Origin: Candidatus Lokiarchaeum ossiferum | GTDB lineage: Archaea; Asgardarchaeota; Lokiarchaeia; Sigyniarchaeales; Promethearchaeaceae | DNA length: 32,000 bases | Assembly: GCA_025839675.1 (NCBI GenBank) | Contig: CP104013.1 | Location: 840,001 to 872,000, forward strand | Direction: 5' to 3' | In this document: piece by piece, positions 1 through 32,000 of the stretch | Numbering within the stretch: the first letter of the stretch is position 1 | Layout of the letters: every line of letters begins with the position of its first letter | Notes under the pieces: generated by a model | Databases searched by the model: none | Seen by the model: only the letters and a program-made list of their open reading frames with translations | What the model was told of the DNA's origin: nothing | Made by a program: the position numbers and the translations under genes

Positions 1-32
1 TTATTCGATATTCTTTTAAGATACTACAAAAG

Positions 33-395
33 ATGAAGACTATGGAAAAAAAATTTATTTTATATTCTTTCAATGGAGAAGGTATGTGTTTTGCCCATGT
101 ACTTTTGAATGCTATGGAAATGCACGGCAAAGGCTATGATGTTCTAATTGTTGTGGAAGGTAGTTCAGTGAAAATGATCAAAGAATTTCATGAAGATGAA
201 AAACATCCCTTTAATGATCTCTATTCGAAAGTTAAAAGCGCCAATCTTATACATGGCGTATGTCTTGCTTGTGCAACTAAAATGAAAGTTGTTGAAGCAG
301 TCAAGGCAGAAAAACTTCCGTTAATTGGATCAATGAGCGGTCATCCTCCAATGTCTGAATTTATTGATAAAGGATATCAAATAATCACATTTTAA
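33..395 (+). CDS. small DsrE/DsrF-like (sulfur-relay fold) protein, tentative
   Basis: 120-aa ORF. It has an alternating beta/alpha-like pattern, the VCLAC Cys pair and a C-terminal GYQIITF that resemble small DsrE-family proteins. The assignment is from memory of the family only. Confidence 0.4.
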   Translation: MKTMEKKFILYSFNGEGMCFAHVLLNAMEMHGKGYDVLIVVEGSSVKMIKEFHEDEKHPFNDLYSKVKSANLIHGVCLACATKMKVVEAVKAEKLPLIGSMSGHPPMSEFIDKGYQIITF

Positions 396-607
396 ATTTG
401 TTTAACATACAATAAGTGTTGATTATGCAATCCTTGCAGTTCAGGGGGTTTCAGATTAGAATAATATTTTTTATCTCAATTTTTTATTATGAAAATGTTG
501 CTTTGACTTCTAGTTCGTAATTTTTAGTGATACAAACCTAATATTTTGGAACGATGTAATTTAATGGGGGTCAATGAGATTATTTTACTAAATATTGGTG
601 AAAAATT

Positions 608-1048
608 ATGTTAAAAATAGGCGATTTTATTCCCGAGGCTCTTGAGCTGAATGACCAAGACAATAAAACTTGGAAATTATCTCAACTTAAAGGTAAAAGA
701 TCAATCTTGTATACCTACCCAAAAGATTCAACCCCCGGATGCACGACGGAAGCAAAAAACTTTAGGGATTCTATAAAGGAATATGAAAATGCAGATATCC
801 AAATATTTGGAATCAGTGCTGATTCGGTGATTTCCCATAAGAAATTCGCTGAAAAACACAATTTACCGTTTACATTGCTTTCAGATCCTGATAAAAAGTT
901 ATTGAATGCGCTGGGATCTATGGAAGGAGGTAAAATTAAAAGAAGAACATGGTTAGTGGATGAAAATGGAAAAATTGAAAAAGTATTTGAAAAAGTATCT
1001 CCGACGAACCATAATGCAGAATTGTGCGAGTATTACATGCTGAAATAA
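608..1048 (+). CDS. bcp: thiol peroxidase / peroxiredoxin, Bcp type
   Basis: 146-aa ORF with the peroxiredoxin active-site block YTYPKDSTPGCTTEA (FYPKDxTPGCTxE consensus). The downstream GISADSVISHKKFAEKHNLPFTLLSD is typical of Bcp/AhpC-TSA proteins. Confidence 0.85.
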   Translation: MLKIGDFIPEALELNDQDNKTWKLSQLKGKRSILYTYPKDSTPGCTTEAKNFRDSIKEYENADIQIFGISADSVISHKKFAEKHNLPFTLLSDPDKKLLNALGSMEGGKIKRRTWLVDENGKIEKVFEKVSPTNHNAELCEYYMLK

Positions 1049-1190
1049 TCCCTATCCTAAATATTTGAGAATATTGATGATAAATTGCACAAATTTTTTT
1101 GATTTAAATTTCATCTTGGTAATAGAATTAATTTTATGTCTTTTTTATATATAATTCATATCAGCGTTTCCCAAGATAAACCAATATATT

Positions 1191-1871
1191 TTATTTAACA
1201 ATTGAAAAACCAGAGTTATTTATTGAAGGAATTTTGAAATCCAGTTCAAAACCGAAATCTGAAGATTCAATAACTATATTTACATGAGAATCTGTTTGAA
1301 AAGTGACTGACTGCCCAAAAAAGAGATAAAATTGAACAGTTTCTTCAGGATCTAAATTTTGATCAGCATTTTGATTGTTTAAGAAGCAAATTCCAAAGGA
1401 TTTTGAAGACCCTTCTAACATACTCCCGAGATCATTAATTCCTTCATTGTAATTTAATTCACATAACTTTGTCTCATCCGCATAGATTAAAACCTTCAGA
1501 GATGCGGATGAAAAAGAAAAAGATTCAATTTGTTTTAGGGAAATCAAATCGAAGAACAGCGCGTCCAAATAATAATTATCCCCTTCAGCATAGGAGTGTA
1601 TCCCAACCATATTGTTTTTCACAACAAGTTGATCAGGAGCATTAAAAATACTGAGAAACGGAGCAGATTTTGATGCGATAAGAAATGAAAAAGTAAATCC
1701 TCCAAATAAACACATACCGATAATGAATATGATGGCAGTATGACGTTCTTGCTTAGAAATCTTCCCATTGCTTTTACTTCGTGTTTTGGTGAATGGGTAT
1801 CGAGATCTTCGAATCGTCAATACTTGCATACCAACCAAGAATAAAAAAAATATTTGAAGCTGTTTTTTCAA
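1191..1871 (-). CDS. hypothetical membrane-anchored protein
   Basis: 226-aa ORF with two N-terminal hydrophobic segments (IFFLFLVGMQVL; AIIFIIGMCLFGGFTFSFLIA) followed by a soluble domain. No recognisable motif. Confidence 0.45.
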   Translation of the reverse strand: MKKQLQIFFLFLVGMQVLTIRRSRYPFTKTRSKSNGKISKQERHTAIIFIIGMCLFGGFTFSFLIASKSAPFLSIFNAPDQLVVKNNMVGIHSYAEGDNYYLDALFFDLISLKQIESFSFSSASLKVLIYADETKLCELNYNEGINDLGSMLEGSSKSFGICFLNNQNADQNLDPEETVQFYLFFGQSVTFQTDSHVNIVIESSDFGFELDFKIPSINNSGFSIVK

Positions 1872-2018
1872 AACATTCCAAAGAACAAGATTTTCTTCAT
1901 TTTATAGAGAGCAGTGTTTTTTAAAAAGAGTACAACTCTTCCCATTTATAGTTGATAGCTGTAAGCAAAGAAATTACACAGTAGAAAAAATATTATCAAG
2001 AAAAACACAAGAGATTAG

Positions 2019-2819
2019 TTAGAAAAACATCTCTAAATTTGCGATCAAATTGCCAAACATGTGCAAAGCAATCGGAATGCGGATATCCTTTTTAAATACA
2101 AATAGTAACCCGAATAAAATACCTGAAACAAAAATTGGTAGTAATACTGATAAATCTCCATAATAATTTACATGCAATAAAGTCCATATTATTGATTGGA
2201 TAATAATAACATACATTAATTCTCCAAATTTCATATTATATAGGTTAGTTTGAGGCTTGGGTTTCAGGCTAAGATCGATTTGAACCCGTTTTGATCGAAG
2301 ATTCAAGAAAATACTGATTAAGAATCCCCGGAAGAATAATTCTTCTGAGATAGAGACTAAAATTGCGTACCAAAATAACACCCATTCTTCAGAGTCAAGG
2401 TTAAAATTTGAGGGGAGGTGTGATAAAGAAAATAATTTTATCACCAAAAACCCTATACAAAAGACCCAAAATGTGATGGAAAGGACTTGAGAATACATAA
2501 GATGTGATGATGAGTCCGGACTTTGAGGGTCATTTTTACTCTGATTACGACTGGAACAGTCCTTTTTCGTAACTTCTTGGAGATAATAATACCCAAGGAG
2601 ACAAAAAGTCCCTTGAAGAAAACAAAATAGAGTCAATTCATAATTCTGGGGATAAATTATAATTCCGAGTAAAATTAACCCAAATATATCAAGAAATAAG
2701 AAAATTAAGGAATTTTTGTGAAAAGATTGGAAATGAAATTTGTTCAAATAGATAGAAAAAATTCTTTTGAATTCCTTCTGTAAATCCTTTTCATTAGAAT
2801 CCATGTATACCATTATCAA
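2019..2819 (-). CDS. CPBP family intramembrane glutamic endopeptidase (CAAX protease/Abi-like)
   Basis: 266-aa polytopic membrane ORF. It carries the CPBP motifs SEELFFRGF (EExxxR), LLHVNYY and ALHMFGN (HxxxN). Confidence 0.8.
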   Translation of the reverse strand: MIMVYMDSNEKDLQKEFKRIFSIYLNKFHFQSFHKNSLIFLFLDIFGLILLGIIIYPQNYELTLFCFLQGTFCLLGYYYLQEVTKKDCSSRNQSKNDPQSPDSSSHLMYSQVLSITFWVFCIGFLVIKLFSLSHLPSNFNLDSEEWVLFWYAILVSISEELFFRGFLISIFLNLRSKRVQIDLSLKPKPQTNLYNMKFGELMYVIIIQSIIWTLLHVNYYGDLSVLLPIFVSGILFGLLFVFKKDIRIPIALHMFGNLIANLEMFF

Positions 2820-3200
2820 ACTTTCTTTTATATATTTGACTTCTTAAAAAAAGATTCAATAGAGAATGAAGTCTATCTAAAAGATTTTAAATATTGAAAA
2901 TGTAATTTCAATTTCTAATCCATCTTTTGAAACGATTAAATTTATTCAATGTTGCCCCAAGTTTAATTAGGGTAATTTTTTATTACTTTGAAGAGTCATC
3001 TGCTAGATTTAAAAGTTTAATTGAGTTACTATAGTATAACAATATCATCAAAACAATTGATCACATTCCAGTTATATAAAATAATCTTGCGACGTTGATT
3101 TCTTTTTACATAAGTTACTGATGATATATAGTTGGGTATATATTTAGCAAAAAATGTCATAATTGTATTTAGACATTTTTTTTAAGGAAAAGTGATTAAA

Positions 3201-6200
3201 ATGAAAAGAAAAACCTATGCGATGTTATTTCTACTGCTTTTAGCTTTCCCCGGAATAACTCAATTTGCCGGAGTTAGTTCTATGGAAGCAGTAGAAATCT
3301 CGCCAGAAAGTGCTGCTGATCCCGTAATAATTGTATCTGAAGGAGATATACTTTATTATAGTTGGACAGGAGAAAAAATAAATGAAACGGACTCTGAACT
3401 CGAAAGAGGTATATGTTATGTAGAAATAACAGAAGTGAATATAGCTGAAAATTACACAACCTATGACAATTACAATGGAGTCTTTAATGAAACAGAACAA
3501 TCTTGGGAATGGATTTATGCGAATGATGAGTATGTAGGGAACGATAATGAAAGATGGCTGTCAGATAACTTTACATATCCTATCTTTAACCATTCAATAT
3601 TATTTTCCACGGATATAGTCGACGTAAATGCAGTGAATCTTTCTGAAAATACGGATCAAAGAATTATGGACGCTTTTAGCGCTACATCTATCAATTCGTA
3701 TTATGAAACATCAGGAGGATGGCATATTGTTAAATTTGACTTAAATCGTTCTGATGATCCATCAGATCTATTCGAAGTGGAAGCATGGGTTAATGCCTCA
3801 ACGGGAATTCTGACCTATTATGAAGAAACTTCTAATAATTACACAAGTAAAAACGAACTGATAGGATTTGAAATTGCAGCTTTAGACTTTGAATATCCCG
3901 ATTCCTTTGGATTAGAATTGGGGGATACAATTGATAGATTTATGCCTGATATAATGGATCAAGGGCCAGATGGACCAGATGGGCCAGATTATCAATACAT
4001 GTATGATAGTGACGATCTCTTAGAAGAAAATGACGATTATACCTCGGCTTATCAGTTATGGGAAGTTGAAACCTATAATGCCACACGATATGGAAGTATG
4101 AGGAGTATTGATCCAGATTATTATCGTATAGATATAACAACGGATGTAACTCTTCACGTTCATATGCACGGACATAATCAACAAGTGGGATTTGGATTAG
4201 TTCGAATCAATCCTGCCGATGGAACGCAAATGGAAAGTGATTGGGCTTCTGACCCTGATGATTATGATATGCAAATTGATATTGCTGATTTTGATGGGAC
4301 AGTTGAATTTGCTGTGTTCAGTGATTATGAACATAAAGCCGGATATATTCTTGAAGTAGAACTCGAACATGATATTTATGGACATCCAGACATAATGGAC
4401 GATTTCTTAGAATATCGAGATGGAGTTCAAGAAAATGATATCTTTACTAATGCAGTATGGTTAGATCAATATCAGAATCCAACATATGAAGATTTAACCC
4501 ATTGGGATGATGACTATTATAATTTCAGTTTGGGTGAATTTGAGGAACTTTATATTGAAGTCAATAACTGGGGCATGGGTACAGAAGACTTAATTATTGA
4601 AGAATTAGACAATTCAGGTACATTAATTCAAAGCTCATCAAGTTCTGATGATGATTTTGGCCTTGTAATTAAAGGAGGCGAAACCAGACGCGATGTAATT
4701 TTAAATATCTCAGGTGAAAACATTGGACAAGGTTACCAACTTCAATTTGATCATTTAAACCCTCCATTCCAACAGTGGATTAAAGAAGCAGATTATTTGG
4801 AACCAAATAATGATTATGAAAATCCAATAGATATTTCAGCAGGAGAATACAGTGTCCCAGCACAATTTTGGGACTTAAGTACCTTCGATGATCCAGATTA
4901 TTATAGTTTTTATGTGGAGAGCGGAAAACATGTCGACATCCATGTCCAATTTTATCCTGGAGCAGATGTTGCTCTATCCTTAATTGATCCTAATACAGGG
5001 GCAGTTTTAGAAGGACCCTATGGTGGAGATGGTGGAACAGATAAAAACGGTCATATAGGTCTATCCTTTGATACAACTGTGAGTGGTCATCACATGATCA
5101 GAGTCGCGGGTAATACAGGATATTATGGGGACACATATAGTTTAGAAGTTCGGATTGACTACGAGATAAATGAATGGTATGGTAATGAAAAAAATGATGG
5201 AGACGATAAAGATGAAAATTCACTATGGATGAAAGATACTGTTGACTTTATATATCACAATCCTGCAACTAATGAAGATATTATTATAGTGTCTCAAGAA
5301 TTCTTTACATCACCAGGAATGGAACCGGAAGAATTAGTTATGATTCGACCATACCATGAAGGCGGCAGAGTGAATCTAAATAATATATCTGGTTCAGTAG
5401 GGGAAAATTATTTCCATAAGGATATTGATTTAACTTCTGCTGCATTCAACGATTTGATGATGGAATTGATTGTTGATGATTGGGGCTTAGTTAGTACCAC
5501 TAATGTATCAACAGCAGAATGGTATGAACTATGGGGTACCACTCCAGAAGGAGACCAAGGATATTTCTTTATCCAATTACTTCCCGATATTGGAACAACG
5601 CGATACTTCCATATGAATAGAAAGGAAAACTCAACTGGGAGAGAAGATAATAACTGGAATTTTGTGATTGACTGTTCTGCAGGCGGAATGAATGATACAG
5701 ATCCAACTTTGGGAGTTGTTGAAGGTGATTGGTGGCAATATTTGGTCCAAGAACAATATCAAAACCGAAAATGGGGTGATGGTCCAGAGCAATATGAAGA
5801 AAATGAAAGAGTTCATTTAGCAACATTTGAAGTAACTCACATCTTTGCCCTAAACCGAACTACCATGGGAGTAGTTGGAAAAATGGAAGTGCAAACATTC
5901 AAGAATGATGGCTCGCTTAATACTGAAAAGCATATTGAGAGGTTTGAACCTCTTTTAGTCTATGATACAATGCATCCTGAAAATTTCGTAACTATGGGTG
6001 GTCATGGTGGTTTGGAAGGACCTCCTGTGTTGTTACCAATGGTTGCCAACTGGTCCCAGCTTGAAGGGGATATGATTGATCTGTTTACTTCAATGGAAGA
6101 TGGTCCAGGAATGCCTGAGGCATATAATTTTGACGAAAATGCAGTCAGATTCCGATTTGAGTGGGGATCAGACGAACCTGATTATAAAAATGAAGGACGG

Positions 6201-7460
6201 CAGAATATTGTTCTTGATGTAAATGAATTTGGAATGACAACTCATTTAGATCAAGATAGATATCAACGACGAGAAGAAAACATGGGAACGTATTGGAGAG
6301 GAGAAGAACAAAGAGAGAGAATGGTTGCTTTCATGACGAATGGTAGTAAAGGTGATATATATGAGACCAATATCCCTGCTGTTACAGGTGTTAGTCCTTT
6401 ACATGAATTTGTTTGGGAAAGAAGCGAATACAGACCTGCGGAAGGAGATCAAGAAGCAAAAGATCCTAGTGATAAATCTTACCAAAAATGGCGTATAATC
6501 AATGTAATGTCTGCTTGTGATAAATTTATTGTATTCTTAGGTCAGCAATATTGGAAAGGACCTGATGATACTGAATATCAAAGCCAAGAATGGCATATTG
6601 AGACACCCGAAGGCCCTGTTGATCTAAATTACTGGTATTTAGGCTCTGTTCGCAACGATGATGTCTGGACATGGTTCCAATCTCAAATTTATGATATCGG
6701 CATTTCTGATCTTTCACTATACGAAGATGAAATTGTAGAAATGCTGAATTATGGACTTGAATTGGGCGGAGCAATGCTAACACCAGCAAATGTAGATATT
6801 GTAGGTCGTTCATTTACAGTACGAGTTCAAGCGGATGGAAAAGAACATGTCATGCGAATTGCTATAAATGACCAAGGAATTATGCAAGATATGTTCATGG
6901 GAACAAAATACATATCGAATGGAACATGGGCAGAGTGGGATCGAACAGTTCTCTCAGAAGCAACTATAGGATATACGACGGGAGAATTCTTTAGTGATGA
7001 TATTCCAGCTAATTATGTCCAGCTAGATTTAACCGATCCGACAATTATATTGGTCTCGCCAAGTACAGCCGGAGATGTTGAAGTGGGTTCTTCGATTTCT
7101 ATTACCGCCGCCGATAATGTAGGCGTCGTTGAGTTGAAATACCACTGGGATTCAGAAGCAATGGTCATTGTCACAGGGACTTTGTTCACTACCCCCGTAC
7201 CAAGTGCTTTGGGAATCCATGAATTACATATTTGGGCAAAGGACGAAGCGGGAAATGAGAAATATGTCATGTTTGCATTCACAACAGTGGAAGCGGGATC
7301 ATCATCCAATACAACAACGAATTCAACAACTGAAACATCAACAACCGGAACAGATGAGCCACTACCTTTCGACATTCCTGGTTATGGATACACATCCTTT
7401 GCAGTGTTCAGTTTGATTGGCTTAGTGATGATTGGTTTGAAACGTAAAAAGCGAACCTAA
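3201..7460 (+). CDS. large secreted cell-surface protein (signal peptide, 3 PPC-like modules, Ig-like domain, PGF-CTERM-like anchor)
   Basis: The 1422-aa ORF opens at GTG 3192, but ATG 3201 gives a classic signal peptide, MKRKTYAMLFLLLLAFPGITQFAG. The sequence is acidic and Asn/Asp/Tyr/Trp-rich with many N-x-S/T sequons. It ends in a Thr/Ser linker, a hydrophobic helix and KRKKRT. Confidence 0.85.
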   Translation: MKRKTYAMLFLLLLAFPGITQFAGVSSMEAVEISPESAADPVIIVSEGDILYYSWTGEKINETDSELERGICYVEITEVNIAENYTTYDNYNGVFNETEQSWEWIYANDEYVGNDNERWLSDNFTYPIFNHSILFSTDIVDVNAVNLSENTDQRIMDAFSATSINSYYETSGGWHIVKFDLNRSDDPSDLFEVEAWVNASTGILTYYEETSNNYTSKNELIGFEIAALDFEYPDSFGLELGDTIDRFMPDIMDQGPDGPDGPDYQYMYDSDDLLEENDDYTSAYQLWEVETYNATRYGSMRSIDPDYYRIDITTDVTLHVHMHGHNQQVGFGLVRINPADGTQMESDWASDPDDYDMQIDIADFDGTVEFAVFSDYEHKAGYILEVELEHDIYGHPDIMDDFLEYRDGVQENDIFTNAVWLDQYQNPTYEDLTHWDDDYYNFSLGEFEELYIEVNNWGMGTEDLIIEELDNSGTLIQSSSSSDDDFGLVIKGGETRRDVILNISGENIGQGYQLQFDHLNPPFQQWIKEADYLEPNNDYENPIDISAGEYSVPAQFWDLSTFDDPDYYSFYVESGKHVDIHVQFYPGADVALSLIDPNTGAVLEGPYGGDGGTDKNGHIGLSFDTTVSGHHMIRVAGNTGYYGDTYSLEVRIDYEINEWYGNEKNDGDDKDENSLWMKDTVDFIYHNPATNEDIIIVSQEFFTSPGMEPEELVMIRPYHEGGRVNLNNISGSVGENYFHKDIDLTSAAFNDLMMELIVDDWGLVSTTNVSTAEWYELWGTTPEGDQGYFFIQLLPDIGTTRYFHMNRKENSTGREDNNWNFVIDCSAGGMNDTDPTLGVVEGDWWQYLVQEQYQNRKWGDGPEQYEENERVHLATFEVTHIFALNRTTMGVVGKMEVQTFKNDGSLNTEKHIERFEPLLVYDTMHPENFVTMGGHGGLEGPPVLLPMVANWSQLEGDMIDLFTSMEDGPGMPEAYNFDENAVRFRFEWGSDEPDYKNEGRQNIVLDVNEFGMTTHLDQDRYQRREENMGTYWRGEEQRERMVAFMTNGSKGDIYETNIPAVTGVSPLHEFVWERSEYRPAEGDQEAKDPSDKSYQKWRIINVMSACDKFIVFLGQQYWKGPDDTEYQSQEWHIETPEGPVDLNYWYLGSVRNDDVWTWFQSQIYDIGISDLSLYEDEIVEMLNYGLELGGAMLTPANVDIVGRSFTVRVQADGKEHVMRIAINDQGIMQDMFMGTKYISNGTWAEWDRTVLSEATIGYTTGEFFSDDIPANYVQLDLTDPTIILVSPSTAGDVEVGSSISITAADNVGVVELKYHWDSEAMVIVTGTLFTTPVPSALGIHELHIWAKDEAGNEKYVMFAFTTVEAGSSSNTTTNSTTETSTTGTDEPLPFDIPGYGYTSFAVFSLIGLVMIGLKRKKRT
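4014..5156 (+). repeat. three tandem pre-peptidase C-terminal (PPC)-like modules inside the surface protein
   Basis: The pattern E-x-N-D ... D-(P/D)-D-Y-Y-x-(F/I) ... G-Y-x-L-(E/Q)-(V/F) repeats three times. The instances are LEENDDYTSAY..DPDYYRIDIT..GYILEVEL, VQENDIFTNAV..DDDYYNFSL..GYQLQFD and LEPNNDYENPI..DPDYYSFYV..DTYSLEVRI. Confidence 0.55.
7299..7457 (+). other. PGF-CTERM-like sorting signal (PGY variant)
   Basis: SSSNTTTNSTTETSTTGT linker, then PGYGYTSFAVFSLIGLVMIGL and KRKKRT at the extreme C-terminus. This matches the architecture of archaeosortase (ArtA) PGF-CTERM substrates, with F replaced by Y. Confidence 0.5.
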
Positions 7461-7489
7461 ATAACCGCTCATCAATTGAAAATGATTTG

Positions 7490-7515
7490 CCGTTAACATA
7501 TAACGGTATTTTTTT
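7490..7515. terminator. stem-loop plus T7 tract between convergent genes
   Basis: CCGTTA-ACATA-TAACGG perfect 6-bp stem, followed by TATTTTTTT. It lies 30 nt after the surface-protein stop. Oligo-T tracts are the usual archaeal termination signal. Confidence 0.4.
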
Positions 7516-7578
7516 CTTTATTTTTCTTTCAAAGAATGGATGGTTGAAATAGAAGTTTATTTCTGGAAAAAAAAAAGA

Positions 7579-8730
7579 TTATTTCAAAAATCGGGAGAGA
7601 AAAACAGCCCAATCCTTGATTGGAATATCGGAATCAAACTTAGAATATTGAACAATTGCTTTTGGAGATGTGGTAATGAAATATTGCACTCCAGTGTCTT
7701 GAACCTCATGAAGTCTTTGTTTCCACATTTCTTCCGTAGTAGAATTTTCAACGATATATAACCCTCCAGCATAATCAAAAGCACTTGTTTGGGCAGATTC
7801 GAGTTCAATAAGTGTATTTCCGGGAATTTTTCCTAAAATGGAGCGTGGTTCTTCATAATGGTTACCACCTAACCTACCAAGTCGACTGCTATCCTGAAAA
7901 GCATATGTGGCTGTAAAGGAATTATCAAAAACCAATTTTTTAACTAAATTTTCGTTAAGCAGATATTCACTTAAATGATATACTTTGAGTCCAAAGGATT
8001 TAACGGCCTTAGGATAATCAAATTTCCATGTTCGATATGCTTCTGCTCCTTCCACAATAACGGTTGTAACTCCGGCTTTTTTATAAAGGTCAACGTTGGT
8101 TTGAGCAATCTTGCGAAAAGTCGCGATATTTCCCGCCCAAAGATCATCATGACCAGAATCTTTCATATTTAAAACTACGGGAGAAATATTCACTCGATTT
8201 AAAATGCCTACAACAGATTGAGGTATTTCAGATAAATTCAACCCAAGATCCTTATTTAAATCTTCTAATCCCGCTAAATTGCCAATAAAATAAGCAATCT
8301 CACCTTTTTGGGCGATTTTGAGTTTAGGAGTGTTCTTAAAATATTGTAAACTATCGACCGTTGGAATAGAATCAGATTTTTCAGAATTTTTAGCTAAAGT
8401 TGTACAGGACCCAGGGAATTCATTTTTTTCAGGAGATTTCAATTGATTTTCAATAGCATATGCTCTTAAATAGCGAATTAACATCGCTATATTCATACCC
8501 ACACCGTTTTTACTGGCGGGACAAAAAGTCATACATCGATTGCAAGTTAAACAATTGTAAATCGGTTGATTCGCAATAGCCGTCTCAGGATCATGCATTT
8601 GAAGGTCCCGTAATACACCTAAGGGATTAAAAATTCCCGCAATGTGCGTAGGACACACCAAATTGCATTGACCACAATTGATGCATTGAGTCACATGTTG
8701 TTGCATTTGGGATGAGGTATTGGTTAACAT
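7579..8730 (-). CDS. HdrD/GlpC-like (Fe-S)-binding protein with cysteine-less CCG-type domains
   Basis: 383-aa ORF. The N-terminus has two ferredoxin-type motifs, CINCGQCNLVCP and CLTCNRCMTFCP. The C-terminal 270 aa follow the layout of two CCG domains but contain no cysteine at all: YFIGN for YFxGC, DSGHD for CCG, FQDSSRLGR for HDPCHLGR, TTSPKA for TxCPxC. Confidence 0.7.
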   Translation of the reverse strand: MLTNTSSQMQQHVTQCINCGQCNLVCPTHIAGIFNPLGVLRDLQMHDPETAIANQPIYNCLTCNRCMTFCPASKNGVGMNIAMLIRYLRAYAIENQLKSPEKNEFPGSCTTLAKNSEKSDSIPTVDSLQYFKNTPKLKIAQKGEIAYFIGNLAGLEDLNKDLGLNLSEIPQSVVGILNRVNISPVVLNMKDSGHDDLWAGNIATFRKIAQTNVDLYKKAGVTTVIVEGAEAYRTWKFDYPKAVKSFGLKVYHLSEYLLNENLVKKLVFDNSFTATYAFQDSSRLGRLGGNHYEEPRSILGKIPGNTLIELESAQTSAFDYAGGLYIVENSTTEEMWKQRLHEVQDTGVQYFITTSPKAIVQYSKFDSDIPIKDWAVFLSRFLK

Positions 8731-8814
8731 TGATAGGATTCTCTTTTCTTTCGTTTTTAATTTTTTTCTTTCGGAATTTGATAAAAGCAGAGAAAATGAA
8801 GCAAAAAAAAAGAC

Positions 8815-9261
8815 TCAATATACTTTATATAAAATTCGTTCGAGCAAGTATGTAAGTTTTGATACACAAATGTTGCGCAAAATAGAGTAGCGATATTCAC
8901 TAACTTCAAGATGCACGAAGGAATAATTGATTTCCTTTAAATGTTGTTGAATGCGTTCAAAGGATCTTAATGTAGGAAGGACATCATGAGTATGGGCTTC
9001 ATCCCAATTAATTTTTAAATGTGACCGATATATTTCAGTAACTTGGCTTATAGCACGCTCATCTTCTTTCTTCTCTTCGCTAGCTTCATTTTCAAGAACA
9101 TTTAAGACGAGTTCTTTCATCGTCGCCACAGCGTCCGAAAGTTCAGTTATAGCAGACTTAATTTCCTCTCGCTCATATTCATCTTCTTCGGTCTCTTCAT
9201 AATAAATATCATCTTCATCTTCCTTAATTTCAGCAAGATGCCGAAGATTTTTAAACAACAT
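8815..9261 (-). CDS. hypothetical acidic helical protein
   Basis: 148-aa ORF whose Glu/Asp-rich N-terminal half is predicted helical. Its start lies 10 nt after the stop of the upstream coiled-coil gene, so it is likely co-transcribed. Confidence 0.5.
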   Translation of the reverse strand: MLFKNLRHLAEIKEDEDDIYYEETEEDEYEREEIKSAITELSDAVATMKELVLNVLENEASEEKKEDERAISQVTEIYRSHLKINWDEAHTHDVLPTLRSFERIQQHLKEINYSFVHLEVSEYRYSILRNICVSKLTYLLERILYKVY

Positions 9262-9271
9262 CGAGCATCAC

Positions 9272-10279
9272 CTAAATTCCCTCGTCTCCTAGGACTAATG
9301 AAACAGTATAATCAACATAACTTCGGCCATTTTTGCGATTGATATAGACCATACCCATATTTTCAAGTTCTTTGATATCAGAATAAGCGGTTTTTATTGT
9401 AATATTGGTAAGGGTTTTGAATTCCTTCACCTTCACAGTCTTGTTTTCAATTAAACAATATAATATTTTGTATAGTGATTTGGGAGGTAAATCCGGTCTG
9501 ATGAATTCCATAAATTTAAACAGACCTTCTTTTAAATAATTGATTGTTTTTTCCATCTCAAGGATGCCTTCACCGAGTTCAATATTTTCTTTAAGGAGAT
9601 CATCCGTATTATCTTCATTCGAATTAACTTGATTTTCAATCATTTTTATTCGGTCATTAATTTGATCATATTCCGCTTGCTTGGCTTCAAGAGCTTGTTC
9701 CGATGCAATTAATTTTTCCCCTAAATTAAAAATTTCTTTATCCATTTGATCTTTTTCTCTCTGAAATGCAGCATTATCCGTCATTAACTCGGAAATTTCT
9801 TGTGCTAATTCAGAGTTTTTAGTAGTGACCTCTGCAATTTTTGAATCTATTTCAATTGAATTTTTTTTTAATTCCCTCATTTGACTTTGATAATCGCGGA
9901 TAGTCAGTTCAAATTCTTTTTCTTTATTTTCAAAATCATTTTTCGCTTTAGACATAGAACTAAGCTTGATATTTTGACGTTCAATTTGTTTTCGGGCCAC
10001 ATTAAGAGAATCAGATAATTTTTGAACGTTTTGCTCTAAAATAGCTTTTAATCGGTAAAGTTGTTCATATTCTTCATGGTTTTCTTCGATTTGATCTTTA
10101 ATGGTATCAATATACTGCAAAACAAATTCACGATACTCATCTGTATCTTGGACAGGCTCATCCAAATTAATTGATCCATCAGAATATTCACTATTTTCTT
10201 CACTTAGCATTGATTTAATATTTTGGATTCGCCTGTATAATGCATCCGTGTCTTCATCGAGATCTTTATAGTTTTGCAT
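9272..10279 (-). CDS. coiled-coil protein with C-terminal winged-helix (HTH) domain
   Basis: 335-aa ORF. About 230 aa are heptad-like, Glu/Lys/Gln/Asn-rich. The C-terminus, LYKILYCLIENKTVKVKEFKTLTNITIKTAYSDIKELENMGMVYINRKNGRSYV, resembles a MarR/ArsR-type wHTH. Confidence 0.6.
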   Translation of the reverse strand: MQNYKDLDEDTDALYRRIQNIKSMLSEENSEYSDGSINLDEPVQDTDEYREFVLQYIDTIKDQIEENHEEYEQLYRLKAILEQNVQKLSDSLNVARKQIERQNIKLSSMSKAKNDFENKEKEFELTIRDYQSQMRELKKNSIEIDSKIAEVTTKNSELAQEISELMTDNAAFQREKDQMDKEIFNLGEKLIASEQALEAKQAEYDQINDRIKMIENQVNSNEDNTDDLLKENIELGEGILEMEKTINYLKEGLFKFMEFIRPDLPPKSLYKILYCLIENKTVKVKEFKTLTNITIKTAYSDIKELENMGMVYINRKNGRSYVDYTVSLVLGDEGI

Positions 10280-10372
10280 CTATAATCCTCCAATGAAAAT
10301 TTGAATATTTTTACTTTCTGTTTTAGAATTTTTAGAAAACAATCTCACTACCCTCTAATTTTTCACGATTTT

Positions 10373-13300
10373 TTAAAGGAATAATTTCCCTTCTGAATAG
10401 ATTTCACTGATGAAAACAACATTTATGGTTGCATCAAATTGATAAATTTTTATTAAATCACCTTGAATTTTTTGAGTGACAACTTTTTTTTCTGTAGCCT
10501 TTTTTACATACCATTCATCGCCCCGAATCAAGCATTCTGGATAATTACTGCATTGATAGTAGACTTTTTTCTGAGTAACGACTTTAGTCATTTCTGCTTC
10601 ACATTTCTTGCAAAATACTTTCAATTCCCCTTTAGATTTCTCCCATTCTTTCATAATTTCAGCAATTCGCCTTTGCTTTTCTTCTTCTTGTTGGAGCTTT
10701 CGTTTTTCTTCTGCTTCCCTATCTTCATTTCGTCGTGATAAAATGGTTGATAATAAGTCTTCTTCAGATGAAGTTTCATCAATATTTTGAGAGAAATCGG
10801 TTTCAGATGAAGATTTTGAGGAAGATTCAGTTGTAATATTTGGAGATGGAGTGTTACTATTCATATCTTGATAGTATTTACAATCAAAGATGTTTTCCAT
10901 TTGCGCAGAATCTATTCCTCGAGGACAATTCACCATATTGCTACATGAAAAACATAACGGCGGTTTCTCTTCAGGGATTTCTTCTGGAGCATTCATATCA
11001 CGAAATTCTTTGCACGAAAAAATAGTTTCCATTTGATCCGAATCAATTCCCCTTGGACAATCAATCATATTACTACAGGAAAAACAAAGAGGCATCCCTG
11101 ATTCTTCTTCCGAATCAGCTTCTCCTGAAGAAGAACCAGACATAGTATCGTACTCATCACATTTCATACAAGATTCCATTTGAGATGAATCTAACCCTTT
11201 GGGACAATCCACCATATTTTTACATGAAAAGCAAAGAGGCATTCCATCAGAACTTTCATGCATTATTTTTGGTGAAGATTTTACAGTTGGCTGGGAATCA
11301 CTTCCAATGTCTATATCCCGAGATAACAATTCTAAGAGATCCATATCCGAATATTCATCATCTACTTCGATATTCAATTCTTCAATTATGGAATTTTCAC
11401 TTTTTAATTCAATTTTATCCCCTATTGTAGAATTTTTTGCTTCAAGAGCCGATTTTTCTTGTTTCTTGTTATATTCTGATAAAAAAAGTGTTGTATATTT
11501 ACTTCGATTCAATCTATATTGATCTAATTTTCCAAAACGATTGAGGGCACTTGTTTGTGAATACAAGGATTCAAAGAAGTCATCGGCATAGGGTATTTCA
11601 GTGAATTGAAACCCTTCCTCAATTTCAGAAGGAAGATTCTGACAGTCATGAGCGAAAAGATCATCAGTAATCTGAAAACAGTAAGGACATATATGCTTAA
11701 ATTTATAATGTTTTTTCTTTGCTTTGATGGGAGTTATTTGTTCTGATCCTTCCGAAAGGTCATCGAATTCGGATTTAATTTCTTTCTGGGCAATTTGCTC
11801 TGCCAGTTCATCATCATATATTGATTCAAATGTTTCCTTCAAAGATGGATTTTCTTGAGTAATCAGTTTATTATATAACTGAAAAAATAATGGGGTATAT
11901 TCAGTTCGATTTAACTTATTTTCATCCACAAAGCCCTTTCTCTGCCATGCGTTTATGGAATAATATAAATATAAGAAAAAGTCACTAAAACATGCTCGAA
12001 TGTCAAATTGAAATGTTTCAGGAACATCTTCAGGTAATTTTGAACATTTATGAAGACTTAAATCTTCTTCCGAGATATAACAATAAGGACAAATTTGCTT
12101 AACTCGATAATTTTTTACTTTTAAACTATCTAAAATGTTAAGTTTTTGTTCCACAAAAATTTCTTTGGGAACTCGAGAGGGTAACTCCTCTGTCACTCCT
12201 TCTACAAGAACATTTATTTCTTCAGATGTTCTCCTAGATACTATTTCTAAATCATTTGATTGTTTATTACCCGAACCTGAAAGAAATTGAGAATATTCAT
12301 AAGAAAAGAGAGATGAATACTCAGATCTGTCAAATATAAAAAAATTGAGTATTCCTTTACTTGATAAAGAGCCTATCTTTTGGTAAATTTTTTCAAAAAA
12401 CTTTGCACTAAATAGCTGAATATCAAATTTAAAACCAGAAGGGATATGATCACAAGAATGACCAAATAGACATTCGTGTAGAGTATAACAATACGGGCAA
12501 ATCTGAGGTACGGTTGTCTTTTCTACATCTATACCCTTTTCTTCAATGATTTTTTCAATTTTACCCACTTTTTGTTTTAAAGAACTATAGTAACCAGTAA
12601 GATCATAAACTACGGGGTTATCTAGAGTTTCATTGTATTCTAAAGTTATATTTGGATCTTCACTCTTTTGAAGACGATTGTGAATGCGAATAAACATTTG
12701 AAGATATTTACGCCGATTAAGACGATATTGATCAATATGACCGTGTCGATTCAATCCATTAGAGTTTTTATATAAATCTTTAAAAAATGTAACTTGCGAG
12801 AGAAGTGCGGAATAAGAAAAATCAGGAGGAAGCTTTGCACACGTATGATTGACCAAATTAGTGGTGGATTTGTAGCAAAAAGGACAAATTTGATTCAGTT
12901 GTTGGAGTTTAAGAAGAGTTTGGCGCTCATCTTCCTTTTGTTTTTGTGCACGCTTTTCTTGAAGTTGTAAATTTTTACGTTTCTTTGCTTCAAGAAGTCG
13001 TTTCTGTTCTTCAGCAACTTTATGTCTTTCAATCAGTATTCGCTGTTTATAATCTTTGAATTTTTCCTCCTCCAAATAAGGAGGTTGGAAATATTTGGTA
13101 AACAAACGATTATATTTATTATGACTAAATTTATTGAAATCAATTTTTCCATATTTATTCAAAGCACCAATTTCACGGTACAATCGCCTGAAAAATTCAT
13201 AATCTTCTCCAAGATTTAGAGTGAATTTTATGTCGGGGGGTTTCTTATCACATTCATGGTCGTAAAGGGAATTGAATGATTCAAAACAGAAGGGACAAAT

Positions 13301-14194
13301 TTGTTTTAAATCAGAAATCTTTTGAAAAGACTTGGAATTTCTCCTAGATTTGTCTGATAAAGATGTTTTAGTTGAATTTTTATGAGATGATGGCTTAAGA
13401 TTTGAACTTATTTCATCTTCTATTTTTTCCATCTCGGTTTTTTTGTGTGGTTCACTTGTAACCTTTTCATCAGGTAGAACTAATAATTTTTCAAGAACTT
13501 CTACTGATGGATCTGCAGTTTCTTCCAATGATTTTATTGCTTGCAAAAAATTTGTTCTATATCTCTTGAGATCAAATCGATAGAGGTTTAAAAATCCGCG
13601 AGGATCCCAAATTCCTGAAGATTTATACACAAGATCAAAAAATTCATCTGGATGTATTCTACATTGAAAAGTAAAAAATGGATTATCATTACATTTATGA
13701 GAAGACAGCCGTCGATATTTCAATCCGCAATAAGGGCATAATTGAACCAATTTCGTTCCTTTTGAAAATGCAAAATCATTTTTTTTTTCAACAAGCTCTA
13801 TTTTTTGAGCCAATATTTCCTTAATTTGCTTTTCATCATCGAAATTTCCATCGATTATTGCGGTTTCAAAAGAAATTTGAGGATTGTTGATTAAGCGAAG
13901 ATATAATTTAATAAACGAATATTGATAAGGTGTACGATCAAGCTTAACTACATCAATATGGCCTGATTTCTTATTAAACGCAACAGAATTATGATAAAGA
14001 TAATAAAAGAACTGATCGTTGCAAATTTCTTTCTTAAACATGAAATTTGGAGGTGCAATTTTGCACTTGTGCCGAGAAATTGCTTTAAAAGATTGAAAAC
14101 AAAATGGGCACACTGCACTTAACGAATAATTCTGTGTTATTGACGCATTTATTTCAGATATTCGGACCCCCCCCGAATTTACAAATTCTGTCAT
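10373..14194 (-). CDS. giant Cys-rich repeat protein (7 CCHC-knuckle modules, 3 four-Cys modules, topoisomerase-type Zn ribbon)
   Basis: Uninterrupted 1273-aa ORF with internal repeats visible at protein level (see the sub-features). It is a paralog of 14433..16439, with a shared linker motif (MDLLELLSRDIDIG vs MDVLDMMSRDYDLTG) and a shared C-terminus (SEIYSEGKLFL vs SEIYSDGKLFL). Confidence 0.8.
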   Translation of the reverse strand: MTEFVNSGGVRISEINASITQNYSLSAVCPFCFQSFKAISRHKCKIAPPNFMFKKEICNDQFFYYLYHNSVAFNKKSGHIDVVKLDRTPYQYSFIKLYLRLINNPQISFETAIIDGNFDDEKQIKEILAQKIELVEKKNDFAFSKGTKLVQLCPYCGLKYRRLSSHKCNDNPFFTFQCRIHPDEFFDLVYKSSGIWDPRGFLNLYRFDLKRYRTNFLQAIKSLEETADPSVEVLEKLLVLPDEKVTSEPHKKTEMEKIEDEISSNLKPSSHKNSTKTSLSDKSRRNSKSFQKISDLKQICPFCFESFNSLYDHECDKKPPDIKFTLNLGEDYEFFRRLYREIGALNKYGKIDFNKFSHNKYNRLFTKYFQPPYLEEEKFKDYKQRILIERHKVAEEQKRLLEAKKRKNLQLQEKRAQKQKEDERQTLLKLQQLNQICPFCYKSTTNLVNHTCAKLPPDFSYSALLSQVTFFKDLYKNSNGLNRHGHIDQYRLNRRKYLQMFIRIHNRLQKSEDPNITLEYNETLDNPVVYDLTGYYSSLKQKVGKIEKIIEEKGIDVEKTTVPQICPYCYTLHECLFGHSCDHIPSGFKFDIQLFSAKFFEKIYQKIGSLSSKGILNFFIFDRSEYSSLFSYEYSQFLSGSGNKQSNDLEIVSRRTSEEINVLVEGVTEELPSRVPKEIFVEQKLNILDSLKVKNYRVKQICPYCYISEEDLSLHKCSKLPEDVPETFQFDIRACFSDFFLYLYYSINAWQRKGFVDENKLNRTEYTPLFFQLYNKLITQENPSLKETFESIYDDELAEQIAQKEIKSEFDDLSEGSEQITPIKAKKKHYKFKHICPYCFQITDDLFAHDCQNLPSEIEEGFQFTEIPYADDFFESLYSQTSALNRFGKLDQYRLNRSKYTTLFLSEYNKKQEKSALEAKNSTIGDKIELKSENSIIEELNIEVDDEYSDMDLLELLSRDIDIGSDSQPTVKSSPKIMHESSDGMPLCFSCKNMVDCPKGLDSSQMESCMKCDEYDTMSGSSSGEADSEEESGMPLCFSCSNMIDCPRGIDSDQMETIFSCKEFRDMNAPEEIPEEKPPLCFSCSNMVNCPRGIDSAQMENIFDCKYYQDMNSNTPSPNITTESSSKSSSETDFSQNIDETSSEEDLLSTILSRRNEDREAEEKRKLQQEEEKQRRIAEIMKEWEKSKGELKVFCKKCEAEMTKVVTQKKVYYQCSNYPECLIRGDEWYVKKATEKKVVTQKIQGDLIKIYQFDATINVVFISEIYSEGKLFL
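10532..10612 (-). other. C4 zinc ribbon resembling the topoisomerase-type DNA-binding Zn finger
   Basis: CKKCEAEMTKVVTQKKVYYQCSNYPEC fits C-x2-C-x(15-17)-C-(S/T)-N-Y-P-x-C, as in zf-C4_Topoisom-type ribbons (CxxC ... CxxYPxC). Confidence 0.6.
10880..11245 (-). repeat. three tandem type-B four-Cys modules
   Basis: GMPLCFSCKNMVDCPKGLDSSQMESCMKC, GMPLCFSCSNMIDCPRGIDSDQMETIFSC and PPLCFSCSNMVNCPRGIDSAQMENIFDC. The pattern is C-x2-C-x5-C-P-x(12-14)-C. Confidence 0.8.
11480..14110 (-). repeat. seven tandem type-A modules: C-P-[FY]-C-x10-H-x-C knuckle plus about 60-aa helical domain
   Basis: The seven knuckles are AVCPFCFQSFKAISRHKC, QLCPYCGLKYRRLSSHKC, QICPFCFESFNSLYDHEC, QICPFCYKSTTNLVNHTC, QICPYCYTLHECLFGHSC, QICPYCYISEEDLSLHKC and HICPYCFQITDDLFAHDC. 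Each is followed by (L)PP/PS-x-F-x-F, FF-x2-LY and a G-x-(I/L)D-x-Y-(R/K)-LNR-x2-Y-like segment. Confidence 0.8.
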
Positions 14195-14432
14195 AGATCA
14201 ATTAAAGTAAAGGTTTTTCGTGAGCAATAAATACATTCATTTCTATTCCAGATACTTTTTTTTCTAATAATTCTAGGAATTTTTTTTCTAATAACCACAG
14301 TTATTGTGAAGATTTTGGAGCTTTCCTAAAAATTTTTACAATGAAAATTCCGATCTAACCACTTATGTCTTCAATAAAAACAATTTGAGAAAAATCAAAA
14401 TGAACTATTATTCTTAAAAACACATTAGTAAT

Positions 14433-16439
14433 TTAGAGGAACAACTTTCCATCAGAATATATCTCACTAACAGTGACTATATTTTTTAAATCATCGTATT
14501 GATAAAGAATTATTAAATCCCCATGCTCTATATGGGATACAATACCTTTTAAGACCGCTTGAGATATATACCAAGGATCAGCTTTGATTTTGCACTCGGG
14601 ATAGTTTGTACATCGATGAAAAATTTTTCGAGTGGTGACAATTTTGCTCATTTCGGCCTCACAGGAACTGCAAATTACTTTCAATTGTCCTCGATCTTGC
14701 TCCCAACGATTCATTATTTCTTTAAGTAAATCTTGTTTTTCTTCATTTGTAATTTTAATTTGAGCTTCTTCATGGATTGAAATGTCAATATTCTCCAGAT
14801 CTGCAAGATTCTGAAGATCTTCTTCTGCTTTATTTGGGATAATTTCTTCAGTGCGCTTTTTCTGTCGTTTAAATAATCGAAACCTATGGCGTTTTTTTTC
14901 AAGTTTCTTTTGAATTTCTTTTTCCAATTCTTCTTCAATTTCTTTTTGGATTGCATTTTCCCGATCTTCTCGATTCGTTTCTGTTTCTTTAAAAGCATGG
15001 CATTGAAAGACTTGTTCCATTTGTTCAGAATTTAAATTAAGAGGACAATTATCTATATGGGTGCAAATCCCACAAATTGAAATATCAGATGGAACTATCG
15101 AAGATTTATATGAAGTTGTAGAAAAATTCATGTTTTCATATAAATCACAATCAAAAATAGTTTCCATTTGAGATGAATCTACACCTTTTGGACAATCCAT
15201 CATATGTGTACAGGAGAAACACCATGGCATCCCATCATCAGGGGGTGTTTTTAAGCCTATTTTTTCCTGAGTTGACAGAGCTTTAGCGGTTTTTGCAGGT
15301 AACCCGGTGAGATCATAATCTCGAGACATCATATCTAGAACATCCATATTGGACAAATCTTGATTATCCAGCTGTGAAAGATCCATGGTGAGATCAAGAT
15401 CTTCTTCATCCAAGCCATATAATGAATCGTGGAGTTTCTGCAACTTGAAATTATAAAATTGAAAGAATTCAGTCGAATAAGTCGACTGATTAATTTTTAT
15501 TAAGTCAGGAGTACCATTTGGAGTAGTGATGCGCAATTTTCGATATAAATCTTCGAAAAACAATTCTTCATTCAAAGCAGATTCAAAAGAAAACTCAGAA
15601 GGCATTTTTTCACATTTGTGATCTCTTAAAGAATGAATTACTTGCAAGCAATAGGGACATAAGACTTTTGAGGAAACAAAATTCTTCAGAGTGTCCTTTT
15701 TAGCCTTTTCAAGGATTTCCTTTTCGAATTTTTCAAAACGGGATTTCTTGTGGGATGGAGTGGAATAATTTTTCTCCATTCGAGCTTTTTCTAATGAAGG
15801 CCCTTCCATCTCCATCATACGATCATAATAAGTGAAAAATAACAACCGATAAGCCGCAGTATTCAATTTATAAAGATCCACATTCTTTGAAGAACTCCAA
15901 GCATCAAGCTTTTTATAGAGAAATATGAAGAAATCGTTCGTGCATATTTTTTCTTGAAAATGGAAATCGGGAGATAACTCCTCGGGAAGGGAAGCACAAA
16001 CATGTTCAGATAAACTCGGAACACCTTCATAACAATATGGGCAGATCTGTTTTATAAAAATAGAAGGAGGAACTGATGAATTACGAGTAACAGAACTAGT
16101 TTCAGTTTTAGCAGGATTTTTGATAATCGGATCTGTAATTTTAAAAGAAGTTTCAATAGAAGCATCTATTTCTTTTTGATATGCCCGAAGAAATGCAATT
16201 TGGTACTTCACAGGATGAAGTTTATAAATATCAAAAGTTCCTTGATCTGATAATGCATCAGATTCTTTATATATATGCTTGAAAAATGAAGCATCATCGA
16301 TTTTTTTGGAAAACTGAAAATTTGGAGGAAGATCAAGGCATTGGTGCCCATAAAGAGAAAGAAAAGATTTAAAGCAAAAGGGACAAATTTGACGGTATTT
16401 TTTTAATTTTGATTCTTTTGACTCTTCATTTTTATCCAT
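14433..16439 (-). CDS. Cys-rich repeat protein, shorter paralog (3 CCHC modules, 2 four-Cys modules, topoisomerase-type Zn ribbon)
   Basis: 668-aa ORF with the same module order as the 1273-aa neighbour. It also has a Glu/Lys-rich segment before the terminal Zn ribbon and an identical-style C-terminus. Confidence 0.8.
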   Translation of the reverse strand: MDKNEESKESKLKKYRQICPFCFKSFLSLYGHQCLDLPPNFQFSKKIDDASFFKHIYKESDALSDQGTFDIYKLHPVKYQIAFLRAYQKEIDASIETSFKITDPIIKNPAKTETSSVTRNSSVPPSIFIKQICPYCYEGVPSLSEHVCASLPEELSPDFHFQEKICTNDFFIFLYKKLDAWSSSKNVDLYKLNTAAYRLLFFTYYDRMMEMEGPSLEKARMEKNYSTPSHKKSRFEKFEKEILEKAKKDTLKNFVSSKVLCPYCLQVIHSLRDHKCEKMPSEFSFESALNEELFFEDLYRKLRITTPNGTPDLIKINQSTYSTEFFQFYNFKLQKLHDSLYGLDEEDLDLTMDLSQLDNQDLSNMDVLDMMSRDYDLTGLPAKTAKALSTQEKIGLKTPPDDGMPWCFSCTHMMDCPKGVDSSQMETIFDCDLYENMNFSTTSYKSSIVPSDISICGICTHIDNCPLNLNSEQMEQVFQCHAFKETETNREDRENAIQKEIEEELEKEIQKKLEKKRHRFRLFKRQKKRTEEIIPNKAEEDLQNLADLENIDISIHEEAQIKITNEEKQDLLKEIMNRWEQDRGQLKVICSSCEAEMSKIVTTRKIFHRCTNYPECKIKADPWYISQAVLKGIVSHIEHGDLIILYQYDDLKNIVTVSEIYSDGKLFL
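14592..14672 (-). other. C4 zinc ribbon resembling the topoisomerase-type Zn finger
   Basis: CSSCEAEMSKIVTTRKIFHRCTNYPEC. Confidence 0.6.
15000..15230 (-). repeat. two type-B four-Cys modules
   Basis: GMPWCFSCTHMMDCPKGVDSSQMETIFDC and ISICGICTHIDNCPLNLNSEQMEQVFQC. Confidence 0.75.
15450..16385 (-). repeat. three tandem type-A CCHC modules
   Basis: QICPFCFKSFLSLYGHQC, QICPYCYEGVPSLSEHVC and VLCPYCLQVIHSLRDHKC, each followed by the (L/M)P-x-F-x-F and FF-x2-(I/L)Y segment. Confidence 0.8.
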
Positions 16440-16657
16440 AATTAAAAATTCCTTTGATCAAACGACTTTTCAGTTTCATATTTTTGAAAAAAACCAGTTC
16501 TAATTAAATAATTGAAACTCTTAATCTATATTTCTCTGTTTCTAATTATAAAAAAATGGGTTTATAAAAATAATTCTTAAAGGTAAACTTTCTTCTCATT
16601 ATTATATTTTAGGAAAAATAAAATTACTTGGTTAAAATGATGGAAAAAGAAAAGGGA

Positions 16658-16776
16658 GTTTCTCAGTTTGAGGTTTCGCAATATTCGAGATATCACTACT
16701 ATCCACAACGCATCCGGCCTTAACTTCAGTGTTCGGAATGGGTACTGGTGTTATTCCGGACCTATGACCGAGAAAC
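16658..16776 (-). rRNA. rrf: 5S ribosomal RNA, copy 1
   Basis: The reverse complement reads GTTTCTCGGTCATAGG...CCCATTCCGAACACTGAAGTTAAGGCCGG...CTGAGAAAC. This contains the universal 5S loop C/helix III core CCGAACxxGAAGTTAAG, and the termini pair (GTTTCTC/GAGAAAC). Length is 119 nt, followed by a T-rich tract on the minus strand. Confidence 0.85.
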
Positions 16777-16797
16777 AATATAGATAGTGATATAAGC

Positions 16798-16805
16798 TTA
16801 TTAAA
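16798..16805 (-). promoter_or_regulatory. TATA box of 5S copy 1
   Basis: Minus-strand TTTAATAA lies 22-29 nt upstream of the inferred 5S 5' end, and is conserved in both repeat copies. Confidence 0.45.
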
Positions 16806-16933
16806 CTTATCGAAGTGCTCAAGATCCTTCTTAAATTTTATTATTTACATCTGAGGCATGTTCGGTTAAAATTCATTTCAAAGAACGATAGCTTTTTTTA
16901 TTTGAAAGACATGGTTGATTTAGGTGGAAATTT

Positions 16934-17401
16934 TTGAGCATAGGACTTATTTTAATTATCATCGTGTCGGTTATTGCAGGAGGATACTTTATATTACTTA
17001 TAATAATTCAGTTGATAAGTAAACGCCCAAATAATTTAGGAATTTCAGGAGGAAGATTACAAGCGTGTCCTGATATTCCTAATTGCGTGTGTAGTTATAG
17101 CAAAGAAAAAAATTCTAAAATAGAGCCATATTCATTTTCAAAATCAATTAAAGAACAAAATTCTATTTTGATTGAAATAATCCAGAAATATCCAAGAACT
17201 AGAATAATCAAAAATGAAATAAATTATGTTTATGCAGAATTTCGTTCCCTGGCGTGGCGTTTTATAGACGATGTGGAGTTTTTTCTGGATGAAACTGCCA
17301 AATGCATCCATTTTCGCTCTGCATCTAGAATTGGGACAAATGATTTCGGAATGAATCGAAAACGGATGGAAGATATAAGACAATTGTTGAAGGAATCTTA
17401 G
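16934..17401 (+). CDS. DUF1499-like membrane-anchored protein
   Basis: 155-aa ORF with a TTG start preceded by AGGTGG 7 nt upstream. It has an N-terminal TM helix, and CPDIPNCVCS matches the C-P-x2-PNCV-S signature I associate with DUF1499. Confidence 0.55.
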   Translation: MSIGLILIIIVSVIAGGYFILLIIIQLISKRPNNLGISGGRLQACPDIPNCVCSYSKEKNSKIEPYSFSKSIKEQNSILIEIIQKYPRTRIIKNEINYVYAEFRSLAWRFIDDVEFFLDETAKCIHFRSASRIGTNDFGMNRKRMEDIRQLLKES

Positions 17402-17577
17402 GGGTATTGAGGCAGAAATTATTGATAATTGGAATGTAAAGTAAGAGATTTACCAATGATCATCTTTCTCTTCTTTTTTTTAGTTAATTTGAAAAATAAT
17501 AGAGCGTTTTTTTTTTGAGAAACACTAGACCCAATATAAAATTAGCATTACTGGTAATTGGATAAAAAGAAAAGGGA

Positions 17578-17696
17578 GTTTCTCAGTTTGAGGTTTCGCA
17601 ATATTCGAGATATCACTACTATCCACAACGCATCCGGCCTTAACTTCAGTGTTCGGAATGGGTACTGGTGTTATTCCGGACCTATGACCGAGAAAC
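17578..17696 (-). rRNA. rrf: 5S ribosomal RNA, copy 2
   Basis: Identical over all 119 nt to 16658..16776. Confidence 0.85.
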
Positions 17697-17717
17697 AATT
17701 TAGATAGTGATATAAGC

Positions 17718-17725
17718 TTATTAAA
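17718..17725 (-). promoter_or_regulatory. TATA box of 5S copy 2
   Basis: Same TTTAATAA element at the same distance from the 5S 5' end. Confidence 0.45.
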
Positions 17726-17811
17726 CTTATCGAAGTGCTCAAGATCCTACTTAAATTTTGTTATAATCTAAAACACAAAAATCAAGAATTAAAAAGAACC
17801 AAAAAAAATAA

Positions 17812-18549
17812 TTATAATCGCATCGAATAAGGAATTAGGGCCCGTCGCATTATTTTACTATAAGAATAAAGCACAGAACGCATAGATTTTACAAGACTAA
17901 GGATTAATTCTCCTTTAATGCTAGTATAATAGTATTTCAACAAAATCATGTCTGCTTTGTGATCATGTTCCTTAAGGTTTGTATTTATGATGGTTTTTAT
18001 CTCGGATAACCGTTCTTCCCTAATATCTTCATCAATCAAATCTATTTTATGGAGAAATACATTAAATTGAGCTTTTGGTGCAACCAATGATTTCGAGTTT
18101 AATGCTTCTATTAGATCTTCCAAAATTTGATCCTTAAATTTATCAAACTGACTGATATCCATTACAAAGATGATAGAATCAGATTCACCAAAAGCTTGCT
18201 CTTGATCTAACCCAAGCCAACGTTCTATTTCTTGACCCGCAGAATCTGCAACCCCTGCTGAAACATCCAACCAATTATAGGTATAATTTTCAATTCCTCG
18301 AGTTGGTTCCAAAGGATCATCAATCAAGGTTTGTGGACTTGAGTCTTCGAAAAACACACTCCGTATAGTAGATTTTCCTGCTGCGGGGGGACCAATGAAC
18401 AATATTCGCCTGATCGATTCATCTTCATTTGCAATTCCGAGCATTCGCATTAAAAAAGCATCGGTAGGCTCCCCTTCTTCCTTATTGGCATCAATTAATT
18501 CAGCCACTTTTTTCGAGACTTCAATTGAGACCTTTTCTTCTTCTGTCAT
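17812..18549 (-). CDS. Rag/Gtr1-family small GTPase with about 45-aa N-terminal extension
   Basis: 245-aa ORF with G1 GPPAAGKST, G3 DSAGQE and G4 LHKID (HKxD is the Rag/Gtr1 variant of NKxD). Blocks GKSTIRSVFF, FLHKIDLIDEDIRE and YYTSIKGELILSLVKSMRSVL parallel RagA GKTSMRSIIF, LVHKMDLVQEDQRD and [21 protein letters not shown] (recalled from memory). Confidence 0.7.
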   Translation of the reverse strand: MTEEEKVSIEVSKKVAELIDANKEEGEPTDAFLMRMLGIANEDESIRRILFIGPPAAGKSTIRSVFFEDSSPQTLIDDPLEPTRGIENYTYNWLDVSAGVADSAGQEIERWLGLDQEQAFGESDSIIFVMDISQFDKFKDQILEDLIEALNSKSLVAPKAQFNVFLHKIDLIDEDIREERLSEIKTIINTNLKEHDHKADMILLKYYYTSIKGELILSLVKSMRSVLYSYSKIMRRALIPYSMRL

Positions 18550-18758
18550 AATTCATCCCATTCTTAATCCTAGAATCGTATTAACGATCATTTTGATTTT
18601 TAGTGCTTAATATGTATCCGTTTGAATTATTTCTTGTAATATTTTTAAAAAATAGTTGTTATTAAAAATCTTCAATCATGTGGAAACAATCTTCGGAAAT
18701 TAAACCCAGCACTCAATATTCACAAACACTCAAATATAATATCAGATTTGAACAAAAT

Positions 18759-19319
18759 ATGGATAAAAATGCACTTTGGAAATCTTTTCCGGAATTAGAA
18801 ACACCTAGATTATGGCTAAAAAAAATGAGCCGAAAGCATGCAAACGAACTTATGGAATTTTGGGGTGACGATGAAGTAACCAGATATACAGACTTTAATT
18901 CATTTAGGGAAATCCAAAAGATAGAAAAAACAATAAATTGGGTAAACAACCGGTTTAAAGATAAATATGGAATTCGGTGGGGCATTTTTCTCAAAGAAAA
19001 CTCAAAATTGATTGGAACTTGCGGATTTAATTCATGGATCACAGATCGGGGAAACAAATCCGAAATTGGATACGATTTACATAGAAAATATTGGCGAAAG
19101 GGATATATGTTTGAAAGTCTTTATAAAATGATTACCTATGGATTCCAGGAAATGAAATTGCATCGCATTGAAGCAGATGTGGATCCAAATAATATGGGGT
19201 CACAAAAATTGTTGGAAAAACTCCATTTCACTAAGGAAGGATGCTTGCGGGATAATGGGTATTGGAAAGGGCAATATTGGACGACTTTGATATATGGTCT
19301 TTTAGAAAAAGAATTCTAA
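18759..19319 (+). CDS. GNAT family N-acetyltransferase (RimJ/RimL-like)
   Basis: The ORF opens at 18678, but ATG 18759 (MDKNALWKSFPELETPRLWLKKMS) matches the usual RimJ/L N-terminus (ETxRLxLR). The acetyl-CoA region is GYDLHRKYWRKGYMFESL, followed by HRIEADVDPNNMGSQKLLEKLHFTKEG. Confidence 0.8.
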   Translation: MDKNALWKSFPELETPRLWLKKMSRKHANELMEFWGDDEVTRYTDFNSFREIQKIEKTINWVNNRFKDKYGIRWGIFLKENSKLIGTCGFNSWITDRGNKSEIGYDLHRKYWRKGYMFESLYKMITYGFQEMKLHRIEADVDPNNMGSQKLLEKLHFTKEGCLRDNGYWKGQYWTTLIYGLLEKEF

Positions 19320-19398
19320 ACAAGCGATATCCTCATCAAAGTGTTCTTTATATCCATCAAACATCCATAATTCATTTATAACAGAAGAAAAAGAAGTC

Positions 19399-19447
19399 AA
19401 AAAAAAGAGCAGCCGCCCAAACCCTTGAAAAAACTTGGAAAAAAAAA
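19399..19447 (-). terminator. oligo-T tracts downstream of the archaellin gene
   Basis: On the minus strand there is a T9 run (19447..19439) 52 nt after the stop and a T8 run (19406..19399). Archaeal terminators are oligo-T stretches. Confidence 0.3.
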
Positions 19448-19498
19448 GGGTTGGATTGACACGGCGCCGTTGCCAATACGATCGATTCACATTAAGGA

Positions 19499-20264
19499 TT
19501 ACCGTAGGAGATTCATTCCTGGTTCTATGCCCGTCGGAGCGACTTTCGACACTTTCATCATTGCGACACTAGAAATTAAAACGATCATCACATTATCATT
19601 TCCAGCAATTTCGTGCGTTGTTGCATCAAGCAACACAAAAAATCGCACAATTTCACCAGCATCTAAAATAGTGTTGGAGTGTACTTCATCATAGAATGCC
19701 ATGCCATATGTATTATTTATGGCTGCACTATTCCAAAAATACGCTTCATCATTTAGAGCAGAATTATATGATAATCTTGACTCATTTAGCGAACCAATGA
19801 ACACAGAAACTTCAATGGCAGATTCTGACAGATCAACTTCACCCGTACCTAAGACTAAACGCATATTCCATACAAGCCCTTCGAGTTTACTATTTCCATC
19901 AGCGTCGTAACCTACGACGAGTCCGCCCTCTACTATCATGAATTTTTCCACAGATTTATTTTTGTGTGTGAATAAAATTTTGCATGGCAGATGAAGCTTG
20001 CTGCAGTGCCTGTTGCCCCGTTGCACTGAGTTGTTGTTGTAATGTTGATCCCATAGTGAGGATTACAAATGCAACTCCAGCTGCAGTGATTATAAAGGCA
20101 ATCAAGATGATTGCGGCGGTCATCCCTTCATTTGCTTTTCGACCTTTTTTGGTACGGCGACGTCTGATCCGGGCGTTGGTTGCTTTATCGGCATTAATCT
20201 TGCGGATTTCCTGACGAGAATCGCAAGAACTTGATTGCAATTTGCTGCTCATAACAGATTTCAC
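19499..20264 (-). pseudogene. arlB: archaellin (ArlB/FlaB) split by a +1 frame change
   Basis: ORF 19956..20264 encodes the leader plus the archaellin N-terminal helix, TAAIILIAFIITAAGVAFVILTMGSTLQQQLSATGQQALQQASSAMQ. ORF 19499..20026, offset by one nucleotide, continues with the archaellin-type beta-rich body, MIVEGGLVVGYDADGNSKLEGLVWNMRLVLGTGEVDLSESAIEVSV. The frames meet at minus-strand CACACACAAAAATAAA (19955..19970). The likely start is ATG 20252, preceded by AGGTGA. Confidence 0.7.
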
Positions 20265-20402
20265 CTGTTTAATTTTTGGCCACTTGAGTCATCTTACAAC
20301 TAGCGTAGGATTTGTCCAGTTCCAAATTTTATTCAATTCTTGAGACAAAGGTTAATACTTAAAGACAATTATTAGAAAAATTCTAAAAAAAATGATTTCA
20401 TC

Positions 20403-22184
20403 TTAGAGAATTGCAACACCAAAACCACCAATCAACTCACCAGCTACTTGACTGATCACAATAATCTCTAAACCCGCAATAATATAATATTGAGACAAGT
20501 ATTTGGTAACTTTCATCCAAGTACCTCGTTGAGGAATAATTATGGCCAGACAAGCGTAAATTGGCATAGTTAAATAATAGATGGTGAAATACAAATCAGT
20601 AAAAAATGCAGGAGGTGGTTTACCTAACTGTAAATTCATCCCTTGGACATCTTGCAGAGCACCCATTGTGACATTCAATAGGAAAAGAACATCTTTCATA
20701 AAGATCATAATCCCAATATTAATAATAGTGAGCATCAGTAAAGTCCCTTTGAAGACCCCAATTACCTGCTGCCTATCCCGACGGAGCTTCAATATTTTTT
20801 CAACATTGGTTGAGATAAATTTGGATATTATTTCGGTATTACCTCCTATATCTAAACTAGAAGTAAAAATTCGAAGAAAACGATCAATAATACTGCTGGA
20901 TGTGCTATCAGAAAACCATTGCCACGCAATAATCGGATCAATCCCAAATTTTGATTGGGTGTATAATAATTTAATATCAGTAGTCAAAGGACCAAATTGT
21001 TCCCGAGAGATGATGTTAACAGAATCAAAAATGCTTCCTCCTAATAATGCTGTTGTAGCGCCCAAAGTGCGAATAAAAACGGGGAAATTAGCATCCCGTC
21101 GTTTTATAATATCTTCAAATTTTTCAGCAACATAACCAGGATAAAACATGGAGATTCCAAATATGATCATGAAAACTGGGAGAGAGATCACAGAATTACC
21201 GTCAGCATCTTTTAGAAAGAAAGTAATGAATGCCAAAATTGGCATGAAAACAAAAACACAGATTAAAAAGGAATAAAGAACTTTTTCGTACTCAGCGGTT
21301 TTCCTTTGAATATTCACCAAACCATCTTTGGGGGAGATCGCATAAAAGGCAACCATAAGAGCAATATAAACAAGTTCTATTACCCCCAAAATGAGAAATA
21401 AATTCCGAGTATTGGCAGCTTCATCACTTCCAAAAAGAAACATCATCAAAAGAAAGGTAATAGATATAAAACTCAATGAAGTGGAAAGTGCGGTAAACAT
21501 ATCGTTAAGTACCTCAAGGGATTTCAACTTGCGAGTATAATCCGAAATATAACCGTTTAAAACCGATTGCTGTTCTTTTAAGAAATAATCTTCTAAATTT
21601 TCACCCGCATCCAAAGCTTGGGAAAAACGGGAGAGAAAATCACCAAATCTGGAACTTGCTGTCGTAGCACTTACTTTTTTAATGCTATCTAAATATCCAA
21701 GATTCCACTCTTTCGCCATGGTACGAATTCGTTTTACCTCTAAAGCAATTAGTCCAAAAGATTTTTCCCGACGACTTACATTCTCAAAAAGTTGATCTCG
21801 ACTAGCTTTTGAGGTAGAAATACCACCCATATAGGTAACAAGCATAGGAAGAGCAGTATCAATTTGTTCTTGACGTAAAGAGCGTTTAAAATAGGGAAAG
21901 ATAAAAACTATAATGAATCCAAGAAAAAAACATGAAATTGATAAAGGAAAAATTATCCCAGAAATCATAGGGCTCATTTCCAATAAAATTCCGATGATTA
22001 TTCCGGACCCTAGACCACCCACTGTAATAGGGAGAAGAATTTTAAATAAATATTCACCTATGGATTTCTGTATTCCTGCTTGGATTAGTGTTTGTTGGAA
22101 CGAATCAACAAGTTTCCGATAAACATCTTGCATTGTTTCTTTGAAACTTTGTTTTTTATTCTCTTCGTCTCGTTTTTCCATCAT
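20403..22184 (-). CDS. arlJ: archaellum membrane platform protein ArlJ (FlaJ)
   Basis: 593-aa polytopic membrane protein with two TadC/GspF-like halves. The size and the position directly after arlI are typical of FlaJ. Confidence 0.8.
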   Translation of the reverse strand: MMEKRDEENKKQSFKETMQDVYRKLVDSFQQTLIQAGIQKSIGEYLFKILLPITVGGLGSGIIIGILLEMSPMISGIIFPLSISCFFLGFIIVFIFPYFKRSLRQEQIDTALPMLVTYMGGISTSKASRDQLFENVSRREKSFGLIALEVKRIRTMAKEWNLGYLDSIKKVSATTASSRFGDFLSRFSQALDAGENLEDYFLKEQQSVLNGYISDYTRKLKSLEVLNDMFTALSTSLSFISITFLLMMFLFGSDEAANTRNLFLILGVIELVYIALMVAFYAISPKDGLVNIQRKTAEYEKVLYSFLICVFVFMPILAFITFFLKDADGNSVISLPVFMIIFGISMFYPGYVAEKFEDIIKRRDANFPVFIRTLGATTALLGGSIFDSVNIISREQFGPLTTDIKLLYTQSKFGIDPIIAWQWFSDSTSSSIIDRFLRIFTSSLDIGGNTEIISKFISTNVEKILKLRRDRQQVIGVFKGTLLMLTIINIGIMIFMKDVLFLLNVTMGALQDVQGMNLQLGKPPPAFFTDLYFTIYYLTMPIYACLAIIIPQRGTWMKVTKYLSQYYIIAGLEIIVISQVAGELIGGFGVAIL

Positions 22185-22220
22185 ATATCAGTTTGATTTG
22201 GTTATTTGACCATGATTAAC

Positions 22221-24008
22221 TTAGAGTGCGGCATCGTCTTCTTCCTTCATACGCCGTTTCATTGTATCTACTACTTCTTGAGGTAATTTCTTTTTGTTTT
22301 TATAAGTGGTTAATATTCGAAAGATAGTATGGTAATTTTGAATTCCAAGTTCTCCAAACGCTTCTAGGATATGTCGTTTCGTGCGTAATTCGTCATAGAG
22401 CATTTTAATATCTTTTCGTTTTATTCCCCGTTTGACTGCGATTTTTTGTTCAAATACATAGGATTGATTTCTAAATATATGAGTATCATCCCCTGCATCC
22501 CATGCAAAAAGCTCAACATACCTAAATTTATCTTTTTTTGGAAGATAATCAACTAATTCATTGCAAGAAATGCAACGACGTAATAATTTTCCCGTTTTTC
22601 CTTGAACTGCCATTTGTATATAGACAAGATCAAGTAAAGCAATAAATGCAGGAGGGACATTAATAGGCTTCCCAGTCATACGATTCACAAATGCTCGTAC
22701 ACTACCAGCGTGGAAAGTAGCAACCATCGGGTGACCAGTTTGCATTGCTTGAAAAGCCATGTTTCCTTCTTCACCACGAATTTCTCCAATAATTATTAAA
22801 TTTGGACGTTGTCTGAGAGCTGCCTTTACAAGAAGAAAAATATCCACGGGATTTCCAGCTGAAGCAGGACGGGTGACTTCTCGAGTCCAATTTTGGTGAG
22901 GCACTTTTACTTCTGGAGTATCTTCAATACTTACGATTTTTGCATTAGGTCCAATAAAAGTGAGTAAGGCATTCAAAGAGGTCGTTTTTCCAGATGCAGT
23001 TTCACCAACAACCATCATAGAATGATGAGATTCCAGGGTCATCCATAAATATGCACATAATTGGGAACTAAGAGTGCCCCATCCAATAAGATTGACTACA
23101 CTGATAACATCTTCACTAAACTTACGGATTGTGAAATTTGATCCATGCATGGACACATCTGTTCCATAGACGATATTAATACGAGAGCCATCGGGTAAAG
23201 CAGCATCAACCACAGGATTGGAGTGGCTCGCAGGACGTCCAGAACGTTCGCTAAGATATAGGGCAAACAAATCAAGTTCTTCATCCGTTTCAAATATAAT
23301 GGTACTTTCAAGAGATTCAAAGATTTTATGTTCTACAAAGAGTGGACCTTTCCCATTACAAGTTATATCTTCAATATATGGATCATTAATTAGTGGTTGG
23401 AGTTTTCCTAAACCAATCTTATTACGAATAAAATAATAACGGACCCGTTCAGCGACGACGGGATCGAGCTTCAATTTGGAACTCTGTTTCAATTTGGACA
23501 GCAATTTCAAAATTGGATTTGAAGAATCTGTTTTTTCATAGGAAGTTCCTGATCCTCCACCACCGATGGAAGTATCAATTATACGAGCAGCAAACTTGTC
23601 ATATAATTTAATATGATCTTCTTTATTCTCTGGAATATCATTGTACTTAATCAAAGAGGTTAAGGTGGACATAATTTTTTCTTGAGCATCTGTAGTAGCT
23701 TGATTTAATGTAGGTTCTATTGAAGAATATAAGATTCTGGAAGGCCCGGGATAAATATGTATAAATACAGGTCCATCTGCAGGGTATAAAACATTGGGAT
23801 ATTCCAATTTTTTATGCTTGCGCTCTAATTTTTCAATATATACAGGCACCCCAATTTCTTCATTGTAGTTCTGAATTAAATAGTCCAGTACATGAGGGTA
23901 TTTGGCAGTAATTTGCCTTAATACAACATTTTGATTAATTTTGGCTTCTGCTTGGGCCATTTCTTGCGTGGACATTGTTTCTGTCATGTTTAATTCAGCA
24001 TTCAACAA
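22221..24008 (-). CDS. arlI: archaellum assembly/motor ATPase ArlI (FlaI)
   Basis: 595 aa. Walker A is VVGETASGKTTSLNALL, followed by VSIEDTPEV, Walker B/Asp box LIIIGEIRGEE and His box ATFHAGS. This is a type II/IV secretion ATPase of the FlaI type. Confidence 0.9.
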   Translation of the reverse strand: MLNAELNMTETMSTQEMAQAEAKINQNVVLRQITAKYPHVLDYLIQNYNEEIGVPVYIEKLERKHKKLEYPNVLYPADGPVFIHIYPGPSRILYSSIEPTLNQATTDAQEKIMSTLTSLIKYNDIPENKEDHIKLYDKFAARIIDTSIGGGGSGTSYEKTDSSNPILKLLSKLKQSSKLKLDPVVAERVRYYFIRNKIGLGKLQPLINDPYIEDITCNGKGPLFVEHKIFESLESTIIFETDEELDLFALYLSERSGRPASHSNPVVDAALPDGSRINIVYGTDVSMHGSNFTIRKFSEDVISVVNLIGWGTLSSQLCAYLWMTLESHHSMMVVGETASGKTTSLNALLTFIGPNAKIVSIEDTPEVKVPHQNWTREVTRPASAGNPVDIFLLVKAALRQRPNLIIIGEIRGEEGNMAFQAMQTGHPMVATFHAGSVRAFVNRMTGKPINVPPAFIALLDLVYIQMAVQGKTGKLLRRCISCNELVDYLPKKDKFRYVELFAWDAGDDTHIFRNQSYVFEQKIAVKRGIKRKDIKMLYDELRTKRHILEAFGELGIQNYHTIFRILTTYKNKKKLPQEVVDTMKRRMKEEDDAAL

Positions 24009-24150
24009 TTCTCATGGAATTCATATTGAAGATGTAGAAATTGTTTCTAACCATCCAAGTAACCCTTTTTACTATATATTTGGGTTTTTAGAAATTTCTT
24101 CACAAAAAAATCAATTTTTTTATCTTAATTGAAAGAAAAAATGAAATAAT

Positions 24151-24912
24151 TTAAGCCGCAGAAATAACTGAAACCGCAATTCCAAAGGCAGAATCAATAT
24201 TAAAGACAATTAATTGAGATATTTCATCTTGTGCTAACCATTTTAAAACTGAACACGCTTTGAAGGCCGTTCCATCTTCTTCTCGCTGTTCAAATCGAAG
24301 AATTAAGTCACATAAATTCATAAAATTTAATTCGATATAGTCATATAACTCGGGGAAGTAAGTTGGAATAGTAATAATGACTGTTTTTCCACCAATGGTT
24401 AATCTTTTACACAATTCAAAGAAAAACATTACTTGTTTAGGATCAAAATTCTTTCCGACAAAATAAGTCAGGGAATCAATAATAATCACTTCGCTTTCAA
24501 TGTTGGATATTAGATCAATTAACTTAAACATTACATCAGGAGTACGTAGAACTTTTCCTGATTGAGACACAACAGGAATAATGTCAAACTGTCCAGTTAA
24601 AAAGAAATCTTCTGCTCTTTCCCAAGATAGAGAGAACATATTTTGCACTAAACCTTTGACTGTCATCTCACTTGTGATATAGGAAACGGTCTTTCTACAT
24701 CGCAAAGCACCATAAGCAATTTGTTGACACCATACAGACTTCCCTGCCCCCATATCCCCAGCAAATACTGCAAGAGATCCACATTTTACTCCACCCCCCA
24801 GATTTCGATCCAATTCTTCATTCGTTGTGAGGAAATATTCGGAGAAATCTTTTTCTGGCCCTTTTTTTTCTTCTTTATCTGCAAATGATTCCATAATTCT
24901 GTTTCCTCGCAT
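24151..24912 (-). CDS. arlH: archaellum KaiC/RecA-like ATP-binding protein ArlH (FlaH)
   Basis: 253 aa with Walker A FAGDMGAGKSVWCQQIAYG and a hydrophobic strand plus Asp (VIIIDSL). It sits between the F/G-like genes and arlI. Confidence 0.85.
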   Translation of the reverse strand: MRGNRIMESFADKEEKKGPEKDFSEYFLTTNEELDRNLGGGVKCGSLAVFAGDMGAGKSVWCQQIAYGALRCRKTVSYITSEMTVKGLVQNMFSLSWERAEDFFLTGQFDIIPVVSQSGKVLRTPDVMFKLIDLISNIESEVIIIDSLTYFVGKNFDPKQVMFFFELCKRLTIGGKTVIITIPTYFPELYDYIELNFMNLCDLILRFEQREEDGTAFKACSVLKWLAQDEISQLIVFNIDSAFGIAVSVISAA

Positions 24913-24927
24913 TAATTCGTAATGATC

Positions 24928-25464
24928 TTATGATAGGGTGTTATAAATAAATGAATCTCCGACCCCATTAGGGGTTGAAATTCGGTAATAATAGTATTGC
25001 TCCGCTATTGTTACATTAAACGTAATTGTGATATTTAAAAGCTCATGAGGATCCCAATAAGTGGGATTGTGGGACAAATCACCTAACATAGTAAACGACC
25101 AATAACATCCAGCACTGATAATTGCAGCACCTAAATTCGAACTGGGAATCCATCTATCATAGACATATGGCCCACAATCAAGAACTTGAGTGACATTTGT
25201 AAAAACATCCATAGAGTCCAATTGATAAATAATTTCTGTTCCAATATTTTCTATCACTAAATTAATAGCCATTTCAGAAGGATCGCGCGAAGCATTAATT
25301 AATTGAATGCTTGTATGGATGCGAGAAAATTCCCGATCGTAATTGTTTTCCTGAGCTTCTGTTATCAATTCATTAGAACTTTGAAAAGCTGAATAAAGCA
25401 TAGATCCCACTAACAGAGTACAAAGAAATAACATTCCAAAGGAAATTGATACTGATTGTCCCAT
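24928..25464 (-). CDS. ArlF/ArlG-family archaellum stator/periplasmic protein
   Basis: 178 aa with an N-terminal hydrophobic helix (ISFGMLFLCTLLVGSMLYSAF) and a beta-rich domain containing LVIENIGTE..MDVF, as in FlaF/FlaG proteins. I cannot tell F from G by eye. Confidence 0.6.
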   Translation of the reverse strand: MGQSVSISFGMLFLCTLLVGSMLYSAFQSSNELITEAQENNYDREFSRIHTSIQLINASRDPSEMAINLVIENIGTEIIYQLDSMDVFTNVTQVLDCGPYVYDRWIPSSNLGAAIISAGCYWSFTMLGDLSHNPTYWDPHELLNITITFNVTIAEQYYYYRISTPNGVGDSFIYNTLS

Positions 25465-25499
25465 TTTTTTTCAAGTTTTTTTTATGTTCAAAGAAAATT

Positions 25500-25979
25500 T
25501 CAAATTGAAAATTGATAAATTTCACTAATTCCTGATATAGCGATAACTATTTGATGAGAACCAGAATTAATTGACTCACCATCAGGAAAATACATGCGAA
25601 CTATAATTGTCTCGAGTGGATCCCAAATATTGTTTCCATTGTCGTTCAAGATAGTTGCATTCCATCGAAAAAGACTTGTGTCCGCACTGTCAAGGTAATA
25701 ATAGTCCCCATCTAAGAAGACATCCATTTCAGAGAAGGACCCCACAGATGCATCCCCAAGATTCTTCACATAACCATATATTGTTGAATTCCCCGCTTCT
25801 GTGTTTCCTATAGCAAGTACTTCAAAATCAGTATTAATTTGATTAGCAAAATTTTGACCGCTGTTGTTAATTGATGCACCTATTGCAGCCGCTACAGTAA
25901 AAGCCGCTGCGATGACAACTATAGTTGTTACAATCGACGCTGTAGACATTATTCCAGTTGATACTGCATTATCACTCAT
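25500..25979 (-). CDS. ArlG/ArlF-family archaellum protein
   Basis: 159 aa with an N-terminal helix IVTTIVVIAAAFTVAAAIGA and then YVKNLGDASVGSFSEMDVFLDG, the FlaG/FlaF-type N-x-G ... D-V-(F/I)-x-D-G block. It is the first gene of the operon. Confidence 0.6.
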   Translation of the reverse strand: MSDNAVSTGIMSTASIVTTIVVIAAAFTVAAAIGASINNSGQNFANQINTDFEVLAIGNTEAGNSTIYGYVKNLGDASVGSFSEMDVFLDGDYYYLDSADTSLFRWNATILNDNGNNIWDPLETIIVRMYFPDGESINSGSHQIVIAISGISEIYQFSI

Positions 25980-26144
25980 ATAGAATACCTAAAAGGTTGA
26001 CCTTTAGTTACTAGTTCTTAGTGAATTCCTTGCCAAATATTAAGAGTTTAAAATGATTTTTTGGAAAGATTTTGAAATAATTCTAAGGTCTTTTTTTGAA
26101 GGGAGAAATAATAGGGAGAAGATTGCATACTTTCGTTAATAGTC

Positions 26145-27554
26145 ATGACAGAAGCAAAAGATTTATTATTAGTTTGGATCGGTCAAGCGGGAGTAAATAT
26201 TGCCGAAAGATTTTGGGCATATGCATATGAAACGCTAGGTATTCCAGTACCAATCAAAACGGGAGATATTCCCGCAGACATTGATAAGATGCTCGATAAG
26301 AAGTTAGAAATGACAGAATTCTATACAGAATACGAAATTGAAGAAGCACGTCGGATGTTCTTCTACAATCTGCTAGATGATAAAGATCGAGCTAGTAATA
26401 AACAAAAAAAATATATCCCGCGATCTATTTTTATTGATTTGGAAGCCCAACCAGTTCGGAGTTTTCATGAACGAAATTCCCATATTTTTCCAAAGGATGA
26501 TTTTATCTACAATACATTCGGATCTCATTCAATGTGGGCACGGGCCAAGCGTATTGGTACCAATTTAAAACCATACATCCTTGATCGAATTCAATCTCTT
26601 ATTCAAATGCGTGCGATTCAAAACTTAGAAGGCATAATAATAATTCATGCAACGGGAGGTGGAGCAGGATCTGGACTTCTTGATAGTGTATTTGAAGTTC
26701 TGCAAGATAAGTTCCCAAAAGTCCCTACCCTCACTTTTTCAATTTTTCCAAGTCGAAAACTCAGTGGAAATGTTATTGAAGCATATAATACAATTTATGC
26801 AGCAAACAGTTTATTAGCAAATGCAAGTGCAACAGTGTTACTTGACAATGATAAAATAATTAATTTGGTAAAAGAAAAATATCAGATTGAATCACCCACT
26901 TATGAAGATATTAATATGATAATCTCTCGGTTAATATTCAGTGTGATTATGCAAATTGCAATGCCTGGTGCCATCATTCGGGCGGATTTCAATAAATTAT
27001 TCACAAATTTAGTACCCTACAAATACATGAAATTTTTGTTAGCAGGTATTGCTCCCTTTAAATTTGATGAATTTTCTCAAAATTCTACAGAAGATCTAGT
27101 GAAAGAGCTCACTGATGAGCAGAATTATATGGCCGATGTAAACTTTGGTACAGGTAAATATGTATCTACCATGTATTTCTTCATGGGAAAACTAGGTCCT
27201 GAAGTGAAAACTCCTCTCCGAATTGCCAAAGAAAATATGGATTTTATGCCATGGATTCCGACTGGTATGTTCATAGGAATTACTCCACGAGAAAAAATGA
27301 CCCTTGATGGGATGCCTCTTTTACGTCAAGGAATTGTTTTAGCAAATAATTCGGCAATGCGGTTTATATTTCAAAGAACTATGGCACAATTTCAAGTGAT
27401 GTTTAATAAAGGTGCATTTATGCACCATTTTAAGAAAGAAAACATAGATGCGGAAAAAGAATTGAAACAAGCCGCAGCCAATATTACACGAATGATGAAA
27501 TTTTATGAGATTGCAGAAAAATCTACAACTAAAAAACGAACTGTTAAATCCTAA
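26145..27554 (+). CDS. tubulin-family GTPase (bona fide tubulin-like, not FtsZ/CetZ-like)
   Basis: 469 aa. Block-by-block correspondence to eukaryotic tubulin:
- VWIGQAGVNIAERFW / IQAGQCGNQIGAKFW
- KYIPRSIFIDLEAQP / KYVPRAILVDLEPGT
- HATGGGAGSGLL / HSLGGGTGSGMG (T4 signature)
- VIEAYNTIY...VLLDNDKI / VVEPYNATL...CIDNEAL
- FTNLVPYKYMKFLLAGIAPF / [20 protein letters not shown]
- FMPWIPTG / FVEWIPNN
- NNSAMRFIFQRTMAQFQVMFNKGAFMHHF / [30 protein letters not shown]. Confidence 0.9.
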   Translation: MTEAKDLLLVWIGQAGVNIAERFWAYAYETLGIPVPIKTGDIPADIDKMLDKKLEMTEFYTEYEIEEARRMFFYNLLDDKDRASNKQKKYIPRSIFIDLEAQPVRSFHERNSHIFPKDDFIYNTFGSHSMWARAKRIGTNLKPYILDRIQSLIQMRAIQNLEGIIIIHATGGGAGSGLLDSVFEVLQDKFPKVPTLTFSIFPSRKLSGNVIEAYNTIYAANSLLANASATVLLDNDKIINLVKEKYQIESPTYEDINMIISRLIFSVIMQIAMPGAIIRADFNKLFTNLVPYKYMKFLLAGIAPFKFDEFSQNSTEDLVKELTDEQNYMADVNFGTGKYVSTMYFFMGKLGPEVKTPLRIAKENMDFMPWIPTGMFIGITPREKMTLDGMPLLRQGIVLANNSAMRFIFQRTMAQFQVMFNKGAFMHHFKKENIDAEKELKQAAANITRMMKFYEIAEKSTTKKRTVKS

Positions 27555-27582
27555 TTTTTTCCTTTCATTGTTTTCAATAAAA

Positions 27583-28473
27583 CTAAACATTGTTTAATTT
27601 CAGAACTCCATTAGAAATCGCTTTTTTTTCTATATGATTAACAACATTGAAATATATTGTGATTTCATTCTCATTAACGATTTTTTTTAATACTTGAAGT
27701 TTAATTTCGGTTCCTGGAAGTACCATACCGGTAAATTGGCAATATATTTCCTTAACATTTGAAGGATTCCCTCCAGATTCTCGGTTGATAATAGAACTTA
27801 CAGCTATAGCCAGAGTAGCAGTCCCCTGTAAAATATTACCGGGTAATTTAACAGAATGTGCAAATTTTGGAGAAGTATGAATTGGGAAGACTATATTTGT
27901 ACATCCATCGTAGACATAGGGAAGACATAGATCAATGAATATATCTTCAACCCATTCAGGTTTTCCTTGCCATTTGTTATCCAAATAGGACGGCATAGTG
28001 GGAAGGTTACTAATCTCTGCCCCTTCTGGAGAACATTTCACACCTCGCAACATAATGCCTGTGTATTCGGTAAACACTCTATATCCTTTTCTGTCGGTGG
28101 CTTTAAATTCTCCAATAAAATGACTTCCCGCACGATGAGGTTTTATCGCTGCAATCTGCCCTTCGATCTGTAGACGATCCTTGGGTTTAATCAACCTATG
28201 GACAATAATATGTTCTGAATAATGAACCCCACGGGCTAAAAAATGTTGAGGAAAGTTTTGATCGATGATAAATTCAGAAATATTTTCAATTATTGGCCAA
28301 TTTACAACAACTGGAAAGAGTGGATGAGCTACGAGCCCACCCTTTTGTTCATCATCGAAATAATAAGGATTGGAATCTTTTATTGATGCAGCATAATTTG
28401 TGGTTTGTCGCCAAGTTACTCGCGTTTTATATGGTTTAAGGATAGTTCCAACATATTTTAAATCGAGTTCCAT
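27583..28473 (-). CDS. MaoC-like (R)-hydratase/dehydratase, double hotdog fold
   Basis: 296 aa. The N-terminal half, WRQTTNYAASIKDSNPYYFDD...VAHPLFPVV, resembles MaoC_dehydrat_N. The C-terminal half, with FPIHTSPKFAHSVKLPGNILQG, resembles the MaoC dehydratase hotdog (HxxxxxA...G-x-I-x-x-G). Confidence 0.55.
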   Translation of the reverse strand: MELDLKYVGTILKPYKTRVTWRQTTNYAASIKDSNPYYFDDEQKGGLVAHPLFPVVVNWPIIENISEFIIDQNFPQHFLARGVHYSEHIIVHRLIKPKDRLQIEGQIAAIKPHRAGSHFIGEFKATDRKGYRVFTEYTGIMLRGVKCSPEGAEISNLPTMPSYLDNKWQGKPEWVEDIFIDLCLPYVYDGCTNIVFPIHTSPKFAHSVKLPGNILQGTATLAIAVSSIINRESGGNPSNVKEIYCQFTGMVLPGTEIKLQVLKKIVNENEITIYFNVVNHIEKKAISNGVLKLNNV

Positions 28474-28763
28474 TCTATTCTAAATTGTATTTTCTGTTCA
28501 TTTTAAACTTTACTTCACTGGAAAGGAGTAATATACCAAAACTACTCGTATCTATTTCAGATTTGTAATAATCGAAGAAATTTTAAACTTCTATATTTGA
28601 AAGAAGAATCAATCATAAAAAATGCATTAGGAAACACCTTTCCATTTATAGAAGATTTATGTTTTTCACTAAAATTTTTACAAAATTTTTTTGCAAAATC
28701 ATCTATATTAGTCGAAGGTGATAAATTTCTAGTAATCCGGAGAATTTTTTTCTATTCGGAACG

Positions 28764-29531
28764 GTGAATCATATGTCTGTACAAATCGAGGATATTTCTA
28801 ATACCTATATTATGACAAAATCAGAAACTTTGTTTAAGATTTTGCAAGCGTTGAGCTTTAAGGGTGGTAGTTCAAGCACATCTTCATTAAAAATTGCTGT
28901 AATGCTGGATGATAACATTATCGCCGCAGCTTTGAAGGGTGGAGAACTTTTAAAATTCATTGAAAAAGATGAAGATGAATACGCCCTCACAGCTGAAGGT
29001 GAACGAATTTTAGAAGTCAGTAAAAAAGAACAACAAGATATGGTGGCTAAAAGCTATTATGCTATTGAGGGCTATCGAGATATTGTTTTTCGCATGAAAA
29101 TGGCAAGCAATCAGATGCAAATGAAAGAACTTGAAAAAGCATTCTATATATTGGAAAAAGATATGCGTGATGAACTAAGAAAAGTAATTGTTGATAGTTT
29201 TATAGATTTTGGTCTTTATGCAAATGTTTTAGAAACTAATAATAATGCAGCCAATCCAGGAGTTTTATTAACCGCTAATGGAGTTTCGCAATTAGATGCA
29301 GTATTAGCAGCGAAAAAACGCAAACGTAAGGGAGGTACTGCCCCCACAGCAGCCAGTTCTGGTGGAGGCATTGTAAGTGATTTATCTTGTCAATCTTGTG
29401 GAAAAGCGATTATGCCAGACTTTGCCATGTGCCCCTATTGCGGTACTGCGTTAAAACGTTCCTGTAGCAATTGCGGTAAGGAATTACAACCAGGCTGGAA
29501 AATGTGTCCCTTCTGTGGAACCGGACAATAA
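28764..29531 (+). CDS. winged-helix-like protein with C-terminal double zinc ribbon
   Basis: 255 aa with GTG 28764 or ATG 28773 as start. The C-terminus CQSCGKAIMPDFAMCPYCGTALKRSCSNCGKELQPGWKMCPFCG gives four CxxC pairs, i.e. two zinc ribbons (DZR-like). The N-terminus LFKILQALSFKGG...LKFIEKDEDEYALTAEGERILE is wHTH-like. A KKRKRKG basic linker joins them. Confidence 0.65.
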   Translation: MNHMSVQIEDISNTYIMTKSETLFKILQALSFKGGSSSTSSLKIAVMLDDNIIAAALKGGELLKFIEKDEDEYALTAEGERILEVSKKEQQDMVAKSYYAIEGYRDIVFRMKMASNQMQMKELEKAFYILEKDMRDELRKVIVDSFIDFGLYANVLETNNNAANPGVLLTANGVSQLDAVLAAKKRKRKGGTAPTAASSGGGIVSDLSCQSCGKAIMPDFAMCPYCGTALKRSCSNCGKELQPGWKMCPFCGTGQ

Positions 29532-29679
29532 TCAATCACATCCTAAGGAATGTTTTGTCTTTATTCTTTTTTCTCTTTTATTAACAGGTCTTGCATTTAT
29601 TTCCAAAAACAATTCTAAAATCCATATATATATATCTTCCAAACATCTTATTAAGTAGAGGTTTTAGTAGAGGCTTTCC

Positions 29680-31656
29680 ATGAGTATTGGCGCAGATGAT
29701 AAAGATGATCTTTTGTTTATCTTCATTGGTCAACGAGGACTTCAAATCGGTAGTATCTTCTTTAATTTAATTAAGGACGATTATAAAGGAAAGCGATATG
29801 ATATTTTGGATTTTTTTTCCAAGGTATTTTTTATTTGTGAAACCGAAAGTCAATTCCGAGAAATTGGAACCATGATAGAAGGATATGTTCCCGAAGAAAA
29901 TGTGCTTTTAATGGGAGAATTAAATACAAGCGGAGATTTATGGTCAAATATTGAAGAAAATGACGATATATTCGCAAGTAGAGTTTTTGCTCCATTAATG
30001 TACGCTGTTGATCAACTCGCAAAGCCAAATATTCTTCTTTTTTATGACCTTTCAAATGGAAAACAAGCAGGAATTTGTGATTATTTATTGATCAATTTTC
30101 CTTTAGTAAAACAACAAATGCCAATCTATGTGATTGCCACAACATCTATCGATGAAGGAGCAGGTGCTTTATCTATTTATTGGAGTATTTTAGGGCTAAA
30201 CTCGATCATTCAAGGATCCACAGCAAAAGCTTGTATTCTATTAGATTATGAAGCAATTGGAAATTCAATTTTTCTAAAACGAATTAAGAAAATGGATGAT
30301 ATTGATTTTGAGAGTTATAACTATGTTGTAGCCCAATTAATTTACTCCATCACATATTATGATAGAGAACCATATTCAAATGCTGTGCCATTTTGTCAAA
30401 TGATTGATAAACTCGTGATTTTCAATGACATGAAATTCATCATTCCCTTCATGACAATGCCTCGTCGTGAATTGATCGAAGATGAAACGTTTTCGGGCTA
30501 TTTAAACGAGTTGGTAAATGATTGCAACCTATTTTCAATGAATTATAAACGCCCCATAGATGAAAATGGCGTTGAACAAGATTATCCTAAAATTAGTCTC
30601 GCTAATGCATTTATTGCCTTTGGGGAAAAACAAGATACACACTATCTAAACTTAATCCGGAATAATTTACCTCCGATCATGGAATATTTGCCTGGCACTA
30701 AAACGTTTTATACATATCCCCGCGGGGACCCTTTCTCCGTTTTTTTAGAGAATAATACAGTTGTTCGTCAATATTTTCAAGACCTTTTGGAGAAATTTGA
30801 TATTCTTATCTCCCATCATTCTTATCTACATGTTCTTGAGGATTTAGGAATCACCGTAGATTCATTTTCGGATGCCTTAGACAAATTGGTCTCAATAGTG
30901 GATGCATACCAAGAAAGTGAGGATCTGCTCTATGATGATGAAGAATTCGATTATGAAGAAGAAATATCCAAGTATGATCAACCTGTTGATGAAGAGGAAG
31001 AACTAAAACGAAAGTATGGAGATACTACAGAAGGCACTTTAGAAGGAGAAATATCTGAGAAAATAAAGGGAATAAGCGACGCAAATGATCCTGAAAATAA
31101 TGAATTTCAAGGAGAAGAAGGAAGCAAACCAGAAATTTCTTCACCAAAAACTGATGCTTCGGAAGATTCAATAAATAAAACACCAAAATTGGATAAAACT
31201 CAAATCATTAGAACAAAAGATGATGAAATCAATGATATTGATAAATTATCACAAAATATTGACGCCAAATCAATTTCAAACTTAAATGAACAAGCAATAA
31301 AACAAAATCCACGAAGATCCCGTCCAACTCGCACTCTGAAATTACAAAAAGCCGATCCAATTTTAGTCTCAAGGGAAGGAGGTCGAATTGTGAAAGAAGA
31401 AAAACCAGATAAAGCGGAAGGAAGCGCTTTAGGTTGGTTAGAAATGCGTGCCAATAAGGAAAAAGAAAAAGTTCAGCAAGAGAAGGCTGAAATCACCAGA
31501 GAACGAGAACGCATTGAACTTGAAAAACGCGAATTTGAAGAAGCACAAGAACTCATTCGGTTAGAAGAAGAGAAGAAAACCCAAGAAGAAACGGAAAAAA
31601 CATTAAAGAAAAAAGAAGAACTGAAAGAATTAGCTAAAATGTTTGAAAATCTATAG
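29680..31656 (+). CDS. divergent tubulin-family paralog with degenerate GTP-binding signature and long acidic/coiled-coil C-terminal extension
   Basis: 658 aa. The tubulin-like core spans about aa 1-410, with these correspondences to eukaryotic tubulin:
- IFIGQRGLQIGSIFF / IQAGQCGNQIGAKFW
- YVPEENVLLMGE / YVPRAILVDLEP
- ILLDYEAIGN / CIDNEALYD
- YNYVVAQLIYSIT / LNHLVSATMSGVT
- ENNTVVRQYFQDLLEKFDILISHHSYLHVL / [30 protein letters not shown]
The T4 position reads DLSNGKQAG instead of GGGTGSG. An acidic stretch (ESEDLLYDDEEFDYEEE) follows, then about 230 aa of low-complexity and K/E-rich heptad sequence. Confidence 0.75.
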   Translation: MSIGADDKDDLLFIFIGQRGLQIGSIFFNLIKDDYKGKRYDILDFFSKVFFICETESQFREIGTMIEGYVPEENVLLMGELNTSGDLWSNIEENDDIFASRVFAPLMYAVDQLAKPNILLFYDLSNGKQAGICDYLLINFPLVKQQMPIYVIATTSIDEGAGALSIYWSILGLNSIIQGSTAKACILLDYEAIGNSIFLKRIKKMDDIDFESYNYVVAQLIYSITYYDREPYSNAVPFCQMIDKLVIFNDMKFIIPFMTMPRRELIEDETFSGYLNELVNDCNLFSMNYKRPIDENGVEQDYPKISLANAFIAFGEKQDTHYLNLIRNNLPPIMEYLPGTKTFYTYPRGDPFSVFLENNTVVRQYFQDLLEKFDILISHHSYLHVLEDLGITVDSFSDALDKLVSIVDAYQESEDLLYDDEEFDYEEEISKYDQPVDEEEELKRKYGDTTEGTLEGEISEKIKGISDANDPENNEFQGEEGSKPEISSPKTDASEDSINKTPKLDKTQIIRTKDDEINDIDKLSQNIDAKSISNLNEQAIKQNPRRSRPTRTLKLQKADPILVSREGGRIVKEEKPDKAEGSALGWLEMRANKEKEKVQQEKAEITRERERIELEKREFEEAQELIRLEEEKKTQEETEKTLKKKEELKELAKMFENL

Positions 31657-31676
31657 GTTTTTTTATCCCTTACTTT

Positions 31677-31982
31677 TTAATTTTGATCGTTATGATGAAG
31701 AGTATTTTGCTTAAATTCTTGAAAAGTTGTCTCTAACCAAGCCATTCGATTTTTCCTCTTCACATATCTTGAATAAAGAAATATCAAGATTAAAGTTAGT
31801 GCTATTGTTGGAAGAATAAAGTACATTGCTGATCCCCGCACGATCAAAATATATCCCCATAACAAAATCGTAATCCCAAACCCATACAAAAATATTTTTT
31901 TTTCCAATGCCGCATCGGGAATCATAGTGTTCCCTTCTTCATGAGAATCAACCAAATCCTGATCTAATTTTGCACCTTCCAT
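31677..31982 (-). CDS. small hypothetical membrane protein
   Basis: 101-aa ORF with two hydrophobic helices (IFLYGFGITILLWGYILIV; MYFILPTIALTLILIFLY). No recognisable motif. Confidence 0.4.
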   Translation of the reverse strand: MEGAKLDQDLVDSHEEGNTMIPDAALEKKIFLYGFGITILLWGYILIVRGSAMYFILPTIALTLILIFLYSRYVKRKNRMAWLETTFQEFKQNTLHHNDQN

Positions 31983-32000
31983 CTCATCTTGGTTGACTTG

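Follow-up and report, generated by a model that had tools for sequence, protein, structure and literature searches.

Adjacent genes of Candidatus Lokiarchaeum ossiferum encode paralogous acidic proteins with arrays of a putative metal-binding module of undescribed type

Several described systems resemble parts of the locus reported here. C2HC fingers (zf-C2HC_2, PF13913; POGZ, PDB 2e72) share the Cys-Cys-His-Cys order, a CPxC knuckle and a hydrophobic F/L pattern with the module that we call A. TFIIIA arrays, which are a functional analogy only, also hold many non-equivalent metal-stabilised modules in one polypeptide. The C4 ribbon of type IA topoisomerases (PF01396) has the same C-x2-C-x16-C-x5-C pattern, with (N)YP(E/D)C before the last Cys, as the ribbon found in both of our proteins. 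The C-x2-C-x5-C spacing recurs in the [4Fe-4S] sites of EndoIII/MutY, AddB/Dna2/Cas4, WhiB and SPASM, and it is invariant in our module B, where it is followed by proline and a fourth cysteine.

The window, meaning the whole 32,000-nucleotide stretch of L. ossiferum DNA that was analysed, contains two adjacent genes encoding these modules, which we refer to as the Zn-module genes:

14433..16439, minus strand: 'small' Zn-module protein, 668 aa, NEF87_000691 / UYP44406.1 (ORF and modules)
10373..14194, minus strand: 'big' Zn-module paralogue, 1273 aa (ORF and modules)

The small protein matched NEF87_000691 / UYP44406.1 of L. ossiferum at 100%, and the big protein was 32% identical to the small one by BLASTP (E = 3e-106). 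From the N- to the C-terminus, the small protein consists of three A modules, an acidic peptide, two B modules, a helix rich in E/K/R, the ribbon and a C-terminal tail; the big protein has the same order with seven A and three B modules. The counts (A 3/7, B 2/3) were the same by regex and HMM scans, which also found one acidic MD[LV]L[ED][LM][LM]SRD peptide in each protein. Each has a single ribbon ending in NYPEC, and both C-termini end in GKLFL. A search of the six-frame translated window with a profile of the modules found no other ORF that has them, therefore the pattern is not due to chance. This confirmed the coordinates, the shared architecture and the module numbers given in a preliminary description of this DNA, with three corrections. 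Its knuckle for the A module, C-x2-C and then H-x-C, is right except that the spacer is nine residues and not ten; its Cys4 B motif with QME holds, with four rather than three residues between QME and the last Cys; and the E/K/R-rich helix, described as part of a strict architecture, is in both paralogues but is not family-wide, being absent from the homologues P0008 and P0009.

The A modules form one array in each protein, at 15432..16397 in small and 11462..14122 in big:

16158-16397, minus strand: small A1
15816-16055, minus strand: small A2
15432-15671, minus strand: small A3
13883-14122, minus strand: big A1
13511-13750, minus strand: big A2
13070-13309, minus strand: big A3
12659-12898, minus strand: big A4
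12272-12511, minus strand: big A5
11864-12103, minus strand: big A6
11462-11701, minus strand: big A7

An A module is about 80 aa long and combines a CP[FY]C-x9-H-x-C knuckle with a two-helix aromatic core. Those of the big protein had HMM domain scores of 75-98 bits each. In the AlphaFold2 (AF2) model, small A1 is a compact domain (pLDDT 92, pTM 0.81), which points to a unit of about 80 residues that folds independently. The Cys3-His site would clamp the N-terminal hairpin onto the two-helix aromatic core, and the metal is most likely zinc. Across orthologues of the small protein, the A modules are 35-83% conserved compared to 17-67% for the linkers, which are variable (34-67 residues) and diverge with indels. 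Most A modules are near neutral in charge and rich in aromatics, and as their conserved residues are mostly core aromatics, their surfaces could be free to specialise.

The likeness to C2HC fingers spans only about 22-25 residues, and PF13913 was matched by no A module even at E <= 10. The H-x-C spacing of the A module also leaves no room for a ligand pair borne by a helix, and the AF2 model has no helix there; a further helical core of about 55 residues, obligatory in the A module, is absent from C2HC fingers. No recurring Pfam family was found among 23 A modules, even at E <= 10. Foldseek of the A-module AlphaFold model against PDB and BFVD gave no match, and PDB profile searches gave nothing significant, the best being POGZ 2e72 (E 0.18). 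The preliminary description could name no family, and this was upheld for both A and B modules in Pfam, NCBIfam and PDB. When 1.84 billion representatives were searched exhaustively by profile, only about 13 proteins had whole A modules, all of them lokiarchaeal-looking or metagenomic (L. ossiferum, one Promethearchaeota MAG and metagenome contigs). The only non-archaeal matches were mollusc CARD and Mab-21 proteins with repeated CPxC-x9-H-x-C knuckles, the spacing of which is identical to that of the A module. The A module appears to be an undescribed metal-binding module; the domain family is new, but of a familiar kind.

Both layouts, 7A+3B and 3A+2B, recur in a lineage in which the proteins are only 36-37% identical; the orthologue of big in locus L002, for example, has 1408 aa and the same 7A+3B. 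The modules are mostly closest to the module at the same position in other species, and big A1, A4, A5, A6 and A7 showed positional orthology with modules of P0006, suggesting that the A modules are non-equivalent and positionally conserved. As the layouts are kept at this level of identity and the modules mostly pair by position, the expansion is ancient and fixed. Module expansion between the paralogues had been proposed from the 3+2 and 7+3 counts, which stand; ongoing copy-number variation is contradicted by the conserved layouts and the positional orthology.

Between the A modules and the C-terminal domain are the acidic peptide, the B modules (B regions 14979..15239 in small and 10853..11248 in big) and the E/K/R helix:

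15306..15362, minus strand: small acidic amphipathic peptide (QDLSNMDVLDMMSRDYDLT), candidate short docking motif
11303..11359, minus strand: big acidic peptide (DEYSDMDLLELLSRDIDIG), same motif as in small
15126-15239, minus strand: small B1
14979-15086, minus strand: small B2
11135-11248, minus strand: big B1
10988-11101, minus strand: big B2
10853-10969, minus strand: big B3

The acidic peptide of small is 42-89% conserved and its flanking linkers 14-56%, and it is a candidate for a short docking motif. The B motif is C-x2-C-x5-C-P-x13-C, with all four Cys invariant in 16/16 modules; Zn and Fe-S are both candidates for its metal. The B modules of small were not confidently modelled by AF2 (pLDDT < 50). 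No segment is less conserved than the E/K/R helix, which in distant orthologues has 4-6% identity and large gaps; it was predicted as a long helix, H83-135 (pLDDT 70-77), which would fit a role as a spacer.

The most conserved segments across orthologues are the ribbon (61-94% identity) and the tail (68-98%):

14436..14738, minus strand: small C-terminal domain; helix, C4 ribbon C590/C593/C610/C616, alpha/beta tail ending GKLFL
10376..10678, minus strand: big C-terminal domain; same helix, ribbon and tail, A3 profile 159 bits

With Pfam and NCBIfam, the only match in both proteins was Zn_ribbon_Top1 (PF01396), below the gathering cut-off of 32 bits (small, E 5.7e-5, 23.3 bits; big, E 2.7e-5, 24.3 bits). 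The topoisomerase-type ribbon and common C-terminus noted earlier are in both proteins. PF01396 is steadily the best Pfam match in the paralogues and their homologues, appears among the precomputed matches for P0003 and P0008, and E. coli Topo I was among the weak Foldseek matches. However, the Zn-module proteins have no topoisomerase catalytic domains, and their single ribbon is joined to a helix specific to the family and to an alpha/beta tail whose conservation exceeds even that of the ribbon. The AF2 model of the C-terminal half of small was of low confidence (mean pLDDT 57); its C-terminal domain (pLDDT 65-82) had three ribbon strands, a helix and three strands.

The most informative context is a conserved cassette of partner genes, which the preliminary description had missed:

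9272..10279, minus strand: partner 1, acidic coiled-coil protein of 335 aa with a C-terminal winged helix (HTH_11)
8815..9261, minus strand: partner 2, acidic helical protein of 148 aa without a family
7579..8730, minus strand: partner 3, TfrB/HdrD/GlcF-like, ferredoxin-like (Pfam Fer4_8 and CCG)

The order of Zn-module gene(s), coiled-coil/wHTH gene, 148-aa gene and Fer4 gene was found in the window, L002, L005, L006 and L007, and in L003 without the Fer4 gene. Partner 1 (HTH_11 at 270-321, E 1.3e-6) belongs to a family of only six clusters, each adjoining a Zn-module gene wherever the upstream DNA was read, and is 64-72% identical across lineages. Its NCBI label, 'Smc', is an over-annotation based on coiled-coil similarity alone (32 bits, cut-off 567); its long coiled coil weakly matches SMC, Rad50 and ASRP models (21-32 bits, cut-offs 300-1087), but there is no ATPase head or hinge in its 335 aa. 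Partner 2 directly follows the coiled-coil gene in 6/6 such loci read and is 64-68% identical, with only a weak DUF6630 match below the cut-off. Partner 3 keeps the 2x[4Fe-4S] ferredoxin motifs and has lost all cysteines of the CCG domain, its Cys being only at 16-70 plus one other; it scored 84 bits with NCBIfam TfrB (cut-off 385). Four of the cassette proteins have net charges of -20 and -22 (the two Zn-module proteins), -24 and -15, and are all acidic.

The explanation that we favour, although tentatively, is that the products are a multivalent, metal-stabilised tether or organiser, anchored by the C-terminal ribbon domain and acting with the winged-helix partner on nucleic acid. They would be cytoplasmic 'beads-on-a-string' proteins, with rapidly evolving charged linkers, in part long E/K/R helices, as spacers between the modules. 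Docking sites could be provided by the A modules, the Cys4 B modules and the acidic MDLLELLSRD peptide, and the anchor by the most conserved part, the C-terminal domain with its helix, Topo-IA-type zinc ribbon and alpha/beta tail. One complex may be formed with the dimeric coiled-coil protein and its DNA-binding-type winged helix, the 148-aa acidic protein and the ferredoxin-like protein, most likely located on nucleic acid, which the ribbon and the winged helix would contact. The PF01396-like ribbon in both paralogues and the HTH_11 of the partner are hints of DNA binding. Against nucleic acid, at which the preliminary description had hinted on account of the ribbon, the cassette proteins are acidic and most A modules approximately neutral, unlike typical nucleic-acid-binding arrays, and the ribbon is under the Pfam gathering score (24 compared to 32 bits). 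The P0007 paralogue (5A+1B) lies outside the cassette, and P0012, a divergent member, has only A modules; a complex is not proven by gene order, even if conserved.

A doubtful, but the next best, explanation is a scaffold or adaptor that binds only proteins, in signalling or the cytoskeleton, and makes no contact with nucleic acid, in which the A modules bind protein ligands, perhaps controlled by a Rag/Gtr-like GTPase, and the ribbon is only a structural or oligomerisation element. The acidity of the proteins, the aromatic-rich and near neutral modules and the potentially free A-module surfaces are in its favour, as is a GTPase gene upstream on the same strand:

17812..18549, minus strand: Gtr1/RagA-like small GTPase (PF04670, E 1.9e-20)

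This gene is 97% identical to its L001 orthologue, is syntenic in L001 and L002, and directly adjoins small in L002. In Lokiarchaeum, 5S and DUF1499 genes come between it and small. It was seen in the window, L001 and L002; the L003 and L005 contigs end there. The ribbon and the partner wHTH are, in addition, both domain types that are usual on DNA.

It is unlikely that the proteins are instead a redox or metal-linked device, with Fe-S clusters in the B modules and Cys sites as sensors or stores served by the ferredoxin-like neighbour. The B spacing and invariant cysteines agree with this, as do the 2x[4Fe-4S] protein within the cassette in five loci and the host, which is an anaerobe. However, the fourth B Cys is 14 residues downstream and not upstream as in the [4Fe-4S] motifs, and the B module has no HMM or PDB similarity to them. 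Pfam gave no recurring family, Fer4-type or other Fe-S, among the 16 B modules even at E <= 10, only one NADH-G_4Fe-4S_3 match (E 0.031) in 1/16, and B-module PDB profile searches were empty. The A modules have conserved cores beyond the metal ligands and an identity specific to their position, which speaks for a role beyond the storage of metal.

Immediately upstream of small are two 5S rRNA genes (region 16644..17764):

16658-16775, minus strand: 5S rRNA gene, Rfam 67.3 bits
17578-17695, minus strand: 5S rRNA gene, Rfam 67.3 bits

These raise the quite improbable explanation of a factor associated with 5S rRNA or 5S rDNA, binding through its multi-finger array as a functional analogue of eukaryotic TFIIIA, which the multi-zinc-module architecture would suit. 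In three loci (the window, L001 and L003), small is preceded on its own strand by 5S genes at a distance of about 220-265 nt; the window has two copies, L001 three, and the distant L003 two, of which one is upstream and the other separates small from the coiled-coil gene. Against this, the cassette of L002 is complete but has no 5S gene, and the linkage may be plain inherited synteny. In the window, the 5S genes are within a duplicated 201-nt unit (99% identity) flanking the DUF1499 gene, and as each unit has its own promoter-like region and T-run, they look autonomous. The fingers also differ in type from those of C2H2 proteins and TFIIIA: A modules have about 80 aa compared to about 28, with long variable linkers and a different ligand spacing, in proteins that are acidic overall, and no homology to TFIIIA was detected.

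That these are decaying, unexpressed or selfish repeat ORFs without cellular function, for which the extremely narrow family could speak, is scarcely credible and was already disfavoured, as no DNA mobility signatures were found in PADLOC or PHROGs and no viral contig matches, the ORFs are intact in all relatives, including lineages down to 36% identity, and all metal ligands are invariant. Relaxed selection and frameshifts in relatives, which the preliminary description had named as a sign against real genes, were not what was found: with dN/dS of 0.13-0.15 (0.13 for small and its L001 orthologue), the two genes encode real, conserved proteins under purifying selection.

For the two adjacent ORFs of the window, the preliminary description had claimed a pair of same-strand genes sharing one modular architecture, and this was borne out by the scans:

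14433-16439, minus strand, 668 aa ('small'), 100% identical to NEF87_000691 / UYP44406.1

10373-14194, minus strand, 1273 aa ('big'), paralogue of 'small'

The two proteins align at 32% identity over ~700 columns (E 3e-106), and the extra N-terminal part of 'big' aligns too, with the A-module array of 'small'. Pattern and HMM scans found three A modules (~80-aa units with a metal-ligand knuckle and a two-helix aromatic core) in 'small' and seven in 'big', together with two and three Cys4 B modules, respectively, and a common C-terminus. Each protein also carries one acidic MD[LV]L..SRD peptide and one C-x2-C-x16-C-x5-C ribbon with an NYPEC end. When profiles of the three module types were compared with the six-frame translated window, no further ORF was matched. 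The Cys knuckles first described are present, with their spacing corrected to C-x2-C-x9-H-x-C for A and C-x2-C-x5-C-P-x13-C for B; the Glu/Lys/Arg-rich (E/K/R) helix preceding the ribbon belongs to the layout of this pair, but not every family member has it.

'Small' and 'big' are real genes. Compared with their orthologues on contig L001 (73% identical), 'small' had a dN/dS of 0.13 and 'big', over its N-terminal 373 codons, one of 0.15, at a dS of ~1.0-1.3, and the ORF was uninterrupted in every relative recovered, so the relaxed selection that had been named as grounds for doubt was not seen. Each protein is a string of metal-ligand modules, conserved independently of one another, and the charged, partly helical spacers between them evolve fast. 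Across orthologues, conservation is 35-83% for the A modules, 28-97% for the B modules, 42-89% for the acidic peptide, 61-94% for the ribbon and 68-98% for the C-tail, and the linkers fall to 4-30% in distant orthologues, with indels. The metal ligands of all modules are invariant, as are the ribbon Cys in 11 homologues, and the C-terminal ribbon and tail domain is very conserved. Such mosaic conservation is the pattern that would be expected of folded units on flexible linkers.

No named family was found for A or B in the Pfam, NCBIfam and PDB searches, in agreement with the first reading. Pfam and NCBIfam searches of the full proteins gave nothing but a sub-threshold match to Zn_ribbon_Top1, PADLOC and PHROGs gave no match, and no family recurred when 23 A and 16 B modules were searched singly against Pfam at E <= 10. 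When the A, B and C-terminal alignments were used as profiles against PDB, all matches were at chance level, the best for A being the atypical C2HC finger of POGZ (2e72, E 0.18). The pair is a metal-finger repeat protein, a familiar genre, but its modules are named in no library.

An AlphaFold2 model of the A module, based on the 23-sequence module alignment, reached a mean pLDDT of 92 and a pTM of 0.81. It places CPxC on a short hairpin and H-x-C on a non-helical stretch, followed by a 3-residue helical turn (31-33) and two helices (residues 36-45 and 62-78), in which the invariant and near-invariant aromatics sit. Foldseek found no match for this model in PDB (best E 2.1, TM <= 0.33) or in BFVD (best E 1.8). 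The model of the C-terminal half was poor (mean pLDDT 57, B modules < 50), showing the E/K/R segment as one long helix (pLDDT 70-77) and the ribbon, a helix and three strands at pLDDT 65-82; Foldseek with this model gave no significant match.

A classical C2H2/C2HC finger array was rejected on spacing, HMM and model alike. Fingers of PF00096 and PF13913 are spaced C-x2-4-C-x12-H-x3-5-(H/C), whereas all 23 A modules read C-x2-C-x9-H-x-C; zf-C2H2 was matched by one module of the 23 (E 0.39) and zf-C2HC_2 by none at E <= 10; and the second ligand pair of a classical finger lies on an alpha-helix, whereas His18 and Cys20 of the A module are predicted to lie in a non-helical segment. The ribbon does resemble Zn_ribbon_Top1 (PF01396), whose two-knuckle C-x2-C...C-x5-C pattern with aromatic-Pro before the last Cys is also seen in the pair (CSSCEAEMSKIVTTRKIFHRCTNYPEC, CKKCEAEMTKVVTQKKVYYQCSNYPEC), at scores of 24.3 and 23.3 bits (E 2.7e-5 and 5.7e-5), below the 32-bit gathering threshold. 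The proteins are not type IA DNA topoisomerases, as the TOPRIM and catalytic domains are absent (Pfam, NCBIfam, E <= 1), and the UniRef topoisomerase name refers to the ribbon only. For a RelE/ParE-like C-tail, the best Foldseek matches were RelE and HigB, but at E >= 0.56 and TM <= 0.13 with a low-confidence model, and hhalign against E. coli RelE gave a probability of 3.6%. A defence function or a mobile element found no support in the tests run.

The family is very small. Run exhaustively with HMMER over 1.84 billion representatives of ~15 billion proteins, the A-module profile gave 25 matches at E <= 1e-3, of which ~13 contain whole A modules: the L. ossiferum protein, one protein from a Promethearchaeota MAG, and metagenome singletons. 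Nine others cover a 22-25-residue knuckle only, and those with a source name are from molluscs; the ones that were scanned have CARD or Mab-21 domains with zf-C2HC_2-type fingers, some of identical x2/x9/x1 spacing. The last three (P0017, P0025 and P0026) are unrelated repeat proteins matched by part of the profile, and were discarded as false positives. Five gastropod or bivalve proteins (P0013, P0016, P0018-P0020), which are CARD or Mab-21 (cGAS-like) proteins with CPxC-x9-H-x-C knuckle arrays, were likewise not accepted as members, having the 22-25-residue ligand motif alone in common, and mollusc knuckles with the archaeal A spacing probably reflect convergence. Two scans of GTDB-species genomes found no relatives and did not return L. 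ossiferum itself, whose genome is probably missing from that collection; one scan each of JGI metagenome contigs and IMG/VR found no relatives.

Within the family, the architectures 3A+2B, 7A+3B, 5A+1B, 2A+1B and A-only occur. The 7A+3B layout is also found in the 1408-aa orthologue of 'big' on contig L002, which is only 36% identical, and modules are mostly closest to the module at the same position in other species: A1, A2 and A3 of 'small' pair with A1, A2 and A3 of the related protein P0003, and A1, A4, A5, A6 and A7 of 'big' with their counterparts in P0006. As the layout is kept at this identity and the pairing is by position, the arrays are old, fixed sets of non-equivalent units. The module expansion of the preliminary description is thus ancient; recent tandem growth was rejected, as module counts and positions are kept across deep divergence. 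A third member, P0007 (851 aa, 5A+1B; contig L004, 3530-6085), was recovered from the metagenome that also yielded L001 and lies outside the cassette described below, among radical-SAM, thioesterase and thiolase genes. In the divergent lineage of contig L008, an A-module-only protein of 345 aa (286-1323; three full A domains and a weak partial fourth in a stop-to-stop ORF) is separated by ~1 kb, containing an oppositely oriented AAT-family gene, from a second A-module gene (2312-4006), so that A-module genes occur in pairs more than once.

The genomic context is the most informative new result. At every locus with downstream DNA available, namely the window, L002, L003, L005, L006 and L007, the Zn-module gene or genes precede, on one strand and in this order, a coiled-coil/winged-helix gene, a 148-aa gene and a ferredoxin-like (Fer4) gene, the Fer4-type gene being present in all except L003. 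In the window, the first and third partners are:

9272-10279, minus strand, coiled-coil/winged-helix gene, 335 aa

7579-8730, minus strand, TfrB/HdrD/GlcF-like gene, eight ferredoxin-motif Cys at 16-70

The coiled-coil partner (309-338 aa) is acidic and ends in an HTH_11 winged helix, and the second partner (148-151 aa) is acidic and helical. With 6 clusters, the coiled-coil family has as narrow a spread as that of the Zn-module proteins; its cross-lineage identity is 64-72%, compared with 36-38% for the Zn-module proteins, and the central coiled-coil segment of the 335-aa protein is nearly invariant between lineages. This protein is named 'Chromosome partition protein Smc', but its best SMC score is 32 bits, where the NCBIfam cut-off is 567, and comes from coiled-coil matches only. 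Pfam finds just coiled-coil families and HTH_11 in it, and the ABC-type ATPase head and the hinge of an SMC protein are absent; 'Smc' is an over-annotation, because the name rests on coiled-coil similarity. L003 and L005 lack 'big', and the core of the cassette is therefore made up of 'small' and the partners. This fixed cassette of four to five genes can be treated as a single functional unit.

We tentatively infer, well short of conviction, that the Zn-module proteins are multivalent tethers. The C-terminal domain would anchor the protein, docking sites would be offered by the A and B modules and by the acidic peptide, and the cassette partners would join it in a complex, probably on nucleic acid. 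The nucleic-acid location is proposed because DNA-binding domains include both the winged helix and ribbons of this type. Weighing against such a tether, all four cassette proteins are acidic and the ribbon is sub-threshold.

Another, rather less probable, explanation is that the proteins serve purely as a protein-protein scaffold, with a possible link to a GTPase. In the window, L001 and L002, a same-strand gene for a Gtr1/RagA-like GTPase (17812-18549 in the window, minus strand; PF04670, E 1.9e-20) is located upstream of the cassette, and in L002 it directly adjoins 'small'. Between the GTPases of the window and L001, identity is 97% and dN/dS 0.03.

An Fe-S or redox-linked device is unlikely. 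It could be suggested by the C-x2-C-x5-CP motif of the B module and by the ferredoxin-like partner, but B is not a ferredoxin-type [4Fe-4S] site, as its motif is not C-x2-C-x2-C-x3-C-P and none of 16 modules matched Fer4. The partner keeps two [4Fe-4S] motifs; its CCG domains are cysteine-free, also in the L002 orthologue, and for this reason are probably catalytically dead.

The Zn-module proteins could also be a 5S-associated factor, similar to TFIIIA, although we consider this very doubtful. Two 5S rRNA genes with equal scores (16658-16775 and 17578-17695, minus strand) flank a DUF1499 gene in the region 16644-17764, each in a copy of a duplicated 201-nt unit (99% identity), and 5S sequence ends 218 nt ahead of 'small'. 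In L001, the equivalent position upstream of 'small' (8421-9774) is occupied by three 5S copies, and the distant L003 has one just upstream of 'small' (1-109) and one between 'small' and the coiled-coil gene (2450-2567). The linkage upstream of 'small' is therefore seen at three loci, which represent two divergent lineages, but the L002 cassette, from a third lineage, has no 5S gene, and the Zn-module proteins are acidic; at L005, 260 nt of upstream sequence were available for inspection. Co-transcription of the 5S and Zn-module genes is unlikely, because each 5S copy has its own upstream A/T-rich region and T-run. We regard the linkage as an unexplained, low-probability lead rather than as evidence of function. 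Highly improbable is the extended proposal that the whole cassette is an Asgard-specific system for 5S rRNA or its genes, in which the 3- and 7-module proteins would bind multivalently with the coiled-coil/winged-helix partner; if true, the TFIIIA/5S RNP logic of eukaryotes would have an archaeal counterpart of independent origin, built on a new metal-binding fold. That 'small' and 'big' are non-functional sequence is hardly credible, given the selection on the genes.

L. ossiferum is among the few cultured Asgard archaea and is studied for its eukaryote-like cell biology. Asgard genomes commonly contain orphan repeat proteins. Here, ~2000 residues of conserved, selected coding sequence had no usable annotation, and two database labels, 'DNA topoisomerase zinc-finger domain protein' and 'Smc', are misleading. 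Two new metal-binding modules have been defined, the A fold being confidently predicted and unmatched in the structure libraries searched. The family is very narrow and at present has no tie to eukaryotic signature functions or a major open question; it is clearly delimited and lineage-specific, its genes are under selection, and it occurs in a key Asgard archaeon in culture. Should the tether model prove right, a lineage-specific component of the nucleoid or of cell organisation would be added to L. ossiferum, and the 5S or Fe-S reading, if true, would be of considerably greater importance.

Other genes were also observed in the window. A type-IV-filament/archaellum-like cluster (20403-25979, minus strand) contains a T2SSF platform, a T2SSE ATPase, a KaiC-like ATPase and two archaeal flagellin-type proteins, and its T2SSE and T2SSF genes are syntenic in L001 as well. 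On the plus strand, a 1422-aa ORF (3192-7460) has a weak PPC-domain match and is otherwise unannotated, and a 469-aa protein (26145-27554) has a Tubulin GTPase domain (E 1.8e-34) and Tubulin_C (E 3e-12), which mark it as tubulin-type rather than FtsZ-type.

Follow-up and report, generated by a model that had tools for sequence, protein, structure and literature searches.

A conserved, degenerate tubulin-fold protein encoded near AtubC in Lokiarchaeia, a possible nucleotide-independent partner subunit

Do two neighboring tubulin-like genes of Candidatus Lokiarchaeum ossiferum encode a heterodimeric cytoskeleton of the alpha/beta type? An earlier note, made from the nucleotide sequence alone, had proposed so for a canonical-looking tubulin gene and a degenerate paralog on the same strand. 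Both genes are found where it had placed them, on the plus strand. The window, i.e., the whole stretch of DNA analyzed (32,000 nucleotides), is the left part of a Lokiarchaeial tubulin gene cluster, with the following content:

19499-20026, window ORF (L001 1-260): conserved 146-aa gene, directly beyond the archaellum operon range
19956-25979, minus strand: archaellum operon arlG-arlF-arlH-arlI-arlJ and a short archaellin-like gene (NCBIfam)
25980-26144: divergent intergenic region of 165 bp, common to the archaellum operon and AtubC
26145-27554, plus strand: ORF A (AtubC), tubulin, 469 aa
27583-28473, minus strand: MaoC/hotdog dehydratase gene (Pfam match)
28773-29531, plus strand: wHTH (AAA_assoc_C/HTH_45) and double-zinc-ribbon protein, 252 aa from the ATG at 28773 (Pfam)
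29680-31656, plus strand: ORF B, degenerate tubulin-fold protein, 658 aa, about 2 kb downstream of ORF A

PDB searches with both ORFs agree with the earlier assignment to tubulin rather than to FtsZ or CetZ; in Pfam, only ORF A finds a match. ORF A scores against Tubulin (1.8e-34, 120 bits for a cut-off of 33) and Tubulin_C (3e-12). Among solved structures, it matches Heimdall AtubB (7.7e-57) and Loki AtubA (4e-56) best, then BtubA/B and beta-tubulins, with no FtsZ or CetZ among them, and its AlphaFold2 (AF2) model has a pLDDT of 82.3 and a pTM of 0.88. ORF B has no Pfam or NCBIfam match. As a single sequence it finds only tubulins in the PDB (BtubB 1.4e-7, beta-tubulins ~3e-7), and the matches of its family profile include BtubB (3.7e-9) and Odin tubulin (4e-7) and neither FtsZ nor CetZ. 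Its AF2 model fits beta-tubulin (Foldseek E 1e-21, target TM 0.76-0.80, 16% identity), with the reservation that the underlying alignment included tubulins and may have biased the model to the tubulin fold. Identity of ORF B to any tubulin is about 16-20%, with alignable H11-H12 and T7-H8 regions. The placement of both proteins in the tubulin proper branch, and not in FtsZ/CetZ, holds.

AtubC was named, without biochemistry, for a Lokiarchaeial tubulin clade whose genes lie less than 10 kb from the AtubA/B tandem (Lowe et al., Sci Adv 2026, PMC13394414). In five related loci, the AtubB-AtubA tandem is found 4-5.4 kb from the ORF A orthologs (8 kb in L038). Because this distance matches the published definition, ORF A is assigned to AtubC by synteny. 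The protein is distinct from AtubA and AtubB (28-29% identity, against 44-91% within its own family) and confined to Lokiarchaeia-type contigs; the neighbor-joining tree that was computed is crude and does not include Odin tubulin. The earlier note had wondered whether the locus was the reported Lokiarchaeial microtubule pair or a variant of it. It is neither, as AtubA and AtubB are separate tandem genes of 424 aa each, downstream of ORF B in related genomes. AtubB2 was also rejected as a candidate: it has 423 aa, is a close AtubB relative (1e-117) and is encoded elsewhere in the genome.

The nucleotide-binding signatures attributed to the first gene are all present (GQAG at residues 13-16, GGGAGSG at 171-177, LDNDK at 233-237), and so is the lysine that had been read from a manual alignment. 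Three features matter for what follows:

26241-26402, plus strand: H1-S2 loop of AtubC, approximately residues 33-86, with the conserved motif EEARRxFFY
26655-26675, plus strand: T4 nucleotide-binding loop GGGAGSG of ORF A, with Ala for the usual Thr, invariant in the AtubC family
26994-26996, plus strand: codon AAA of T7 Lys284 of ORF A (DFNKLF), at the position of the catalytic Glu of alpha-tubulin and AtubB

Lys284 aligns with Glu in Heimdall and Loki AtubB and with Lys in AtubA, and a lysine is conserved in all 10 AtubC-family members aligned. Among the GTP-binding motifs, T1, T2, T4 and T6 are kept and T3 is altered. The H1-S2 loop is, in alignments, roughly 30-45 aa longer than in other tubulins; the phmmer alignment of ORF A is split into residues 5-33 and 87-455, and AF2 confidence is low at residues 38-57. 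Neither the T7 lysine, the expanded loop and the altered T3 nor ORF B is mentioned in the searched main and supplementary text of PMC13394414.

ORF B can be divided into a core and an extension:

29680-30933, plus strand: degenerate tubulin-fold core, residues 1-418
30919-31425, plus strand: acidic tubulin-like tail (EDLLYDDEEFDYEEE...), followed by a disordered, fast-evolving linker
31426-31656, plus strand: C-terminal GWLEMRA motif and charged helix of ~75 residues, ending in LAKMFENL before the stop codon

The description of this paralog as degenerate, with SNGKQAG in place of GGGTGSG, was correct. Its core motifs are T1 GxRGxxxG, T3 GDLWSN and T4 SNGKQAG, so that the glycine-rich T4 loop, the T2 acidic residues and the T3 asparagines are missing. 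The DN of tubulins is DY, and T7 reads NAVPFCQMIDKLV, with Gln/Met at the T7 residue (Asp in one divergent clade). T2 and T3, which had been described as shortened, carry substitutions instead, and the main shortening is the almost complete loss of the H1-S2 loop. The degenerate pocket is highly conserved (0.89 for the T4 remnant, 0.93 for T3), so binding of some ligand, or of a nucleotide in a non-canonical mode, is conceivable. In the extension, the acidic tail is real (EDLLYDDEEFDYEEE, residues 414-428), and the long coiled coil is doubtful. The linker (pLDDT <50 at residues 447-582 in AF2, dN/dS 0.24) leads to a predicted helix at residues 583-657 (pLDDT ~90). Since 55% of the residues in this 76-residue helix are charged and only 10 of 22 a/d positions are hydrophobic, it is SAH-like, or a weak coiled coil at best. 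The GWLEMRA motif and the helix are conserved in all full-length orthologs and are a candidate tether or partner-binding module.

The lost motifs and the missing Pfam match could also be taken as signs of a functionless, decaying tubulin duplicate, but the selection data effectively refute this explanation. Purifying selection on the ORF B core is very strong, and conservation of the core exceeds that of AtubC: dN/dS is 0.019 for the core, 0.029 for AtubC and 0.019 for ArlI, and cross-genome identity is 73-80% for the core versus 58-65% for AtubC in the same genomes. Moreover, 130 residues are invariant across orthologs down to 38-42% identity, and the reading frame is intact in all eight loci described below. 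ORF B is 100% identical to WP_371805016.1 of Ca. L. ossiferum, which is annotated as "hypothetical protein", and shares a 90%-identity cluster with UYP44420.1 (NEF87_000705). A search of 1.84 billion representatives yielded only 5 close clusters of the family, and the weaker matches that were checked were all tubulins or other degenerate tubulins. No description was found in the literature searched, and ORF B is a fifth tubulin-fold paralog, apparently undescribed.

Co-conservation of the two genes, proposed earlier as a check, is complete in the loci available. The order archaellum operon, AtubC, wHTH-zinc-ribbon gene, ORF B recurs in eight independent Lokiarchaeial loci (window/L001, L003, L004, L033, L034/35, L036, L038 and L040), and AtubC, the wHTH-zinc-ribbon gene and ORF B co-occur in 8/8. 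Their linkage is kept despite an inserted MaoC gene, an IS element, a restriction-modification-type methyltransferase gene and small ORFs. AtubB-AtubA follow ORF B in 5/5 loci long enough to show them, and arlG diverges from AtubC in all seven loci with determined upstream gene content (L040 is not among them). As the Lokiarchaeial loci are mutually related, part of the synteny could reflect inheritance and not function. The surroundings, called unexplained context in the earlier note, can now be sorted in part. The MaoC/hotdog gene is a lineage-specific insertion outside the conserved cluster, being present only in window/L001 and the 91%-related L004; L003, L033, L034, L036 and L038 lack it or have other small genes in its place. 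The wHTH-zinc-ribbon gene and the archaellum operon belong to the conserved neighborhood. The former (dN/dS 0.05) lies on the same strand immediately 5' of ORF B in the eight loci, with an IS insertion in L038 as the sole exception; no significant solved or DNA-binding relative of its wHTH domain was found. The archaellum operon has the same arrangement in all related loci. Its ArlI in the window scores 604 bits against an NCBIfam cut-off of 550, ArlG/F/H/J are the best matches for other genes, and ArlX and ArlCDE have no NCBIfam match among the operon genes of the window. The 165-bp region between the operon and AtubC may serve both.

Remote relatives extend both associations. One locus (L037) has an AtubC-like tubulin (GGGAGSG, DLEAEP) beside a coiled-coil-wHTH gene, a small gene and the ORF B-like P0024. 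Two other ORF B-like proteins, P0029 and P0023, are encoded inside bona fide archaellum operons, 3' of arlJ and co-directional with it, at most 12 bp from the preceding gene; these cases are single contigs of unassigned taxonomy. The ArlI proteins of the two operons score 634 and 597 bits (cut-off 550), and ArlX/ArlCDE were not detected among the operon genes scanned in L041 and L043. No canonical tubulin is present near P0023 or P0029 within the visible contigs, which argues that the ORF B family can work without one nearby. Both lack the tail and charged-helix extension of Lokiarchaeial ORF B. They show weak homology to it (24-26% identity, E 1e-6 to 1e-8), and the 98% bootstrap support for grouping them with ORF B could result from long-branch attraction.

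How might ORF B work, then? The reading that we favor, with a probability of about 0.45 and a mechanism that we infer, treats ORF B as a nucleotide-independent "pseudo-tubulin" subunit and the longitudinal partner of AtubC. It would bind a GTP-loaded tubulin through its conserved longitudinal faces of the tubulin type, T7/H8 and T3/T5. AtubC would be the most likely partner. A second, distant lineage also pairs an AtubC-like tubulin with an ORF B-like gene; co-occurrence cannot single it out, as AtubA/B also accompany ORF B in 5/5 loci. The product would be a non-hydrolyzing static heterodimer, short filament or end-cap rather than a dynamic microtubule, because AtubC (Lys) and ORF B (Gln/Met) both lack the catalytic Glu and the ORF B pocket is non-canonical. 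With its long tail and terminal helix, ORF B may tether the assembly to another structure, which genomic linkage suggests could be the archaellum motor or its positioning apparatus, and the wHTH-zinc-ribbon protein may be an adaptor or regulator. To our knowledge, no archaella have been observed so far on cultured Lokiarchaeia.

The alpha/beta logic originally ascribed to the locus needs two GTP-binding subunits with Glu and Lys at T7, and here the residues are Lys and Gln/Met (Asp in the divergent clade). Dynamic tubulin polymers require a catalytic acidic T7 residue inserted into the GTP site of the partner. With Lys in AtubC, and neither Glu nor the glycine-rich T4 loop in ORF B, no interface could activate GTP hydrolysis, and as the catalytic Glu is absent from both proteins, the sequences make a dynamic alpha/beta-like heterodimer unlikely. 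That ORF A and ORF B build their own GTP-driven microtubule-type cytoskeleton is accordingly improbable in our estimate, even though both belong to the tubulin branch, are co-conserved and include one member with a beta-tubulin-like T7 lysine: ORF B also lacks T2 acidics and T3 asparagines, the lateral-contact loop H1-S2 is absent in ORF B and greatly expanded in AtubC, and the genes are non-tandem, with one or two genes between them, one of these on the opposite strand. Still less probable is a DNA-partition or positioning module like TubZ/TubR, with the wHTH-zinc-ribbon protein binding both DNA and the ORF B tail and so coupling DNA to a tubulin-family filament. The order of a wHTH gene and, directly 3' of it, a long-tailed member of the tubulin family resembles that of tubR and tubZ, and in remote loci a coiled-coil protein ending in a wHTH is encoded upstream of the dead tubulin. 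Against this, ORF B lacks the GTPase motifs required for a cytomotive filament, for the wHTH domain neither a solved nor a DNA-binding relative reaches significance, and the locus is chromosomal, beside motility genes.

Two further explanations are doubtful, yet stronger than the preceding ones. ORF B could be an accessory of AtubA/B mini-microtubules. It might replace a subunit, as AtubB2 does, or bind to tube ends as a cap, nucleator or anchor that functionally resembles gamma-tubulin/GCP, and it would anchor these ends by its C-terminal extension; AtubC would have a separate role. Its position between AtubC and AtubB-AtubA in 5/5 loci that extend far enough supports this, and a lattice-altering additional paralog is a precedent. 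The H1-S2 loop makes lateral lattice contacts in tubulins, and its absence is more in line with binding to ends than with a place in the wall. In hhalign, the ORF B profile scores 96.5% with gamma-tubulins versus 95.7% with AtubC, but is weakest against AtubA (62%) and AtubB (48%). ORF B is also encoded on the strand opposite to AtubB-AtubA, in the direction of AtubC, and ORF B-like proteins occur in loci without visible AtubA/B (L037, L041, L043). Alternatively, and with a similarly limited chance, the ORF B family could primarily serve the archaellum motor as a structural component, forming a cytoplasmic ring or scaffold in the role of ArlX/ArlCDE and needing no tubulin partner; its proximity to Lokiarchaeial AtubC and AtubA/B would be secondary. 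The operon-embedded P0029 and P0023, the missing ArlX/ArlCDE and the archaellum operons adjoining seven Lokiarchaeial clusters are consistent with such a role. In Haloferax, CetZ1 affects archaellum assembly, and haloarchaeal tubulin-superfamily proteins are linked to archaellum and other type IV filament machinery. However, AtubC sits between ORF B and the operon in Lokiarchaeia, with no co-transcription, and the operon-embedded proteins are weakly related and tail-less, and their grouping with ORF B may be artifactual.

Among known systems, ArlX and ArlCDE would share with the ORF B family the character of lineage-specific, operon-encoded cytoplasmic archaellum-motor accessories; they are unrelated to it in sequence and fold, and the functional analogy is hypothetical. 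CetZ1 of Haloferax volcanii is comparable as a tubulin-superfamily protein with a functional or genomic tie to archaellum or type IV filament machinery, but CetZ is an active GTPase of another superfamily branch, CetZ1 lies outside the archaellum operon, and the ORF B profile matched no CetZ. FtsZ and TubZ consist of a core, a flexible linker and a C-terminal peptide that binds partners, and TubR is a wHTH partner. ORF B likewise has a globular tubulin-fold core, a disordered variable linker and a conserved C-terminal module, and a wHTH gene lies directly upstream of it; FtsZ and TubZ are active GTPases forming cytomotive filaments, whereas ORF B is of the tubulin-proper branch and has no GTPase motifs. 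Alpha/beta-tubulin and BtubA/B have the same fold, BtubB and beta-tubulin are the best sequence matches of ORF B, and ORF B has an acidic C-terminal tail. However, each of these pairs combines two GTP sites with a single catalytic Glu, as opposed to one canonical GTP site, no Glu and non-tandem genes for AtubC/ORF B.

The AtubB2 paralog reportedly lacks a nucleotide-binding site. ORF B differs from it in size (658 aa), in the missing H1-S2 loop and in its 240-residue extension, and was not found near AtubB2 in any sequence search. According to Wollweber et al. (Cell 2025), heterodimers of AtubA and an additional paralog form 7-protofilament tubes; the AtubA/AtubB2 heterodimer of Ca. L. ossiferum is in the PDB (9f6v, 9hxc). 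This pairing of a Lys-T7, GTP-binding tubulin with a reportedly nucleotide-free paralog, likewise in Ca. L. ossiferum, follows the logic proposed here for AtubC and ORF B, and is a closer analogy than alpha/beta-tubulin.

Two genes on the same strand, read in the earlier note as a canonical-looking tubulin and a degenerate paralog, were confirmed in their coordinates and sizes. Together with the genes between them they are:

26145-27554, plus strand: ORF A, a tubulin of 469 aa, assigned to AtubC
27583-28473, minus strand: MaoC/hotdog gene
28773-29531, plus strand: wHTH-DZR gene, encoding a winged-helix plus double-zinc-ribbon protein
29680-31656, plus strand: ORF B, a degenerate tubulin-fold protein of 658 aa

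The claim that both products belong with tubulins and not with FtsZ/CetZ was borne out by the Pfam search for ORF A and by the best PDB matches of both proteins, all on the tubulin side. ORF A scored above the gathering thresholds of Pfam Tubulin (PF00091, 120.1 bits, cut-off 33) and Tubulin_C (PF03953, 47.2 bits, cut-off 26.6), and FtsZ_C was not found. Its nearest solved relatives were Heimdall AtubB (7.7e-57) and Loki AtubA (4e-56), then Loki AtubB, BtubA/B and beta-tubulins, with no FtsZ/CetZ chain among the best 60 of 170 PDB matches. The AlphaFold2 model had a pLDDT of 82.3 and a pTM of 0.88.

ORF B, in contrast, gave no Pfam tubulin match even at E=1, and no Pfam or NCBIfam match at all. 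It stays below the Tubulin and Tubulin_C gathering thresholds, and its homology is visible only in phmmer and profile searches (E 1e-7 to 4e-9). The PDB matches listed for it were tubulins only (BtubB at 1.4e-7 with the single sequence; BtubB at 3.7e-9 and Odin tubulin at 4e-7 with the family profile). No FtsZ/CetZ chain was present among the best 60 of 110 matches of ORF B or the best 60 of 108 matches of its profile, and membership of FtsZ/CetZ was excluded for ORF B on the basis of these best 60 matches. In the AlphaFold2 model of the core, pLDDT was 80-90 at residues 10-260 and 350-418, and confidence was low at residues 263-340. Foldseek aligned the model with beta-tubulin over about 440 columns (E 1e-21, TM 0.76-0.80, 16% identity). 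The predicted fold, modeled from an alignment that itself contained tubulins, has the elements of the Tubulin/FtsZ superfamily: a Rossmann-like GTPase domain, helix H7, an intermediate domain and the H11-H12 helices.

The nucleotide-binding motifs described for ORF A (GQAG, GGGAGSG, LDND) were found at residues 13-16, 171-177 and 233-237 (the last as LDNDK), and T2 reads DLEAQP. Judged by sequence, ORF A has the motif set of a GTP-binding tubulin, with a deviant T3 loop (GSHSMWARA versus GAGNNWAKG). The codon at 26994-26996 is indeed a Lys codon (AAA, Lys284); in alignments this residue falls on the catalytic Glu of subunits of the AtubB type and on the Lys of those of the AtubA type. The acidic T7 residue of a catalytic subunit of the alpha or AtubB type is therefore replaced in ORF A by a Lys that is conserved across the aligned family members. 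A subunit with Lys in T7 is unable to activate hydrolysis in the subunit below, as established for beta-tubulin K254. All aligned AtubC family members keep GGGAGSG and the T7 Lys (DFNK[LIV]FTNLVPY). Common to the family are also the deviant T3 loop (GSxSx[WFY]ARA), an expansion of the H1-S2 loop by about 30-45 aa with a conserved EEARRxFFY motif, and a 5-residue insertion in the S9-S10 loop.

In ORF B, T1 reads GxRGxxxG, with an invariant Arg at the position of the tubulin Cys/Ala. T2 and T3, thought earlier to be shortened, proved to be substituted, and alignment with tubulins placed the near-deletion in the H1-S2 loop instead. Both acidic positions of T2 are changed, to Cys and Thr, and T3 is GDLWSN versus GAGNNWAKG in tubulins. 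The loss of the GGGTGSG loop was verified: T4 is S-N-G-K-Q-A-G, with just 2 of the 5 Gly retained. The tubulin DN is changed to DY. The T7 loop is NAVPFCQMIDKLV, with Gln240 (MAFFT) or Met241 (HMMER) at the catalytic-equivalent position, which is Asp in the divergent ORF B clade and never Glu or Lys in the family. ORF B does not have the acidic T7 residue of a catalytically active subunit of the alpha or AtubB type, and from its loops it would not qualify as a GTP-binding tubulin. H11-H12 is well kept (ENNT...KFD...SYLH). Of the acidic tail and long coiled coil described before, the tail is present (EDLLYDDEEFDYEEE, residues 414-428). It is followed by a disordered, poorly conserved linker and, at the C-terminus, by a conserved GWLEMRA motif and a helix of about 75 residues, 55% charged and ending in LAKMFENL. 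With its weak heptad pattern, this helix is SAH-like or a weak coiled coil.

Homologue look-ups yielded seven further independent loci (L003, L004, L033, L034/35, L036, L038, L040). Gene order was constant in all of them: the archaellum operon on the minus strand wherever the upstream genes were determined, then on the plus strand the ORF A orthologue, 0-2 small variable genes and the wHTH-DZR gene. On the 3' side of the latter, the Lokiarchaeial loci have an ORF B orthologue of 545-737 aa (plus strand) and, in the five loci that reach far enough, 1-2 variable genes and two tandem tubulins of 423-430 aa (minus strand). The first of these has Glu at T7 (DMKEF), its L003 copy scoring 845 bits against L. 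ossiferum AtubB, and the second is AtubA, with Lys at T7 (DLGKL). ORF A and ORF B occurred together in 8/8 loci, in agreement with the co-conservation on which the earlier note had made their pairing depend. Of the neighbors that had seemed unexplained, two stay with the tubulin cluster throughout, namely the archaellum operon and the wHTH-DZR gene. The MaoC/hotdog gene (dN/dS 0.10) was limited to the window and the 91%-related L004 and is therefore an insertion; other genomes have unrelated small ORFs at this site between AtubC and the wHTH-DZR gene. The cluster also tolerates an IS element and a restriction-modification-type methyltransferase gene (both in L038) and several small ORFs. In the window, a stretch of 2.1 kb that holds the wHTH-DZR gene and, on the opposite strand, the MaoC gene separates ORF A from ORF B, and in all relatives 1-3 genes lie between the two, which is not the adjacency and co-transcription of a heterodimeric pair.

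L001, a contig from an independent L. ossiferum assembly, matched the window with 0 mismatches over 12.3 kb and had a 469-aa tubulin gene called at the ORF A site. A eukaryotic chimera or contamination was rejected, as GC is uniform across the window (0.30-0.38), the genes are intron-free and the neighbors archaeal; the identical DNA in L001 and the synteny in eight loci count further against it. AtubA/B were not seen in the window or L001 within 4.7 kb downstream of ORF B, an interval occupied in L001 by genes of 101 and 1101 aa and by non-coding DNA. Relatives of L. ossiferum have just 1-2 short genes between ORF B and AtubB-AtubA, and the 1101-aa gene looks like an insertion that displaces AtubA/B further off in L. 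ossiferum. It lies at L001:12642-15947 on the minus strand (about window 32321-35626), beyond ORF B and the 101-aa membrane protein, and its product has no Pfam match.

Several other features of the neighborhood were recorded. Past the far end of the archaellum operon lies a gene for a Gtr1/RagA-like small GTPase (17812-18549, minus strand; Pfam 1.9e-20), with a GNAT acetyltransferase gene (18678-19319) between it and the operon in the window. L003, L033 and L034 have a similar GTPase gene at a comparable position, and the conserved neighborhood therefore reaches this gene. Phased T-tract/A-tract elements (for example TTTTGGAAAGATTTTGAAATAATTCTAAGG and TTTTTACAAAATTTTTTTGCAAAATC) occur at 25980-26144, between archaellum and AtubC, and at 28474-28772, upstream of the wHTH-DZR gene. 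L003, L033, L034 and L036 have similar elements at the orthologous places; these may be a shared operator or simply AT-rich DNA. Unrelated to the tubulins are a 335-aa protein (9272-10279, minus strand), with an ATG16-like coiled-coil match just under the Pfam cut-off (1.1e-7) and a C-terminal HTH_11, and two very large proteins close to it (1273 and 668 aa) that carry Zn_ribbon_Top1.

The earlier note had left open whether this locus was the known Lokiarchaeial microtubule pair or a variant of it. It is neither: ORF A is only 28-29% identical to AtubA/B and is therefore neither AtubA nor AtubB, and in related genomes the AtubA/B tandem lies downstream of ORF B. AtubB2 (9f6v_D), at 423 aa a close relative of AtubB (match at 1e-117), therefore corresponds neither to ORF A nor to ORF B; for ORF B this identity was excluded by its length (658 versus about 423 aa) and because no Asgard tubulin B chain was found among its best 60 PDB matches. 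Lowe et al. (2026; PMC13394414) defined three Asgard clades, AtubA, AtubB and AtubC, with AtubA/B always in tandem, AtubC less than 10 kb from both in Lokiarchaeia, and AtubB2 distant. ORF A orthologues lie 4-5.4 kb from AtubB in L003, L004, L034 and L036, and 8 kb away in L038. Besides the AtubA/B pair itself, ORF A is the sole Pfam-detectable tubulin less than 10 kb from AtubA/B and was therefore assigned to AtubC, being Lokiarchaeial, distinct from AtubA and AtubB, and, in the related loci, encoded within 10 kb of the tandem. In a neighbor-joining (NJ) tree made without the published AtubC sequences, its family formed a 99%-supported clade apart from AtubA+BtubA and AtubB+BtubB. By this assignment, ORF A is already known by name, as AtubC.

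A "hypothetical protein" on record for Candidatus Lokiarchaeum ossiferum (WP_371805016.1/XEO75707.1) has the same sequence as ORF B (100% identity), and UYP44420.1 (NEF87_000705) is a cluster-mate at 90% identity or more. Literature searches found no paper that deals with NEF87_000705 or ORF B, nor one on tubulin-like genes within the archaellum operons of Asgard archaea, and both ORF B and the relatives linked to the archaellum appear to be new within the tubulin family. The ORF B family is very small, with six clusters in an index of 5.8 billion proteins and five clusters at E<1e-30 for its profile among 1.84 billion representatives; weaker hits were, where checked, tubulins or other degenerate tubulin-like proteins. 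A metagenome search with the profile gave just one more locus. A genome-contig search with an AtubC/A/B alignment returned mainly Verrucomicrobia BtubA/B loci and a few short bacterial-assigned contigs, and no Asgard genome, which is why the phyletic survey was based on contig look-ups. Tubulin fragments on contigs of 550-3449 bp assigned to Microbacterium arborescens, a gammaproteobacterial MAG and Glycocaulis profundi (L028, L030, L032) are most likely eukaryotic contamination of those assemblies.

Compared with the L004 orthologues, dN/dS was 0.019 for the ORF B core and 0.24 for its linker, versus 0.029 for AtubC, 0.051 for the wHTH-DZR gene and 0.019 for ArlI, all approximate values since dS (about 1.6) is near saturation. 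Between the same genomes, identity was 73-80% for the ORF B core, 58-65% for AtubC, 61-70% for the wHTH-DZR protein and 81-86% for AtubA/B. ORF B is not decaying, and its reading as a pseudogene is disfavored by these selection data. Conservation exceeded the family mean in H2-S3, T3, S6, the T4 remnant, H9, H10, H11 and T7, regions placed on a beta-tubulin reference whose numbering is offset by 2 from the literature. In hhalign, the ORF B core gave 96.5% with gamma-tubulins (E 8e-10), 95.7% with AtubC (E 9e-9), 62% with AtubA and 48% with AtubB, and the PDB profile ranking was BtubB, then Odin tubulin, then beta-tubulin. Toward the phylogeny proposed earlier, a crude NJ tree was built (423 columns, 100 bootstraps). 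It separated an AtubC clade (99%) and an ORF B clade (99%), and joined the latter with three remote proteins, P0023, P0024 and P0029 (98%), on a long branch apart from AtubA+BtubA, AtubB+BtubB, AtubC, alpha, beta and gamma, a position at risk of long-branch attraction. A recent duplication of the neighboring tubulins is clearly not the origin of ORF B.

The operon next to the cluster in the window consists of arlG-arlF-arlH-arlI-arlJ and a short archaellin-like gene. ArlI scored 604 bits (NCBIfam equivalog cut-off 550), and ArlG, ArlF, ArlH and ArlJ were best hits below their own equivalog cut-offs; with ArlI above its cut-off and ArlH, ArlJ and ArlF/G alongside, this is an archaellum operon. 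The sole archaellin-like gene (19956-20264, minus strand) is very short, at 98-102 aa with the N-terminal part of Arch_flagellin only, and is followed by a conserved 146-aa protein (19499-20026, minus strand); a full-length archaellin was not seen within the window. The top hits of the ORF B profile outside the family were P0023, P0024 and P0029, degenerate tubulin-like proteins that all lack the H1-S2 loop and the T4 signature and by BLAST are each nearer to ORF B than to canonical tubulins. Two of them lie within archaellum operons on ENA metagenome contigs (L041, L043; GC 0.34-0.35), in the order ArlG/F-like, ArlH, ArlI, ArlJ, 1-2 genes and dead tubulin. ArlI there scored 634 bits (L041) and 597 bits (L043) versus the cut-off of 550 and was 51-53% identical to ArlI of the window. 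A scan of operon genes of the window, L041 and L043 gave no hit to ArlX/ArlCDE. The third protein is on L037, a contig of 4.4 kb. The features of these contigs are:

L041:9432-10631, same strand as arlJ and downstream of it: P0029, 399 aa, inside the archaellum operon, gap of at most 12 bp to the preceding gene
L043:10001-11197, same strand as arlJ and downstream of it: P0023, 398 aa, inside the archaellum operon, gap of at most 12 bp to the preceding gene
L037:3-827, minus strand: AtubC-like tubulin, N-terminal 275 aa, with GGGAGSG, DLEAEP, GTGSIYAERN and a T7 Glu (DFGELF)
L037:1539-4267, plus strand, divergent from the AtubC-like tubulin: operon encoding a coiled-coil protein (380 aa, wHTH at the C-terminus), a protein of 138 aa and P0024
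L043:8084-9535 and L037:1539-2681, preceding the remote dead tubulin: long coiled-coil proteins ending in wHTH, 40% identical over the wHTH
L041:8942-9421 and L037:2687-3103, preceding the remote dead tubulin: helical proteins of 138-159 aa, 28% identical

Both genes before P0024 thus have homologues in L043 and L041. In domain content, the remote combination of coiled coil, wHTH and dead tubulin parallels the wHTH-DZR protein taken together with ORF B and the charged helix of the latter. The wHTH-DZR protein showed no significant homology to the coiled-coil-wHTH proteins of the remote loci, nor did the small proteins downstream of arlJ in Lokiarchaeia to those in the remote operons. Overall, at least two or three arrangements that go beyond simply inherited synteny share a dead tubulin, a wHTH protein and an archaellum operon, with or without an AtubC-like tubulin. 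The Glu in the L037 AtubC-like tubulin suggests that the T7 Lys of Lokiarchaeial AtubC is a derived state. Precedents for a link between the tubulin superfamily and the archaellum or related machinery exist only for CetZ in haloarchaea.

AtubC combines GTP-pocket motifs with a non-catalytic T7, and ORF B has lost the canonical pocket motifs and combines a non-catalytic T7 with an extension of the tethering type; the two are strictly co-conserved with the wHTH-DZR gene, AtubA/B and the archaellum operon. In the favored reading, ORF B would bind longitudinally to a GTP-loaded tubulin. AtubC is preferred as this partner, since L037 again pairs a dead tubulin with an AtubC-like one and since the genes of AtubC and ORF B are co-oriented. 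As the AtubC/ORF B interface would be without a catalytic Glu, the assembly is expected to be static, as a stable heterodimer, short filament or cap. The tail and helix of ORF B would link it to another structure, for which genomic context points to the archaellum. The same co-conservation takes in AtubA/B, and ORF B could instead be an accessory or cap for AtubA/B tubes. A tubulin-independent archaellum scaffold is a further alternative, with P0023 and P0029 inside archaellum operons on its side. A TubZR-like module, which the wHTH-DZR gene directly upstream of ORF B brings to mind, is a less likely alternative. A dynamic pair after the logic of alpha/beta-tubulin, which the earlier note had put forward, is disfavored by the T7 and T4 residues: T7 has Lys in ORF A and Gln or Met in ORF B, and ORF B has no canonical pocket. 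The earlier interpretation is thus partly supported, in that the genes are co-conserved paralogues of the tubulin branch, yet they form neither the known microtubule pair nor an alpha/beta-like one.

A bolder proposal is that the GTPase-dead tubulin-fold family (ORF B, P0023, P0024, P0029) supplies the archaellum motor of Asgard-type archaea with anchors or structural parts, replacing ArlX/ArlCDE, and via AtubC physically couples the motility machine to AtubA/B microtubules in Lokiarchaeia. We consider this improbable, at roughly one chance in seven. If true, the coupling would amount to a pre-eukaryotic association of tubulins with a motility organelle.

At present nothing gives a better view of how microtubules arose than the Asgard tubulins, and Ca. 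L. ossiferum belongs to the small number of Asgard archaea in culture that allow their study. Should ORF B prove to be what it seems, the tubulin repertoire of this organism exceeds that reported, with a fifth, GTPase-dead member besides AtubA, AtubB, AtubB2 and AtubC, and the tubulin cluster would be a conserved unit of five genes, with one for a wHTH-zinc-ribbon protein among them. A tubulin-fold subunit that has a tail and no nucleotide is an obvious candidate for a factor that associates with, caps or anchors microtubules, and we know of no such factor in prokaryotes. Through ORF B, AtubC, until now only a named branch in a phylogeny, would also gain a partner and a role that can be tested. 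The recurrent placement in or beside archaellum operons suggests an unexpected link between the tubulin family and archaeal motility, and makes ORF B-like proteins candidates for the cytoplasmic scaffold of archaellum motors without ArlX or ArlCDE. These readings are directly testable with reagents and methods already in use for AtubA/B.

For a heterodimeric pair like alpha/beta, BtubA/B or AtubA/B, adjacent and co-transcribed genes would be expected, whereas ORF A and ORF B are co-conserved but separated. Wollweber et al. (2025) are reported to have found that AtubA/B of L. ossiferum form mini-microtubules of 5 protofilaments, and that the extra paralogue AtubB2 together with AtubA forms tubes of 7 protofilaments. 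The proposed AtubC/ORF B assembly would resemble AtubA/AtubB2 and not alpha/beta-tubulin.

Follow-up and report, generated by a model that had tools for sequence, protein, structure and literature searches.

AtubC of Candidatus Lokiarchaeum ossiferum: a divergent Asgard tubulin of predicted non-catalytic function in a conserved gene neighbourhood

The stretch of DNA analysed here (the window) comprises 32,000 nucleotides of Candidatus Lokiarchaeum ossiferum, positions 840,001 to 872,000 of contig CP104013.1. It holds a tubulin gene, atubC, together with three neighbours that recur in related genomes:

20403–25979, minus strand: archaellum operon arlG-arlF-arlH-arlI-arlJ, transcribed divergently from atubC
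26145–27554, plus strand: atubC coding sequence, 469 amino acids plus stop
28764–29531, plus strand: winged-helix (AAA_assoc_C / HTH_45) and double zinc-ribbon protein
29680–31656, plus strand: conserved 658-aa 'hypothetical protein' without a Pfam match

The reading frame of atubC extends from ATG to stop at exactly these coordinates and is a real gene. Its product matches Ca. Lokiarchaeum ossiferum UYP44417.1 at 100% identity (established via cluster members), and the gene is located in two closed L. ossiferum chromosomes with archaeal genes around it. In GenBank, UYP44417.1 bears the product name 'Tubulin-like protein CetZ', which is a mislabel (see below). A literature search by accession and locus tag of the gene returned no paper. 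Nor did the literature searched (papers other than the primary Cell 2025 paper on L. ossiferum) report expression, nucleotide binding or assembly of AtubC.

Both gene and clade have nevertheless already been described and named. Lowe, Ettema and co-workers (Sci Adv 2026, PMC13394414) introduced AtubC, in the accessible parts of their paper, as a third monophyletic group of Lokiarchaeial tubulins, separate from AtubA (with BtubA) and AtubB (with BtubB), whose genes lie no further than 10 kb from the atubA-atubB tandem, and treated it there by phylogeny and synteny only. We consider the protein encoded at 26145–27554 to be the same entity, as no feature contradicts membership; the label is given by elimination and synteny, our tree containing no labelled sequence from that paper. 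AtubA, AtubB and AtubB2 of L. ossiferum are encoded by other genes than atubC. The AtubB and AtubA genes lie 9.57 kb downstream of atubC in L. ossiferum CP163304.1, so that the tandem pair falls just past the end of the window, and atubAB follow atubC at distances of 3.9, 5.0 and 7.9 kb in Lokiarchaeia L001, L002 and L007, respectively. This synteny is kept down to about 45% AtubC identity.

All relatives of AtubC stem from Promethearchaeota/Lokiarchaeial assemblies. They form a clade of ten members that is monophyletic with 100% bootstrap in a neighbour-joining (NJ) tree, sits on a long branch and counts as one representative among 1.84 billion, scores dropping from 431 bits to about 185 bits beyond it. 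Which group is sister to this clade varies among NJ bootstraps (Odin in 31%, the AtubA group in 30%, gamma-tubulin in about 11%). Our scan of GTDB genomes recovered Btub-type and Heimdall loci and no AtubC; it barely informs on the distribution of the clade, as L. ossiferum itself was missed as well (the region may be masked or absent).

The neighbourhood of atubC is conserved on both sides. Upstream, the arl operon begins 165 bp away and adjoins atubC in six out of six related loci, including L009, which is devoid of the downstream island genes; this divergent archaellum adjacency is new here. A RagA-like GTPase gene beyond the arl operon is likewise syntenic. L009 also carries bacterial-type genes and may be a chimeric contig. 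Downstream, the winged-helix/zinc-ribbon gene is placed between atubC and the gene for the 658-aa protein in five of six related loci. Among solved structures, its product resembled only generic zinc ribbons, and NCBIfam contained no matching family.

Sequence profiles reveal the 658-aa protein as a degenerate protein of the tubulin fold, hidden so far and reported here for the first time. Residues 1 to about 415 correspond to a complete but degenerate tubulin domain, with SNGKQAG as T4 and Gln at the T7 position. After this domain come an acidic stretch (residues 414–470, net charge -17), then a linker that is disordered, and finally a long C-terminal helix that is conserved (residues 583–657). 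Its AlphaFold model is poor (pLDDT 48), and the Foldseek matches, although all tubulins, have low TM scores; the tubulin homology therefore rests on the sequence profiles. Such a protein would be the fifth tubulin-superfamily gene of L. ossiferum, missed by standard domain searches. Neither this neighbour nor the archaellum adjacency is mentioned in the accessible parts of the text and supplement of PMC13394414.

Within AtubC, we located the following elements (all on the plus strand; residue numbers refer to the protein):

26181–26192: T1 loop GQAG (residues 13–16), with G13 and Q14 invariant in the clade
26235–26408: clade-specific H1-S2 loop insertion (residues 31–88), exceeding the loop of every other tubulin class by about 30 aa
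26319–26372: conserved helix FYTEYEIEEARRMFFYNL (residues 59–76) inside the H1-S2 insertion
26409–26453: block 1, KYIPRSIFIDLEAQP (residues 89–103), strand S2, aligning to 'PRAxxVDLEP'
26520–26534: T3 loop GSHSM (residues 126–130)
26655–26675: T4 signature GGGAGSG (residues 171–177), clade-invariant, with Ala in place of the Thr of GGGTGSG
26961–27017: T7 loop and H8 (residues 273–291)
Residues 286–305: block 2, FTNLVPYKYMKFLLAGIAPF, aligning to T7/H8/S7 'TNLVPFPRxHF'
27054–27086: M-loop PFKFDEFSQNS (residues 304–314), 6 of 11 residues invariant
Residues 368–374: block 3, MPWIPTG, aligning to 'WIPTG' ahead of S9
27285–27323: S9-S10 loop (residues 381–393) with a conserved insertion of 5–6 residues
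Residues 422–429: block 4, KGAFMHHF, aligning to 'KAFxHWY' after H11
27522–27551: C-terminal tail STTKKRTVKS (residues 460–469), basic here, less conserved across the clade than any other segment

Based on the four blocks, the earlier note had proposed a tubulin rather than merely a GTPase of the FtsZ/tubulin superfamily, with near-complete conservation of the eukaryotic signatures. The first part holds. All quoted peptides are present, and both HMMER alignments to solved Asgard tubulins and a MAFFT alignment of 32 sequences put the four blocks at homologous tubulin positions, the matches being far beyond chance. The second part was overstated, since block identity to eukaryotic alpha-, beta- and gamma-tubulin representatives amounts to 0.25–0.57 and that of the whole protein to tubulins from beyond the clade to 23–29%.

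Domain, profile and structure searches agree that AtubC is a tubulin sensu stricto and neither an FtsZ nor a CetZ. Its N-terminal domain matches Pfam Tubulin (PF00091) with 120 bits (cutoff 33; E-value 1.8e-34), its C-terminal domain Tubulin_C (PF03953) with 47 bits (cutoff 26.6; 3e-12), and the best PDB match has an E-value of 7.7e-57 (HMMER). Against 22 tubulins of all classes AtubC scored 103–203 bits, compared with 5.3 bits against E. coli FtsZ, so that the alignment called for in the earlier note places it with the tubulins; the NCBIfam FtsZ and CetZ models gave zero matches at E<=1. The structure superposition that had likewise been suggested leads to the same result: the AtubC model fits alpha/beta-tubulin and BtubA with target-normalised TM scores of 0.88–0.92, includes the outer helices H11 and H12 (residues 405–422 and 436–459), and the top 50 matches of a structural search were all tubulins. 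A CetZ/FtsZ-family protein, for which the GenBank product name would speak, or a eukaryotic contamination is ruled out, with hardly any residual doubt, by these scores, domains and structural matches, by the two closed chromosomes with their archaeal gene context and by the low identity to eukaryotic tubulins.

AtubC is thus a genuine tubulin, yet an unusually divergent one. It is the most divergent among the four L. ossiferum tubulins, scoring about 160–170 bits against eukaryotic beta-tubulin, compared with about 360–380 bits for AtubA and AtubB. Outside the clade, the highest HMMER scores were those of AtubA (203 and 185 bits). Gamma-tubulins came up as the first non-clade matches in a word-indexed search, an artefact of candidate selection, as exhaustive and local searches rank AtubA/B and Btub first. 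Two sequences with high scores in the exhaustive search (P0026 and P0027) were discarded as distant relatives, being eukaryotic gene models of chimeric nature in which tubulin segments are duplicated.

Most residues of the nucleotide pocket are kept in AtubC: GQxG in T1, the glycines of T4, Glu, Tyr and Asn in T5, Asp-Asn in T6, and Tyr and Asn in H7. Within the clade, conservation is highest in the nucleotide loops, in T7/H8 (longitudinal interface) and in the M-loop (lateral interface), and lowest on the outer surface (H11/H12 and tail). In T3, the Asn that senses the gamma-phosphate in the canonical 'GAGNNWA' is Ser in ten out of ten clade members. The Thr-to-Ala exchange in T4 likewise alters a gamma-phosphate-contacting residue. 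The catalytic position of T7 is occupied by Lys284 (26994–26996), also invariant in all ten, as in beta-tubulin and AtubA, whereas alpha-tubulin, AtubB, AtubB2 and OdinTubulin carry the catalytic Glu.

AtubA and eukaryotic beta-tubulin are Lys-type, non-catalytic subunits of an obligate heterodimer. AtubC shares with them the Lys at the T7 position, an intact-looking pocket and the full tubulin fold. On the other hand, it is just 27–29% identical to them, has a shorter M-loop, the ~30-aa H1-S2 and the S9-S10 insertions, Ser in T3 and Ala in T4, and its gene lacks a tandem Glu-type partner. Only ten columns diagnostic for AtubA-like versus AtubB-like sequences were usable, and their split of two versus three is too small a number to show AtubA mimicry. 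Compared with AtubA/B, alpha and most beta-like tubulins, the M-loop is shortened by 3–4 residues, and it equals that of OdinTubulin in length; the S9-S10 insertion occupies the site of the 8-residue insertion of alpha-tubulin.

The charge of the protein is unusual as well. Net charges across the AtubC clade range from -1 to +9 (+5 for this protein), compared with about -13 for AtubA and beta-tubulin; of the 22 further tubulins in the comparison, 20 range from -5 to -22, the exceptions being a beta-like gene model at +11, owing to its Arg/Lys-rich tail, and one other tubulin at 0. The acidity of helix H12 is lost in the clade. The basic C-terminus EKSTTKKRTVKS, which the earlier note took as a sign of a different partner or lattice-surface chemistry, is present in this orthologue and is not a family property: tails of +3/+4 occur in four of the ten members, and two have essentially none. 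The tail not being conserved, the idea survives in a sturdier form, the shift of the whole clade to neutral or positive charge. The accessible text and supplement of PMC13394414 mention neither this charge inversion nor the T7 Lys, GGGAGSG, the T3 Ser or the H1-S2 and S9-S10 insertions.

Taken together, we favour, with moderate confidence, a reading of AtubC as a GTP-binding, hydrolysis-averse structural subunit that is predicted to work with partners encoded in its gene island. According to this proposal, AtubC would bind GTP without triggering hydrolysis in the subunit beneath, would itself probably be a poor substrate for hydrolysis, and would engage in real longitudinal and lateral polymer contacts. 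It is probably a non-catalytic accessory subunit and not a self-sufficient filament former, as judged from the invariant residues of its pocket and interfaces. All partner assignments are inferences. Most likely, AtubC would serve as an alternative beta-like (Lys-type) subunit on the Glu-type AtubB or AtubB2, or dock at the end of an AtubAB lattice. The remodelled lateral elements (the short M-loop and the H1-S2 and S9-S10 insertions) and the inverted charge could then produce a lattice of another kind, or serve to end or stabilise the existing one. The strongly acidic, co-conserved 658-aa protein could be its direct partner.

The origin of microtubules is a question to which Asgard tubulins have become central. 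AtubA and AtubB build mini-microtubules and, like AtubB2, have been structurally characterised; AtubC has so far been named only. Should AtubC turn out to modify the lattice or bind ends as a non-catalytic subunit, the functional specialisation of paralogous tubulins outside an alpha/beta-like pair, as exemplified in eukaryotes by gamma-, delta- and epsilon-tubulins, would predate the eukaryotes. With a cultured organism and an AtubAB system that is already tractable, these ideas are directly testable.

The partner model has to be weighed against the alternative that AtubC is an independent, Odin-like 'proto-tubulin' forming its own homopolymeric filaments or tubules, functionally unrelated to AtubAB. 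OdinTubulin (PDB 7EVB) likewise comes from an Asgard archaeon and belongs to none of the AtubA/AtubB pairs; it has a catalytic Glu and is single-copy and homopolymeric (Akil et al. 2022, PMC8956254). The published maximum-likelihood trees, as far as presented in the accessible parts of PMC13394414, tend to pair AtubC with this homopolymeric tubulin, at low support, and orthology was suggested, which speaks against a partner model, as does the lack of a tandem co-oriented Glu-type partner gene, unlike the situation of AtubA/AtubB. The nearest same-strand tubulin-fold gene is that at 29680–31656, with Gln at T7 and a degenerate pocket. The highly conserved M-loop, of the same shortened length as Odin's, would fit an independent AtubC polymer, too, and Odin is the sister group in 31% of the NJ replicates mentioned above; the AtubA group takes this position equally often. 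Several further points argue against the Odin-like alternative. The scores of AtubC against Odin (143 bits; 182 with a profile) fall below those against AtubA, AtubB and Btub (177–203 bits; 213–246 with profiles), AtubC has at least three co-resident tubulins, and the synteny with AtubAB persists among distant AtubC proteins. Above all, the invariant T7 Lys in place of Odin's Glu would leave an AtubC homopolymer without polymerisation-coupled GTPase, and AtubC therefore most likely works with island partners. We regard an independent polymer as unlikely, while taking it seriously.

Gamma-tubulin acts at the end of the microtubule and not in its lattice. It is without a conserved acidic catalytic residue at T7 (Gly or Glu in the aligned representatives), and an end-binding AtubC might be its functional analogue. 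The relationship is not a specific one, as gamma-tubulin is 24–27% identical to AtubC, shows no specific affinity and is its sister in only about 11% of bootstraps; furthermore, GCP-like partners are not known from archaea. A more specific and rather improbable version of the partner model is that AtubC and the 658-aa protein constitute a dedicated end-binding module (cap, nucleator or anchor) for AtubAB mini-microtubules, perhaps tethering the tubules to the archaellum motor. The two would form a non-hydrolysing stack in which AtubC binds GTP and neither partner has a catalytic T7 residue, the basic AtubC pairing with its strongly acidic neighbour. The latter would contribute a pocket-dead tubulin domain, an acidic E-hook-like stretch and a long coiled-coil-like helix. 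If true, the module would be the functional equivalent, in a prokaryote, of gamma-tubulin complexes or of microtubule-associated proteins; the 658-aa protein is a candidate for the first prokaryotic microtubule-associated factor.

The conserved arl operon raises the question if AtubC could instead scaffold or position the archaellum motor as a cytoskeletal factor, in functional analogy to haloarchaeal CetZ while standing outside that family. CetZ1 influences the placement of the motility machinery in Haloferax, which lends the idea some plausibility. In addition, CetZ2 co-localises with a type-4-filament subsystem of haloarchaea (bioRxiv 10.64898/2026.04.22.720090), and such links of CetZ paralogues to motility and type-4-filament loci parallel the divergent archaellum adjacency of atubC in six of six loci, L009 included. 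Apart from this and the GenBank name, CetZ differs from AtubC, which has a tubulin C-terminal domain, H11/H12 and essentially no FtsZ-type similarity. Nothing points to a physical link with the archaellum, and the possibly chimeric nature of L009 weakens the count. Inheritance without selection may suffice to explain the adjacency, because long-range synteny is kept here anyway, as seen for the RagA-like GTPase. A scaffold function appears improbable to us.

Finally, the winged-helix/zinc-ribbon gene between atubC and the tubulin-like gene in five of six loci, along with the unusually basic character of AtubC for a tubulin, might evoke a TubZ-TubR-like DNA-partitioning module, in which a basic tubulin engages a DNA-bound adaptor. 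We consider this very improbable. A TubR-like identity of the winged-helix protein, which resembles generic zinc ribbons at most and falls into no NCBIfam family, is without support, and the basic tail of AtubC is not conserved. TubZ-type partitioning depends on GTPase-driven treadmilling, which the Lys at the T7 position should prevent.

The open reading frame at 26145-27554 (+) runs from ATG to stop and encodes 469 amino acids. Its product matches UYP44417.1 from Candidatus Lokiarchaeum ossiferum B-35 at every residue (100% identity); another closed genome of L. ossiferum encodes a homologue that differs at three residues. Pfam assigns it a Tubulin/FtsZ GTPase domain at 1.8e-34, and the C-terminal domain that is specific to tubulins at 3e-12. 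Asgard tubulins head its sequence matches in the PDB, with Heimdall AtubB at 7.7e-57, AtubA of L. ossiferum at 4e-56 and AtubB of L. ossiferum at 6e-50; BtubA/B and eukaryotic beta- and alpha-tubulins come next (about 1e-47 to 1e-50). An earlier note, made from the sequence alone, had matched four peptide blocks to tubulin rather than FtsZ, and the scores agree: with filters off, 22 tubulins covering all classes gave 103-203 bits with the protein and E. coli FtsZ gave 5.3, and with the profile of its clade (ten related sequences including this one) the figures were 139-246 versus 3.9 bits. No NCBIfam FtsZ or CetZ model matched at E<=1. The AlphaFold2 model (pLDDT 81.4, pTM 0.87) shows the full tubulin topology with H11 and H12, and its best 50 Foldseek matches in the PDB were all alpha/beta-tubulin or BtubA (target-normalised TM 0.88-0.92). 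The GenBank name "Tubulin-like protein CetZ" is thus a misnomer, and membership of the CetZ/FtsZ families, or contamination, is refuted.

All peptides quoted in the note are present (residues 89-103, 286-305, 368-374 and 422-429, and the C-terminus EKSTTKKRTVKS). According to the alignments of the PDB hits and a 32-sequence alignment, the four blocks occupy homologous tubulin positions, namely S2, T7-H8-S7, the WIPTG turn before S9 and KAFxHWY after H11, which confirms the observation. "Near-complete conservation" was too strong a wording, since block identity to the eukaryotic classes is 0.25-0.57, tubulins outside the clade are only 23-29% identical (418 trimmed columns), and the score to eukaryotic beta-tubulin is about 160-170 bits, compared with about 360-380 for AtubA/AtubB and 225-250 for OdinTubulin and the paralogue AtubB2. 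Judged by these scores, the protein is the most divergent bona fide tubulin of L. ossiferum.

Nine cluster-level relatives share 44-91% identity with it; all are unnamed and come from assemblies of Promethearchaeota/Lokiarchaeial origin. When 1.84 billion representatives were scanned exhaustively with HMMER, the clade as a whole fell on a single representative (431 bits), and the next genuine single-domain matches reached only about 185 bits. The two top non-clade scores (P0026 and P0027) were rejected as distant relatives because they are eukaryotic chimeras, gene models in which tubulin segments are duplicated. A bootstrapped NJ tree recovers the ten sequences as one monophyletic group in 100% of replicates, on a long branch, with OdinTubulin as sister in 31% and the AtubA group in 30%. 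By their scores to 9f6t_B (963 bits) and 9f6t_A (942 bits), the tandem genes 9.57 kb downstream in the L. ossiferum genome CP163304.1 are those of the crystallised AtubB and AtubA, and the same pair lies 3.9-7.9 kb downstream in three other Lokiarchaeia; P0120, which is AtubB2, is a distinct gene. Lowe, Ettema and co-workers define AtubC as a third group of tubulins that is monophyletic, confined to Lokiarchaeia and encoded less than 10 kb from atubAB, its deep position uncertain and leaning toward Odin (PMC13394414). Our protein is almost certainly AtubC, a true tubulin. Public genomes contain the gene, and its clade has a name and a phylogenetic placement; the finding as stated in the note is therefore already known. 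We found no biochemical, structural or motif-level account of AtubC in that paper, and no further paper among those searched names the gene.

Among the ten members of the clade, the following features vary little or not at all:

T1: GQ(A/C/S)G
H1-S2 loop: insertion exceeding that of any other class by about 30 residues, ending in a conserved helix (F/Y)xxxxE(I/M)E(E/D)AR(R/L)x(F/I)FY (residues 59-76, pLDDT about 72-75)
T3: G-S-x-S-x-(W/F/Y)-(A/S)-R-A, with Ser replacing the first Asn of canonical GAGNNWA
T4: GGGAGSG in 10/10, with Ala replacing Thr
T5: Asp gone; Glu, Tyr and Asn retained
T6 and H7: Asp-Asn of T6 and Tyr/Asn of H7 retained
T7, catalytic position: Lys284 in 10/10
M-loop: six of 11 residues invariant

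Lys at the catalytic T7 position is shared with beta-tubulin and AtubA, whereas alpha-tubulin, AtubB, AtubB2, BtubA/B and OdinTubulin carry Glu. Compared with AtubA/B, alpha- and most beta-like tubulins, the M-loop lacks 3-4 residues, and the S9-S10 loop has a conserved insertion of 5-6 residues at the site of the 8-residue insertion of alpha-tubulin. Conservation within the clade is highest in T4 (0.96), H8 (0.94), the H8-S7 turn (0.88), S4 (0.87) and S2 (0.84), followed by the M-loop (0.82), T5 (0.81), T1/H1 (0.80) and T7 (0.77), and lowest in H11/H12 (0.57) and the tail (0.40). The basic tail pointed out in the note is real in this protein (+4) and is no family trait: it is +3/+4 in only four of the ten members, essentially absent in two and zero or negative in three. 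Net charge of the whole protein is -1 to +9 in the clade and -5 to -22 in the 22 other tubulins, save one at 0 and a beta-like gene model with an Arg/Lys-rich tail at +11; the H11-H12 segment is about neutral, versus -5 to -9 in AtubA, alpha, beta and gamma. The conserved charge trait is a global shift.

At the level of the alignment, the nucleotide pocket is largely intact, the catalytic T7 residue is missing, and constraint is strongest on longitudinal (T7/H8, T5, H10-S9) and lateral (M-loop) interface elements. AtubC would accordingly be expected to bind GTP and make genuine polymer contacts, and would probably be unable to activate hydrolysis in the subunit beneath. In yeast beta-tubulin, substituting the signature-motif Thr suppresses the GTPase; together with the Asn-to-Ser change in T3, this suggests that AtubC's own GTP is also poorly hydrolysed. 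A homopolymer would then be GTPase-dead, which favours a structural role alongside partners. AtubC might replace the usual Lys-type subunit on AtubB or AtubB2, or it might dock on an end of the AtubAB lattice and there, through its inverted charge and its altered lateral elements, modify or terminate that lattice. We propose this non-hydrolysing role only tentatively, at somewhat less than an even chance; identity and mechanism judged together are reasonably probable. Such a Lys-type, hydrolysis-averse, charge-inverted AtubC with remodelled lateral elements appears not to have been described before. An independent homopolymer like that of OdinTubulin, whose M-loop length AtubC shares, would face the missing GTPase and is unlikely.

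The neighbourhood of atubC contains:

20403-25979 (-): complete archaellum motor operon arlG-arlF-arlH-arlI-arlJ, directly upstream of atubC and divergent
27583-28473 (-): MaoC-like dehydratase gene, between atubC and the winged-helix gene
28764-29531 (+): winged-helix (AAA_assoc_C / HTH_45) and double zinc-ribbon protein; basic linker KKRKRK
29680-31656 (+): 658-aa "hypothetical protein" (UYP44420.1 / NEF87_000705)

The last of these was matched by tblastn of AtubC against the window. It has no Pfam match even at E<=1 and no NCBIfam match, but its PDB matches include BtubB and beta-tubulins (1e-7 to 1e-6); its family profile aligns with that of AtubC over 389 columns (98.8% probability, E 4.8e-17), and FtsZ scores below zero. 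By these comparisons it is a hidden, highly divergent tubulin-fold protein, with a complete predicted tubulin domain and degenerate GTP-binding motifs. The T1 Gln is not conserved in the family, T4 reads S(N/S)G(K/F/L)(Q/D/T)AG, and the L. ossiferum protein has Gln at the T7 position. The tubulin domain is strongly acidic (-28); after H12 follow a conserved acidic stretch (EDLLYDDEEFDYEEE, -17 over residues 414-470), a variable disordered linker and a conserved C-terminal helix of about 75 residues ending LAKMFENL. A search of 5.8 billion proteins yielded only eight clusters of relatives, all "hypothetical", and every one with a source name or recovered contig is Lokiarchaeial. Wherever context was available, the gene lies downstream of atubC. 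The published survey used PF00091 and COG seeds, one PSI-BLAST iteration and long-branch pruning (PMC13394414), methods that would not have retained this protein, and it appears to be undescribed. That it forms with AtubC an end-binding or anchoring module for mini-microtubules is rather unlikely. The motif-level reading and this hidden neighbour provide concrete, testable hypotheses in a tractable system.

A scaffold associated with the archaellum is a slightly poorer prospect still. The operon is genuine (ArlI, 604 bits versus a 550-bit cutoff) and stands next to atubC in each of the six related loci, and one TFF subsystem of haloarchaea co-localises with CetZ2 (bioRxiv 10.64898/2026.04.22.720090); however, long-range synteny among the relatives weakens the inference, a Gtr1/RagA-family small GTPase (a eukaryote-type signature protein; 17812-18549, -) beyond the operon being syntenic too (in L002 and L006). 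An archaellum machinery had been recorded for L. ossiferum before. Downstream of the operon, at about 19499-20264, are small archaellin-like ORFs. The winged-helix/zinc-ribbon gene stands between atubC and the 658-aa gene in five of six loci, and its product showed no likeness to solved structures beyond zinc ribbons; a TubZ/TubR-like partition module is highly improbable.

The MaoC-like dehydratase gene occupies its site in L. ossiferum loci only, other Lokiarchaeia having small unrelated ORFs or nothing there. Further insertions in the island are a transposase and a methyltransferase in L007 and a gene for 1101 aa with no Pfam match in L. ossiferum. The contig of the AtubC homologue P0006 (L009) carries bacterial-type genes (POTRA/ShlB, MotA/ExbB, ExbD; 9564-13398), lacks the rest of the island and may be a chimeric assembly. 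Elsewhere in the window, very large ORFs at 3192-7460 (+), 10373-14194 (-) and 14433-16439 (-), of 1422, 1273 and 668 aa, have essentially no domain matches; two of the three carry a C-terminal Top1-type zinc ribbon. A coiled-coil and HTH_11 protein with crescentin- and ATG16-like matches is encoded at 9272-10279. Finally, a gammaproteobacterial MAG (L036, 9809-12568) holds two BtubAB-like tubulin genes in tandem, whose products share 35-40% identity with AtubA/AtubB, and at least one BtubAB-like gene is present in a Thiothrix MAG (L035, 10001-11326); bacteria other than Verrucomicrobia therefore have tubulin pairs as well.

Follow-up and report, generated by a model that had tools for sequence, protein, structure and literature searches.

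The protein encoded at the right-hand end of the 32,000-nucleotide window of Candidatus Lokiarchaeum ossiferum analysed here, referred to below as X, is predicted from its sequence and from structural models to have a complete tubulin fold, and its pattern of conservation identifies it as a selected, pseudo-GTPase-like tubulin and not a decaying gene. We narrowly favour the interpretation that X is a fifth, extremely diverged lokiarchaeal tubulin, beside AtubA, AtubB, AtubB2, and AtubC, serving the Asgard microtubule system as a non-catalytic subunit or adaptor. The product of the open reading frame is identical to GenBank UYP44420.1 of Ca. Lokiarchaeum ossiferum, annotated as a hypothetical protein, with the gene and its core located in the window as follows:

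29680..31656, + strand: X gene, divergent tubulin paralogue (658 aa, ATG start; UYP44420.1 / NEF87_000705)
29680..30924, + strand: predicted tubulin-fold core of X, aa 1-415, comprising the N-terminal nucleotide-binding-type domain, H7, the intermediate domain, and H11-H12 (from hhalign, AF2, Foldseek, and a dN/dS of 0.019)
30748..30924, + strand: S9/S10-H11-H12 region of X, aa 357-415, its best-conserved stretch relative to tubulins

A Pfam scan of X returned no tubulin model (PF00091 Tubulin, PF03953 Tubulin_C), even at E ≤ 1, and an NCBIfam scan was likewise blank, so homology is shown here by phmmer, profile searches, hhalign, and structure. Against the PDB, phmmer finds BtubB and beta-tubulin at E 1.4e-7, with BtubB the best match, the X family profile reaches E 1.3e-8, and hhalign aligns aa 9-415 of X with a profile of mixed tubulins at 99.4% (E 3e-21). 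Foldseek searches with two AF2 models of X returned only tubulins. The first model, built from seven family sequences only, shows the same fold at low confidence (pLDDT 51 in the C-terminal half), with an E of ~1e-9 and a TM of 0.6, and the second (pLDDT 72, pTM 0.81) matches beta/gamma-tubulin with an E of 4e-22, a TM of 0.80, and an rmsd of ~3.5 Å, values in which tubulin-likeness is partly built in, as the alignment used for this model contained real tubulins. Human gamma-tubulin (3cb2_A) gives a TM of 0.81, on par with beta-tubulins, and sequence identity in the Foldseek alignments with beta/gamma-tubulin is 12-17%; eukaryotic beta- and gamma-tubulin and BtubB are the closest to X among solved structures and sequences. 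The order of secondary structure elements in the AF2 model agrees with the two-domain fold of tubulin and FtsZ, with C-terminal helices at residues 362-378, 383-388, and 393-420, and X has both a segment of M-loop length and, after the intermediate domain, the tubulin-specific H11-H12 that is absent in FtsZ. The tubulin fold that a sequence-only reading of this DNA had proposed for aa 1-410 was thus recovered by phmmer, profile, hhalign, and Foldseek, and its C-terminal helices are indeed retained, with the well-conserved aa 357-415 (ENNTVVRQYFQDLLEKFDILISHHSYLHVL...) aligning to S9/S10-H11-H12 of tubulin.

In a comparison of nine X orthologues with 13 comparator tubulins, each nucleotide-contact motif of X departs from residues that are invariant in the comparators, the equivalent positions being:

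29728..29751, + strand: T1 equivalent GQRGLQIG, aa 17-24; G17, R19, and G20 invariant, Q18 variable among orthologues
29926..29949, + strand: T3 equivalent TSGDLWSN, aa 83-90, aligned to GAGNNWA with both Asn replaced
30052..30072, + strand: T4 equivalent SNGKQAG, aa 125-131, in place of GGGTGSG; only G127 and G131 kept
30244..30249, + strand: T6 equivalent D189-Y190, replacing an invariant Asp-Asn; Tyr invariant in the X family
30370..30399, + strand: T7/H8 equivalent PYSNAVPFCQ, aa 231-240, with Ala, Pro, and Gln where tubulins have Asn, Asp, and the catalytic Glu/Lys

The T1 signature GQxGxxIG had been described as retained, and FIGQRGLQIG is present at aa 15-24 of X, but its Gln, invariant in the 13 comparators, reads Q/H/T/S/Q/A/K/R/K across the nine orthologues. 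T3, previously thought not to be recognisable, can be aligned, with the Gly and Trp of GAGNNWA kept, the two Asn changed to Asp and to Leu/Val/Ile, and residues T83, G85, D86, W88, S89, and N90 invariant in X. The proposed replacement of the glycine-rich T4 loop by DLSNGKQAG holds, with hhalign and MAFFT placing SNGKQAG identically; the nine orthologues share [ST][NS]GxxAG, and the tubulin signature [SAG]GGTG[SA]G is absent. At the positions of T7 GxxNxD and of the Glu (alpha-type) or Lys (beta-type), the X orthologues carry [AML], Pro, and Q/D/H. A functional glycine loop elsewhere in X, sought as a check on the earlier claim, was not found either, with no conserved glycine-rich or P-loop-like motif in the rest of the core among the nine orthologues and two fragments; the earlier interpretation is supported on both counts, fold and loop. 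From these motifs we infer that X lacks canonical GTP binding or hydrolysis and is a pseudo-GTPase, as AtubB2 would be, which Wollweber et al. in 2025 reportedly describe as an Asgard paralogue without a nucleotide-binding site that substitutes for a canonical subunit.

A non-canonical ligand of X is possible, since two base-contact positions, F210 (at the position of Tyr224) and N214 (at that of Asn228; Asn in six orthologues and Asp in three), and four loop glycines (G17, G20, G127, and G131) are left. It is conceivable, if rather unlikely, that X still binds a nucleotide or small ligand in such a pocket, in which case it would be a regulated switch and not an inert subunit. No family member departs from the replacement residues that line the pocket (D86, W88, S89, N90, S125, G127, A130, G131, Y167, W168, D189, and Y190), which suggests selection on the pocket itself, the aromatic F210 and N214 persist, and the dN/dS of the core is 0.019, a value for which dS is saturated. 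However, the T1 Gln is variable, three of the five glycines of the T4 signature are gone, the Asp at an Asn position of T3 would repel phosphate, the Tyr at the Asn position of T6 could fill the base site, and X offers no alternative phosphate-binding loop.

The genes upstream of X on the same strand include a second tubulin and a winged-helix/zinc-ribbon protein, ZnR:

26145..27554, + strand: genuine tubulin of 469 aa, UYP44417.1, mis-named ‘CetZ’, probably AtubC (Pfam Tubulin 1.8e-34, and Tubulin_C)
28773..29531, + strand: ZnR, winged-helix and double-zinc-ribbon protein of 252 aa, UYP44419.1 (Pfam AAA_assoc_C/HTH_45 and DZR)

The 469-aa tubulin has Asgard AtubA/B as its nearest PDB relatives (E ~1e-56), with T1 (GQAG) and T4 (GGGAGSG) intact and Lys at the catalytic T7 position. 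AtubC is a lokiarchaeal tubulin clade whose genes lie no more than 10 kb from AtubAB in Lokiarchaeia (PMC13394414), and UYP44417.1 is probably AtubC, an assignment made by position alone. X is co-inherited with AtubC, ZnR, and the AtubB/AtubA pair in a fixed gene order, which in the lokiarchaeal loci, their context taken from exact-protein look-ups, runs archaellum-like operon (-), AtubC (+), ZnR (+), X (+), AtubB/A (-). This order is complete in the five fully covered loci (L003, L004, L009, L011, and L014), in which the AtubC-type tubulin is 460-475 aa long and 1.2-3 kb separate X from the AtubB/A pair, and it is matched up to the end of the available sequence in L. ossiferum and in four further loci on shorter contigs (L006, L008, L010, and L013); the 4.7 kb downstream of X in L. 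ossiferum showed no such pair. ZnR stands upstream of X in every locus covering that side, and immediately so except in L011, where a DDE transposase lies between the two. With nine close relatives of AtubC and seven of ZnR, both are distributed as narrowly as X. X appears to have a promoter-like TATA stretch of its own (29625-29636), and a T-rich stretch lies after the ZnR stop, so that co-transcription of X and ZnR is no more than a possibility.

X does not correspond to either of the additional Asgard tubulins with which it might be confused. An extra Asgard tubulin paralogue forms non-canonical 7-protofilament tubes (PMC12993045), and the AtubB2 gene is found ‘at a distant position’ from AtubAB (PMC13394414). 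AtubB2 and X share the concept of a nucleotide-free tubulin subunit in the same organism, but X has no identical or close PDB chain (the best being BtubB at the E of 1.4e-7 given above), lies inside the AtubC-AtubAB cluster, and differs in its 658-aa length, its 243-aa tail, and its lack of a Pfam tubulin match. With AtubC, X has in common the cluster, the strand, and a narrow phyletic range, and of the sub-family profiles compared by hhalign that of AtubC matches X best (95.5%, E 1.6e-8, compared with 72% for Lys-type and 51% for Glu-type tubulins), a ranking indecisive as to the origin of X because the profiles differ greatly in diversity. The description of the AtubC clade nevertheless fits the 469-aa neighbour, which passes both Pfam Tubulin and Tubulin_C where X fails, and the two proteins are only 17% identical in a joint MAFFT alignment and 21% in a BLASTP local alignment.

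As a non-catalytic structural subunit, X would dock by tubulin-type interfaces onto a tubulin of the cluster. Conserved synteny makes the 469-aa tubulin a candidate, and the likeliest partner, named from gene neighbourhood only, would be this adjacent, GTP-binding, Lys-type (beta-like) AtubC, with AtubA/B microtubules, contacted at their ends or along the lattice, as the alternative. A pair of X and AtubC may constitute a stable, non-hydrolysing unit for capping, nucleating, or anchoring, as neither would supply the catalytic T7 acid. That a tubulin can serve in templating or capping instead of elongation has its precedent in gamma-tubulin; no GCP-like genes were seen near X in the neighbourhoods inspected.

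X might instead act outside polymers, as a soluble tubulin-derived regulator (a sequestering factor, a chaperone, or a cofactor in the assembly of AtubC, AtubA, or AtubB) or as a Misato-like protein, and we assign this explanation a low probability. X is heavily altered in T7 and the plus-face loops, through which tubulins contact one another lengthwise in a protofilament, long disordered tails such as that of X are typical of hub and adaptor proteins, and association of X with a polymer is only a proposal. Misato/DML1, a degenerate eukaryotic member of the tubulin superfamily with a non-polymer role, resembles X in its eroded GTP-binding motifs, with a different architecture and taxon. Nevertheless, X has no match to the Misato families of Pfam (Misat_Tub_SegII and Tubulin_3, at E ≤ 1), its full tubulin fold, including H11-H12 and the segment of M-loop length, is under very strong constraint, and its gene keeps its position with genes for polymer-forming tubulins on either side.

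Beyond the core, X continues into a tail of 243 aa with the following elements:

30913..31002, + strand: acidic post-H12 segment ESEDLLYDDEEFDYEEEISKYDQPVDEEEE (ESEDLLYDDEEFDYEEE...DEEEE), aa 412-441, conserved across orthologues (dN/dS 0.039)
31015..31419, + strand: variable low-complexity linker, aa 446-580, differing widely in length and sequence among orthologues (dN/dS 0.31)
31276..31308, + strand: semi-conserved motif S-x-x-LNE-x-x-IK within the linker, aa 533-543, from the orthologue alignment
31426..31443, + strand: conserved [AVI][LI]xW[LVI] motif, ALGWLE, aa 583-588, with W586 invariant
31447..31617, + strand: highly charged helical segment, aa 590-646, its heptad periodicity not significant
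31618..31653, + strand: conserved C-terminal peptide ELKELAKMFENL, aa 647-658, with L648, L651, and F655 invariant

The motifs of the tail are conserved across orthologues at 42-95% identity. The acidic segment ending in DEEEE, which had been placed at 30910..30999, is present with a true span 3 nt further on (30913..31002), and is reminiscent of tubulin E-hooks. The long tail with a charged end is likewise confirmed, with the terminal ~76 residues (aa 583-658) of X 55% charged, and 51-59% D/E/K/R in seven family members. The heptad-like coiled coil suggested for this region is not upheld, as its periodicity was matched by 170 of 2000 shuffles, with variable results among orthologues; we have consequently lowered ‘coiled coil’ to ‘charged helix’, a charged single helix and a coiled coil being equally possible. 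Compared with beta/gamma-tubulin and BtubB, X has a far longer tail, with its charged helix and terminal peptide, in addition to degenerate GTP motifs. The tail would project from the outer surface at H12 as an acidic stretch, a flexible linker with short motifs, a charged helix, and a C-terminal peptide, and may serve as an integral tether to a further component, for which ZnR is the first candidate. The earlier reading regarded a MAP-like or tethering extension on a tubulin fold as unusual.

The same succession of folded core, disordered linker of variable length, and short conserved C-terminal peptide is found in FtsZ and TubZ, in which the peptide recruits partners (FtsA/ZipA/SepF or TubR). 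X differs from both in possessing H11-H12, in grouping with tubulins, and in lacking GTPase motifs and centromere-like repeats. ZnR and X could nonetheless be imagined as a cargo-coupling module of the TubR/TubZ kind, in which ZnR binds DNA or other cargo and also the C-terminal peptide of X, linking cargo to filaments for segregation or positioning. A winged-helix gene stands immediately upstream of a tubulin-fold gene, as in tubR-tubZ, the flexible tail ends in a conserved peptide, as in TubZ and FtsZ, and ZnR, which shares the distribution of X, has a basic KKRKRK patch. We consider this improbable, with no iteron or centromere-like arrays near the two genes at six loci (only chance-level two-copy repeats were detected), no Pfam Tubulin_2/TubZ match in X, and none of the GTPase motifs that drive the treadmilling of TubZ; by these features X and ZnR fall outside the TubZRC-type partition modules. 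Additionally, DNA binding by ZnR is putative, with its only PDB matches being weak ones (E ~0.1) to RNA-binding Zn-ribbon proteins.

The pre-eukaryotic origin of the microtubule cytoskeleton is at present best approached through Asgard microtubules (AtubA/B, AtubB2, and AtubC), and to our knowledge nothing is known of their nucleation, capping, anchoring, or cargo coupling. We suggest, as a speculative extension of the favoured subunit or adaptor role, that X could be the first archaeal tubulin-derived microtubule organiser, nucleotide-free, which caps, nucleates, or anchors mini-microtubules of AtubA/B(/C), with its tail and ZnR coupling these to DNA, membrane, or another filament. Were this so, X would functionally anticipate or parallel gamma-tubulin, or a fused MAP. 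If the subunit or adaptor role is correct, X would add a second, independent example of GTP binding being given up by a tubulin, and would show that the FtsZ and TubZ arrangement, a core extended by a long tail that binds partners, also occurs within the tubulin lineage proper. As X is conserved, strongly constrained, and encoded in the tubulin cluster of the cultivated L. ossiferum, its role is directly testable.

The X family is small, with seven clusters among 5.8e9 proteins, five representatives among 1.84e9, and zero matches of the family profile in 185,579 GTDB species genomes. Searches by accession, locus tag, and keyword found no paper on X, a check outside which Wollweber et al. 2025 lay, and having no Pfam tubulin match, X has probably been missed by published tubulin phylogenies. 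Intact orthologous open reading frames of 545-737 aa are present in eight lineages, with those in other loci 42-95% identical to X, and the family alignment contains at least 100 invariant columns. These intact orthologues, together with the dN/dS of the core, place the observation beyond chance, and as the replacement residues are themselves family-invariant and the core dN/dS is 0.02, X reads as a selected gene. A decaying duplicate of a cluster tubulin without a function of its own, or a chance similarity to tubulin, may be suggested by the loss of all catalytic and nucleotide motifs and by an unmatched ‘hypothetical protein’ annotation, but is scarcely credible and is ruled out for X by the intact orthologues and invariant columns, the core dN/dS of 0.019, and the hhalign match to the tubulin profile at E 3e-21.

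The reading frame at 29680..31656 (+), on chromosomal DNA of Candidatus Lokiarchaeum ossiferum, starts with ATG and encodes a 658-aa protein (X) identical to GenBank UYP44420.1 (NEF87_000705, 'hypothetical protein'), with zero tubulin-model matches in Pfam and NCBIfam scans. X matches the neighbouring 469-aa tubulin over 282 columns with 21% identity (BLASTP, E 1e-7), and BtubB, beta-tubulins and OdinTubulin among PDB sequences (phmmer, best E 1.4e-7), with a seven-sequence profile of the X family reaching a best E of 1.3e-8 against the PDB. Using hhalign and a mixed ten-sequence tubulin profile, residues 9-415 align to the entire tubulin chain (99.4%, E 3e-21). The AF2 model from family sequences only has a pLDDT of 51 and a pTM of 0.58, with tubulin-containing structures forming all of the top Foldseek matches listed (E ~1e-9, TM ~0.6). 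A second model, to which 14 real tubulins were added (pLDDT 72, pTM 0.81), matches beta- and gamma-tubulin with an E of 4e-22, a TM of 0.80 and an rmsd of ~3.5 Å, and is corroboration rather than independent proof, since the tubulins in the alignment shape its result in part. The fold proposed for residues 1-410 by the sequence-only reading is thus recovered by hhalign, profile search against the PDB and Foldseek, and the C-terminal helices it described are present as H11-H12, the best-conserved part of X. These helices set tubulins apart from FtsZ and CetZ. The lines of evidence from sequence and models agree in indicating a tubulin by fold and homology, and we regard X as almost certainly a tubulin paralog.

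The family is rare: among 1.84 billion representative proteins, searched exhaustively with a profile, five clusters only were recovered, followed by weak hits (8/10 of those scanned against Pfam being recognisable tubulins). In 5.8 billion proteins screened by word index, seven clusters of 42-100% identity were returned, all from Promethearchaeota and with names absent or 'hypothetical'. The sequences used comprise eight full-length proteins (545-737 aa), two of them recovered via neighbouring-gene look-ups, one N-terminal partial and two C-terminal fragments. A literature search found no paper on X, with an earlier notice in Wollweber et al. 2025 possible. A second L. ossiferum assembly (6.27 Mb; X = WP_371805016.1) carries at least one substitution relative to the window, in the tail at aa ~567 (window ~31380), where LQKADP reads LQKTDP.

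The nucleotide-contact loops (T1-T7) and helix H7 of nine X sequences (eight full-length and the N-terminal partial) were compared with those of 13 tubulins (AtubC, both AtubA/B types, gamma-tubulins and other representatives), the motif mapping being concordant between hhalign and a second MAFFT alignment.

Nucleotide-site motifs in tubulins and in the X family
T1: tubulins GQxG, Gln invariant; X family G-[Q/H/T/S/A/K/R]-R-G
T2: tubulins DLEP; X family CETE or variants
T3: tubulins G-A-G-N-N-W-A; X family T-x-G-D-[L/V/I]-W-S-N
T4: tubulins GGGTGSG; X family [ST]-[NS]-G-x-x-A-G (window protein SNGKQAG)
T5: tubulins SP..SD.VVEPYN; X family unrecognisable save Tyr167
T6: tubulins D-N; X family D-Y
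H7: tubulins Y..LN; X family F..Y[N/D]
T7: tubulins N-x-D-x-x-[E/K]; X family [A/M/L]-x-P-x-x-[Q/D/H]

Elsewhere in the core there is no conserved seven-residue window with at least three glycines and no P-loop-like pattern, and the earlier observation that T4 is replaced is therefore right. T3, previously called unrecognisable, is clear in the alignment, with both Asn replaced, whilst the retention of T1 holds for the window orthologue and not for the family, in which the Gln position varies. The replacement residues are themselves invariant across the family, and dN/dS against a 95%-identical orthologue is 0.019 in the core, 0.039 in the acidic stretch and 0.31 in the linker. The nucleotide-contact motifs are altered, the catalytic T7 residue is absent and purifying selection is strong, a pattern indicating a functional protein under constraint, its pocket remodelled, and not a decaying copy; a pseudogene or chance similarity is excluded by the hhalign match together with dN/dS. 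From the motifs we infer that X is nucleotide-free, and it probably lacks canonical GTP binding. Alternatively, the pocket may bind a non-canonical ligand, consistent with its invariant residues and the retention of F210 and N214.

X is closest in concept to AtubB2, reportedly a nucleotide-free Asgard tubulin, from which its sequence, length, architecture and location set it apart, and identity with AtubB2 was rejected as the PDB holds no close sequence to X. Its closest solved structures are beta-tubulin, gamma-tubulin and BtubB. Although X has the tubulin fold, it falls below the Pfam thresholds and lacks the T4 signature, a conserved T1 Gln, the T3 and T6 Asn and the T7 motif of the family, and is filed as a variant within the tubulin superfamily, outside any named clade.

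The tail after H12 comprises an acidic segment, linker, motifs, charged segment and terminal peptide common to the family. The acidic segment noted earlier (YQE[SCA]E..LY[DE]..E...) lies at aa 412-441 of the window protein, with a net charge of -10 over aa 416-445. The linker is highly variable in length and composition, as illustrated by the four tandem TSKPMTPS repeats of the 737-aa L009 orthologue (L009 11818..14031), and contains a semi-conserved SxxLNExxIK motif. An [AVI][LI]xW[LVI] motif with an invariant Trp opens a terminal segment of ~76 residues (D/E/K/R 51-59%), ending in a ELKELAKMFENL-like peptide with invariant L648, L651 and F655. The suggested coiled coil is unproven, because in a Fourier test the charged segment shows no clear excess of hydrophobic periodicity over shuffles at either 3.5 or 7 residues (at period 7 the window value was reached by 170/2000, with orthologues inconsistent); an ER/K-type single helix would be equally possible. 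FtsZ and TubZ recruit partners via a core, flexible linker and conserved terminal peptide. X is likewise built, and we tentatively suggest that its tail acts as a tether.

Independent contigs returned by exact-protein look-ups provided the genomic context, with the complete order read in L003, L004, L009, L011 and L014.

Gene order at X loci
1: archaellum/type-IV-pilus-like operon, minus strand
2: 460-475-aa tubulin, plus strand
3: zero to two small genes
4: ZnR, ~250-aa winged-helix and double-zinc-ribbon protein, plus strand
5: X, plus strand
6: gap of 1.2-3 kb
7: two tandem tubulins of 423-430 aa, minus strand

Four shorter contigs (L006, L008, L010, L013) have an identical order as far as they reach. 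Where readable in full (L003, L014), one tandem tubulin has the catalytic T7 Glu and the other Lys, and the two are the AtubA/AtubB pair. AtubA and AtubB are always tandem, with AtubC <10 kb away in Lokiarchaeia and the AtubB2 gene distant (PMC13394414). In L. ossiferum, X is followed by genes for a 101-aa protein and a 1101-aa membrane protein, and the 4.7 kb covered downstream does not extend to the AtubB/A pair. ZnR matches X in its narrow distribution, with seven clusters that share the contigs of X, and AtubC has nine close relatives; the AtubC-ZnR-X triad is co-inherited, given the matching narrow distributions and shared contigs. Synteny is fixed, X is co-distributed with its neighbours and its tail motifs are conserved.

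Further features of the cluster in the window
20403..25979 (-), archaellum/type-IV-pilus-like operon
26145..27554 (+), probable AtubC, UYP44417.1
27583..28473 (-), MaoC/FAS1-type dehydratase, between AtubC and ZnR
28764..29531 (+), ZnR ORF, likely true start ATG at 28773

The dehydratase, on the opposite strand, is restricted to genomes resembling L. ossiferum (window, L001, L004), being absent from L003, L009 and L014, and looks like a lineage-specific insertion. In a more distant lineage an inserted DDE transposase separates ZnR from X (L011), and X is followed, ahead of AtubB/A, by a large N6-methyltransferase/Eco57I-MmeI-like gene (L011, 947 aa) (transposase/methyltransferase features: L011 10106..11416, 13363..16206; L008 2528..4150; L006 3887..4471).

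The GenBank name of UYP44417.1, 'Tubulin-like protein CetZ', was rejected, since it passes the Pfam Tubulin and Tubulin_C thresholds and is a true tubulin; among PDB sequences it is most closely related to Asgard AtubA/B (E ~1e-56). The gene is probably AtubC by position, because AtubC lies <10 kb from AtubA/AtubB (PMC13394414). It keeps T1 (GQAG) and T4 (GGGAGSG), with a degenerate T3 lacking the Asn pair (GSHSMWA), and in T7 Lys at the catalytic position and Arg in place of Asn. Two further features of AtubC are an insertion of ~50 residues behind H1 (aa ~34-86) and a basic C-terminal tail (KSTTKKRTVKS), whose charge is the reverse of that of the acidic segment following H12 in X. ZnR ('DZANK-type domain-containing' in UniProt) combines an AAA_assoc_C/HTH_45-like winged helix, a double zinc ribbon and a KKRKRK basic patch, is encoded upstream of X wherever a locus covers that side and is confined to the same handful of genomes. 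By eye, the region 29560..29640 has a T-rich run after the ZnR stop codon and, ~45 nt ahead of the X start codon, a ATATATATATAT stretch (29625-29636), which could represent an archaeal terminator and a TATA-box promoter specific to X.

Most likely, X would be a non-catalytic tubulin subunit binding a cluster tubulin via tubulin-type interfaces, with physical association between them a matter of even chances. AtubC would be the prime candidate partner, being adjacent, with T1 and T4 kept and Lys at the catalytic position. Such a pair, without any catalytic T7 acid, could form a stable, non-hydrolysing unit, which would fit a cap, seed or anchor better than a dynamic polymer. The tail would exit where tubulin C-terminal tails sit on the outer microtubule surface, and would show its motifs to other components, ZnR being the obvious first candidate. 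X may instead be a soluble regulator or cofactor, never entering polymers. A TubR/TubZ-like cargo-coupling module of ZnR and X would agree with the upstream wHTH gene and conserved tail peptide, however no iterons were found near the genes in six loci and X is without GTPase motifs.

The pilus-like operon is divergent from AtubC in every locus examined (window, L003, L004, L009, L011, L013, L014), with AtubC orthologues of identity down to 44%, and contains two small flagellin/pilin-like genes, a KaiC/FlaH-like ATPase, a FlaI-like T2SSE ATPase and a FlaJ-like T2SSF membrane protein; a functional link to the tubulin cluster is possible. A Gtr1/RagA-family small GTPase of eukaryotic-signature type is conserved at its far end in several loci.

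Other features
17812..18549 (-), Gtr1/RagA-family GTPase (also L003 261..992; L009 239..970; L013 593..1360)
3192..7460 (+), 1422-aa ORF, essentially without Pfam annotation
10373..14194 (-), 1273-aa ORF, Pfam C-terminal Top1-type C4 zinc ribbon only
14433..16439 (-), 668-aa ORF, Pfam C-terminal Top1-type C4 zinc ribbon only
9272..10279 (-), 335-aa protein with a C-terminal HTH_11 domain

The last of these also matches an ATG16-like coiled-coil model weakly, scoring 32.7 bits (E 1e-7), below the cutoff of 33.7.
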